A DNA stretch of 64,000 bases, from assembly GCF_036588685.1 (NCBI RefSeq), contig NC_086379.1:31310001-31374000 (forward strand), written 5' to 3'. The stretch is from Mytilus trossulus (Eukaryota). Positions 1-64,000 of this stretch are shown piece after piece. The position numbers and the translations under genes are program-made. The first letter of the stretch is position 1; each line of letters opens with the position of its first letter. The notes under the pieces are model-generated. The model was not told where the DNA came from. It ran no database searches and worked only from the letters and a program-made list of their open reading frames with translations.

Positions 1-1539
1 TGTAAGATAAGTCCTAGTGACTTCAGGGAAAAAGTCATATTCAAGAATGTGAACTTGTCATGTCAGTATTCTGACTGTTTAATCAGTGCTACATTATTGG
101 ACAGTTAATAAAAATATAAATGTTTAATGGCTATTTTCTTTTTATACCTCCTTCTCAGAGATTGGTGGTTGTATTGCAATCACTTAGTCCTTCAGTTTGT
201 CAAACAAATACTTTCATCATACTGTTCTCATGTACTACTTGACAGAATGAAGCTTAACAGTGATGAATTGTAATATGTGAGCACTTTTAGCATCTGTCCT
301 ACACCTACTTCTCGTTAGCTGATGCTTGGAACTTTGAATATGTGTAATGAACTTAATATTTTTTCACAAGTTTCTACATATGAAGTGAACAGAATGACAT
401 CATATCTGGTTTACAAATTGGCAGTGAAGACTTTTAATTCATAAGTGCTTTTTACATCTGTCAGATGTTTAGGTCCTATATTCTGATACCAGTGGAGTAT
501 GCTTAGTACAACAAAGCTTGAAACTTAAATGTTGTCCTTCTTGAAAAAAGATGTGTTTGGTATACAAATAAGGATATGCAGTATGGTTGACAATGAGATA
601 ATTATCCATCAGAGATCAAATGACTTGGATGAAAACAATTATATAGGTCATATAACAGCCTTTATCAAAACCCATACCCTATTGGTTATTATAAAAAGAA
701 CAACATGACAAAATGTGAATGATTGCAAGGTGTACATGTCCATCTAGCAGGTATTTGACTATATTCGGTGCCAAGAATGATTGTAAGGTATTCATGTCAA
801 TATGACACTGTTTTTATATTGAGTGAACTATTTGTATGAAGCTTTATATTTCAACAGTCAGGGGCATTACTTAAACAAGTAACAATTAAAATTACCTATA
901 CAAGTTATGTTGAAAACGAGGCTAATTTAAATATAACTTATATAAGTTATTTTCCTGAATATTATTTATATAGGTGTCCAAGAATACAGATTTTACTAGC
1001 TTTAAATAATTTTCACAGTTATCTGGTTATTTTCCCCTTGATATATAAAAACTTATTTTCTGAAACACTAATTAACTTTCCGACGAACTTATCTTTCATA
1101 CCAACGCTTCTGGGTCAAAGATTGGTCTCTTGGGACTATTAAATTATCATTTTCCTCTAAAATCTTGAAGGTAGACTGATATAAATAGATAGATACTTGT
1201 GAATTAATTATTATTAAGACCTGGAGTTATTTATAATTTGTAACCTAAATCAATTACATATGTGCCTTAGATAAGTGTTATTGCTATTTTTTCAAAAATG
1301 TTTAAAATAACTTATTCAAGTAATATTTTTGTCATTATTTTCAAAGTAACCCTTTATCTCTATACTCCTCTCAAATCTGATAAATTCTTTATTTTATGAT
1401 ATAAAATGTTGTTTAAAATCATGAAAACTACATGTGGTCTATGTTTCTATTGAAAATTAAAATAACTCTATTAAGTAATTTTATTATTTCTAAAATAAAA
1501 AAATATTTATATAAGTAATTTAAAAAAATAACTTGTTTA

Positions 1540-2150
1540 AGAAACGCCCCTGACTGTTCAAAAGGTTTAAACCAGATGTTGCTATGCCCTACACTGCAAG
1601 CGAATTCACTAGGTATTTGTGACAAGCTTGACTATTTCTTTTGGAATCCAATATGCTCATAGTATATCTCTAAGAGCTCTTTCTGTTGATGGTGTCAAAC
1701 TTTTTATAGAAATCCACAAAGTTGGTGTAAAGGTGCCTTTGCATTCTGTATATGTTCAATGATGTTTTGTAAAGCAAATATTCCATCAGTGCATCCTTTA
1801 ACTTAATGAAATCCTGCTTTCGTCTTACTTAGCTGTTGATCAATTACATACATATATATTTTGGATAATAAAGTTTACCATAATTTTACTTGCAATTTAC
1901 AAAACTGTATTACCTCAACAGTTTTTTTTAACTTTACTGGTTGAAGAATTTAAGCTGCAAGTTCTGGGTGAGCTTTGAAAAGTTTAACTTTTTTCTTGTT
2001 ATCATTTCCTGTGTGTCTGGTAAGTATATATTTATTTCTACATCTTGAACTGCTTCAATTATTATTGCTTCATTAGTATGTGGTCTGTAAATTATGTCTT
2101 TGAAGTGTTATGCCTATCTTGCCTTTTGCTATTCTTGGTGTCAATAGCCT
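1540..2150 (-). pseudogene. Degenerate non-LTR retrotransposon (RTE-like) reverse transcriptase fragment
   Basis: Minus-strand translation with stops and frameshifts gives AGF..GCTDGIFALQNIIE...YTNFVDFYKKFDTINR and FACSVGHSNIWF, matching the non-LTR RT pattern QAGFR..SCTDQIF.LR.IIE...FVDFEKAFD. Boundaries approximate. Confidence 0.75.
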
Positions 2151-2455
2151 TACTATATTTGGTGTATGGAATGATTGTAAGGTGAAAATGTCTGGCTGGC
2201 AGGTTTCATCTGACCTTGACCTGATTTGAATTATTCGGTGATCAATGTTATGTTTTTGTGGTTTGCTCTATATTTTAAAGATATATTCCAAGAATAATAT
2301 TTTGAGACCACACAAAAATTCCAAGTTTGAATATTGAACTTTCTATTGAAAACAAACCCAATGGTTATAATTCTTTTGAAGTTATCTCTTATCCTGATAT
2401 GCATTGAATAATTACCATTAGACGTTATGCAAGTACCAGGTAACAATTATCAGTC

Positions 2456-2461
2456 TTTATT
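2456..2461 (-). promoter_or_regulatory. Candidate AATAAA poly(A) signal for FRAS1
   Basis: tttatt on + strand, about 2.7 kb downstream of the stop codon; weak in AT-rich DNA. Confidence 0.2.
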
Positions 2462-3558
2462 CATATAGGCTAATCATTTGACAGCTTTTAACATGTAGTG
2501 TCAAACAATGCACAAAGATCGAGTATTGAAAGCAGGCTAATATATTTGTATAATAGTTCAGGTTTCTTAGGTATTACAGGTACATATATATAACATTCCA
2601 TTAGAAAACATGTACCACTAGTGTAATGAACATTCAAAAATAAGTGCAGTAAAGTTGAGTGAGTGAACATCAAAAGCAACAAATGGGAGCATTGACAAGT
2701 TAAAATGATTTATAACTTTTTTATTTTGTAAAATGAGTGTTTGTAAATGAGTAAATGCACAATTAATACAATTTGACACGGATGGATCTAAACCTGTTAG
2801 AATGTATAAAGTATTTGACCATAATTTATAACAGAAAGGAGCCGACCGTGCAAAGGCTGTATAGCCAGTCAAGGTAATTAAAAACTTCAATTTGTTGTAA
2901 CAGAAAGGAGTGTAACTTAACGACCTAGTTTTTTTGTTTCACAAAATTGGTAAACATCACGAAAAGAAGACCTCATAAAAATGTCCTATTTTAGAATCAT
3001 GCAATCTCAAATATAGTGCAACTCTGCAAAGGAGAACTACATAGATATAATGTTTATGCTTTAAATTCCCCTCTACAAAAAAAATCGTTTGGGGTGAAGT
3101 CAGAAATATTATGCATGGACAAACATAGGACACTCCTATCTGTAACAATTATGGTCCAATATAATTACTAGATGAGGTAGTTAAACAAAGATTAAGCCAA
3201 CACCACTTCATCAGTAATGTTAATACTATAATAATATCTTTATAACAACCAACATAATATGTATATGTAAAAAAGTAAGAAATATGAAAAAATTCACCAT
3301 TATTTGTTTACATACAACGCCTTAAAATATTCCCAGTGCTAATGTTTGTACATCTCAACTTATTCAATGCATGCATCACATATCCATTGATACTGCTTAA
3401 ATTACACACCTCCAAAAATATTCATGCTAACAGTATGTTCATTGATTGACTTTTATGGATTATTTATGATTGATGGTGAAGTGAGAACAGAGATGAGGAT
3501 TGTATGGAAAAATTAAAGCGAATCTGAATGGAAATTTAACATATAATATCCTTTGGTT

Positions 3559-3734
3559 AGGGGAAATTAACAATATAAATAGAAGACATCTTATGAAATA
3601 AAGGGGATATATAAATAAAAATACACTTAAAATCGTTACCAGAAAGAGTCAGGGGAAATTAACTATATAAATAGAAGACATGTTATGAGATAAAGGGGGC
3701 TATACAAGTAGAAATACATTTAACATCGTTACCA
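3559..3734. repeat. Diverged tandem duplication, ~91-bp unit x2
   Basis: aggggaaattaac...aaatagaagacat...atcgttacca occurs twice. Confidence 0.75.
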
Positions 3735-4869
3735 AGAGTATCATAACAGGATTTCTCATAACAAGGAATTAATAAAAACTGGAAAGATTTAGAAAAATAA
3801 AAATACAGTTTTGTTTCTAGCATGGCTAAGGGGATCTGATTGGTTAATATAAAAGAAATGTAAATTCAACTAACCCTTTAGCCGTAGCTTATTTCAGATT
3901 TAAAAAAAAAATCTAGTTTCAAATAATTCCTTGTTTAATACAAAACAACTATAAACTACTAATATAACTACATGATAAAAACACATATATTGCACTAACC
4001 AATGTGTGAAAACTTGGCATCATATATAACTGGTACTTAATTACAATCAAATCGTTCACTTCAAAAACAACATAATGGCACCATAATTGACCTCAATATT
4101 CAACACTTCTTATTTCTATCTCTATTAGATGAATAACTTGTCCTCCATTTGTAATATCTTTATATAATTCCAAAAACTTTCTATGAAGTTCAACTTCAAG
4201 GCTTTCAAAAATTTACTTTAAGTATATCACAAGTGCTCTAAATGATTACAACAGTATCAAGCAACCATTTTAAATCCAAATCATCTTTGGTCAATAGCAT
4301 ATTTTTTCTTAAATGACTTAAATTAACTGTCTTTATATGAGAATCTATTTAAAAAAAACTGACATCAAAATATTAGAAGTCATATATTTCAATGACCTAC
4401 CGATCATGATTTACTTTAGTGACTGAAATAAATCTTTTGTGAAAATTCATTATTTTCAAAAATGACAACTAAATGGGAAAATTGCGCCAACATTTCTCAC
4501 GAGTAAAAAAATATATGCATGTTAATGAGAGTTATGAAAGTCAATTTAATGAGTAGGATTGGAGTCCTGAGCTGTTCCACTGAGTATATTCAGTTATTTT
4601 ATATCATATTACATAAGTTACTAAACTTCTATTGCACTGTCTTTTTCTGAGACATACTTAAATGGCAAAATAAATATCTTCAGAATATTTTCATAGTACA
4701 GTGTACAGTGTAACAGGAGGTTTAATATAAATATTAAAACTGATTACAAAAATCAGTGTAACAAATTAACAAGAACCCAATCAACCATAACATGTTTTGG
4801 TATTAAAGTAATAAAAATAGAAATGTTCAATAAATATGAGTATTTGATCTTTTAAGAGCTGAAATAATC

Positions 4870-5028
4870 CTGTAAATTCAGAAGTTATTGCAATGTTTTT
4901 ATCATTGCAAATTAATGCAAAATAATATGAACTCTTATTCCGAAATCTAACACATACATTTGAATACAGATTTTCCTGTAATCGAAAGAAATCACAGTAA
5001 ATGCAAGCAATAATTTCTGAATTTACTG
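4870..5028. mobile_element. MITE (TIR ctgtaaattcagaa.ttattgc) in the FRAS1 3' UTR region
   Basis: ~22-bp imperfect TIRs; related copies near 22937-23056, 45652-45844 and 57313-57507. Confidence 0.7.
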
Positions 5029-5158
5029 TAATCACTGTAAGTGGAGAGTTTAAAAATCAATTACAGAATATATAAAACAAATAAACAGATCATAATGTAA
5101 TCTTTCACAGTATATTGAGTTTAAATCATATTCAGATATAAAAAAAAACATACAAATA

Positions 5159-5734
5159 TCATACTTCAGTTCCTTGTACTTTTCCCTGAGATTTAATATT
5201 AGTATTTTTGACCTTGACACTAGGTCTCCTATCTTTCTCACTAGAGGTCACAAAACTGTCCTTGACCTCTGTCACATTTACATTGACCCTTGATCCTGAG
5301 AGTCTTAAACTAAGTCTGTTTTGATTTAGTAGAGGTAAAGAGTTTTCTTTGGCAAATTCTAAATTATTCTTCTTCATTTCTATAACTTCTTTCTTTTTTC
5401 GTCTTCTTCGTTTGAATATTATAAAAATTATTATGACTAAAATTATGAGTATTATGAATACTGATATTATTGGAATAACATAAGTCAGAGTACTAATTGT
5501 GGACTGTTTTAAAGTCATGTCTTCTTGTAATATAGCACTATTAATTGGAATGTGATGTATATCAGTTCCATTCTGATTGGAATTAGTCTCTTTGATATTA
5601 TTTGGAAGCTGCGATTCACGTTTTTTGGGTTGAGAAAACATGGCTGATCTCTTTCTAATGAATCGATGAGGAGACGCTCCTGCCTCTGTGATTACATATA
5701 AAACTTGTAAATACCACTGATGTCCTGACATAAC
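5159..5734 (-). CDS. FRAS1: FRAS1 last exon: RIRKR-type furin-like site, TM helix, cytoplasmic tail ending GTEV
   Basis: ttccag|GTT acceptor; VMSGHQWYLQV...RFIRKRS...YVIPIISVFIILIILVIIIFIIF KRRRRKK...GTEV TGA. Confidence 0.93.
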   Translation of the reverse strand, partial: VMSGHQWYLQVLYVITEAGASPHRFIRKRSAMFSQPKKRESQLPNNIKETNSNQNGTDIHHIPINSAILQEDMTLKQSTISTLTYVIPIISVFIILIILVIIIFIIFKRRRRKKKEVIEMKKNNLEFAKENSLPLLNQNRLSLRLSGSRVNVNVTEVKDSFVTSSEKDRRPSVKVKNTNIKSQGKVQGTEV

Positions 5735-8700
5735 CTGGAAAGATATAAAACATGAATTGTACCAAACAATGAAAGACATTTAAACCTTTTTATTAAGGAT
5801 AAATCTATATTGATTTTCTTTTTTATAACTATACTTGAAAGTGATCAAAAGGGTATTTGTTATGTACAGATTTTAGCATAAACTGGTACTTTTTTTTATT
5901 TCTATGCATGCATTTTCTAAAACTCATAACTGTTAGTAAGATCTGAAATTTGAAGTAATAATTGACCACTTTCGAGTTATGTTGTTCACTTGAAAAATGT
6001 TCAATATGTGCGCCTTAGTGACATCATTTACCAGATAAAGGGGATCCCCCTGTATCCCTGCACTATCCTGTGTGACATCATTTACAAGAGAGAGGGGATC
6101 CCCTGTATCCCTGCACTATCCTTTGTGACATCATTTACAAGAGAGAGGGGATCCCCTGTATCCCTGCACTATCATATTTCATCAAGCATCTCAGTCATTG
6201 TCATTGTGCACGATAAATAGGTACTTAATTGATTTCCCTTTTGTAGCATTTTAACAATTTTAAGAATTTAATTTCTCTGAATAATTCATGCTATATAGCA
6301 TCAAAATCAATCTCTCAACATGGGAACAGAAGTGACTATGCCCTTGAACACATGATGTTCACTAAAAACAAACTTTTGGACGGAAATGCATCAAACTGGA
6401 AAGTTGTCTATTGCAGCAATATTCGAAGTCACTTGGGTGATCACAATTATATCTTTTGTATGAAATCTGCCATGCAATATTTTTATTGCATTTAAAAAAA
6501 AATTTTAAAATATATTTAAGGCAGCAATGTTTGTTTATCATTTCTCATCATAATAGTAGACACATCTTTTTAAAATGAAGATGATTTAGGCAAGTTTTAC
6601 TAAATATGAACCAATGATTTTCAAAGTTCATTTTCTAAAAAAATGTATTGTATTTTTATCCATCTGATGAGTTAAGCCTTTTTCAATTGATAGTTCTTTC
6701 TTATGTTGTACTGTTACACCACTGTCCCAAGTTATGAAGTTATGGGAGGGTTAGGATCCCACTAACATGTTTAACCCTGCCACATTCTGTATGCATGTGC
6801 CTGTCCCAAGTCAGGAGCCTGTTATTCAGTGGTTGTTGTTGGTTTATATGTTACATACTTGTTTTTCGGTCATTTTTTTTTACATAAATTAGGCCGTTAG
6901 TTTTCTTGTTAGAATTGTTTTACATTGCCATTTCAGGGCCTTTTATAGCTGACTATGCAGTATGGATTTTGGTAATTGTTGAAGGCCGTATGGTGACCTA
7001 TAGTTGTTTATTTCGGTGTCATTTTGGTCTCTTGTGGAGGTTTGTCTCATTGGCAATCATACCACATATTCTTTTTTTTTTATAGACAATAGAAATTTGT
7101 CTATATGATTGCAGTAACTGAGTACTGTAACCTTAAATGAGCTTTCCAGCAATGCATATATAAAAGACCATTTGTTATATATGTACATTTATTATTTATC
7201 AAATATAGTTTTGCATAAAACTACAAATACAGATAAATATATCAAACCTTGTATAGAGGATCAACGCTGAGATAAAATCCATCTACTCCTGGAATATTGT
7301 TCAAATCTGTGGGAAATTTGGCATTAAAAGGGACACTATGAAAATGTCTCACTTCTACATCCCGATTTCCTTTGTCCTAGTAAAACAACAAGAATATTAT
7401 TTCATATGAGCATGGACCAGGCAGTATAATATCATCTCTTTTTTTAAATAAAAAAATCAATAAGTATAATAGATCAATGAAATAAAATTCCTCAAATTGT
7501 TAATAAGACATATGTTTGTCAGATATCAGTATTTGAATTGTTTCTTCCACTTTTGGTAAAGGCCTTCCAACTCCATGTTTAAGCAAAAATGCCAAAATAC
7601 TTTAAAAGTATAATTTCCAGACCTTGTTCTTGATATTTAAATATAACCCTAAATAATATTTCGCAACAAGATGTCTTATATGCAGTTGGTAATGATGGTA
7701 AAATATCTTTTTTGGGAATGTTATTGTTGATATCAATTTTGTCAGCAACATGTATCAAATAGCTATTTTATGTCAAATGCAAGATGTTGATTTAAAACTG
7801 TTTATAACATCCCATTGACATCACAGCTTCCATTTCCAATTCAAGTCTTAAAACAATTTTGATGGATTTAATTGTTAAGCAAAATACAATTTGGACAATA
7901 ACTTATTCAACTTTTAATCTAGAAATATGTAAAAACACAGTATCACAATATTTGATTTAATACGATGGATCGGGACAATTCAACTGCGCATAATTTCGTG
8001 AATGAATTACAATGCACACGAAAAGTATGTCGTAAATTCGATATTTTTTTTTTAATATTTTGATTGATTAGAAATGTTAAATCATTGTAGTTATGTCACT
8101 TTAACCCTTTCACCGATTGCTGCCCAGACAGAAGCTACTCTGAAACGATGGCTTCCCTGGTTACTATTACTCAAGTGGGAGATCTTCATAGTAAATGTCA
8201 ATAAAAACTTGTTTGTACTTATTTGTGTATTTATTTCATTCACTAACACCATGTACACAGTTTTGTTCATGTTTTGATAATTTTTTCTTCATAAAATATT
8301 CAAATTTTCCAATTTTAGGCATATTTGAGGTGAAATTCTCAAAATTCTGCTTTTTAACCCCATATCGTAATTTTTTAACCCAAAACGGCAAAATATTGAA
8401 AAATTTTATGAGGCTGTACAAATTCCTCACATTGAACGATGTCCATTCCAAGTGTTTTGTACATAAAACGACGTTTTATGTCAAAAAAGTATACTAGTTT
8501 GGCTTCAATTCTTCCATATTCTTTCAAAAAAATTGTTCCCTCATTTCAAATTCTTGTAAAGTCTGTAAATTTCCTCTGATTTTGACACGGTTTTCAACAA
8601 ACGGAACCGCCATGTTTACACTTTCATCCGGGGATTCATCAAAGAAAGATAACTCATGTTTGCACTGTTTTGAGCGGGAACATAAAAGAGGTATTCCAAT

Positions 8701-11700
8701 CCCAGTAAAACGGGACTCATCTTCAGCTGTCTGAAGCGTGAATTTAAAGGCTCAAAACGACATTTCACGCATTTTCCCCATTTTCCAGCCAAAATTTGGG
8801 TTTTAATGCAAAATAATTTTTCTTCCTTATTGGTGACCTATGTTTTTTATTTGCTAATTCTTTGAAGCTATATTTCAGCTTTGTGTCAGTTTTGGACCAA
8901 GTGTCATAGAACGTTTTTTTGATATTCCGATAAAAATATGTCAAACCTCTATTTTCCCTATCATTTCATTGAAAAATAGTCCCTCTTACAAACCCATTTA
9001 AAAGTAAAATTTTGAGCTTAAATGGTCTGTGACCCCCAATTTTTTTCAACCAATTTGATTCACTTCCTATAAAGAATAAAATAACATTAAAAACGGCACT
9101 TCTGATAGAAAATTGGAATAGGCCCGGGCCACCTTAAGATGACAAATTTAATTCATAAGAAGTAAGTTATAATCAGTTGAGTTTGGAAAAAAGGCTCACA
9201 TACTGCTTGAAGCTGAGCATAGGGGATTTTTATTTGACCCCCAAAACTTGCAATCTGTTTATATTTATGAGATGTCAGGATACCATTGTGTTATCTAAAC
9301 TTTTTCAAATATAATCATACCAGTATAAGGAACCTATACTGTAGTTTAGGACTTGGCTGTAAACATCCAAACTGTGGCCCATCACCATACACATCACCTT
9401 GTGGGTCAAAGGTTGGAACATATCCATCACTTCCTGTAACAAACATCAATAATTTTTGAATTTGCTAAATAGGCAAATGATAAATAAATAAAACATTTTT
9501 AATCATAATTCAGTAATTCTGATATAAATGATTTTTGAAATATGCCTAAAAGTTTGAGCATGATCTGTTAGCACACAGAGTGTAGTTCATTCCATTGATT
9601 CATATTTTACATGCACATACAGACTAGAATCTACAAATATTAAATGTATTTCAGTCACCAGAAATACATTTAGGAGGAAGGGGGACCCCTCTTTGCATCT
9701 CCAATTCCTAATGCTGCCTAATTCAATTGGCTTATTTGCAGCTATGATAAGACATCTGTCCATTGACACTTAACTGTATATTTACCTTTAGATGCCTTAT
9801 GTTTTTTTTGTATTGATTGGTTGCTGTCTCATTAATGTATACCCATCTATTTTATTTCATTTGTGTAATTTAATAAAACTATTGCAGCCCAAATAACAAT
9901 ACTTATGTGATGTGTTTTAAATATAAAATTTCACCTGTACAAAGATAAACTTTCTCAATAGACAAACTGTAAGCTTCTCTGAGATCTTGTGCAGGATTCC
10001 ATAAAACTCTGCCATACAGAACCTCACCTAAAGAAAATTAGATGTTTCAAAAACATTTCGAAAATTTCAACATCTATCTTATAGTATTTCTAATGAATGA
10101 TTTTATCCTTAGATCAACTGGCACCAACAAATGAATCATTCAGGCTACAATTCATTTGTGCCAATGTTCCTGTTTTGTCAATTTCTTTTTAATTTATAAG
10201 CAGCAAAACAAAAGCATAGATATGACTGTTATTCTTAATGAAATGATTTTCCTCAGTAATATTTGCTTGGGTTCAGCAAAATAAAACACAAAAAAAAAAC
10301 CCAAAATCATCAGGTTTTGACACAATCTTATTTTAATAACACATGTCACTTAAATATCATAACTTTGAAAGGATAGAATCTTTTGCATTACCTTTGCATT
10401 TAAAGTGCCAAAATAAAAGCTTTAAAAAAAAAGCCACTTTGATTACGACCCTATTTTTTCTAATGCTTTTCATGCAAACAAAATTCTTTTTAATTTTTTA
10501 ATTTACATCTTTCATGGAAACAAACTTTTAGGGATTTAAAGGATCAGTGTTAACCCTGTTGTATTTACCTGGAGCAAATGATCTGTCATATTCAGGATCC
10601 AGGACTGAGGCACTGATGTATGGATTCTTTAGGAACACCTCTTTATTATTTGTTAATTCAAACCTTGTATCTAAAGAATACACCAACGGAACAGGTCTGT
10701 TTGACTGCTGGAATGCTATTGGTACTTCAAATCTAAATAATTACATTAGATGTATGTTTTATATTATAACACGTTATTCTGATTGGCTAACTGCACATCA
10801 CATGTTATTCCTTAAGCAATTGCATTGCACAATAAAATTTGTCATTCATGATGACACGAGGTCCCACAATAAAGTGCACAGGTGAATTAAATAAAACTTT
10901 ATAAAAATAGTGTTTTCATGATCCTAGCTAAAAAATGTAATTATAAGTATTGAATGCTTCTTTTTGTAACTTTTTAGGTTGTAAAAGCGTTGACCATGCA
11001 CACATTTTTAGAATACAAAATGTATTTCGGTCAACGCTTTCACACCCAAATTAATTTACAAAAAGAAGCATTCAATTCTTAAATGAAATAAAGTTTGCGT
11101 AATTTGTAAATGTAAGCAGTAAATAGCATGATCTGTAAATGTAAGCAGTAAATAGCATGATCTGTAAATGTAAGCAGTATATTGAATGATTTATTTTGGC
11201 AATGTTAGCTTCTGACCATTTTAACTAAGTATTGAAAAGTTAAGATTTATATCAATCAATCAATAAATATTTAAATAATATCTAACATAATGTATGACTG
11301 TTTGCCTTTCTCCATAAAACAATAAATAGTGAATCCCAGCCCTACACACTGAATCAAAGCATACTATTTGCAACAATAAGTACAGAAATAACTTTAATCA
11401 GAATGATATGATTTTGACCTCCTCTATCATTTAATATAAGTATTTTACATTTACCTCTGAGGTTGCTTAGCTGTGCAGGGTGTGTCTGCTGACATAAATA
11501 TCTGTGTGGACTTGACCAAACAAGGAATTAGTTCTACTGTATATCTTCCTGTATAATCCTACAAAAAGTGAGAATGCTACATCAATATCTATTATTTATA
11601 ATTTTAATTATCATCATTTAATATTATTTAATGATAAAATTTGTAGCTTGTTAGATAAAGCCAATCTTTTTCCTTGTGAAAATATCTTACAAAACTATAT

Positions 11701-14700
11701 ATCTAATTCATTTACGATATATTTACCAACCTTCAAATTATAATCACTTGTGGCCCTCCATAGTTGATGTGGACTGTCGAATGTCTGCTGAGACCAAACT
11801 AAAGTAAGGTCAAAGGTGACAGGCATGCCTACTGGAGGTATGACCTTACTTTGTATGCCTTGTAGTGTGTGGTGTTCTGGTACATACATTCCTAGCAAAT
11901 TAAAACATATATTCTATACCTTTCAAAAGTTTATTTCTGAACAATATGTTTAAGTAATGACACATCTAATGGACTATTTAGTAATATTTTAATTTCAAGG
12001 TTATACAATACAAATTAAATCTAACAGTAAAGAATATATGTGCTTGGTCAATTTTAATCACCATAATGTTGTCAATGTTGGACTAATAGATTTGTTTCAA
12101 TGAAAATGTGCTTCTTTAAAAAATGTTTTAAAGGTTAATTAACAATATATTTTCTATCTAAAACAGTTACTGTATTTTTTCAGAATAACTTATAATATAA
12201 TTAGAATCAAGGTTAAATATTTCAGTGTTTCAATTTTTTAAGGATTTGTTTCCAAATCTTTTTCGCTTTAATTTGTTTTATCAGGTTTCGATGATAGTAG
12301 ATAGCTCTTTACCTAAATATGAAATGTCATTTTCACAACTATCTTTAACAGACAATCAAGTCCACAAATGAATGAATGAAGATGAAATACAATAAAATCA
12401 AATGATAGCCTACCTCTAAATTTTGTTTGTGTTTTCAAATCTATAACAAGTCTGCCATCCCTGCCTACCAGTACTTTCAGTACTTGTAAATCTCCAGCTA
12501 TTTTGCCCTCAGTCTCCAGACCAGTTTGCCACAGTATGTTACTATAGTAGAAGGAGAATTCCATCTCTGTATGGTGCTGCAGTGAGCCCCACCCTACAGG
12601 AGCTGTGGTATATAGGTAGTATACATACAACGGAACTCTCACAGTCAAGTAAGTTTTTCCATTGTCTTTAACCTGCAGACAGAAAAAAACACCTTATAGG
12701 AACAAGAATACATATGTTGATGAGCCAGGCATATTCCCACTCCTAATTCAAAGTATCATAAAACAGGAATAATGTTTCTGATAGATATGAAAAGTGCCAA
12801 CGCATGACAACTTGAAGGAGTTGACTAAATTTGAATAACATTTCACTTGTTCCTTCTTCAATGTATGGAGTTCCACCAATACTGATACTTGAGTGATGTG
12901 AACTTTTGCTACCAGTTGAAGGACATTGTGATAAAAAATACTAATAAAAGCCATGTTTTGATTTCTTTTCTTTATATGTGTACTGATTTGATGTAACCAA
13001 TTAATATATTTCTTTTTACCATTGAATTTCAAGAACTCAATGTTTTAAACAGTAAATTGGTTATTAGATTTCTGTTTTATTTCAGTCTTAATTCTTAAGT
13101 CTTAAGTCATTCTTACCTGGAAATCGGAGACAACTTTTCCACCACAGAGATCTACCAGATTTGTCATGTGATACCAAGCCTCAAAGTTCCACATGCATGA
13201 CTTTAAGTCCAAATGTCGGTATAAATCAATTGTCTCATTCTGTCTCAGACTGGGATCAAACTGATAGGGGAAGTTATGTGAAGGAGGAAACATGTGATTA
13301 CTTTCTAGGAATCCACTCTCTATCACATTTTGTCTCTCTTTGTCTGTGATCAGATTTGAACAGACATGTTGTTGTCTGTAAACTGGGTCAGAAAGTACAA
13401 ATCGTAAGTTATGAAGTGGATGGGTTGATATAAGTGGAAGGTGACCATCTTGGTGAGGAATTCTGATGGAGATGCGGACTCTGTTTGGATGTTTCTCATC
13501 TTCTGGTCCAACGTAATCCAGTTTTGCCAAAAATGATTGTGCCCCATAAAAATTGTTTGTCCAACTGAAGACAGGAGACTTGCATATTCCATCTTCACTG
13601 CTGATTATAACTGGTTCACTCCTTGTTGGTATGCCAGGGTTGGTATTCCTATGTAAAGGCTGGGCAACACATCTTACATGAAAATTAGGTCTAAAGTAAA
13701 TGCTATCAAGAACTTTTGTCTCCACACTGGTGAACACTGTGTTATCTGTAACTGTAACAAAAGGTGACCTTGAGCTGTCGTCTGCTATTGGCATGGCAAC
13801 CTCCCAACTATACAACATGGAAGTCTGGTTGATTCCTGATTTTTGACACAGTGAATGAGTTACAGCATATGATGGGTAATGGACATCACATGGCTGAAAA
13901 AAGAAATTTATCAAATCTTTGTACTGTACAATCAACTTTTCTAAACCAACTTGACACAAAAATATTATTGTGTTCAGCTCACAATAATGTCAAAAATATA
14001 CACTTACGCTAGTTTTTAATGACTGAATAAGTAAATATGTGTAAGTTTCTGTAAATGATTGGGGAAAATAAGACAAATAAATGGATTTACAATGATTTTA
14101 CATATCATGTACCGGTTCACAATGCAAAACAATCTTTAGCACAAATATTTTGAAAAAGTTCTCTACAAAGCAAGCAGTGAAATATAACTTTACAGGCATT
14201 AATATATTCGGTAGGAATGTATATGATGAGGGAGGTCCTATGTGGTCCTCCAGGCCAAATTTGATAATTTGACAAGCACCAGTTTTTTGTGAAAATGATC
14301 ACAATGAAGCCACATGTTTCAGAACAGTGTAAATGTCCATCGGAAAATATTTCATGATTTTCAGTATATGGTTTATGGTTATTAGGTAGTTATAGATACA
14401 AGAATACCAATACAGCAAAACTATCCAATTACAATACTTCAATAAATCATGTACTAATACTTACTGTGACACAAACTAAAGGATAACCTAGACTTAGTTC
14501 ATATATATATACTTACTGTGACACAAACTAAAGGATAACCTAGACTTAGTTCATATATATATATACTTACTGTGACACAAACTAAAGGATAACCTAGACT
14601 TAGTTCATATATATATACTTACTGTGACACAAACTAAAGGATAACCTAGACTTAGTTCATATATATATACTTACTGTGACACAAACTAAAGGATAACCTG

Positions 14701-17700
14701 GACTAGGTGCCTGTTCCATTCCAATGTCTACATTGTCATAATGTAGTAAGGACACAACCTAATAAAAAATTAAACATTTGTTGGTAATTATGACTGATAT
14801 TTGTTTTCTTTTTTTAGATGAATTGCTTGATGAGAATATTTTTTTTATCTAATCTGTTACACTTAATTGAAATATCAAACATTATTCTAAGTTTTAAAAC
14901 TGCTTTTCTTCAATTCTTTTTTAATGTTTTCAACCACTGTTACTGTATAAAAGCTGCAACATTCCACAACATTATTTAGAATTATAACTACTGGTAGATA
15001 AAACCTATGGAAAGATTCAGTACCTCTCACACAATTATCATCTAACTAATGTTATAAACGAGAATGACATATAGGTATATTGTAAAATATGCTGTCTTTT
15101 TCATTCTGAATCTATTTCAACAAAAATATTTATGACGAAAAATTGATCTTAAGTTATGTTGAATTGTTCATAACTTACTTGTTTTTTACTATTATTTTTG
15201 TGTAAAGAATTTCTGCTCTGTGTCCAAGATATCCCATTTGTTAGCTTTTGGTAAATTTGACAGACTCAGTTACTACAAAATGTTTTAGATCTCGACTCAG
15301 AAAGGACAAATGAGTGTATGTGCCAACCAGTATACATACAACTTGTCAATAGAGGTTATTAATACTCACAACAGGAGGTGTAGGTAGTACAAGACTACCT
15401 GAGACTTCATCATCTAACACTGTCACAGTTGTAGACATTATGTCTCCAGGCTCAGCACCTCTCATGCTTTTCTCATCCAAAACAATATAGAAAGACTCAT
15501 GCCATTCAGTATTACTGTTATATATAACATCCACAGAAAACTCAACAGATCTCACTCCTGAAAGTAAAAATAAAGTTTTGAAAATTCAAATTAAGAAAAT
15601 TTTCAGTCATTACATGTATCACCTGCAAATAATTTTTTGTAAGGTTTGTCACTACTGCATTATGAAGGAAATACAACTTTAAGGTGGTACCCAACACTTT
15701 AACTAAAATTAATTTGGCTGGTTTAACTTTTTTTTAAATTTAGAGTATTTATTTTGACCCTTATACAAAAATATCAAAAAATCAAAAAATTTGAACCAAC
15801 CATTTTATCAGAAAAAATACACTGGTTATATAGCAGCTTGACAAACACTTATTTTGATCATTGAGAAGCTTAATATTCCCTTAAAGTAACAACACAACGT
15901 AATTAAAACGTTTAGCTGATTTTACAGAGTTATCTCCCTGTAGTGTTAGGTACCACCTTAAAGTAGGAAACTCTTAAATAGCTCAATTTCTTTCTGAAAA
16001 GAAATATGAAAAATCATGAACAACATCTACATTACTAGTAAAATCCTCTTCTTCTATTCATCATTCCATAATATATGTGAAAAGTATATAAAATAGATCG
16101 AATATTGAAATATATATATCAAATAAATACAGTTTTGATCATTTTATTGTATACCTGGTTTAAACTCTAATCCCACACTTTTAGCATTATAATCCAGTCC
16201 TGACAAAGCAGATCCATCTCTAGTACTACACCTAACAACAGAGGTATGGTTCAAATCACCCATTCTCATCACCATGACAACCAATGTAGATACAACGTCA
16301 GCAAAAACTGGTTCCATTATACTGTAGTCTGCTAGCTTGAACTTTATCCTAGGAACTAAAATATGTATAACTTAAGTGATATAATTGGGACTTGAATGAA
16401 TATTGAATTTACAATTGGTTCGCCCATTAAGATATATATCTTACCATGAACAATATAAGGATGGTTATTATAATAAACAAAAATAAACTCTTTAAAATTT
16501 GCTTTGTATCAAACTCAGTAACATTTGTTATTAGAAACACATACCAGTATGTATACTTTAAAGATAGCTTTGATAGTCTTCATAGATTAAATTCAATACA
16601 TTTTTTAAGTCTGAAGATGTTGTTTAAAAAACTTGATATCATGTCTTGATGGATTTCTGTCTTATTGACATATAGTACACATCTCCTTTTTATAAAAACA
16701 ACCAAAACAAAACAATAATGTTGAAACAGTTTCAATATTAAACAAGAATGTGTCCAAAGTACACGGATGCCACACTCAATCATTTTCCATGTTCCTTGGA
16801 CCGTGAAAAAGGGTAAAAATCTAATTTGGCATTAAAATTAGAAGGATTATACCATAGGGAACATGCTACTAAGTTTCAAGTTGATTTGACTTCAATTTCA
16901 TCAAAAACTACCTTGAACAAAAACTTTAACCTGAAACTTCCATTTTCATTTTCTATGTTGAGTAGACCGTGAAATTGGGGTCAAATGTCTAATTTGGCTT
17001 TAAAATTAGAAAGATCATAGCATAAGCAATAAGTGTACTAAGTTTCAAGTTGATAGGACTTCAGCTTCAACAAAAACTACCTTGACCAAAAACTTTAACC
17101 TGAAACTCCCTCTTTCGTTTTTTTATGTCAATGGACCGTGAAATTGGGGTCAAAAGTATAATTTCGCTTTAAAATTAGAAAGATCATATCATAAGCAATA
17201 AGTTTACCAAGTTATAAGTTGATTGGACTTCAGCTTCATCAAAAACTACCTTGACCAAAAACTTTAACCTGAAGCAGGATGAACGAATGAACGGACAGAC
17301 AGACGAATGAACGAACGGAGCCACAGACCAGAAAAACATAATGCCCCTCTACTATCGTAGGTGGGGCATAAAAACAGCCAACAATGATATTGTTGAAATG
17401 TAGATTAAAATTGTTTCATAATTTGTGTCATTTGGTAGATGTTTTAGTCAGATGTCATACATGTTTAAATGGTGTCAAAATATAAAAAGTGTTCTTTTAA
17501 CTAGTAAGGAACCCTACTATCTTACCATCTTCATCATTGACAACAAAGATTGTTGTCATGGTAACCTGTCCTAATTCTGCTTTACAGAGTTCTGTCCCTT
17601 TAGGTTCTGCCAGTCTTAGATAGAATAATTCTTTGGGTTCATAATCTCCATCATCAACTATGTTAACTGAACAATTCTTAACCTGAAAAATATATAAATA

Positions 17701-20700
17701 ATTTAGAAAAGTAGTTTTCTCAATTTTTCATGACTTGGATAAAGGGAATTTATATGTTCTCAAAGTTACTTTGTTAGAAATCAATTTTAATATGGTTACA
17801 TAACTGCCAATCGATGACAATGTACAAATACAAATGCTTTCAAGATTTCCTGATAATTGTTAAACTAAATTGCAGCAATTCAGTATATTTTCCTAAAAGG
17901 TAATATAATGAAACTGAAAATTATAGTTACCTTTTCCCCAGGTAGAAATGTTATCCTGGAAACTTCTGTAAGTGGTCTTTCTGCATAGTCCATCATGACA
18001 TGTGCTGTGTTTTGTCTTGTGTAACAGATTACAGAAGATTCAAAACTAAGGTCACCTGACCTGTGCACAGGAACATGGATTGACCTTGAACTTTCATCAA
18101 CTGTGTACTCATTTGAATCAAAATGCATTATGGGAACTGAAATAAAATCAGTTGTTGAGAAAATATAAGATAATAAAAAATCAAATTAAAATGAATAAAC
18201 TTGGTCACACCTACTAAAAAACCTGTCGAACAAGAAATGTTTTGCAAAAAGTTAAACATAGATATTTCATAGATGTTTTCTGTACAATAAATATTTCATT
18301 GTTGTATTCTTGTTTCTTTTCAAAAATTTATAACCTAAAACTATTGAAACACTGGTCATACCAAATAGTTAAAAAAAAAAATATTGGAAGTTTTAAAGTA
18401 TTGAGTGAGTCCAATCAGGACTGAAGGTTTTGTAACCATTTCACCTTAACTTAAAATACAAAAAGTATTACTGGTGTTAAAAGTTCAGAGGTTTTTTTTT
18501 GTAGCTTGAGAGCTGTATATTTGAAGTGAAATACTGTATTTTATAGAAAGTTTACTCAAGCATATATGTTTGTGTATAATCTACATGTGTTATAAAATGA
18601 AGGCAACTTTTAGTTTACTTTGTATTATTTCTTTGCCAAAACTTACTGTCTAGTTCATTGTCATAGATGCTAATACTGGCAACATAAGGCATGGAAAGAA
18701 TACTGCCTATTGGTGTACTAAGGAACACAGCAAAGGTTTCATTGCCTTCTAACTTAGGATCAGCAGCATCATCTAGTATGGTTATTCTACATTTCTGAGA
18801 CGAAAATAACAATCATAGATTTGAAAAAATAAAACATAGCAACTCACAAATAAAAATTTGAGCTGTCACCTTTTAAAAGGATAAAGCTGAAATTCAAAAG
18901 GGGGACTTATGTCAATCGATGTAAACAATTCACCAACATGTCATAAAAATTGGTTAAAGTGTTTTTAAGTTATTTTCCGACATGTTGCAAATGGCAGACA
19001 GACAAATGGACAACCCTCTCATAACAGGTGTATAATAAAAACTAATAAAACATATTTTTAAAAACTGTTAAGTTAAAAATACAGAGACAATACCATGGGG
19101 GCAACACATGCTGCTAATGACAAATTTCATGCACAACAGGTACTGTATATGCTATCTTAATTGATCTGATCAAAATATTACTACAGTTTTTGCAAGACTC
19201 TAAATGGTTCCATTGTTGATTTGATATAAAAAAAAAAAGACTTGAGGCTATTTTTTACTTTTATCAAATTTCTAGACAGACATTAAACATACCAATTAAA
19301 ACCCTTTTGAAAGTTATTACCTGAATTGTCTCGCCCGGGGCAAATGTAATTTGACTTGAGCTAGGGATATAATCCTGTCTGGGTGTGGCAGATGGTGGTT
19401 CTGTCATCCTTGTAGCACACCAGACCATGGAGTCATGTGACAGATCTGATCCACGACGTACAACTTCCACTTCCACATCACCAGAGTTCTCATCAAAATG
19501 GTACTGAGACAAAGACAGATGAATAATGGATTCTAAATAAAAAAAAGACATTAAACAAATAATTATCATTGTGTCCCATTCTTTATTGTCAAAATCTTTT
19601 GATTGTTGCTATAGTAACATCACATTGCTAACTGGAAAAACTCCAGTTATAAAGCTTGAATCATGCATATGTATCTATAGTTTTACTATAAAGTGCCAAA
19701 AGTGTCAAGATATTTCTTGTGTCATGAACTTCTGAAGAAATCAATAACTGTTTCAAAATATAGTTACACTTTTTTTTTTCAAGCACACATCAACCAGGTC
19801 ACTTAGGAATAGACATTCCTATCATTAGTTACCAAAATATCTTTTACAGGAAGGAAATCATCAAAGTTAATAATTAAATAGACCTATTTTGTATGCAAAT
19901 TTGTAAGCCGTAACTTAAAATTACACACATTTATTGAATATTTCATTTGTAAAATCCAGTGTGTTGTATAAAAGAGCAAATTAAAGATAATGAAAACTAT
20001 ATTCATACCATCATTTGGTCCCATAATAATGACTGTAGCCTTGTCAGATGGACCAACAATAGTGTTGTATGTTGGGGCTGACAACACCAACTCAAACTGC
20101 TCAGAAGACTCATATTCACTGTCATCTATTATCTGAAAATAACAATAAAATGTATGATATCCACATATCTATTGTTTCATAATCAAAGTTAGAAAGAAAG
20201 AAATTTTATCACTTCTTGTTCTCTAAAGTGCTATTGTTAACACTGTTACAAGCCAATGGAAAATAAAGCAATATACTAAGGATGAACTATGCTTTTTACT
20301 AAGATATTTTATCTTTTTTCAGGTCTTCACAGATTGAGCTACTGTATTATTCTCTTTTTTATGTCTATAGATAAGTTGTTTTCAGTATATAGACATAACT
20401 TTTCTCTTTAAAAATAACACAAATGCACTCAGCTTATTATATTTATAGAATAACTAATCGAAGAATTCAAATTGAGAAAACTTTTCAACGAGTGACCAAA
20501 CAACACATTAATTCACGAATGCGCGTATTAATCAGTGTTGTACAGTCGCGAGTTGAATATTTTTCAATATTTGAATTCTTTAATTAGTTATTCTTTTTAT
20601 TACATTGGCAAATTTTTTTTTTTTAAAGAAATAAAGGTAAAACATGTAAGGAACTATATCTTTTTTGTATGCATTTGTTTTGATCCGCCGTTCTCGACAT

Positions 20701-23700
20701 CTTGACAACGCCTATTATTATACCTTGCATATATTTCACACAATTCTATTGGGTGAAACGTTATCACGTGAAATGAAATAATTCAGTAAATTTTCATTCA
20801 ATTGCAAGGAAGGACGAATAACCCTAAGGCCACGGTTTTTTAATTTGTTGGTTTACGGATTTTCTCCATGAAAAAGTCAGGTCGGTCGGTCGGGAAAAAA
20901 AAGAAAAAAAAAGATCTTTCAAGACAGAAAACATATGCAAAATAAAAATATATTTCACCTTTCTAATAATATGTTTGTCATACTATTTTTTCATCGTTCT
21001 TAAATTTTAGTTTGATGAAATATTATTGCTCAGCTGTAAACATCGCATGACATTGTCTAATAATTTCCCGTAAAAAAAAGGGGGGTACACTGACAAAGAC
21101 GAAATTAAATCGTCATTTCACAAACAAGAAAAACAGATTCACGTCAGTTATTTGACTTAGCTTTTAATCAAAACTTGGTGAAAAATAATAAGCACGAAAA
21201 CTGATAAAGAAAAAAAAGTAAAAACGTCGTACGAAAATAAGTTTCAACACACGTGTCAAAAACGTAATAGACTCGTCCACTGGAAAAACGAGAATATCAG
21301 GTTAAATAATCTGTTGTCATGCATTCCCGTTTTTACTCCAAATGGACGATATTTTTTTATTATCTGTAAAACAAGAAAATATCAAATGATTTGTTAAAAT
21401 TTGAAGTATTAAAGCATTGTGAAAAACAACTATTTCATTAAATAAATTTAAGTCAGATATTCCTATGATATTCCTTTTCATATTGGATACAAACTTTATT
21501 AAGTCAACTGCAGACACTTTGTAGTCGAAGTGTTTCAACTGAGGTAATACACAGGCGTCAAAAGGCGTCATTATGGAGTAAAGGGGGTGGCGTCAAAAGG
21601 CGTCATTATGGAGGAAAGGGTTAACTTGATGTCTTGAACTTCCACCTGTCCACATTTGGACAAGTCTATTTATATGAGAACATGCATCTTACTGACTGGT
21701 GACAAATAAGGGAAACGAACTTATTGTGTAATTGGTTTTAAACACAGGTTTCGTTCCGCAAAATTATTTGCGCAAACGACATTTCAAGGTCATTAATAAT
21801 TGATTTGTCTATTTTTAGAAACGTAAACTGAAAGTTTCATTTTTCACAACAGAAAGTGTCATCACTTCTGTTAGTGATTAATGCATTTCATTTCATAAAA
21901 AAGGATATTTTAATTATTTTTCAGGGATAATGCATTTGTTAGGGTCGGCGAGAATAAAAAAAAGCCTGAAAATTCGATTTTATTTTTATTTTGGAAATCG
22001 GCAAAATCGGGTCGGCGGATCCGTAAACCAACAAATTAAAAAATCCTGGCCTAAAAATGACACCAGTGGTGAATAACCTTTTGAGTTTGTTGATTTGTAC
22101 TTGAATAACCTACCATATGAATGACGTCACAGACATAAATAAACAAAATGGCAGAGTTCACATTACACTGGCATCCCATCGAGAGAAGAGGAAATAAGGC
22201 ATTTGACATGAATAGAGCTGAGAGTGCCAGCAGCAGATCATATCTCTTATAAACAGTCTTTTTCATGGCCATCAATATTTTTCAAAAAGATTCTTCTTTT
22301 GTTATAAATTCAAGAAATCGAACACAAATGTATTTTCAAACATCAGTCTGTGTGTTATGTAAAAAATATAGACAAGTGTTTGTTATTACCTTCCACTGTT
22401 AGTTTGGTATATTAAAACAATTGTGGCCCCTTAGAATCAATGAATATTCAAAATTGTCAACCCTTAAAAGTTATTTCACTTTGTGCTGCTCCCTCATTGA
22501 AATAACCTTCTTGTGTTGACAATTTTGGAAATTTACATTTTCAACGGGCCATAATTTTATATTGTTGTATGACGTCAGAGAGTGAAATAACCACGTTTAT
22601 TTCACATGTGAAATTATTGGTTTTTATTTAACTGGAAAATCAATGTAATTCATTGCAACCAATGTAAGAATTATATTTATGAAGTAATATGAGCCTGATT
22701 CACAGTGTCCAACTGGACCTTTACCTTGACATCACAGTTAGCCCTGGTCATCCCTGGTTGAAATGTCACTCTATATACATTAGTCTGACCTCTACTGATG
22801 TAGTCTGAGCCTGATTCAAGAGAGTCCAGACTGCTACCTTTGGCTGTAAGACTGGTGGTGTAACACACCACAGATACACTCGAACTTAAATCACCTGTAA
22901 TCATTTTGATGAAAAAAGTATTCTATATGTTGTATATTGTAAATTAAGAAATTATTGCATGCATTTTTTTATTTTTTTTTTAAGAACGAGCGAAAATGCG
23001 AGGTTTATTAATGCTGTTAAAGGAAAATCTGCACAATTACTTCTGAATATACAGTAATACATAAAAAAGAACATGTTTAGTACTTGAAATGTGAGTAGGA
23101 GCTAACGGATACAAAATACCAATTTAATTTTAATGTCATCACAAAAAAATAAAATAGAAATAGAAAAAAGAAATGTAAAGTCATCAGAAGAGTAGCCCTT
23201 TTGAATGTTTGTACAAAACCAGAAAATTTGAAACTAAATTATGAGGTTAACTGGTTATGATATCAATGCATGATCCATTAAGAAGTGATACAGATAATTC
23301 TATTTATCAACTTGTATATTGAGGACATATAAAGCTTAAATTGTGATTCATTTCTGGTTGCACATTTTAAGATCATCAAATATCTCTGGTTATATTTTCT
23401 GAACTTCCCAGAAATATTTTCTATAGTCACTTGGGTAATTTTATATTACCTGTTCTAATAAGGGCAGCTGAAACAACTCCACTTGTCTCATTTACACTGT
23501 ATACAAGGTCCTTGAATTGAATGGTAGGCACTGAAATGATAACGACAGACATGTAAATAAGCCAACAATTTTATTTACTTATCAATTTGTATTTCTTACT
23601 GTGTTTGTATGCTTGGAGAAGATATAAAAGTAGGTATGTATAATTAGGTCATATAATCCCAAGACCTAAGTATGTCCAACATAAAATTAACTATACCAAA

Positions 23701-26700
23701 ATTAGACTTTTAGATCGACAAAAATGTTAAATTTTCTAAAACGATAACATTTTGAAGCTGAATTAGTTTCAAGACAAATTTTAACAAAATAAAGTTTCTA
23801 TAGGCAAATGCATTTTTCTTATCTATTCTTTTTTCATACTACATGGTAAAGGATAATATCATCCCAAAATGTTAGAGTTTAACCAATTTGAAGCATACAT
23901 ATTTAAAAAGAAAAGCACTTCATATAATACACTTACTGTCTTCTTCATCAGATATGATCACAGCGACCTTATTCTTAATTCCAATCAGACTATACACAGG
24001 CTGTATCAGGTCTACAGAGAATCTTTCTGGACCTTCAAATATTGAGTCATCATTGATGATAATACTACACACTTTCATATCCTGCCAAGCATCAAACTGG
24101 ACCTGTCCTGAATGTTCCCTATAATCCTGGTCCCCTGGTCTAGTCACTGATTGGGTATAGGTTGCAGTGTCTGGACTGGTTTTACATGTAACTACACTAT
24201 ACTGGAAACAAAAGAATGGTTAACGTCAGGGTTTATACTCAATTGCAGAAAATTGTATACATTAAAGACATACATTAGTCAAAACATATGTATAGAAATT
24301 GTTTATCACAACAAATTGAGAGAGAAAAAATTTGATTCTATTATAAGTAGACTTTATCTTAATTGTTTTGATTCTTCTTAGAGAAAGGACATCAATAGTG
24401 ACTTGGGTAGAGAACTAAGGCAGCAGGTACTGCTTAAAATTCTTCTTAAATAATTGCCTCAGGGTGTTAATCAAATCAAATGTATATGGCAGCAAGACCA
24501 GTGCTAACCTATGACATCTTTAGCAAATATCACATTGCTTAAAAATGTCTGACTAGAAAATATGAGTAAAAATGTGGGAAGAACATGTCAATGAAACAGC
24601 AACACAACAATACATTACCTGCTTCAGATTTCCTTTTTTAACAACTGGTACCCTGATGACTCCTGCTGACTCTGATACATTGTATTCAGGGGAGATAAAC
24701 TCGATCACAGACCACATGATGTGGAATATATTATTGGATATTCGATTGGGCTTACTATCAACAAGGTCAAAGGTGAACATATCTTCAGTTATATCATCCT
24801 TGCTGGTCAGTACATAGCTAATTACTTCATGGTCAATGTCATCTGAAAGTAAGGATAACAAGTCATAAACAAATCAAATCTTTTCTCTCTCAATTGCACG
24901 ATGCAATTAGGGTTTGATCTATGTAAATTTTAATACCAGTAATATTTTACAGTGTAGTTTTTAACTCTTCCCCCTCCTCTATCCATATAGTAGTGACACC
25001 ATATTGATTCAGAACTTTTTTCCAATTGATTTGTTATTTTTGTATTCATTTATCATTTTCTCATTGACATTTATTTTACTGATGAATGAAATCAGAAACT
25101 GTGTGCTTCAAATTGTTTACAAATTAATAAAGCAAACCTCACTCTCCTTTTTGACAGACTTATAAACTGTTATTCAATAAGTGTAAACATATCAAAACAG
25201 TAATCATCTGTAACATTTAAAGTGTGTGCAGACTAAAACTGTTATGCAGACATAATTGTTAACCTTGTGTGAAAGAATATATAGCCACTGTAGGATTAGC
25301 AGTATTCTCTAGTCTTCCATATTCTGGTCCCCTGGTTATCACATAAGTCAGCTCAACTGGTACAGTATCAACATCAGTGGCCTCCAGTTCTCGTGGAGTT
25401 ATCAAATTATAGGCCTGCGAAGCATACAAAGGGTGTAATATAGAACTGCATTCATATATACTCCTTATAGTAAATAGAACACAAGAACTTTAGTTAGTTT
25501 GTTCACATACCAGATGTCCCACATTAATGAAAAAAAGAAAAGAGCATTCCTCAAAGAAATTTCTCATTTTTGTTTTTTTCTCTTGATTATCAAAACTTTC
25601 TCAGAAAGCTGAGACGGTTTCACATAATTTATAAGGAAGGAAGCTAAATTTCTAAGTTCTGCATAGGTCCTCTTTAGAATATTCTTTTATTAAGTTTAAA
25701 TCAACTCACCTGATTTCCTGACTGTTCCAAAAACTGTAATCCTAAGTTTGTTTTTAGAACAGGACTTCCATCATCTAGTGGCATGATATCAATTTCAAAA
25801 TCCTACAAAAATAATATGTAATTGTCATTTCTATAAGCCTAATAGCTTTTAAAACAGGTGTATAAGATAGTAGGCTGATAGTTAAGATACAGATCCCCTC
25901 AGACAAGAAAAAAAATACAGTACAGTTATTTTCTACATCTATGTTCTATTGAAGTCTATTCTTGAGAAAGGATTCTCATCCTGAGACCCATAAAAAGAAG
26001 CTTACAAAATCCTCTATGCATAGATGGAAAATAAAGTATTTCAAGGAATAAAATACACCAATCTAAATATTCCAAAAATATCTAGGGTCTTCAAAAACTA
26101 TATTCTGTACTCGGACTACACAATTTGTGCTCCAAATGTCAAATCTATTATTTTGATTGATTGATTCCTCACTCAGATGTTGAAGGACAGTAAGCCCTGT
26201 GACTGATTCCAAAACCTTATTGAATAACGGTTAATGGAATTTTATGAACTTCACATTTATTATTACATAACAATGCACTATGCCAATAGCTATTTTTCTG
26301 GCCATATTAAACTGGAAGTTGAAGCAAAAACATATACTCTACCTCAGGATCTCTTTTAACACTTATATCACCACGACTCTGATCTTTCTGCATAGCAAAC
26401 ACCTTAGTGGCGCCATCTGTCACAGTAAAGGAAAAGTTATCCTGAAGTGTTTCGCTCCCATCATGATGATAACTGATTAGCCCATTATAGATATCAGCCA
26501 TAGAGAAGGTAGTCACAGGCATGTAAAAGTCTCCTTGTTTTAAATCCAGTCTTCCATGCACTGGCAGATTTACGATATGAAATATCAAAGAACTTTCCTA
26601 CAATAAAATAAAAATACATCACCCATGTATTCAGTAAGCTGAAATTTGCACAGAAATCTCTTGAGATACCTGATATCTATCCTGCAAGAAATTACAACTA

Positions 26701-29700
26701 GTATGTTAGATTTATTTATTTTTATTTTCCAGGAGTGCATGGTTTGAAAAAAATATTTTTTTTTTACACAACATCAATAACAATAATATGATAATGTTCT
26801 AGGTATATGACTGTGCAAAAGAAATTCAGGTTCTGTTCTTACTGTCTCAGCTGTCTTGTAAAGCAAAACTCAAATAATGCCATCATACAGCATTACTTCT
26901 ACTAACATTCATGAAATTACAACCTATATGAAGCTTTTAAACTCCAGAATAACTACACAATGCCATACCCTCCATGATAATGTACAATTACTAAAAATAC
27001 TGGCACTTAAATGCAAAATAATTCAATGAAAGCAATCTTCTTCATGTATTATTCATTCTGATGTCAGTGTAGACTATTTTCTTATTACCGGTAATATAGT
27101 AATGGTGTACTGACATATGATGAGAGTCCATTATGGACCAAAACTGATCAGCTATGAATCATCATAAGGCACTTTTAATTATATGTCTGGGCATATACTA
27201 TCGGTATATTTTTTATATTTCCTTTCCAACTTTTGAATCCAGATTATATAATTTTGGACATGTAAACTTCTCTGTAGTAGGACATTCTGTTACTGGGTCA
27301 AGATATAACAACTAAACGAGGTAAACTCGAGCTTTCAATTGATGCAATTTAGGAAAAATTCTGCTCAAGTTTTCTAAACAAAATCCTCAGAAAGCAGTAT
27401 ATTTCCCCTCAAACTAGACCAATTGCCAGCTCATTTTACTCATTTTATTTTGTCTCAGTTGACTCAGAACCAAAAAATGTCATACCACAGAGAAGGTAAC
27501 CAGTCAAAAACGTCAACTCCAGAGTTAAAAGTATGTCAATATGAAAAAAGTCTATTGTAAACTATTTTTCTAGACTAAAGTCAACAGATCTTACAGGAGT
27601 ATCTTGATCCTCAGCCTTCAGATCATATTCTGTGATGGTTTTCCTCACCCCCTCTTGGACCCTGAGACCATTATTAGTCACAATAGGTATTTCATCATCC
27701 ACGGGAGTAATGGTTATATACAACTTCTGAGTGATCTGTGAAAAAAAATTAAAATTATTGTTTTACTTATATATGTGTTGTGTTATATAAGTATTGTTTA
27801 TACAAACAGAAAAGCAATTTCAGTTTACAAGTAATTATTTTATGATAAAGATAATGACATCATGCATGCAATTAATTAACATACAGACCACTTGGAGATT
27901 TGCTCTATCAGAATCCCTCAACCGTTACACAAACAAAAAATTACACAACCTCCTACAGAAACTACAGAAATAACATTCCCACTATGAGACTACAAGAAAT
28001 ATATAGTAAGAGACAACAAGAAAATACAATAGAACACTACAAGAAAATACAATATGATACTACAAGAAAATACAATAGAACACTACAAGAAAATACAATA
28101 TGATACTACAAGAAAATACAATATGAGTTAACAGAATACAAACACCATTGAAGTTTGTATAAACTATAATATAAGTAAATTGACCATGGTCGAAATTTTG
28201 TCAGACCAACTGCTAAACACAAAATAATAATATTTTCATAGAATTGTACTGCTTTTGAAAATATAAATGGCAAGTTTTTACTTAAAATAAAAAAAAAAAA
28301 TGGGTGGTGATGAAAACAAAATTTGGCTCCGAAATATAAATTCTAAGTGTTTTTTACTGGATAGTCAAGACGCTAAATGGCCAATGATTTCTTAACTATC
28401 CTTTTTACCTGATTACTCCCATCGGAGACAGAGAATGTAAAACTATCCATGTATATTTCCTCTTTACTGGTGTGTATATAACATACACTGTTTGCTGCAA
28501 GGTCTGACTGGGTAAATTCAGATATTGGTATTCCTGCAAAAAAAATATCTAATGTCATTCTTTGTTCAGCATATATGATTTGACTTTTAAACACTGGATT
28601 CATGTATTAAAATTGTGAACAAGAATGTGTCCATAGTACATTGATGTCCCACCGGTACAATCACTTTCTATGTTCAGTAGACCATAAAATTTTGGTCAAC
28701 TCTAATTTGGCATAAATTAGCAAGATCATAGCATAGGGAACATGTTGATTGGATTTCAACTTCATCAAAAATTACCTAAACCAAAAAATTTAACCCAAAA
28801 CTAAAACTTGAAGCAGGGCAGACGAATGAATGGACAGACAAGCGAACAGACACAGACCAAAAAACATGCCCCTAAATTGGGCATAAAAATAAATAGTTGC
28901 AAATCATTCAAACAGTGCTAAATGAGAAACAAAGTATCCATGAAAGCAAGTTGATTAACTACAATGAATTATATTTTAAAATACCTTGATTACTGGTAAG
29001 TTCTAGATGACCCAGATTATATTTTACAATACCTTGATTACTGGTAAGTTCTAGATGACCCAGATTATATTTTAAAATACCTTGATTACTGGTAAGTTCT
29101 AGATGACCCAGATTATATTTTAAAATACCTTGATTACTGATAAGTTCTAGGTGACCCAGATTATATTTTACAATACCTTGATTACTGGTAAGTTCTAGAT
29201 GACCCAGATTACATTTTACAATACCTTGATTACTGGTAAGTTCTAGATGACCCAGATTATATTTTAAAATACCTTGATTACTGGTAAGTTCTAGATGACC
29301 CAGATTATATTTTACAATACCTTGATTACTGGTAAGTTCTAGATGACCCAGATTATATTTTAAAATACCTTGATTACTGGTAAGTTCTAGATGACCCAGA
29401 TTATATTTTAAAATACCTTGATTACTGATAAGTTCTAGATGACCCAGATTATATTTTAAAATACCTTGATTACTGGTAAGTTCTAGATGACCCAGATTAT
29501 ATTTTAAAATACCTTGATTACTGGTAAGTTCTAGATGACCCAGATTATATTTTACAATACCTTGATTACTGATAAGTTCTAGATGACCCAGATTATATTT
29601 TACAATACCTTGATTACTGATAAGTTCTAGATGACCCAGATTACATTTTAAAATATATTTTAAAATACCTTGATTACTGGTAAGTTCTAGATGGCCCAGA

Positions 29701-32700
29701 TTATATTTTAAAATACCTTGATTACTGATAAGTTCTAGATGACCCAGATTATATTTTAAAATACCTTGATTACTGGTAAGTTCTAGATGACCCAGATTAT
29801 ATTTTAAAATACATTGATTACTGGTAAGTTCTAGATGACCCAGATTATATTTTAAAATACCTTGATTACTGGTAAGTTCTAGATGACCCAGATTATATTT
29901 TACAATACCTTGATTACTGATAAGTTCTAGATGACCCAGATTATATTTTACAATACCTTGATTACTGATAAGTTCTAGATGACCCAGATTACATTTTAAA
30001 ATACCTTGATTACTGGTAAGTTCTAGATGACCCAGATTATATTTTAAAATACCTTGATTACTGATAAGTTCTAGATGACCCAGATTATATTTTACAATAC
30101 CTTGATTACTGGTAAGTTCTAGATGACCCAGATTATATTTTAAAATACCTTGATTACTGGTAAGTTCTAGATGACCCAGATTTTATTTTAAAATACCTTG
30201 ATTACTGATAAGTTCTAGATGACCCAGATTATATTTTACAATACCTTGATTACTGGTAAGTTCTAGATGACCCAGATTATATTTTAAAATACCTTGATTA
30301 CTGGTAAGTTCTAGATGACCCAGATTATATTTTAAAATACCTTGATTACTGGTAAGTTCTAGATGACCCAGATTACATTTTACAATACCTTGATTACTGG
30401 TAAGTTCTAGATGACCAAGATTATATTTTACAATACCTTGATTACTGATAAGTTCTAGATGACCCAGATTATATTTTACAATACCTTGATTACTGGTAAG
30501 TTCTAGATGACCCAGATTATATTTTACAATACCTTGATTACTGATAAGTTCTAGATGACCCAGATTATATTTTACAATACCTTGATTACTGGTTAGTTCT
30601 AGATGACCCAGATTATATTTTACAATACCTTGATTACTGGTAAGTTCTAGATGACCCAGATTATATTTTAAAATACCTTGATTACTGGTAAGTTCTAGAT
30701 GACCCAGATTAGGTGCAGACAGGAGGTAGTAACGTAACAATCCAGGCTCAGAGTCTTCATCAGTAAATGACAGGACTTCTGTTGTTATTTTGATCTCTGC
30801 TCCTTCCAGGACAACCAGTTCTTTATTGGCTATAACCTTTGGAGGTATTCTGTCTTCTGTAAAAATAAGAACAAGCTAACGTCATTTCACTTGAATTGGT
30901 TCTTATATTATGATGTAGAAATAATGATAATGTGTAATGATAATTGTACAGCTTTGTACTGTTTCTGCTGAACTAACAGTAGATGATAGCTGGTTTGATA
31001 TATATTTCTGTCATATCTGGGTTTTTTCAACGCAATTTAGTTACGGTATAAGAAAAGAGCAGCATTATTTTTTTAAAGACCAAAACTGTAATTAATAGAG
31101 GATGAATCACTTCATTACTGTACACGTTTTTAAATAAAGAGAATTAGTAATCAAAAATGTACTTTAAAATATTTTTTTGTTAGAATGTATACATATGTTG
31201 GAGCCTCTGGCCTTTGTTAGTCTTGTATGATTTTAAATTTTAGTTTCTTGTGTATAATTCAGAGTTTAGTATGAGGTCCATTATCACTGTACTATTATGC
31301 ATATTTTTAGGGGCCAGCTGAAGGACACCTACGGGTGCGGGAATTCTCGCTACATTGAAGACCCATTGGTTGCCTTCGGCTGTTGTTTGCTCTATGGTCG
31401 GGTGATTATCACTTTGACATATTCACCATTTCCTTTCTCAATTTTATATGCAAAAACCTGCATGCACATTTAGTATTCATGTCTTTTGATAATCTTTTTC
31501 AGACATCATAAGGAGAATATGATATCCTAGAAAGTTGTGTATTTGATCAAGAAAGAATATTATGCTAATAAAATAATAGAACAAATATTTGTACATGTAC
31601 ATGTCCTTGCCTAGTCTAAATAATTGTGACGTCTTGAAAGGCTATTGTATTTTTTTTCTTTGAAGCCTTACATTAACACAGGAAGGCATCAAAGCAAAAA
31701 ATTGAGTACCAGATAACTGTTGCTCTTTCAGATGTTTTCTCTTTTAAAACACCTTCCTTATATAAAGCATTTTAGAAACATATTAGAAAATCATCTTGTC
31801 ACAAATTTACCTGTTACAGTTATGTAGAAAATCTGATCTATCAACTTGTTTCCTTCTGGATCTGATACATCAAATTTAAATGTCAAAACACCAGTTATCT
31901 CCCCATTAGGATGTTCAAATTCTAGATGACCTTGATCAACATCTAACTGAGTGAAACTCTTTATTGGTCCTCTTGTAAAAACAGGCACTTTTCTGTTTTG
32001 ATTTGAAATTAACAAACGTCCACCAGTTGGGTCACGGGTCAAAGTGTAGGTCAGTTTCTTATCATCAGAGTCAATGTCTGTTGCTTTCAGATCTTGCGAC
32101 TTTATTGGAATTGTTGATCCTTAATAACACCAAAAAACATTGTCAAACTTCTATGTTTTATGGAAAGTGGTGGATTGTAGTAAATTAAGTTTGTTATTAA
32201 CTATAGCCATGTTATATACTATAAATTCAGAAATTATTAAAAGGAATATTGCAACCTGGTGAGTCAGGCAATACTAACTCATATTATGATTTCAGATAAA
32301 TATATCTGTATGAAATATCTCTGGAAATCGATATACATTTGTAGTATAAATCTCTCAATTTTGTTCAATCTTCACAAATTGTGATAATAAATGGCTGCAC
32401 TAATTAATGAATTGACAGTATACTATCTAACAATTTTGATGTAAATAACCTTATGTAAAGGAGATAACCCTACACTCAAAACAGAAGGGTATTTGATAGC
32501 ACTTTCTGAAAGGCTTTGTCACTAGACCGTATTCTAAAACTTCAGCTTGGTACATTTCAATACATAGGGTGAACAAGAAGGTAAGTGATCAATATCTCTA
32601 AATGTAGTGTTTCAAAGCTGTTGATACATGTTTAAATGCATGCTTTCTTTACATTTCACAAAAACAAATGGCAATATGATTTTCAAATAAATATCTTTTA

Positions 32701-35700
32701 TAGAGCTGAAGCAATTTGGTACCACCCTCAGAGTGTATCTGTTTAGCATATGACCTCTAAAATACTGATATTCAAATCAAGTTGTTAGGTTGATGTCTCT
32801 GTGCCGTTTGACTAACATCTACTTGCACCTGTATGAAACATACCTGCTTTTAACATTAATCCTCTGTTAATTGCAAGTCTTGGTGTTTCATCATCTACTA
32901 GACCAATGACTATTTCTAATGCACTTGTATCAGTAAAGTCTCCATCAGACACTTGAATTGTTAACCTATCTCCATATGTAGCTCTACCATTGTGCTGGTA
33001 TACTATCAAATCATCTAAAATCTCCTGAAAATAGCCAAGCAAAAAATATGAAAAAATTTGAACATTTAACTTTTTTTCACAAATTCTTGACTTTTGTCAC
33101 TTGAGACATAATAGACAAATACTTGATAAATATTTTGAAAGACTGAATCTTTATGAAATTTTGTCATTGGTCATAAAGAAACATCAATCAATCAATCAAT
33201 AAATGATATCCATGGTCTGTGCTATTTAAAAAATTGGTTGATGGAGTTCAGGCCCTCACCAGTAGGAGATATGGAATGCTTGGAAGGCCTGAAATATTCT
33301 AATAAGTATATCTGCGGCTTTTTTTACAGAAAATATTAAGATCAACAGTGATCATCAATTATGCAGAAATACTAATAGTTTTTTCTTTATGTAAGATTTT
33401 TATTACAACAGTTGAGTTACAGACCTGAAGAACAAAGGAACATAAAGGTACCTGATATGTGAATGTTCCTGCTTGTTGTATTGGTCTGATTCTACTGAGT
33501 GGTTCACTGATATGATCTCTTCTACCCAAGGTTCCTATACAATAGATTAGTATGTACCGAGCATGTCTCATATAGATATTTTACAAATATAAAACTCTAT
33601 TTTAGTTCTGTTGATTTCATAAAATAACTTATATTCTAATGTACTAATGCTTCATACTATGAAATAACAGTATCACGGCAAAATTGTAATTAATTTTGTA
33701 ATGGCAATAATAATGTTATTTACTCAAATGTTTACCAGCTGTAATACCTTATTTTTGGTAGTCTTTGGTTTGACCAAAGCAGTTATTTAGTCTAGAACTT
33801 TCTACACCCTAGGGGAGCACACTATGGCAAAACCTGAGAAGAATTATCTTTTTCAAGATGTCTCTTTCTTAAACTATCATTGTTACATATATGAAGTTAT
33901 AAGTCTAGATGTATGATATTTTGTATTAGTTGTTAGTGGCTATGAACTAGCTGTCAGATAACAGTGAGTACTCTCAGATCTGTTCCTAGTGTCTTTTTGT
34001 TGTTGGGATGTGCAAGTACCCGGCCACTTCCACAAGTATTTTTGTCCATCTGATGAGTTAAGCCTTTTTCAACTGATTTTTATAGTTCATTCTTATGTTG
34101 TACTGTTATACCACTGTCCCAGCTTAGCGGGGGATGGTTGGGATCTCACTAACATGTTTAACCCCGCCACATTATTTATGTTTGTGCCTGTTTCAAGTCA
34201 GGAGCCTGTAATTCAGTGGTTGTCGTTTGTTACATATTTGTTTTTTGTTCATTTTAATATATAAATAAGGTCGTTAGTTTTCTCGTTTTTTATTGTTTTA
34301 CATTGTCATATCGGGGCCTTTTATAGCTGACTATGCAGTATGAGCTTTGCTCATTGTTGAAGGTCATACAGTGACATATAGTTGTTAATGTCTGAGTCAT
34401 TTTGATCTCTTGTTGACAGTTGTCTTATTGGCAATCATACCACATCTTCTTTTTTATATATACATTTGTACTTACCATGTTGAGGAGAAACTTTCACTGT
34501 CAATAACAGCTGATCAGGGTGAGTGTCTATATCTATCACATATAACGATGAATTAGTGACAATAACAGCCTGGTGTTCCTGTACAAACAACTGTTCTGTC
34601 ACCAGTAATGGTTCCTCATCATTGAGTAACTGTAAATACATCAATAATTTATGATGTACTTACAGAGATGAAAAAAATCACAAAAATACAGCACTCTTCA
34701 TTTGAGGAAGTGTTGGTCCCAGTGGTTGGTCCATAGATTCAAGAAAATATGGCTACAGAAGTTTAACCTAACTTGATGCATCAAATTATGAAAGGTTTTA
34801 CTTTCTTTAAAATTGTAATTGACAAATTCCATCAAATCTAATATCTGTCATAATTTTGGTTCAAAACTTTTGCACATTCACAATTTCCATTTTTCAATAT
34901 CAAATTCAAAAAGTAACAATTCTTGTATTTTTTTAATTTTGCAAATAGTTTTATTTTCCATTTGACAGTAAACATAAAAGATAAAGCCTAATAGTATAAT
35001 TTTTTTGAATGTACATAAAACAAAAGTATTATCAGAATTTTTGCAAAACTGTTTAACCGACTGAATAGTAGTTAGCCTTTAAACATGCAGCATCTTTTGA
35101 TATTTACATATTCAAATGCTATTGATTAAACACTTTTTATTTATACAATTAATTCATAAATATTCTTTTCCGGGAAAAGGACTTCACAGTTTTAAAAAAG
35201 GTTCAATATTCCTGTAACTTGTCTTTTTGAACAAAATATGAGAATCCCAAAACAGTGAAACCTACCACAATACGGACTCCAAATCTTTGCATGGGTGATT
35301 TGTTTACACCATCAGTAACATGGAATAAGAAACTGTCAGTGACTGGTTCCTTGTTCTTGTGATCTGACTGAATGTAGTGGATAAAACCATCCAGTAGATC
35401 CTGAACAAAGAATTGGGTAATAGGTACTCCCACAGTCTTCTCTGATCCTCCCACATCTACAAATAAAACATAAATCTTGAAGAGGCTGATCATAAATACA
35501 TATTATGTTCCACTTCACTTAGATGAGATTACAAGTAAGTTAGTTTATATTTAAATTTTCACATTGTATAAAACGATGCTTTTTATTTTTATTTGAAATC
35601 TTCCATAACTCTGTATACATGTATTACAATTAAAATATAAGATCGTCCCTCTCCATATTATATCTTGCCTAATTTACATATCTTCTAAACAAAATGTTTA

Positions 35701-38700
35701 AACTGTGACAAATGTTACCAAACCTGGAACATTTCAATCAATAAAATTGAGAATGGAAATGGGGAATGTGTCAAAGAGACAACAACTCGACCAAATACAA
35801 AAACAACAGCAGAAGGTCACCAACAGGTCTTCAATGTAGCGAGAAATTCCCGCACCTGGAGGCGTCCTTCAGCTGGACCCTAAACAAATATATACTAGTT
35901 CAGTGATAATGAACGCCATACTAATTTCCTAATTGTACACAAGAAACTAAAATTAAAATAATACAAGACTAACAAAGGCCAGAGGCTCCTGACTTGGGAC
36001 AGGCGCAAAAATGCGGCGGGGTTAAACATGTTTATGAGATGTCAACCCTCCCCCTATACCTCTAACCAATGTAGAAAAGTAAACGCATAACAATACGCAC
36101 ATTAAAATTCAGTTCAAGAGAAGTCCGAGTCTGATGTCAGAAGATGTAACCAAAGAAAATAAACAAAATGACAATAATACATAAATAACAACATACTACT
36201 AGCAGTTAACTGACATGCCAGCTCCAGACTTCAATTAAACTGACTTAAAGATTATGATTTCATCATATGAACATCAGGCACAATCCTTCCCGTTAGGGGT
36301 TTAGTATCATACCAGTCTAGAATGTAATGAAGTGGCAGTGAAGGTTGAGTATTGGCATTTGTCTGCAGTTAATCAAAAGATATTACCAATTGTTTTGCAT
36401 GAAATCAATTATGTTTAAGCTTTTGTAATAGCTGCTTTAAAAAATAACAGATATTATAACAGAAACTGCTCCTGCGGAATTTAGGTTTTTTTTAACAAGC
36501 TAAAAACAATACTATTTCATGTGTTCTACCTGGTTTATATGAGAGAATATTTCCAAACTTTGGACTGGATTCTATCTGGACCAGTAAATCTGTCACCGCT
36601 GTGTCTTGGTCTGTCACTTTGACGTTGTCTGTTGTCAACAGAACTTCACCACCCTCATCAATCTGGAATCAATATATTATATTTTATTGCAAAGATATAA
36701 TAAAGTTACTGAAATTCAGAATATTATTTCAGGAATGACTGTAATATTTTTTCTGTCTATGAAGAAATAACATAAAAAATGTGGTGCACACTGAATAATG
36801 TGCATAGCGTGTTTTTTAACAATGTGCACCACATTTTTAATGTTATTTCGAAATAGACTGACAAAATATTACAGTTATTTCTTATAATTTAATTCTAACT
36901 TTCCATTTTAAATAGGTGTAAATCATGAAAAAAACGTTGATGACATAAGGGTCACATGACAAAATTGTGTTTATGTCATAGTATGATATGATAAACAAAA
37001 CCATGTCAGCCAATCAAAAGACATGTAACATCCAAAATTAAATTATTACTTTATGGATGTAAAAAAATAATATGAATATAGTCTGAGCAAGTTGAAATCA
37101 CTGAAGAAGTGAATATATATAAATAAAATTGAGAATGGAAATGGGGAATGTATCAAAGAAATGTCTATATCTTACTGGTGACCTGTTGTTTGTTATGCAG
37201 TCAGATGAGATTTGATCTGGTATATGTTATGTCTAAAATGTTAGATCAAGACAACTGCTAGTTTTCTATAATCTGCAGGTTTTTTTAATAACAGAATTTG
37301 ATAGTGTATCATGTCAGGTATATCTATGATAATTACAACTGATGCCCAATCTACGATAAAGGGAGGAATCAGGAAATGTCAATACCTCTGACTCATTTCA
37401 CAAAAAGTCATAACATTTCAGTATAATTTAAGATCATTTATATTATAAGATTTTTGTGTAAAGAGCTCAGACTTATGGAACTGAAGGCTTCTAAAAATCT
37501 TATTGTTTTTTTTGGTATAGATCAAGGCTTCCAAAACGGTCATATATTCCAGACAATTATTGTATAATGTCCAGTAAACGTCCGGCTGGGCAAAGCATGA
37601 AATGGTCATCTACTTTTTAGTTTTCATGGCTTTCCCAAGAGATGGTCATTTTAAACATAATTTGCGATCTTTTTGACTCAACCTTGACATGATGATTAAT
37701 TACTATCAAAACAACCCCTACTTCAATACTTTCTAATTCTAATCAAGGCTAATAAGTTGTTGGACAGCTGAAATCTACCTGTTCAGGTGGGACAACATCC
37801 CTAATGCGCCTTGAAATGAGGAACTCAAAAGTCACGTGTAAAGAAAAAATCTCTGTGTAGTGATATTGGACATGTTTCTATTTTTAACAAATGACTGAAC
37901 TTAATTATTTGTGGTGATTAGGAAAGTAGAGGAACATAGAATAAATGTGTAAAAACTATGGAGCTATTGAATGTGTTCAAAGTATTAAATTTTCATAGAA
38001 CTTATTGTGTTAAAAAGGGGATATTTTACCACAAGGAGCCGCATCACAAAAGGATGTTCGGGGTTTGCTAATTTACGGAAAAAGTCATCTCACTTCGTAC
38101 CCCGAAAATTTAACCACATATGTGAAAATGTCACAGCTTCGAAACGAGCTATCATACATTTCCAAGTTAACAATATGGACTGAGCTACAGGAAAAAACGT
38201 TACCATTATCGCCTATGGAAAAACAATTACAGATATTGAGCCAGGTGACAGGTAAACTATTTTCAGTACCGGACATCTTATAAATTAATAGGTCTATTCA
38301 AAGTTATTTTCTTACATTTCAGCAGTTTGTATCTAATTGATTTAGTCCAAAAGATTAAAATCATAAGAAATATGTTTATAAACATGATTTGATGAAAAAT
38401 TTAAAAAGGTTTTAATTGAAATATCCTCCGAACTACGTTGTATGAACTAAAACATGTGTGCGCATGTGTCCAGGTGGGAAATTTAATTATGCATCCTACA
38501 TTTCTTCAAAAATGCTAAAATTATCATTGATACCTGTATCTAACATTCATTTTAATTATTTTGTTGAAGAAATAACGTGGAAAGAGCTTCTTCACTCAGT
38601 CATGCTTTGTAAACAACACAGATATTTTATGTACCTGTTTTTGGTTTATGTTTAACCATTGTCAAGTCAACATCCGGTATTAGGAAAGTGATTTTAAAAA

Positions 38701-41700
38701 CGAAAGTAAAGTTTTTGACGTCATTTTGCACAAATAAAGAGTCTAAGGCAGATATGTGCTCACTGATGTGCACACTTCGAATGATGCACTGCCAATTTAA
38801 CAGTTTACGTCAGAACATCAAATTCATATCAAAGTAATGTTTTAAATCACCTTTTTTTTAATCTAATGGCAATCATTGGGATGGCCATCTGATTTTCATA
38901 ATTGCCTTTTGTGACTTAATCTTAAGGGATTAAAATCGGGATCAGATATAAAATGTCCGGCTGGCTCAAATATTATTTGGAAGCCCTGGTATAGAGATAA
39001 GATATTTGAAATACCTAAATTGTAGGATCAACAGTAAAAAATAGTGCCCAGTTGTCTGCTGGTTCTATGGTTACAGATAAAACTTGATTTGTTAAGATTT
39101 TAAACATACCTAAATTGTAGGACCAACAGTAACTACTGGTGCCCTGTTGTCTGCTGGTTCTATGGTTACAGATAAAACTTGATTTGTAAAGATTTTAAAC
39201 ATACCTTAATTGTAGGACCAACAGTAACTACTGGTGCCCTGTTGTCCACTGGTTCTATAGTTACAGATAGAACCTGATTGGGTAGGATGTTACCACTGCT
39301 GTCTGTCACATTAAATGAGAGAATATCTGAGACTGGTTCACTTCCTATCTCTTTGTCAGCCATGTATCTGTAAACAATACAAATATTTTGCTTAATATAA
39401 ACTAGAGGCTCTAAAGAGCCTGTGTCGCTCACCTTGGTCTATGTGAATATTAAACAAAGGACACAGATGGATTCATGACAACTTTGTGTTTTGGTGATGG
39501 GAATGTGTTTGTACATCTTACTTTACTGTACATTCTTGCGGCTAACAATTATCTCTATCTATAATGAACTTGGCACAGTAGTTTTAGTGGAAAATGTTAG
39601 TAAAAATTTACAAATTTTATGAAGATTGTTAAAAGTTGACTATAAAGGACAATAACTCCTTAGGGGGTCAATTGACCATTTTGGTCATGCTGACTAATTT
39701 TAAGGTATCACTTTGCTGTACATTATTTCTGTTTACAGTTTATCTCTATCTATAATAGTATTCAAAATAATAACCCAAAACGGCAAAATTTCCAATTCAG
39801 GGGCAGCAACCTAACAACAGAATATCCAATCCATCTGAAAACTGCATTTTACACCTTTGTTCTATTTTTAGCCGTGGCAGCCATCTTGGTTGGATTGCAG
39901 GATCATCGAACACATTTTCAAACTAGATACCCCAAAGATGATTGTGGCCAAGTTTGAATTTATTTGGCCCAGTAGTTTCAGAGGAGAAGATTTTGGTAAA
40001 AGATTACTAAGATTTACGAAAAATGGTTAAAAATTGACTAAAAAGGGCAATTACTCCTAAAGGGGTCAACTGACCATTTTGGTCATGTTGCCTTATTTGT
40101 AAATCTTGCTTTGCTAAACATTAGTGCTGTTAACAGTTTATCTCTATCTATTATAATATTCAAGATAATAACCAAAAACAGCAAAATTTCCTAAAAATTA
40201 CCAAATCAGGGGCAGCAACCCAACAATGGATTGTCCGATTCATCTGAAAATTTCAGGTCAGATAGATCTTGACCTGATAAAAATTTTTATTTAGACAGAT
40301 TTGCTGTAAATGCTTTGGTTTTTGAGTTATAAGCCAAGAGCTGCATTTTACCCCTATATTCTATTTTTAGCCATGGCGGCCATCTTGGATGGTTGGCCGG
40401 GTCACCGGACACATTTTTTAAACTAGATACCCCAATGATGATTGTAGCCAAGTTTGGTTTAATTTGGCCCAGTAGTTTCAGAGGAGAAGATTTTTGTAAA
40501 AACGACAGACGACGAAGACGGACGCTGCCGGACGCCGGACGCCAAGTGATGAGAAAAGCTCACTTGGCCCTTTGGGCCAGGTGAGCTAAAAAGAATATTT
40601 GGTATGATTGCCAATGAGACAACTCTCCATAAGAGACCAAATGACACAAAAATTAACAACTATACAAACTAGAAATGAAATACTTTGTATTAACTATTAT
40701 TTACATCCAAGTACAAAAAAGAATGTAATAGTGCTTTTGTTGCTATCCTTCATGGTTATGTTACTAAAGATCTCCAAGCTATCCATGTCAACGAAATCTT
40801 CAGATATTTAGCAATAGATGCTTCATGTGTTTTGAACATACAGTTGTTCAAAAGTAATCTAGGACTAACAAAAAACACATAGCAAAACCTTTTTGTTTTT
40901 TAGTTGCCCAACAAGAGATACAAATATTCCATTCATCATAGATCACTCACTTAAATGAGAAGTACTCTTTATGCATGTTTGAACATATTATATATTAAGG
41001 CAGATCTTTAATTTTTCTGACAAAAACCAAAATAAATCCCTCGTGTGAAGAGCTGACCATATGAACATTTACAGGTATTAACCAATACACACCTTATAAA
41101 GTTCTTATTTGTGTAAACAGCTGACCATATAAACATTTACAGATATTAACCAATACCTACCTTATAAAGTTGTTATTTATGTCATCTTGAGTTATAATGT
41201 TTCCTTCCATCACAACATTCAATTCTTTATAGACCAGCTGTCCATGTACTGGATTAGCCAATAATGTAATCCTCAAATGGTCATCAGAATCATCATCATC
41301 CATAAAACCAAAATCATTACGACTAATAAGGATTGTCTCCCCTGAAAAATATTTCACTATGATTAACTAATGGTCTTTTCTTGCTGAAATTAATTCAATT
41401 AATAACAAATAAATCGCAGGCTTGGAAAAATGTTAAAGCTGAAAAAATCCCATAAAAGAACATGTGTTTTCAATTCTGAATATATATCTTTACAAACAAT
41501 TTTATTTCTGATTTTTTTTTTTTTAATTTAAAAAGATTTCTACTGAATATCCAGTTAATCATTTTGTTAAATATTATTTTCATCCTACTGCATATTAACT
41601 ACAAATATAACTGCATTTTGCTTCTTTGAATTTTATAAACCAGTTATAAAACTGTATTAAACCCACCTTCTCTGACATGAATCCTACAGACAGCAGTTGG

Positions 41701-44700
41701 TAGAAGTATCGGTGCTGACTTATCTACATGTAGCACTGTGATGTTGATGGACATCCTGGTCTCATGTTTCCCATCACTGGCGGACAACACAATCCTGTCA
41801 TAGAGTATATCACTATCCCTGCTGTCACTATACTGAAACACACCTTCCAGGAACTCTTTGTAGTTAAAGCTTTCTCCTAAAATAGGAAACATCATTCAGT
41901 AAAATAGAATCTTCATTTGTAGATTCTATAAAAAGAGATATGTGGTATATTTGAACATGAAATATTCCATAGACAAAAATGAAAAAGTTTTGAACAAGTA
42001 CATTTCATTGTCAACCTTAAAAATTGAAGAAAAACTGACCAAATAGTAAGCTGTTAAGGCCCATTTAAGCAAAAGAATTCTGGTACAAAGCAGTAATATC
42101 ACATTTATTCATAAGTATACAGGGTTATTCCCAGACTTGCCTTTATGTTGCAATAACTGCATATTCGTTCAATGTCTTTGAAATAAAATAATACTTTTAA
42201 TGAAAAGAAGTGCTATACGCTATAGTTTTAAAAAGTGATTGTGATGATTAACTTAGGTTGAATGCTTTGGTGCATTCTTTGTTAAAGGGAAGAAGACAGG
42301 TGTATTTGCATACCTTTTCTCAAGATGATTTTTGAATTCTTAAAAACTTTCTCAAAACTACCCCTCTTTGGAGCCTCATCTAAAGTCAACACTAAATCTG
42401 CAGTAGATGTATCTGGGTCAGACAAAATAACTGTAGACCTGTCTACTGGAAATTTCCCTCCCTGTGCTACTGTGACATCAGCAGACGGATGTAAAAAAGA
42501 TGGAGGCAGATTGTTTACTGGTAAGATACGGATGTTGAATTTATATTCCATCAAATCTTTGTGAACTCTGCCATCAGATACTGAAAAATAATCTTGAATA
42601 ATATACAAATCTTCCTTCTTACAAACAATGTTAAAATGGATTTAAATGACAACAAAAGTATATCTTCAAATAGATCACTTAAATCTAGAATACATGTGTT
42701 GCATGACAAGAACAACAGCTGAACAGTACAACCGATGAATAAGCTGTTTGGAATATTGCTATACATTTAAGGGTTAAAATCTTTGATGCAGTTTTTATTT
42801 TAGAATTTCCACAATCTATAATGAAATTTATCATATTTTCAAGTATATGAGTGGTCAACCTTCATGGCAAGTTTGTTAAACATACATCCTCTTGTAATTT
42901 TTATGTGACTAATTTTTTCTGTATTTACTTTTAAACTATTACTTTTAGATACTGGGAACCCCAAAAATAAAAAGTAAATCAATTTAAGAGACAAGCTATA
43001 ACATATGAACCCAAAGATAAGTTTGTTCTCCTTGTTAAACATTAAAATTCATTACCGGTACTTCATACTAATTTTCACAAATGAATTGTACATTAATTTG
43101 GAAACAAGCTCGTTTTTCCCATACCTGTAAATTTAAAGAACACTTCTCTTTCCTCCTTGCCAACGTCTGACTTTGGCGGATGATAAATAATCTTGTTATG
43201 CATCAGATCAGCCTGTGTAAACTGGGAAAAGGGTTGTAGAGGAAAGTTTTTATTCTCCAGAGTTCCTTCCCCTTGTTTCAGAGGCACTGTTATTGTGTAA
43301 ATTATTTCTCCATTATGTGTATCTGGGTCATGGAAAAACAGGTCAGAGATGGTAACTGGAACAACTTGATCTTCAAATACCTAAACATGAAACAAACATT
43401 AAAATATTGTAAATCGCATAATGTAATAGTTATGTCCCTTTTAGGTTGCAATCTATCTTCAGAACTGTATGTAAAAAGTTTAAGCCTCCATTTCTTCATA
43501 ACAAATAAAGATTTTAATATTTTTCAGTAAATTGCGACTTATTTCGATAGGTTAGTACTCTTGTCAACAAAGTGACAAATTTAAAATTGAGAATAGAAGT
43601 GGGGAATCACCTTCCTTTAAATCCATGTTAAAATTGTTTGCAAGAAGGAAGAATCGTATATAACTTATATTTTTTTTCCAGTATCTGATGGCAGTCCACA
43701 AAGATGTAACAGAATATAAATTAATTGGTTTAGTTAAAGTCAGGCTGGTTTTGATGGAGTTTCAAATATAATACATGCTCTGATGATATACCTACCGACA
43801 TCCCAAGTCTGACACCAGGGGCTATAGTTGGTATAGCCTCATCTAATGGAGGTTCCATTATTTTTATATGCATAGTCTGCTCTTTTAAAACATTTGGTGG
43901 ATCAAATGAGTCTCTAACCTAAAATAGACAAAAAATAATCTTAAAAAAACAGAATTAAGGGAAGCAAACACTACTAAGCAGAACAATTCAAGTGAGTGGT
44001 ATTTAGTTTAGTTAGTACAACCATTACCAAGCTGGATAAAAAAAAGTTACAAATTGTAATGTCTGCTCTTTGATGATAAAAAGCCTTTGGTAAAGAGATC
44101 CCTACATGCATTAATGATATCCAAGCTAAAGATGTTTGGTAAAGAGATCCCTACATGCATTAATGATATCCAAGCTAAAGATGTTTGGTAAAGAGATCCC
44201 TACATGCATTAATGATATCCAAGCTAAAGATGTTTGGTAAAGAACTCCCTACATGCATCTTTTGTTTTGTATAGAATGGTCACAGGAAGATTGAAATTAA
44301 ACTTCAGACAGCTCTAATGCTGTAAGATGCTGTTGTTGACAAAAAATTGATACTTGAAACAGGAAGTTAATAAGAGATGAATGGAGATAAATGGAAAAAT
44401 ATTTGCACTGTATAGCATGCTCTGATAAAGATCCATACCTTATTTTAGGGTGAAATAATTTGGAGAAATGAGACCATGCAGTCGTTACTGTTAATATATA
44501 TGATTTTAGTTTTTGAGATACTAATTCTTATGTCAATTAAAAACTAGTACATAACTTAATGACTATAGTACCTCAAAAGTAACAACATCTGATGTGGACT
44601 TTGAGCCTGTATTTTGATACCATATTCTGCCCTCGTTTATATCTCTCTGCAAAAACTGAAACATTTTAGCGGCCATTTTCCCACTTCCCATTTCTTTCCA

Positions 44701-47700
44701 ACCTTGACCTAAACCATTTGGTGGGACTGGTACTAGCATTAATATTTCTCCTGAAAAATATGGTCTCTTGAATAAATCTGCCAACTGCCAAATGAGGGTC
44801 ATCATGGGGAAATCTTCATAATGAATAACGGTCAAAATTCTTGCCAAATGATGTTAACAGCAATTTTTGGTACATGACGATAATATGTACCCTTTTTGGA
44901 AAACAAATCAACTAATTTCAACGAATTGCTTCAAATTGTTTCATAAAATAATGGTAACAATAATTATTTGAGACCTGTGGTGAATCACAGCAAATTTTAA
45001 CCAATTTGAGGTTTAACGGTAGATGAAAATGACCTTTTGATGCCAGACAATAAAGGGCATTCCTTCCCTTCTTAATTGCCTTACATGGACATTTTTATGA
45101 GTGTATCAAAATTAACATCTGGCTTTATATTTGAATTAACACCAGATTTACTGCTTTTTTTTTTAAACAAGTGACTAACTACCTATTAGGCCAGATTTCC
45201 AAATGAAATATGCCTTATAATTCAAAAAGTCACATTGCTGTGAATGAGAACTGAGAAGGCACCTTATACAGGGAACACATATTACTAGAACTATCTCACC
45301 TTGTTGAGGATTATTGGTGGTAGGGTTTAGGGTATATATGACCTCTTTGCCATCAGACATTGACTTAGCCATCAACATGGTGGGTGTTATCCGTAACATA
45401 TCCTTGGCATATACATGTCCCACTTCATTATTGACAATCAGGGGAGACAAGTTCTCCTGAAAGTAAAAACTGACATTAAGACAAGGAAGTACAGCTCCTT
45501 TAACTAACATGCGATTTACTTGGATTTAGTTAATAACAAATATCACATTCAACCATTTTAATTTAAGTGCTTCTAAAGTTATGATCCAATGTCTGAATCT
45601 TTATTTCTATACAAGTGGCTTCACCTAGCGAAGTATCATTCCTTAAATATACTGAAAATTCAGAATTTTTTTTATTCGTAATCCTTGACCCCTGGAAAAC
45701 TGTGAAATCCAATTATTGAAATTGCTTAAATTTTAGGAAGGAAAATCACTACTGATATTATGAATGCAAGGTGCTTATTACTGCAAACCTGATATTGTTG
45801 AAATTTTTCACATAAAAGCATCACAATCATTTCTGAATTCACAGCAGTACTGGAAGCATATATGAAAGTTTATTTAAAATTTGTAAAACTTTCACTTTTT
45901 GTTCACAAAAGCATATCATCTATAGGACTTTCAAATACAAAATATTAAGTTAATTGTTTTCCTTTTATATTTAATGTTTAGTATATCATATGTATTTGTT
46001 GTTTTAACACTGGTTGTACAATATTTAAAAGTGTTTTAAATTTAAATTTTTCTTTAGATTCTAATTTCATGACTTTCTTCAAAACTACTTTATCATGATA
46101 ATATATAAACAACATTAAAGACAACAACACCCATCAATTACCGCATGGTGATTAATTTATTGTGGTCGACATGTTTCGCCAACAAGCGTGGCGTCTTCAG
46201 GACAATATTATACATGAAATCAAACAGTGAAGTACAAATTTTGGGGTTGTAAATTAATAAATTAATCACCATGCGGTAATTGATGGGTGTTGTTGTCTTT
46301 AATGTCGTTTATTTGCTTTTATAGTGAAAGACAACTGTGAATACCGCGTGGTATCCACCCGCTATTACCCAACCGCACGATAACCACTTCAGGTGTTGGT
46401 TCACCATTTTCCAAAACATGATAATATAGTCAGAATATTATAAGTGGTGTTATGAAGCAAATAATACTCAATAAATGTATTTCATATATCTACATTATGA
46501 ACAAAACATGAAAAGTGTGATCTTTAACAGTTATAATTTATCATAAAGAGATCTTATAAATTTCAATTACATATCTTACCTTTTGCCTAATTTCAAAATT
46601 GACAATAAAACTGAGGACATGATATCCATCTGTGACTTGTATGATGCACATGTCTCTGGCTGCCGTCACTAATGGATTTAACTGGTACCCTATAGAACTG
46701 GTATGTAGTTCCTCTACTGAGAAAGAGCTTACAGGTGACTGTGTCCCTCGATCAATAAATTTCCCATGCAGAGGACCTGAAACAAAAATTTCATTTTAAA
46801 CTTAGACATCTTAAAACAGAACTTTTCACTTTGTGTAAATTTTCTTATTTGCTTTAGGGATGTTTTTTTAATTCGTTAAGTTAGCTTACAGACTAACTAT
46901 TGGTACAATAAAATAAACCATTCTTAACTATTTTTATGAACGAATAATATTGGTTGTAATAATATTAGCATGATAACATAAGCGATTGACAGGAAACTGC
47001 ATTAAAGTTGAAAGTCCTATATTTAAAAGTAGCTTTATTGTAGCCTTCAATTTGGAAACTATGATATTTGACTATGCTGTCTTCTAGATTTCTTTACAAT
47101 TTCAGGTTGCTGTTTTATTGAAAAATAATTATCTCCTTTTATTCAAATAAAATTAAATTTCTTATTATCTTAAGTTTCTTACCTTCAATAACATTAACCA
47201 ATGTTTTCACAGGATCCAAAGTTTTCAGTTCTAAAATTTGATTATCAAATGGGGTTATCTCCCCTACAGTAGCCAGCACATGTTCATTTCTGACAAGCTG
47301 AGGAGGGTGGTCATTGATAACTTGTATATGTAGAACTCTCTCTGTACTGTATAACTGTCTGTCAAATGCTTTAAATGATATCCTTCCTGTAAACATAAGA
47401 TTTTTTTTAAAATGAAAATCATTATAAAAAAACAAAACTGCAATACTTTATAATCTCTTTCAAATTAATAATATGTGTATGCTTCTTGAGTTGTTGATAG
47501 ATTAAACATCTATGAATATATTTTCAGTAGCAGCAAATTTTTTTTATGTGAATGTTTGTACAAAGCAGGTTTTAAAAAAAGTCTTCCAACAAACATCTAG
47601 TTGTAAACCAATTCAACTTTCATTAGGTACCAATTTCCATGCATCATTGAAACAAAAGTTTTGCCCAGGTAAATGGTAAAGCATTCTGTTCGCACGATAC

Positions 47701-50700
47701 CATTTTTGATTTCAATTAATCAAACACCATCTAATTTCATTGTTCACACAGTGCAAATTTTGCAAAAACAATATAACAGGTAAAAATTTGTATGGAAAAT
47801 TGTACTGTGTAAATAGATATAGGAAGATGTGGTGTGAGTGCCAATGAGACAACTCTCCATCCAAAAACAATTTAAAAAGTAAACCATTATAGGTCAAAGT
47901 ACGAAACCCACTTTTGCTCCAATCGCTTTTTTTTTATTATTCCCTGTAAAAAAAATCTGTTGCAAATTAAAACAAACAGACTTACACTGTCTAAATTATA
48001 TGGTGAAATTATGGTTAGTAGAAAAAGATACTTTAAAGATTTACCAGCAGAAAGAACAGGAGAATTGTGAATAAATCTGACTTTTCCATCTTTTAATTCC
48101 TGTGGAGTAATGGTATCTCCTGCCTCCAATATGACATCCATACCCAAGTTACATTTGACAATATGGTTGCCATTTGTTGGAGGTTCTGCTACAATGATAA
48201 CGAGGCTATCCAAAGGTGTATCTGGGTCATTCAAGTTGAAAATAGAGGCAGGTATTTCAGTGACATCTTTCTCTTCAACTTGTATGTGTCCTGTTAACTG
48301 TATTGTGGGAGGTTGTTCATTTCCTGTAATTACATGGATACAAAGTTTCATTAGGATTTCATCACTTTTTTTATCGGTAGACAACAATCCCATGGGGTTT
48401 TAAATCCAAATGCACATGATCTCCATGGAAAAGAACAACAATGAGTTACAGGAATATTTAAAACAAAACAACAAATCAAAATTTACAACTTTTCCCCATA
48501 AAATTTGCACTGCTTTCTCCTTAAAGGTTAGTATTTTCATGTTTGTTCCTTTTTGATCTATTTGAATACATTAAAATAGTCAAATCTGCTGAATACCCCA
48601 CCAGATAAATTTAAGAATTTCAAATATGTGAGATTCTTCAAATATAATGGTAACCTGTAGATGTTTAAATGTTTAAAATCATATTTCCCACCTAACATCA
48701 TAATAACAGTTCAAAAAAAATTATACCTACTTTCACATCTCCGTGACTTTTTATTTTGATAGTACCCCTTTCCACAGGTTGGGACACACTGTCTGTTTAA
48801 CAAGTAGGTTTGACCATCACACTGAGAACAGTCTGTACTGGACATACACTCCATACAGTGCTCTGGACAATCTACAATACAGAAAATTAAATCTGATAAT
48901 CACACTTACAAAATTATTCCATAATGAGAGGAGACTTGATTATGTGAGTAAACATCTGCTAAAACTCAAAATACAAAAGATGATGATGGTGGATGGCTGT
49001 TCGTACCCCAAAATTAAAATAACGTCACATCAGTCGTTAAATTTCGATTCTTTATGACATTTTTAACCAATCAGGAGGTTATGGTGTACACTTTTGAAAA
49101 TATTACCCAGGATGCATTAGATTCTGAAACTGTGAATTGCCCACCTTTACATTGCCGTCCATCTACATATTGCGTAGGTTTACAATGTCTGACACATATC
49201 CCATCAGATACGATCTGGTTAGGTCCACAGGCATGACAAATACTATTGGATTCACAACGTAGACATCCACTTCCACATACTGAAAAAATGTCAATTAATT
49301 ATAATGCAGCACATGTTATCAAATATAGATTTTGTTCCTATCTTAATGACATAAGATTGTCAACTGAAAATTTGAAATGTTTCAAAATTGATTGGATTTT
49401 TCCACTTAAAATTTAAAAAAAAATTATTTCCAGTACACATATTGAAAAACATAAGTCAATAAATTTAAAACTTGTGAACATGTGGTCTAAGTGGATGAGC
49501 ACTATAAAATTTAAATATGCTACAAATGGTTACACAAAAAACAGACAAATTATATAATTCATGCATAAATTGCCAAATAAAAATGATGGTAAATCAATAT
49601 CATCTACACATGACGACAAACGTATCATACCCTTGTAGACATATTTGGTCTCAGTTATGTAGCATTCACTAGGTGTTACAATGTTATATGCTACAATTAG
49701 CCTTATACATCCAACCAGATATTTACTGGTACTCTTCAAAACTATATCATTTCAAGAAAACCAACCTCTACAAATACCCAGCTCCTTGTATCTTCCAACA
49801 GGACAAGCTCTCATACAGATATCATCAAAAGCCACCATAGATGGGTGAAGACACTGCAAACATACTGATGTAGTTCCATCCCTTGATGTGTGACATTTAC
49901 CACATCCAAATCCACAGTCTGAAGTCAAAATATAAAACATCAGTGTTGCATGTGAGTCATGCTAATCTAACAAACTTTTTATTTTAGAATTTTATAATAT
50001 TTTAAAGTGATATACAGTACTCTGAATTTATGATTTCTTCTTGAAACTTTAAAAAAAAAATCAAATTGTTTTTTTTTGTCCCTAATTTACAAACTGTTGA
50101 ACCATAACCCCCAAAATCAATCTCAACCATCTCTTTGTGGTATTTAACTTTATTGTAAAATTTCAGAGATCCATTCACTTAAACATAAGTTATTGACTGG
50201 AAACCAAATAAAAATCCATGAAAATATAATATTGTTAAATCCAAGAAAACTGGTACCCAAGAAAATCCACAGTAGTCTATAAAACTTACCTTTACAAGTA
50301 CTGTCTTTTGTCAAATATTGGCCATCCAAACATGGCATCTTACATCTCCCTTTCTTACTGAGCTTTGAGCCATCTGCACAGCTTAGACAGTTTGTATCAG
50401 TTGGTCCAGAGCATGATTTACAGCTTGGATGACATTCACTGCAGGCACCATATGATGGAAAGTACTGCTTGGGACATTGAGACAGACACTGACCTCTTTG
50501 TAGGACAAGGCTGTCATAACAACTAGTACAGGACTGACCATCACTAGAGCAGGTCTGACATGTGGCTGGACATTCTAAAAGTATACAGTTATTTATGATA
50601 AATTTTGAATGTGTCCATAGTACAGATGCCCCATTTTCACTATCATTTAAATAATAAGGAACATGTGTATTAAGTTTCAAGTTGATTGGACTTCAACTTC

Positions 50701-53700
50701 ATCAAAAACTACCTTGACCAAAAACTTAAACCTGAAAAGGTACAGACAGACTGATGGATGGACGACGGAATGAACAAAAGAATGCACTGACCAGAAAGCA
50801 TAATGCCCCTCTACTATCATAGATGGGGAATAAAAATTAGAAATGCAAGTAAACCCCCAAAAAGATACCCTCAACCTGTGATTCTCTTACCCTTTTACAT
50901 GTTGGATCATATACGCTTACTACAAGAACATCCTCAGATAATTCTACAACTGAGTTCCATTAGGGGGTATAATGGTCATTAGTGTTAAACTTTTGAAAAG
51001 GACAGTCTTTTGGTATAGTGTGCTTTGTTTTGAGTCTTGATTGCAGTTATTGTATATTTTTTTTACATTTTGCCCTTGTTCTAGTTTTTCAATTCAGTTT
51101 TTTCAACTTCAAGCTGATCAAGAGGAGGCAATGCATGCAATTACAGTTTAAGAGATCTTGCTGCAATTAATTACCTAAACATTCTCCATTCTGTAGGTAG
51201 GAACTAGATGAACAGTGGTCTACACATCTACCAGACTGAAGGACCAGACCATTCTGGGAACAAGCTAGACACTGGTTGTCTTTTGGTCCTAAACACAAAC
51301 TGCAGCTTGTATCACAACCTAAATAATAAAACACAAAATCAAACATCTGTTGATCTCAAAGAACAGTAAAGGAGAGACACTTATCCACATTTATCTGAAC
51401 TTTTAGATAAACCCAATTTTACAAATTTTGGTGGATCTCATTTTGGATATATCTGACATCTAACATCACTTTGAATTCCACAGTAAATGATGTCCTTGAA
51501 AAAACATTAAGTTGTCTTATATTTTGAAGAAAAACAATTTCTAACATGCTTATACTATCTTACATCACATCAAAAGGTTATATCAAGCTGATATTGTGGA
51601 ATATTCTGTGTCACTTATATCTAAAAGGGAAATAACTTTAATAACAAGAGATTGATAACTACCCAGTATCAAGTGCCATCTACCAGTGGATGGGACATTT
51701 ATAGATCCATGTGATTTTTTTATTCATTGAATATATTGCTAATGTTAACATTTAACAAAATTCATTTTACTCCAATAAGAATTAGTTTTACTCCAATAAG
51801 AATAAAGAATACACGCAGTGTATTGCCAAAATCATTCATTTGATATAAATTCAATCAAATCTCAATTAGAAATGTAGCCAGGAAAGCATAATAATTTACT
51901 TCTCACTTTCCTTGATGCATTTTATAATAAACCTAGAGTCATCCTAGTTTAGTACTTGCTGCAACTATAATTGGTATACTTTCCTGAAAGTACCCTCTAT
52001 TAAGCAAAATACATGTTCCCATCTATCCACATAATCCACTACTTACTGTAACAATGTGTGGTCTCCTGGTAGTACCCCATTCCACATCTGGATACACATT
52101 CTCCCTCTCTCCACAATAATCCTGGTTTACAGGTCTGACAATGATATCTTGTTATATCAACACATGTCTTACAACTATCATGACAAGCTGAAAAGAAAAA
52201 GAAGCTAAAAAATTAAGATAACTTTTGCAGTAGAAAACTAATGTGAATATAAATTATTCCCATATTTCAAACTTGGATCTTACCTAAAATGAGCAAAAAT
52301 TTAGAAAATAAAGAATACAGATTACTGTAAACACATTTAGAAAGGACTAAATAAGAAGAGAATTATCAGTAAAAATAAGAAAGTTTTAAGTTTTTAAGCA
52401 CAGATTTAGATAGTGTCTCTTAATATGCTTAGACCCTACCATGGCATTTTTTCTTCCTGTCTGCATAGAGACCATCTTTACATTTCTGTACACATCTTCC
52501 CTCCTGTAGATACAGTCCTGAGATCTTACATTCTGTACAGTGATTAGTGTCTGTCACTTTACAATCCTTACATTCTGTAGCACAGGTCACTGAAACAAAA
52601 TGACAGAGGTGTAAGTCTTTGACTTTTATTTCAATTATATCATAATTCATTATCTTATATAAAAAGTTTTAACAAGTCCCAATAATTTCTTATAGAGCCA
52701 GTCAAAATCACAAACAAGTATGATTTGATCAGCTTGTTCCTTAAAATTTTCCATTGCATCTTTTTGAAAAATACACTTTCCTTTTTTAAAATATCTAACT
52801 AAATTATATTCTCTATATTAATTTCATTTTAATATTTGAAGCAGAATTAAAACTTGATACCCATAACAATAACTTGAATATCCAGTGTATAAATAATTTC
52901 TTACTTTTCTGACATTTGCCACAACATTCTCCAGGTTGTGGTACACCTATACTTCCTTCTGGACAGATGGGGCAGGATTTACTGAAGCACACCATATCTC
53001 CGTGTCCACACTGACATAAGGTACAACTGTCTGGCTGCCAACTATCACCAGTCTTTCAGATACAATATATAAAGTCATAATAAAAAAATTTCAATAGATT
53101 TCTAGCAATTTCAAGGGGGGGGGGGGAGTTATTCACCTTGGTGGTGTACTTGCTTCATTAACTTTACATTCCTTTCTAAAATTTATAGAAAATTGTAATA
53201 TTTTTTTAAATGGCCTTCCAATCTAAGTATCTGAGCACATGTGCAAAGACTGAAAAAAAACTATACTTACATGGAACATTTCTCCTCCAAAATAACATGT
53301 AGGTCTTGGTACACACTCTTTACAGCATTTACCTGGCTGGTGTATCAACATTTCATTCTGAAACATATAAATCATGGGTCAGAAAGTCTTTGTACTAATG
53401 AACTGTACAGTTTGCATGAAATACATTTTCTCAGAGATCAATGTGACCCTGTCTTACCCAGTCAAAAGTATGTAACCAAAATCCTTTACAACTAACAGAT
53501 AACCTTACACATTCATGTTTATGACTGGTTTTGAAAATTTCATTAATATTTTAATAGAGAAGTAGATTTAATTGAATTATTTGACAAACCTCCAGACAGA
53601 TAGCTGGTTCACATACAGCTGTAAAGCACTGAACTTTACCCTGTCTACATGTGCAGAACTCACAGTCAGTTACATTCCATATATCACCATGGTAACGTGC

Positions 53701-56700
53701 TGGACTCTCACTGGTACACGTATCTAAAAGAGCATAAGGAAGATTTAGTAAGGAGGCAGTACAATACCATGACTTGACCTTGAAAATTGGGAAAACAATT
53801 AAATAATTTAGTCCTTAAAAAACTAGTTTAATTTTATGGATATATGATACTATAGTTAAGCAACTTTACTGCGGAAATAAAAATTGTGATGTGCTGATGA
53901 AAAAACTACCTAAGCAGAAAATGAAATATCATCTCTTAAACTCTTCAACAAACTTTATATTTGAAAAAGAGGATACAATGTGCTCCTCTAATGTACATGA
54001 GTCAACAAATCCGGATAAATACACATATATATATCAGAAATTCAGTATTTCCATTGCAGTTAATAGTGCACTTTTACAAGACAATCCTTAAAGATCTACC
54101 AAAATGTTATTGCTCAAAAATCTTGTAAATTAAATGCTCATGAGCATTTCAGGAATATTTTCGACTATCAAATTTAATCATAATTTGGTTAAGTGAAACA
54201 AGTCATAGTCTGTATCTTTTCATGCTGTATTAGAAATATTGATAAGCTAAATTTTACACTTTAATTCAAATAAAACTTAGATTATTTTTTCTTGATATCT
54301 TTTAAATATAATGCATTAATTAGAATTGGTATCTGATTCTTATGAAGGAGAAGTGTTTTTCTCCAGTGATCTTACCTTTAGGAAGAATACATTCTGAGCA
54401 GCATTCACTTTCCCTGGTTATGTTCAATTCTTTCTAAAAAATTCAAAAACAAAGTTCAAAATTGTAGGTTACATAAAGATGATACAACTTTTAAAAACAA
54501 ACCATCTCATATTTGCTTTTATCGGTAATTCGTATATTTTCCCTTTGATCTTACTGCCTAATATTTTCGAGTATCAACGTACTACTTGTATCACTGAAAA
54601 TATTAGGCAATACATTGTGTGACATCATAATTACAGATAAACAGAATAATAGGTAGTTTCATTTTTGATAATGACTATATCATGTATCTTAACTCGCCCT
54701 AACAGGCTCGTCTAGATATTCCACATGATATAGTCAGTATCAAAAACGAAACTACCTATTATTCTATATATCTCAATTTAAACTGACATACAAATAATAG
54801 AAAATTGATCATGATGGACTCCTTTCATATATAAGTTCTATTTTATAATGTTAAGAAGAAAACAACTGACTAGTTGCTATCTCAAATATCTTACGACCCA
54901 CTGGACAACTTTTCATTTACTTGAACAAAACTTCCGAAACTATAAGTGAACTAAAATATGTTTAACAATGATATTTAGACCTCGAGAAAACAAATCAATC
55001 TTCGATTCCTACCATGTTGGACAGTTAGTGATCTTAATCTCAGGGAGTCTAGCTAAACTTTATAACCAACATGTGAACTTATGAATCAACTATTTTCTGG
55101 TTGTGTTGTCAAGGTCAGAGCCAAATAAAACCTGTTCCTTTTTTAAATCTGGCTATATATTTAACTTGATTAAAAATAACATCACCTGAATTTTTTTGTA
55201 TACATCAAAAGTGCAATGTATTTATAGTTGGATTTTTTAATTTACATAAATGTATATGAAAAGGGTGACAACTCTATTATCCTTGTGACATTTTTGTATA
55301 TTTGGTCCATTTTCAACACAATGGCCTTTCAATGTTTTATACTTGATTTCTGGTCTTTATATATATATAAATAGCTTAAAACTTATTCATTGTTGGAGAA
55401 TAAATTATAAATAATATACAGCATTCAAATTTCTGTGTATTATGTAAATTTAAATGTAATAAACTTCTTAGTTTAATTTCAATACATGTACTATAAAAAG
55501 TTTTATTTCTGCTGAATCATTTGAATATCTTTGATAATACATACAACCTGAATTTACCAATGCATCTTTATTTAATAATACATTTGAACCTACACTTCAT
55601 AATATGTCATTCCCATTTGAATGGTTTTACACTATTCATTTTTGGGCCCTTTGTAGCTTGCTGTTCTGTGTGAGCCAAGGCTCAGTGTTGAAGATGGTAC
55701 TTTGATCTATAATGTTGTTGTTTTTTAAAATTGTGACTTGGATGGAGAGTTGTTTCATTGGCACTCATACCACATCTTCTTATATCAATCCAAGCTACAG
55801 TCTCAACTTAATTAAGGTGGAACCAAATCATACATAACCTATGATTACAAATGTTACTTAACGATCGTAACTGATTATTCTTTTGAATTAAAATCGTAAA
55901 GATTATGTTCGTTCCATATTGCAATAATTTTCTATAAAAGTAGTTGATGATTTCATAAGGTTGATGAGTCTGTGCATATCAATTAATGAAAAACTTTATT
56001 CAACTATAATAACAGTGGAGGATCCAGGGGTTGGAGCCCCCTTTTTCAGGATGATCAATGCATTTGAAGAAGGACAGATAGTTGGACCTCGCCTTTTTTT
56101 ATCCTGGTTTTATCCCTGAATAATGTGCTTACCCCTTCACATTCAAAATCTATCATACAGTCTTTCCTACTGCACACAATTTCTCCCTGTATACAGGTAC
56201 ATGTAGTACAACTGTCTCTATCCCAATGGTCACCATTCTGGAAATAAAAAGTATCATCTTTTTATAATTTTTTTACTTGAACATGCATGAAATATTAGTC
56301 ACTGGACATTAAGCAACCAACAATCGATCAATCATATAGTTTTGAAGCCGTCAAAAGTTGATCATAATCTTAATTGCTGTATTGCATAAGTATAGCTTAC
56401 AGAATGCAAATTACATATATTCTTCAAATTTTACAACAAGTTGCATATATATTTAGTTGTGTTTTTTTTGGTAAGTGAAACTTAGAAAGGAAATTTTTTA
56501 CGTCGTCTTTCTAACTTTGAGGAACCCATTTTCTAGCTGAATATGTAAAGCCATTTTTCATTTTTCAAAATACTTTAAAGCAAATCTTGAGTGTCATAAT
56601 ATTATTGTTGTTAATTCAATTTGTATCTGTGTTATTATATATGTAAAAATATTTAATTAAAAGTCATATTTATCATTTTTCTTATTTTTTAAGCTTAGAC

Positions 56701-59700
56701 ATATGTCTACATTTAAATAAATCTGTCATCTATAATTTTAAACTTACATTAGATTTGTAAAATAAGTTTTTAAACACACCCAAGAGCTTTGAATAAAAAC
56801 AAATTTGGTATGAAAATATGCTTATCATATGATCATTTCATGGACAATATAAATTTAAACACCCATAACTATTTAAATATTTATGCAAAAAGAAGCTATA
56901 CAAATTGTTATGAGAGGCATAATTTGTCAACTAATTCACATAAATGTCCTGCATTAAACTATTGCAATTATAAACTTTATTCTAAATATGACTGCACAAG
57001 GAAAGTACTCAGATTACAAAAGGTTGCTGTTTTCAAGCAAAGTCTTTAATTATTTACATTTAAAAAAAAAAACATGATTCAAAAATGTCAATGTTAATTT
57101 TTGCTTTTATCTTACTACGGTGGATTCATTATTATTAGTTGGATACCTATTTTTGTGGATTTAGTGGGTACAGGTATACCATGTAATTAAATAATCAATG
57201 AATAACAAATTCTAAACTGGTTTGAAAAACCATGAAATAAATATCCAAGAACAAGTTAGTTTTCCTTAATCAATGAAAGTTGGTACTCACGAAAATAATT
57301 GAATCCACAGTAATGTAAATTCAAAAATTATTGCATGCATTTATAAACATGATTATTCAAGAAAGAACAATAATGCAAGATCCAGGGAAATCTGCATACA
57401 GCTGAATGTATCAGATATCAGAATGAGAGTTCTTTTTATTGTGATACTCACCCAGTTGCATTATTTGCATTAATAAAAACCTCACAATAATATTTGAATT
57501 AACAGTATATAAAATATGTGAAATCAACACTCCCCCCTTTCTTTAAGGTCGCAATTCATCATGCAATTATTCTTTCATATAAAAAGAGAAGTTAAACTAA
57601 TGTGTAGAAAAAGGAACAAAACCTTTGAAACTAAATACAGAAGTGCAGAGATAATAACTCGTCTATCGTGACAGTTGGACAGACCGTACATATCAATTCT
57701 ACCCCTTTTTCACATATCTACTCATTTAATTACCTGTCACCTATGTGAACCCATTAATCATATTTGTCATTTCTTTACACAAAAACTGTGTTTGATATAC
57801 CAGCATTTTTAGTCAAATATAGAAACTGTATTGTAAACTATAATACCTCTGTACATATTAAATATTAGCATGGCTTATGAATTACAACTTTAGACATTGT
57901 TTTGGGCAAAACTGATAGTAACGGACATGATTTTTGTCTCAGACATAAACATTAGACCAATCATTAATCGTAGTGGTCATAAATCATATAAAATTATTGA
58001 TAAAAATTATCTGATAGTCTTCAAAAATGTTTGGCTCTATAGAATCAATTATTTAAAAGGTCGTAAAAAGCTCGGTCTTTGAAAGAAAATTCAATAAACA
58101 GTTATCTTAATTTGTTTCAGGACAATACCTTGTCCGCCAATTAACTCATTAAATAGAAATGAAATATTTGAATTATTATTAGTCTACATGTAGCAAGGAC
58201 ATTAAAATACCTAAGCAGTTATTTTAGACTTATCAGTTCAGAAAAAAAATATCAGATTTTTACAACGCCTTTCTATCAATTACATTTTTGTACTAGTTTA
58301 ATGCAGTATTTCTAATTGCTTGCTTTCTTAGATAAAAAGTCAGTAAGCAAAAACTTTTCTTTTTTTTAGTTAAAAAAGATAATGTGTTTGGTATAATAAT
58401 TCTGGTGAGCTATGAAATTTTTCACAAGTTTTAGGGTGCATTTTACATTGATTTTAGTTTAATTATACATCTCTTCAATTGTTTATTGTTTATATGAACT
58501 TTTCACTGCTTTATAATTGTTTAAGAGATTCCAAATCATAATAATTTTAAATAAACAATTGTCAAAAATTGTAAGATACTATATACATAACAAAATACAT
58601 TCATACTTATATACCCCACTGGTAAAAAAAGTTGAAACTTTAAACCATTTCTATGTTTGGGCATTAAAACTGATACTATCGTAAAGAATACATCTATTAT
58701 TGTGTCTTGTCTATCTCTTTACTTATTATAACATTTGATCAATACACACAATATAAGCTTGTGACAACTATATCATTAAATTGAACTGTGATATGAATTG
58801 ACGACTGCATGAGAAGGGCAGACAGAATGTCAGCTAGATAAAATCCAAATATTACCCCTTTTATAAAACTGACATGTATTGTACAGTTACGTGTGGTGAC
58901 TTTGGCATACATCTTAATCTAAAACTGGGTTAGTTTGCTCTAGTTTACATCCTTAACATTTATGATAAAAGATAATGTATTAAATTTAATGTTAAATGTG
59001 ATTTTCTTTAGGAAATAGCAATAACTCTACTTAGACACAGCTGATATATGTTCTCTTTGAAAATCACTTTTAAACAAGAATGTGTCCCCAGTACATGAAT
59101 GCCCCACTCGCACTATCCTTTTCCATGTTCAGTGGACCTTGACATTGGGGTAAAAACTCTAATTTGGCATTAAAAATAGAAAGATCATATCATAAGGAAA
59201 ATGTGTACCAAGTTTGCAGTCGATTGGACTTCAACTTCATCAAAAACTACCTTGACCAAAAACTTAAACCTGAAGCGGGACAGACAGACGGACGAATGGA
59301 CGAACAGACGCACAGACCAGAAAAAATAATGCCCCCCTACTATCGTAGGTGGGGCATAAAAATAGAAAATATATTGCCAGTGAGGTGATCATGCTCCAGA
59401 GGAGAAAGAAGAAGAAGAAGAAGGAGGGATTGATTAATTGATTACTTAACATCCAGTGGCAAATATTTCATACTTGTTCAGGACAAGAAGAAATAAACAC
59501 TATGTTCAATCAATAGGTTCTGCAATGTAGGTCAATGGAGATGAAAGCTTAAATAGTTTAACAGTAGCTTAAGAAAGAGGGTAAGCTGGAGTAGGCAGAA
59601 GGTATATCTTACATTAAAGGGAAAATTCACGATTTTTCACTTATGGTTTAAATATGTTCATTATGACATAATATATATATTCACAAAGTTTTATTGCTAT

Positions 59701-62700
59701 ATGTGCAGTAATAAAGGAGAAATTCAATATTTAATGAAAATATATTAACTACTTCCTGTAGGTCGTGACGTTTTCTCCTGGTTTTTGCATGCCGGGATTT
59801 AAAATACAATCATTAAAAGTCTTGGTTTTTAATCATATTTTAACATAATCGTAAGCGCGCCGATGACTTACGCTTTATCTAAATAACCATCCGATAATAA
59901 GAAGATAAAACGCACAGACGTTCAATTGTACATATTCATGAGATAAATTTTCTATGTTAAACGTATATATTGGAATTATTTTTGTAGACAACACAAAAAG
60001 TTATAAATTTATTTTTAATTAATATATTTTCGGACTGATAAGGTGAACAAAGTAAAGTACAATAATCTGTAAAGACAATATGTTGGTGTACTCTTATTGA
60101 CCTTTTACTATCTCTGCTATGACTTGGTTGATACGATGTGTGTATTCACAGTTCTGTGGCAATACTCGTAGATGGCTTGTTGAAAGGTAAATTTCTATTT
60201 GCACATCTTGCCAGGTGTGACTGTCTATTCGGACCAGTGAATTATAAGACAAGGGAGCATTCAATATACATATTTAAAATATATATTCAAGTTGGTGACA
60301 AATAAAAATTGATCGCCGTGGAATTATTTAATTATGTTTGGTGCTATTATTTATTTTAATTCAAATAAGTTAATTTACTAAGAAATACACAATTTTCGGT
60401 TAAAGACGGGAAACTTAAATCATATGTCCGATTGAAATGATTTACACCTTTTGTCCTTGATTGATGTCTAATAAAAAGGAGAACTTAGAAATTATAAAAA
60501 GCTTTACCAAAGTATTTTTATTTGTCTTTATTAGGCAAATAAATGAATGAGAACACTTAGATTTAGACTTTTTAAAAGCCACGTATAAATTAATAACTGG
60601 AACTCACTGAAGATAACTCTACCGAAGCGGAATATAATATGAACGAATAAAGAAAAAATATTTTTCTACTTGAGAAGTTTTTTAAAAATTGACAGCAAAT
60701 TTAAGGTCTTCTTGGAATGGAATCGAAAAATTACGAATAGATATTCTTTATCAAGTGTGAAAAACGTCAACCAAATTTAATCATAATCGGGGACGTCCTT
60801 ATTAAAATAGTCTTCTTCTCACAACGTATAATACTTAATAACTATTTGACCAAAGATGTTTGAAAACAAAAGACAACGAATTTAATGTCATCTTTCCCTA
60901 TTTTTGAATGTAATTATAAGTCTGTTCAACTGGCAAGAATACCCCTAAAGCGGACAAATATCTGAAAAGCAGTTTATTCTTTGAATTTGCTGTCATTGAA
61001 TATCAAGATAGAAAATAAATCCCGAAAATGATTTGAAACTTTAATATTCAATAGCTTTCCTAGAAAATATTCACATCCCTCGGGGATTATTAGTGTACGT
61101 CCAGTTGCATATGTCGGAACAATTGTGGTGATGACGAATTTCTTTCTTTATTCGAGAACAATCTAATTGATATATAAATCTGTGATTTTACTATGTTCAT
61201 AACTTCGATGAACCAAAGCAAGTTATAGATCGACCTGTATTTAAATCAAATTGGTCCTCTTCTTCTTCTTTTGGTATACAATAGTCTATCGAATTGGATG
61301 ATTACATACTGTTAGTATACGTGGACTAGTCTATTTACAAAACTTTTACCCCAATTTGCACAAAATGTATGTTTTTTTCTTATGTTCAATGTATACATGT
61401 ATATATTTTAAATTGCGCTGTAGTTCCGTAACTTTCTATCCGGGCGTATAAATGATACGTCGACAAGTGCGCACATTTTTTTAATCAACATTTCTGGAAT
61501 GATCCAACGAATGTAGGACAGAAAGTCACAGGACAAAAAGTCACGGACAAAAAGTCACAGGACAAAAAGTCACAATTCAGTTTTTAGAGTATTTTTCTTT
61601 AAACAAGAAAAAATAGTTTTAAAAACAAAGTTTTTGTTTTTTTCTTGAACTCTTATATATAAAGCAACTTTGTAATTAAAATTTATTCAATAAATATCAA
61701 TGATGAACAAATAATTGTTCTGAAAACAAAATGTCAAAGTGACTTTGTACTTAAATGGCTTCATGGTGCCAAGAAATGTCCCCTTTGCATGATTAAAATT
61801 TGATAATTTTTCATTTAACAAAGCTTATGAACAATGTCACAACTGAAAAATAAATAGATGTAATAAAAAGAAAATATTTCAAGATCTTTCTCTTATATAT
61901 TCAAACAATTGTCAAAAAATAATTGTGACTTTTTGTCCTGTGACTTTTCGTCCTATCAAATTTGTAACTTTATGTCCTGTGACTTTATGTCCTTTACTAT
62001 TATTCTGGAATATTACATATTAGCACCTCTTTACCAAACAAACCATTTACTTATATTTGTGAGATTTTCATCTTGCTTTGGGTACAATAATTGTATTGTA
62101 AACAAGATGACCAAGGAGTTGATGACTATTATAATACATACCATAATGTGCAGTAAAACTTAAAGGAATTTGTTACATCCAATGGAGATAACTCTTCATA
62201 CCTTATATTGTATCATGGCATCTGTACAGTTGGGTCCAACACAAACATACCTTATAATTTATCATGGCATCTGTACAGTAAGATCCAACACAAACATACC
62301 TTATAATGTATCATGGCATCTGTACAGTAAGATCCAACACAAACATACCTTATAATGTATCTTGGCATCTGTACAGTAAGATCCAACACAGGAAGGACAA
62401 CATGATCCTGGTCTTCTTTCCATGGATTTTCCCTGTAATGAGACATATTAAATGATCAAACTTATATTGTCCGACATTTTGAAATACAAGACATATAGAA
62501 TTTTTTTATATAAAGATTTGTAGCCAATTTCTGAGATGTCAATATAATATCCTTTACTATTGACAATGAGTAAATATTACATTTTCCCAGAGACATATAA
62601 TACAATTATATGTCTCTGATTTTCCCAAATTTACCCTTGGAAAAAATACGTATATTTGTATATATCTTCAATTTTTTTTTTTATAAATAATATTCTTTAC

Positions 62701-63893
62701 ACCAGAAATTTTATTTATAAACAAGCGTATGAGTTAAGTAATGACTGGTATATTATATCACTTTCGGACATGCAAGACAGAGATGTATATTATACATGCA
62801 CCTGATAGTTCAGTTATAAGTTATCGGCCGTGTACACTGATCAATACCTACAGAAGTGAAACGATGCATGAACTTGCAAGCCCGACAGGAAATCGCTTGA
62901 ATACCTGGACGTGTCACCTTACACCCCTCACAATACCTTTGGGAGTAATACCTTAAGCCATGCGGGTGATCAGTGGAGCGAAGATCCTAATTTATTTGCA
63001 TAAAGTATATTACTTTAAAGAATTATGAACGAATTAGATTTTCGAAAACAATTTTCACGGAACACTTATTTATGATTTGAACTTTGACTTTTTAACCGAT
63101 TCCAATATTAACAGTTTAAAAATAACAGACTATATGGTTATTAAAAAAATAAGAACATTGTCCGTATCAAGTAAGTTAGTCAGATAAAACAACCGTACGA
63201 TTGACAAGATATCGACACGTAATTAAGACTACATCGGTTACTGTAGTTTTGTTTCTTTGTGGTTTATAGACATATCGTGATTTTTATTTGGACAAGATAA
63301 CAAAATGGCGGAAGGCCGAGAACTGATACTCAAAATTTAAAATCGATGGTGATCTCTTATCTAGCGGAATAAAACTTTAATATTTATAAATTTGAGCATT
63401 TTTATACAAAATGGACATAATATCAATTTTTGATTTTTTTGCGAAGTTTCCCTTTAAGTCACATATTAACTCTCAGAATTGTTGCACAAGATCTTTAATG
63501 TGCAAACAAAGTGACACTCTGACATGAAATTTCTTGTGGTCTATTAATTGCTTGTATTGTAAACAAGATGACCAAGGAGTTGATGACTATTATAATACAT
63601 ACCATAATGTGCAGTAAAACTTAAAGGAATTTGTTACATCCAATGGAGATAACTCTTCATACCTTATATTGTATCATGGCATCTGTACAGTTGGGTCCAA
63701 CACAAACATACCTTATAATTTATCATGGCATCTGTACAGTAAGATCCAACACAAACATACCTTATAATGTATCATGGCATCTGTACAGTAAGATCCAACA
63801 CAAACATACCTTATAATGTATCTTGGCATCTGTACAGTAAGATCCAACACAGGAAGGACAACATGATCCTGGTCTTCTTTCCATGGATTTTCC
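5159..63893 (-). CDS. FRAS1: FRAS1 (Fraser extracellular matrix complex subunit 1) orthologue, multi-exon, 5'-incomplete in this window
   Basis: 57 exons with GT-AG boundaries and consistent phases join into one ORF of about 3,470 aa. Domain order is VWC - furin-like - CSPG - Calx-beta - FRAS1 C-terminal region (PSPGYPLVCVTPCD, GHQWYLQV) - TM - GTEV*. VWC plus furin-like repeats upstream of CSPG distinguish FRAS1 from FREM1/2/3. Confidence 0.95.
6019..6173. repeat. Minisatellite, ~53-bp unit x3
   Basis: tgacatcatttacaagagagaggggatcccctgtatccctgcactatc repeated. Confidence 0.9.
6658..7083 (+). mobile_element. SINE-like interspersed repeat, family A
   Basis: Co-linear with ~34025-34458; tail gtctcattggcaatcataccacat.ttcttttt recurs at ~40589-40665(-), ~47815-47905(-) and ~55610-55783(+). 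Confidence 0.75.
7248..7376 (-). CDS. FRAS1: FRAS1 exon (C-terminal ectodomain)
   Basis: DKGNRDVEVRHFHSVPFNAKF...PGVDGFYLSVDPLYK; phase 0-0. Confidence 0.9.
8230..9137. mobile_element. Probable Kolobok-like non-autonomous element, only one terminus recognised
   Basis: Right end gggccacc|ttaa (reverse complement TTAA-GGTGG, like the 15683 MITE); CpG-richer interior; left end not found. Confidence 0.35.
9321..9433 (-). CDS. FRAS1: FRAS1 exon
   Basis: GSDGYVPTFDPQGDVYGDGPQFGCLQPSPKLQYRFLIL; phase 1-0. Confidence 0.9.
9935..10027 (-). CDS. FRAS1: FRAS1 exon
   Basis: GEVLYGRVLWNPAQDLREAYSLSIEKVYLCT; phase 1-1. Confidence 0.9.
10569..10732 (-). CDS. FRAS1: FRAS1 exon
   Basis: FEVPIAFQQSNRPVPLVYSLDTRFEL...; phase 2-1. 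Confidence 0.9.
10737..11083. mobile_element. Fold-back element (short IR pair plus long terminal hairpin)
   Basis: ataattacatt at 10737 / aatgtaattat at 10934; hairpin arms taagtattgaatgcttctttttgtaa...aaagcgttgacc / ggtcaacgcttt...ttacaaaaagaagcattcaattctta. Confidence 0.7.
11105..11179. repeat. 29-bp tandem repeat x2.6
   Basis: tgtaaatgtaagcagtaaatagcatgatc. Confidence 0.85.
11455..11558 (-). CDS. FRAS1: FRAS1 exon
   Basis: DYTGRYTVELIPCLVKSTQ...PCTAKQPQ; phase 0-2. Confidence 0.9.
11731..11891 (-). CDS. FRAS1: FRAS1 exon
   Basis: MYVPEHHTL...TFDSPHQLWRATSDYNLK; phase 1-0. Confidence 0.9.
12414..12672 (-). CDS. FRAS1: FRAS1 exon
   Basis: VKDNGKTYLTVRVPLYV...GWGSLQHHTEMEFSFYY...TKFR; phase 0-1. 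Confidence 0.92.
13117..13893 (-). CDS. FRAS1: FRAS1 exon (large, post-Calx-beta region)
   Basis: PCDVHYP...VLDSIYF...LVDLCGGKVVSDFQ; 777 nt, phase 0-0. Confidence 0.93.
14457..14706. repeat. 52/54-bp tandem repeat copying the exon 3' end and splice donor (4 extra copies)
   Basis: acttac|tgtgacacaaactaaaggataacc with exon-end copies starting at 14465, 14517, 14571, 14623 and 14675. Confidence 0.95.
14675..14758 (-). CDS. FRAS1: FRAS1 exon
   Basis: VVSLLHYDNVDIGMEQAPSPGYPLVCVT; phase 0-0; donor duplicated in the intron. Confidence 0.9.
15370..15557 (-). CDS. FRAS1: FRAS1 exon (Calx-beta)
   Basis: VRSVEFSVDVIY...EWHESF...GSLVLPTPPV; phase 1-0. Confidence 0.9.
15683..15957. mobile_element. 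Kolobok-like MITE
   Basis: TIR GGTGGTACC(C/T)AACACT (15/16 match); TTAA TSD at 15679-15682 and 15958-15961. Confidence 0.88.
16155..16355 (-). CDS. FRAS1: FRAS1 exon (Calx-beta)
   Basis: PRIKFKLADYSIMEP...RCSTRDGSALSGLDY...FKP; phase 1-1. Confidence 0.9.
16741..17374 (+). mobile_element. Helentron-associated (HINE-like) element with three ~167-bp internal tandem units
   Basis: Start aacaagaatgtgtcc; units at 16799, 16965 and 17134; GACA/GAAC microsatellite; terminal hairpin atgccc...gggcat plus A run. Confidence 0.8.
17526..17682 (-). CDS. FRAS1: FRAS1 exon (Calx-beta)
   Basis: VKNCSVNIVDDGDYEPKELFYLRL...VNDED; phase 0-1. Confidence 0.9.
17931..18136 (-). CDS. FRAS1: FRAS1 exon (Calx-beta)
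   Basis: PIMHFDSNEYTVDE...RSGDLSFESSVICYTRQ...FLPGEK; phase 1-0. Confidence 0.92.
18647..18794 (-). CDS. FRAS1: FRAS1 exon (Calx-beta)
   Basis: KCRITILDDAADPKLEGNETFAVFLS...; phase 0-1. Confidence 0.9.
19321..19532 (-). CDS. FRAS1: FRAS1 exon (Calx-beta)
   Basis: SIIHLSLSQYHFDE...VWCATR...FAPGETIQ; phase 1-0. Confidence 0.92.
20009..20132 (-). CDS. FRAS1: FRAS1 exon (Calx-beta)
   Basis: IIDDSEYESSEQFELVL...GPND; phase 0-1. Confidence 0.9.
20445..22672. mobile_element. Fold-back element interrupted by a nested Harbinger-like element
   Basis: Hairpin 20447-20594; IR pair ttattacattgg at 20597 / ccaatgtaagaa at 22659. Confidence 0.55.
20828..22051. mobile_element. Non-autonomous PIF/Harbinger-like element
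   Basis: 33-bp TIR GGCCA.G.TTTTTTAATTTGTTGGTTTACGGAT; TAA TSD at 20825-20827 and 22052-22054. Confidence 0.85.
22725..22894 (-). CDS. FRAS1: FRAS1 exon (Calx-beta)
   Basis: DLSSSVSVVCYT...ESGSDYISR...FQPGMTRANCDVK; phase 1-0. Confidence 0.92.
23450..23530 (-). CDS. FRAS1: FRAS1 exon (Calx-beta)
   Basis: PTIQFKDLVYSVNETSGVVSAALIRT; phase 1-1. Confidence 0.88.
23937..24201 (-). CDS. FRAS1: FRAS1 exon (Calx-beta)
   Basis: YSVVTCKT...PGDQDYREHSGQVQFD...INDDSIFEGPERF...DEED; phase 0-1. Confidence 0.92.
24619..24842 (-). CDS. FRAS1: FRAS1 exon (CSPG/Calx-beta junction)
   Basis: DIDHEVISY...FHIMWSVIEF...YNVSESAG...GNLKQ; phase 1-0. Confidence 0.92.
25264..25414 (-). CDS. FRAS1: FRAS1 exon (CSPG repeat)
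   Basis: AYNLITPRELEATDVDT...PEYGRLE...SFTQ; phase 0-1. Confidence 0.9.
25710..25802 (-). CDS. FRAS1: FRAS1 exon (CSPG repeat)
   Basis: DFEIDIMPLDDGSPVLKTNLGLQFLEQSGNQ; phase 0-0. Confidence 0.88.
26343..26597 (-). CDS. FRAS1: FRAS1 exon (CSPG repeat, contains RGD)
   Basis: ESSLIFHIVNLPVHG...YHHDGSETLQDNFSFTVTDG...SRGD; phase 0-0. Confidence 0.92.
27595..27735 (-). CDS. FRAS1: FRAS1 exon (CSPG repeat)
   Basis: ITQKLYITITPVDDEIPIVTNNGLRVQEGVRKTITEYDLKAEDQDTP; phase 0-0. Confidence 0.92.
27989..28126. repeat. ~23-bp A-rich minisatellite
   Basis: actacaagaaaatacaata(tg/ga) repeated about 6 times. Confidence 0.85.
28409..28533 (-). CDS. FRAS1: FRAS1 exon (CSPG repeat)
   Basis: IPISEFTQSDLAANSVCYIHT...DSFTFSVSDGSNQ; phase 1-0. 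Confidence 0.92.
28618..28889 (+). mobile_element. HINE-like element, same family as 16741, single unit
   Basis: aacaagaatgtgtcc start, GACA microsatellite, gccc..gggcataaaaa end. Confidence 0.75.
28968..30710. repeat. 48-bp minisatellite (~36 units) derived from the exon 3' end plus splice donor
   Basis: Unit atattttaaaataccttgattactggtaagttctagatgacccagatt; minus strand encodes NLGHLELTSNQGILKY; contiguous with exon 30677-30856. Confidence 0.97.
30677..30856 (-). CDS. FRAS1: FRAS1 exon (CSPG repeat); its 3' end is the seed of the 48-bp array
   Basis: DRIPPKVIANKELVVLEG...DEDSEPGLLRYYLLSAPNLGHLELTSNQ; phase 1-1. Confidence 0.9.
31198..31448 (+). mobile_element. SINE-like interspersed repeat, family B (3' part)
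   Basis: ggagcctctggcctttgttagtc...gaagacccattgg...ctcaattttat; reverse-complement match to 35741-35990. Confidence 0.75.
31811..32119 (-). CDS. FRAS1: FRAS1 exon (CSPG repeat)
   Basis: STIPIKSQDLKATDIDSDD...SFTQLDVDQG...FYITVT; AAG acceptor; phase 1-1. Confidence 0.88.
32844..33024 (-). CDS. FRAS1: FRAS1 exon (CSPG repeat)
   Basis: EILDDLIVYQHNG...VSDG...DDETPRLAINRGL; phase 0-1. Confidence 0.9.
33452..33534 (-). CDS. FRAS1: FRAS1 exon (CSPG repeat)
   Basis: TLGRRDHISEPLSRIRPIQQAGTFTYQ; phase 1-0. Confidence 0.85.
33915..34458 (+). mobile_element. SINE-like interspersed repeat, family A (longer copy)
   Basis: Co-linear with 6658-7083; tail ends ~15 nt from the donor at 34474-34475. Confidence 0.75.
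34476..34629 (-). CDS. FRAS1: FRAS1 exon (CSPG repeat)
   Basis: LLNDEEPLLVTEQLFVQE...DIDTHPDQL...PQH; phase 0-1. Confidence 0.9.
35266..35456 (-). CDS. FRAS1: FRAS1 exon (CSPG repeat)
   Basis: GSEKTVGVPITQF...YIQSDHKNKEPVTDSFLFHVTDG; phase 1-0. Confidence 0.92.
35741..36315 (-). mobile_element. SINE-like interspersed repeat, family B
   Basis: Reverse complement of 31198-31448; shares the gcctgtcccaagtcaggagcct core with family A. Confidence 0.75.
36530..36662 (-). CDS. FRAS1: FRAS1 exon (CSPG repeat)
   Basis: IDEGGEVLLTTDNVKVTDQDT...PKFGNI; phase 0-1. Confidence 0.9.
36735..37048. mobile_element. Fold-back element (long hairpin plus short IR pair)
   Basis: Hairpin 36738-36875; ataatttaatt at 36884 / aattaaattat at 37036. 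Confidence 0.7.
37523..38988. mobile_element. Non-autonomous hAT-like element
   Basis: TIR CA(A/G)GGCTTCCAAA; 8-bp TSD gtatagat / gtatagag (7/8 match); subterminal gtccggctgg at both ends. Confidence 0.8.
38999..39288. repeat. 95-bp tandem repeat copying the exon 3' end and donor (2 extra copies)
   Basis: atac|ct(a/t)aattgtagga at 39013, 39108 and 39203. Confidence 0.9.
39205..39367 (-). CDS. FRAS1: FRAS1 exon (CSPG repeat)
   Basis: YMADKEIGSEPVSDILSFNVTD...PVDNRAPVVTVGPTIK; phase 2-0. Confidence 0.9.
39400..40590 (+). mobile_element. Helentron-associated (HINE-like) element, second family
   Basis: 5' hairpin ggctctaaagagcc, subTIR gctcacct, two long internal direct repeats, GACG microsatellite, 3' hairpin agctcacttggccc-ttt-gggccaggtgagct plus A run. 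Confidence 0.8.
41043..41183. repeat. 68-bp tandem duplication copying the exon 3' end and donor (1 extra copy)
   Basis: agctgaccatat.aacatttacag.tattaaccaatac..ac|cttataaagtt.ttattt with exon-end copies at 41093 and 41161. Confidence 0.85.
41161..41341 (-). CDS. FRAS1: FRAS1 exon (CSPG repeat)
   Basis: ETILISRNDF...DDDSDDHL...PVHGQL...ITQDDINNNFI; phase 1-2. Confidence 0.9.
41667..41876 (-). CDS. FRAS1: FRAS1 exon (CSPG repeat)
   Basis: ESFNYKEF...SASDGKH...VDKSAP...VRE; phase 1-1. Confidence 0.88.
42314..42580 (-). CDS. FRAS1: FRAS1 exon (CSPG repeat)
   Basis: SDG...IRILPVNNLPPSF...SDPDTS...PKRG; phase 1-1. Confidence 0.9.
43125..43380 (-). CDS. FRAS1: FRAS1 exon (CSPG repeat)
   Basis: VFEDQVVPVT...DPDTHNGEIIY...QFTQADLMHNKIIYHPP; phase 0-1. 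Confidence 0.9.
43796..43918 (-). CDS. FRAS1: FRAS1 exon (CSPG repeat)
   Basis: VRDSFDPPNVLKEQTMHIKI...PGVRLGMS; phase 0-0. Confidence 0.87.
44086..44258. repeat. 49-bp minisatellite x3.5
   Basis: tttggtaaagagatccctacatgcattaatgatatccaagctaaagatg. Confidence 0.92.
44572..44750 (-). CDS. FRAS1: FRAS1 exon (CSPG repeat)
   Basis: EILMLVP...FLQRDINEGRIWYQNTG...DVVTFE; phase 1-0. Confidence 0.9.
45300..45456 (-). CDS. FRAS1: FRAS1 exon (CSPG repeat)
   Basis: ENLSPLIVNN...IYTLNPTTNNPQQ; phase 0-1. Confidence 0.88.
46106..46416. mobile_element. Penelope-like element fragment with an inverted terminal segment
   Basis: 12-bp TSD catgataatata (46094-46105 and 46417-46428); 56-bp inverted repeat 46106-46161 / 46256-46311 (1 mismatch); contains a minimal hammerhead motif. 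Confidence 0.8.
46158..46207 (-). ncRNA. Minimal type I hammerhead ribozyme (Penelope type)
   Basis: Minus strand: TATT-GTC CTGAAGA C GCCA-cgcttgt-TGGC GAAAC AT GTC^ GAC-cac-AATA; core CUGANGA/GAAA, G10.1-C11.1 pair, GUC cleavage triplet, palindromic ACAUGU stem III. Confidence 0.82.
46580..46776 (-). CDS. FRAS1: FRAS1 exon (CSPG repeat)
   Basis: PLHGKFIDRG...SFSVEEL...QVTDGYH...IRQK; phase 1-0. Confidence 0.88.
47183..47386 (-). CDS. FRAS1: FRAS1 exon (CSPG repeat)
   Basis: RISFKAFDRQLYS...DHPPQLVRN; phase 1-1. Confidence 0.87.
48045..48323 (-). CDS. FRAS1: FRAS1 exon (first CSPG repeat)
   Basis: NEQPPTIQL...DPDTPLDSL...PPTNG...ELKDGKVRFIH; phase 1-1. Confidence 0.88.
48731..48871 (-). 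CDS. FRAS1: FRAS1 exon (furin-like repeat)
   Basis: CPEHCMECMSSTDCSQC...CVPTCGKGYY...CE; phase 1-1. Confidence 0.9.
49145..49279 (-). CDS. FRAS1: FRAS1 exon (furin-like repeat)
   Basis: CGSGCLRCESNSICHAC...CVRHCKPTQYVDGRQCK; phase 1-1. Confidence 0.9.
49766..49918 (-). CDS. FRAS1: FRAS1 exon (furin-like repeat)
   Basis: CGFGCGKC...CLQC...CMRACPVGRY...CR; phase 1-1. Confidence 0.9.
50290..50574 (-). CDS. FRAS1: FRAS1 exon (two furin-like repeats)
   Basis: CPATCQTC...CHPSCKSCSGPTDTNCLSC...; phase 1-1. Confidence 0.92.
50607..50836 (+). mobile_element. HINE-like element, same family as 16741, internally deleted
   Basis: gaatgtgtccatagtac...caaaaactaccttgaccaaaaac...gcccctctactatc. Confidence 0.72.
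51175..51318 (-). CDS. FRAS1: FRAS1 exon (furin-like repeat)
   Basis: CDTSCSLCLGPKDNQCLAC...CVDHCSSSSYLQNGECL; phase 1-1. Confidence 0.9.
52047..52187 (-). CDS. FRAS1: FRAS1 exon (furin-like repeat)
   Basis: CHDSCKTCVDITRYHCQTC...CVSRCGMGYYQ...CY; phase 1-1. Confidence 0.9.
52440..52589 (-). CDS. FRAS1: FRAS1 exon (furin-like repeat)
   Basis: TCATECKDC...CTEC...GRCVQKCKDGLY...CH; phase 1-1. Confidence 0.9.
52905..53052 (-). CDS. FRAS1: FRAS1 exon (VWC domain)
   Basis: TGDSWQPDSCTLCQC...CPICP...PGECCGKC; AAG acceptor; phase 0-1. Confidence 0.88.
53271..53357 (-). CDS. FRAS1: FRAS1 exon (VWC domain)
   Basis: NEMLIHQPGKCCKECVPRPTCYFGGEMFH; phase 0-0. Confidence 0.88.
53590..53723 (-). CDS. 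FRAS1: FRAS1 exon (VWC domain)
   Basis: TCTSESPARYHGDIWNVTDCEFCTCRQGKVQCFTAVCEPAICLE; phase 1-0. Confidence 0.9.
54376..54433 (-). CDS. FRAS1: FRAS1 exon (VWC domain)
   Basis: KELNITRESECCSECILPK; phase 0-1. Confidence 0.82.
54518..54770. mobile_element. Fold-back element (short IR pair plus terminal hairpin)
   Basis: tttatcggtaatt / aattacagataaa; hairpin 54643-54765. Confidence 0.7.
56133..56237 (-). CDS. FRAS1: FRAS1 exon (VWC domain)
   Basis: NGDHWDRDSCTTCTCIQGEIVCSRKDCMIDFECEG; phase 0-0. Confidence 0.9.
57118..57310. mobile_element. Tc1/mariner-like MITE
   Basis: TIR c(g/t)gtggattca; TA on both flanks; abuts a second MITE at 57313-57507. Confidence 0.7.
59072..59361 (+). mobile_element. 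HINE-like element, same family as 16741, single unit
   Basis: aaacaagaatgtgtcc...GACG microsatellite...gccccc.tactatcgtaggtggggcataaaa. Confidence 0.8.
61501..62002. mobile_element. MULE-like MITE with arrayed subterminal motifs
   Basis: Four ggaca(a/g)aaagtcac motifs at the left, inverted copies at the right; 9-bp direct repeat ttctggaat at 61492-61500 and 62003-62011. Confidence 0.65.
62195..62390. repeat. 49-bp tandem repeat copying the exon 3' end and donor (3 extra copies); repeated at 63656-63851
   Basis: catac|cttata with donors at 62200, 62249, 62298 and 62347. Confidence 0.92.
62349..62432 (-). CDS. FRAS1: FRAS1 VWC exon, duplicate copy located inside the Kolobok-like element
   Basis: ttacag|GKSMERRPGSCCPSCVGSYCTDAKIHYK|gtatgt; phase 0-0; identical to 63810-63893; not the frame shown in the ORF track. 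Confidence 0.7.
63810..63893 (-). CDS. FRAS1: FRAS1 VWC exon (presumed original copy)
   Basis: GKSMERRPGSCCPSCVGSYCTDAKIHYK; CCxxC VWC end plus start of the next VWC; joins in frame to NGDHW at 56237. Confidence 0.8.
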
Positions 63894-64000
63894 CTGTAAT
63901 GAGACATATTAAATGATCAAACTTATATTGTCCGACATTTTGAAATACAAGACATATAGAATTTTTTTATATAAAGATTTGTAGCCAATTTCTGAGATGT

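Follow-up and report, generated by a model that had tools for sequence, protein, structure and literature searches.

Copying of a flanking exon into a Kolobok-type element of the mussel Mytilus trossulus, probably by template-switching repair

A stretch of 64,000 nucleotides of Mytilus trossulus DNA (assembly GCF_036588685.1, contig NC_086379.1, positions 31,310,001 to 31,374,000; hereafter the window) contains a non-coding Kolobok-type element with terminal inverted repeats (TIRs), into which 539 bp of adjacent host DNA, including a complete coding exon, were copied in two pieces. Template-switching DNA repair, acting on an element that was already in place, is the probable source of the insert (at about 0.8). 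As judged from its sequence, the element looks to have been a passive site of this later repair event rather than its agent, and its structure places the locus among single-copy Pack-TIRs, a known kind of capture.

Results

The element occupies 59618-63453 (3836 bp, ends AGGGAAA...TTTCCCT) between TTAA target-site copies at 59614-59617 and 63454-63457, exactly where a sequence-only reading had placed its termini, and the empty site with one TTAA is present in sequencing runs X1 and X3. A total of 37 full-length family copies were read, from a genome with at least 496 left-end and at least 931 right-end candidates; among 40 fetched loci, L036-L038 and L040 were dropped since end motifs were found at one end or none. 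TTAA lies on both sides of 35 of the 37 copies, and most family copies measure 2.8-3.4 kb. The terminal dinucleotides AG...CT conform to 5'-RR...YY-3', the TIR is about 12 bp and imperfect, and the same ends are paired in the 36 other copies, which rules out termini drawn from two families. Copies lie 0.2-1.8% apart with intact ends; by this comparison the family is young. Its putative Kolobok assignment is taken from termini and target-site duplication (TSD) alone. The termini of piggyBac elements, which also have TTAA TSDs, are 5'-CC...GG-3', and piggyBac identity was ruled out by the AG...CT ends; KolobokP identity was ruled out by the absence of long terminal direct repeats in a self-comparison of the element. 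The longest open reading frame spans 98 aa and extends into the insert. No autonomous partner with the same ends was found in the small sample of loci read, nor any end similarity to the element in 50 loci around matches to PF20700, presumably a marker of Kolobok transposases (114 matches scored of 1043 candidates; in 20 of the 50 loci, 10 kb was examined for the TIR).

The insert is bounded by two plus-strand copies of a 12-bp target sequence (61990-62001 and 62550-62561), a 12-mer present twice in this copy only of the 37, and the element itself lost next to nothing there. Between them lie a 2-nt filler at junction 1 (62002-62003, plus strand), an inverted 89-bp piece Y (62004-62092, minus strand) that is the reverse complement of 64129-64217, a direct 452-bp piece X (62091-62542, plus strand) that copies 63552-64003, and a 7-nt filler at junction 3 (62543-62549, plus strand). 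Both pieces are 100% identical to the element's right flank and overlap each other by 2 bp at junction 2, a length within chance. The plus-strand donor of X lies in the window to 64000 and runs 3 bp past its end, and the donor of Y is intron DNA 129-217 bp beyond the end, in continued numbering. X was drawn from a source 98 bp outside the element's right end and Y from one 0.7 kb outside it; both pieces came from no more than 2.3 kb away and are found nowhere else in the assembly. The identity of 62091-62539 with flanking sequence, on which the duplication had first been proposed, holds base for base and extends to all 452 bp, and a genome-wide search with 62091-62539 returned two places only, the copy and the native sequence. 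The direct piece had thus been recognized correctly, and the inverted 89-bp piece and the 12-bp duplication around the insert had been missed. No exported copy of the insert occurs elsewhere in the assembly, making it a single rather than a multicopy insert. A check of the element consensus, as had been proposed, showed the insert to be absent from 36 of 36 other full-length copies, and none of these 36, each compared with about 2-5 kb of its flank, contains flank-derived DNA of this or any other origin. Nested transposons with terminal repeats make up the large inserts in family copies L008/L028, L019, and L025, and the insert in L023 contains an internal palindrome.

In DNA run X1, the right junction of the insert (junction 3) and the empty site are both present, and run X3 has the empty site. 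Depth in X1 is 27 at junction 3 and 27 at the element-flank junction, and the depths sum (66.1 versus 40.3 + 27). The insert allele is real and heterozygous in the X1 animal, which may be the assembled animal, so that X1 is silent on allele frequency. One X1 contig stops at 63581, the position expected from a branch at 63552, and another continues unbroken through the Y donor; X1 cover is absent at 63582-63743, an effect of filtering or graph cleaning. Run X2 has a depth of 10-12 over the exon, the same as in the flank, and runs X8 and X9 were uninformative. An assembly artefact or a simple 1461-bp tandem duplication, both raised as alternatives in the sequence-only reading, could be suspected from the 100% identity of the copies and from junctions 1 and 2, which were not directly seen in any run examined. 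However, identity ends at 64003 and drops to background (9-21 matches in 50) along the diagonal, which disposes of the 1461-bp tandem; junction 3 occurs in a public run at the depth of the element-flank junction, countering an artefact at the right junction; and a target duplication with fillers is not expected from an assembler. These alternatives are highly improbable.

The order of events can be read from private substitutions, which number 17-21 in the 3276 bp of the element versus 0 in the 539 bp of the insert; were element and insert of equal age, the probability of finding none in the insert would be 0.001-0.004. Pooled family depth in X1, a comparison swamped by family copies in which most joints are hidden, has another base at 59741, 59845, 59972, 62747, 62999, and 63409. 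Since the element has private substitutions and the insert has none, capture likely followed insertion of the element. This order rests on substitution counts because an allele with the element and without the insert was not seen in the runs, which yielded only empty sites; these could be skewed by gene conversion or by the loss of a source copy.

The capture site adjoins a nested foldback element (61509-61985; subterminal repeats of 14-15 bp; fold z -9.8) that had been overlooked in the first reading of the locus. It has an 8-bp TSD in sister copies, and free copies are present in the flank of family copy L012. Its right end is gone through a 37-bp deletion that is common to three other family copies and is, on this comparison, inherited. 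The presumed break that received the insert lies at the base of the foldback stem. Among structural events in family copies, 7 of 24 touch a 130-bp zone at the capture site, an enrichment (P about 0.001-0.006) for a zone picked after data inspection. At junction 3, 62537-62544 form an 8-bp inverted repeat of 62558-62565, matched by 3.8% of 3000 random donors, and a hairpin beyond the window (64013-64048), just after the X donor, ranks in the top 0.7% of 1088 windows; both statistics are modest and were selected after inspection. Junction 1 shares a 9-mer with element sequence near 61490, likely by chance.

The captured exon (62349-62432, minus strand, 84 bp, phase 0-0) retains its AG/GT splice sites and was copied from the native exon of a FRAS1-like gene (63810-63893, minus strand, 84 bp) with 110 bp of upstream and 258 bp of downstream intron; the element itself lies in an intron of this gene. 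Its product, GKSMER...HYK, has 28 aa and 4 Cys. A 49-bp sequence repeated four times in tandem crosses the exon donor (62197-62390 in the copy), with one donor-like site in each repeat (+0, +49, +98, and +147). A complete phase 0-0 exon with both splice sites and the donor repeats was therefore copied in frame, as had been claimed. Its description as a VWC exon holds for the completeness of the exon and not for that of the domain, as it encodes the final three Cys of one VWC repeat plus the Cys that opens the following one. FRAS1 has VWC, furin-like, CSPG/cadherin-like, and Calx-beta domains in that order, followed by a membrane anchor. Nine exon frames searched against Pfam gave VWC in five, Calx-beta in one, weak furin-like and weak Cadherin_3 matches in one each, and none in one; the observed domain order, which agrees with that of FRAS1, and a hydrophobic segment suggest that the host gene is FRAS1-like. 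An atlas search with one exon gave no usable match. Contigs of X10 connect the native exon on both sides, with the exon that ends at 68981, past the end of the window, and with the one that starts at 56237; contigs of X6 connect it on the downstream side. In these X6 and X10 contigs, for which an RNA origin is a guess and which may come from carriers or non-carriers, the exon appears once and no joint back to it occurs; since contigs also drop rare forms, this weighs neither way on the use of both exons. Most likely, one of the two identical exons is used and the protein is unchanged.

Discussion

Under the repair reading, a break or stalled fork would arise at the stem base of the nested foldback. 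A nascent strand would first copy 89 nt, templated by one strand at a distance of 2.1 kb, then switch to the other strand at the 2-bp overlap, copy 452 nt up to the hairpin, and return to a point 12 bp behind where it had left. Alternatively, the same product would result if 12-nt 3' overhangs at two broken ends both primed on one donor strand. Transposase was likely not needed.

Capture during or just after transposition, by abortive excision or gap repair involving the transposase of the family or of the nested element, would suit a young family with such similar copies and intact ends, a site at the nested element's right end, and an allele that still segregates. It is nonetheless unlikely: the break lies inside the element, 0.9 kb away from whichever end is nearer, and cost it no sequence; sister copies already lacked the right end of the nested element; the private substitutions predate the insert; and none of the 36 other copies shows such an event. 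The earlier inference of a very recent copy of the flank, in frame and in the same orientation and intron, stands; a role of the element as capturing agent is not supported.

LINE twin priming typically leaves a TSD and an inverted 5' part, with a small deletion and an overlap where the inversion occurs, and the locus resembles it in its 12-bp target duplication and 5' inversion. Reverse transcription, in cis, of an antisense (plus-strand) transcript spanning 63552-64217, primed at the two 3' overhangs of a staggered break, would also account for the 125-nt gap, the 2-bp overlap, and the single template strand. Against this, the insert has no poly(A) or repeat tail (only a 2-nt filler), neither AATAAA nor ATTAAA occurs at 64150-64230, the template would be unspliced and antisense to the gene, the X6 and X10 contigs cover the exon only, and the insertion lies beside its source. 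The chance that a random retro-insertion in a 1.3 Gb genome falls within 2.3 kb of its source is a few in a million, so only the cis version remains, and it is very unlikely.

Template-switching repair has parallels elsewhere. Local n-jumps and cycles of templated insertions (Li et al., 2020, PMC7025897) and MMBIR templated insertions (Osia et al., 2021, PMC8421209), described in human tumours and cells, share with this locus local templates copied in mixed orientation, a return, and re-replication of a host segment, and can duplicate internal exons; the present case differs in its 0.5 kb scale, in a mollusc genome, and in its position inside a transposon. Snap-back SD-MMEJ (Yu and McVey, 2010, PMC2943611) shares a short inverted repeat spanning a junction with filler; it accounts for the 7-nt filler only and not for the 539-bp copy.

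Host-gene capture had been presented as best described for MULE, CACTA, and Helitron elements. Kolobok Pack-TIRs are already on record: the listing of Tan et al. (2021, PMC8277862) includes eight Kolobok rows in animals (frogs and zebrafish), three with sources less than 3 kb away. In that study, sources of single-copy Pack-TIRs lie within 15 kb in 56.9% of cases, exon sequence occurs in 13.4% of all cases, and expressed cases are retained introns, UTR extensions, and ncRNAs. At the present locus the ends fit the family, the internal DNA is absent from the consensus, an identifiable non-TE source lies close in cis, and junction 2 has a 2-bp microhomology. Likeness to the Pack-TIRs of that study extends to nearby host DNA inside a TIR element, a short joint overlap, little or no element loss, single-copy status, and, probably, cis-biased gap filling after insertion. 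This case stands apart from them in its mollusc host, its still heterozygous state, its two pieces, of which one is inverted, its 12-bp target duplication, and a whole coding exon that was set, in frame, into the next intron of the gene it comes from. The 12 supplementary files of that study gave no match for sea hare, Aplysia, oyster, or mussel, and no paper was found on mollusc Pack-TIRs or on a Pack-TIR duplicating a coding exon within its own gene, in a search whose reach excluded most subscription journals. For Kolobok itself, a TTAA TSD, 5'-RR and YY-3' termini, and a short imperfect TIR are given, and occurrence in molluscs noted, in PMC9587614; the element shares these features with non-autonomous members, yet lacks a transposase and long terminal direct repeats.

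Conclusions

The locus is an unusually clean, unmutated record of single-copy Pack-TIR formation, in which source, target duplication, fillers, and empty site are readable. It extends Pack-TIRs to a mollusc, and its timing favours repair over transposition in their formation here. It is unlikely that the segregating allele of this young, intact TIR element acts as a phase 0-0 exon cassette, with the copy spliced along with or instead of the native exon and the loaded element movable to other intronic TTAA sites; were this so, it would be exon shuffling in progress, with a tandem or mutually exclusive pair of exons in the making, and use of both exons would add 28 aa with four cysteines lacking native partners. 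Without expression or movement, it would be one structural variant among a genome's many. Because the whole exon has an in-frame duplicate 1.4 kb further downstream and the carrier is heterozygous, the locus offers a direct test of how a newborn duplicate exon behaves in splicing.

The insert and its sources

The sequence-only reading had reported that 62091-62539 is identical to 63552-64000. This identity holds and was followed beyond 64000 (higher numbers extend the window coordinates into adjoining DNA), where it runs to 64003 and then stops, giving an exact match of 452 bp (62091-62542 = 63552-64003). This directly oriented piece, X, matches just two places in the 1.3-Gb genome (window: assembly G000, contig C7, 31310001-31374000), the donor and the copy. 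A second piece, Y (62004-62092), is the reverse complement of a single source at 64129-64217. Inverted Y followed by direct X, overlapping by 2 bp, makes up an insert of 539 bp, from which 125 bp of donor between the two sources are missing. It is flanked on both sides by a 12-bp sequence of the surrounding element (59618-63453), with fillers of 2 nt on the left and 7 nt on the right. The exon had been described as copied with both splice sites, and 84 bp bordered by AG and GT are indeed found at both places (native exon 63810-63893; copy 62349-62432), the copy retaining 110 bp of intron upstream and 258 bp downstream.

In public sequencing run X1, one contig exits the donor at 64003 and passes through the filler into the element, while further contigs span the element-flank junction and the empty site. 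Both junction contigs have a depth of 27, the duplicated part 66.1 and the single part 40.3. With junction contigs, an empty site and these depths in one run, X1 is heterozygous for the element and insert, and it may be the assembled animal. One X1 contig stops at 63581, exactly as a branch at 63552 predicts, and another passes through donor Y without a break. Run X3, which has a different organism label, shows the empty site and an uninterrupted donor. For the left edge of the insert and the Y/X joint no contig is listed among the examined runs, which counts against full proof. Mollusc metagenomes are among the runs containing the window stretch.

The element family

Both element ends are high-copy, with at least 496 and at least 931 candidates, and the 40 scored for each are 98-100% identical. 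Both ends were present in 36 of 40 further loci fetched (4 were dropped), and TTAA lies on both sides in 35 of 37 copies, the window copy counted; in L021 and L026 the right TTAA is replaced (AAAA, AACA) though the element terminus is intact. The comparison with other genomic copies suggested by the sequence-only reading finds the insert absent from all 36; among the 37, insert and doubled 12-mer are exclusive to the window copy. DNA from their own flanks was not found in these 36, save for the nested repeat (also beside L012) and a 34-bp match in L017. Divergence among the first 21 copies is 0.2-1.8%. The element holds no transposase, and none of 50 loci surrounding PF20700 matches yielded a partner with its ends; Kolobok membership would thus rest on structure, the family being defined by TTAA plus RR..YY ends (PMC9587614). 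Some PF20700 transposase genes that score alike form tandem arrays with a period of 4.0-4.7 kb (contigs C1, 16.0-55.0 Mb; C10, 3.62 Mb; C303; C319; C504), an arrangement that KolobokP multimers would produce.

Most family copies contain a nested foldback element, about 540 bp long and flanked by an 8-bp target site duplication (TSD); seven lack it. Its right end is gone in the window copy, L010, L025 and L026; since the last three lack the insert, this deletion predates the capture. The termini of this nested element (window 61509-61985, L012:951-1959, L076:8887-8969) are unlike each other, one of them starting with GGTAA, as Merlin elements do; beside L012, two of its free copies form a tandem.

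Other DNA is nested in the family as well. A 579-bp TIR element with AGGAG...CTCCT ends is common to L008, L028 and L038 and occupies one family site in L008 and L028; the family therefore does move nested DNA to new places. Relatives of this TIR element (81-84%) are free near L010 and L027. L025 (G000:C7, near 75445000) carries at element position 352-2148 a 1797-bp insert at TTAA that looks like a non-coding KolobokP derivative; its two terminal direct repeats are identical, 466 bp long, and each has TIRs of its own. The insert in L019 (2631-4680, 2050 bp) bears long TIRs and apparently has a TSD of 8 bp; that in L023 (2502-2925, 424 bp) contains a 115-bp palindrome. Directly left of the window element, 59100-59450 is a repeat of very high copy (summed depth in millions), and 59438-59497 is a 75% inverted match to 56261-56320.

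Probable timing and proposed mechanism of capture

The window copy carries 21 substitutions absent from all 26 aligned copies, 17 of them off indel edges, and a 29-bp deletion found in no other copy; six private substitutions checked against the pooled family depth of X1 were private there as well. Across 539 sites, 0 differences separate the insert from its donor, in line with the proposed very recent capture of flanking host DNA; capture and insertion of the same age would predict 5.6-6.9 (P 0.001-0.004, or 0.03-0.06 counting one lineage only). Set against the private substitutions of the element, this identity makes it likely that capture followed insertion, though the age signal could be distorted by gene conversion or by the loss of a source copy.

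The presumed break lies at the base of the foldback element's stem (fold z -9.8). Of the 24 structural events counted in the family copies, 7 touch this zone (our count; P 0.001-0.006, post hoc). About 9 bp past the point where X ends, the donor has a hairpin with z -2.5, a stability reached by 0.7% of 1088 windows. Eight bp that cross the right edge of the insert recur in inverted form 14 bp off (3.8% of random donors match), which is the pattern left by snap-back SD-MMEJ (PMC2943611). Taken together, these features agree with a break or a stalled fork at which three template switches may have occurred and 12 bp been copied again, like local n-jumps and cycles (PMC7025897) and MMBIR inserts (PMC8421209). 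In an alternative two-ended form, both overhangs would prime on the plus strand, indistinguishably in product. LINE twin priming, in which both overhangs prime on one strand, has the same geometry and in that respect also fits the insert, but the insert has no tail, an antisense, unspliced template would be needed, and the donor lies right beside the element.

Single-copy Pack-TIRs arise by transposition-independent gap filling with nearby DNA as source (Tan et al., 2021; PMC8277862), and 8 of the cases listed there are Kolobok. The locus would fit that study's definition of a single-copy Pack-TIR; to the cases described it adds a further host group, heterozygosity, an inversion combined with target duplication, and the duplication of a whole in-frame exon within its own gene. 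No published Pack-TIR of the last kind was found in the literature searched, which included few subscription papers. Hemizygous regions are reported to be widespread in molluscs (bioRxiv 10.1101/2020.09.15.298695).

Predicted consequences for the host gene

Exon frames of the large minus-strand gene match VWC and Calx-beta domains, and furin-like and cadherin-like domains weakly. As these matches follow the FRAS1 order (VWC, furin-like, cadherin-like, Calx-beta), we call the gene FRAS1-like. At three places in it a tandem repeat extends across the donor site of an exon (28968-30711, 48 bp x36; 38998-39279, 95 bp x3; 63658-63851, 49 bp x4), every unit therefore carrying a donor. The 48-bp array has long open frames of 230 and 407 aa in 16-aa units and could allow in-frame extensions.

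In transcript order, the upstream exon is followed by a 5087-bp intron, the native exon, 1377 bp, the copy, 6111 bp and the next exon; on the element-free allele the intron is 3732 bp. The exon appears once in contigs of runs X6 and X10 (possibly RNA), both of which may or may not carry the insert. The supposed VWC exon is copied entire but spans two VWC repeats, not one whole domain, supplying three cysteines that close one repeat and the opening cysteine of its successor. In VWC pairing none of these four partners another within the exon; inclusion of both copies would therefore probably leave them unpaired. Use of either copy alone would leave the protein unchanged.
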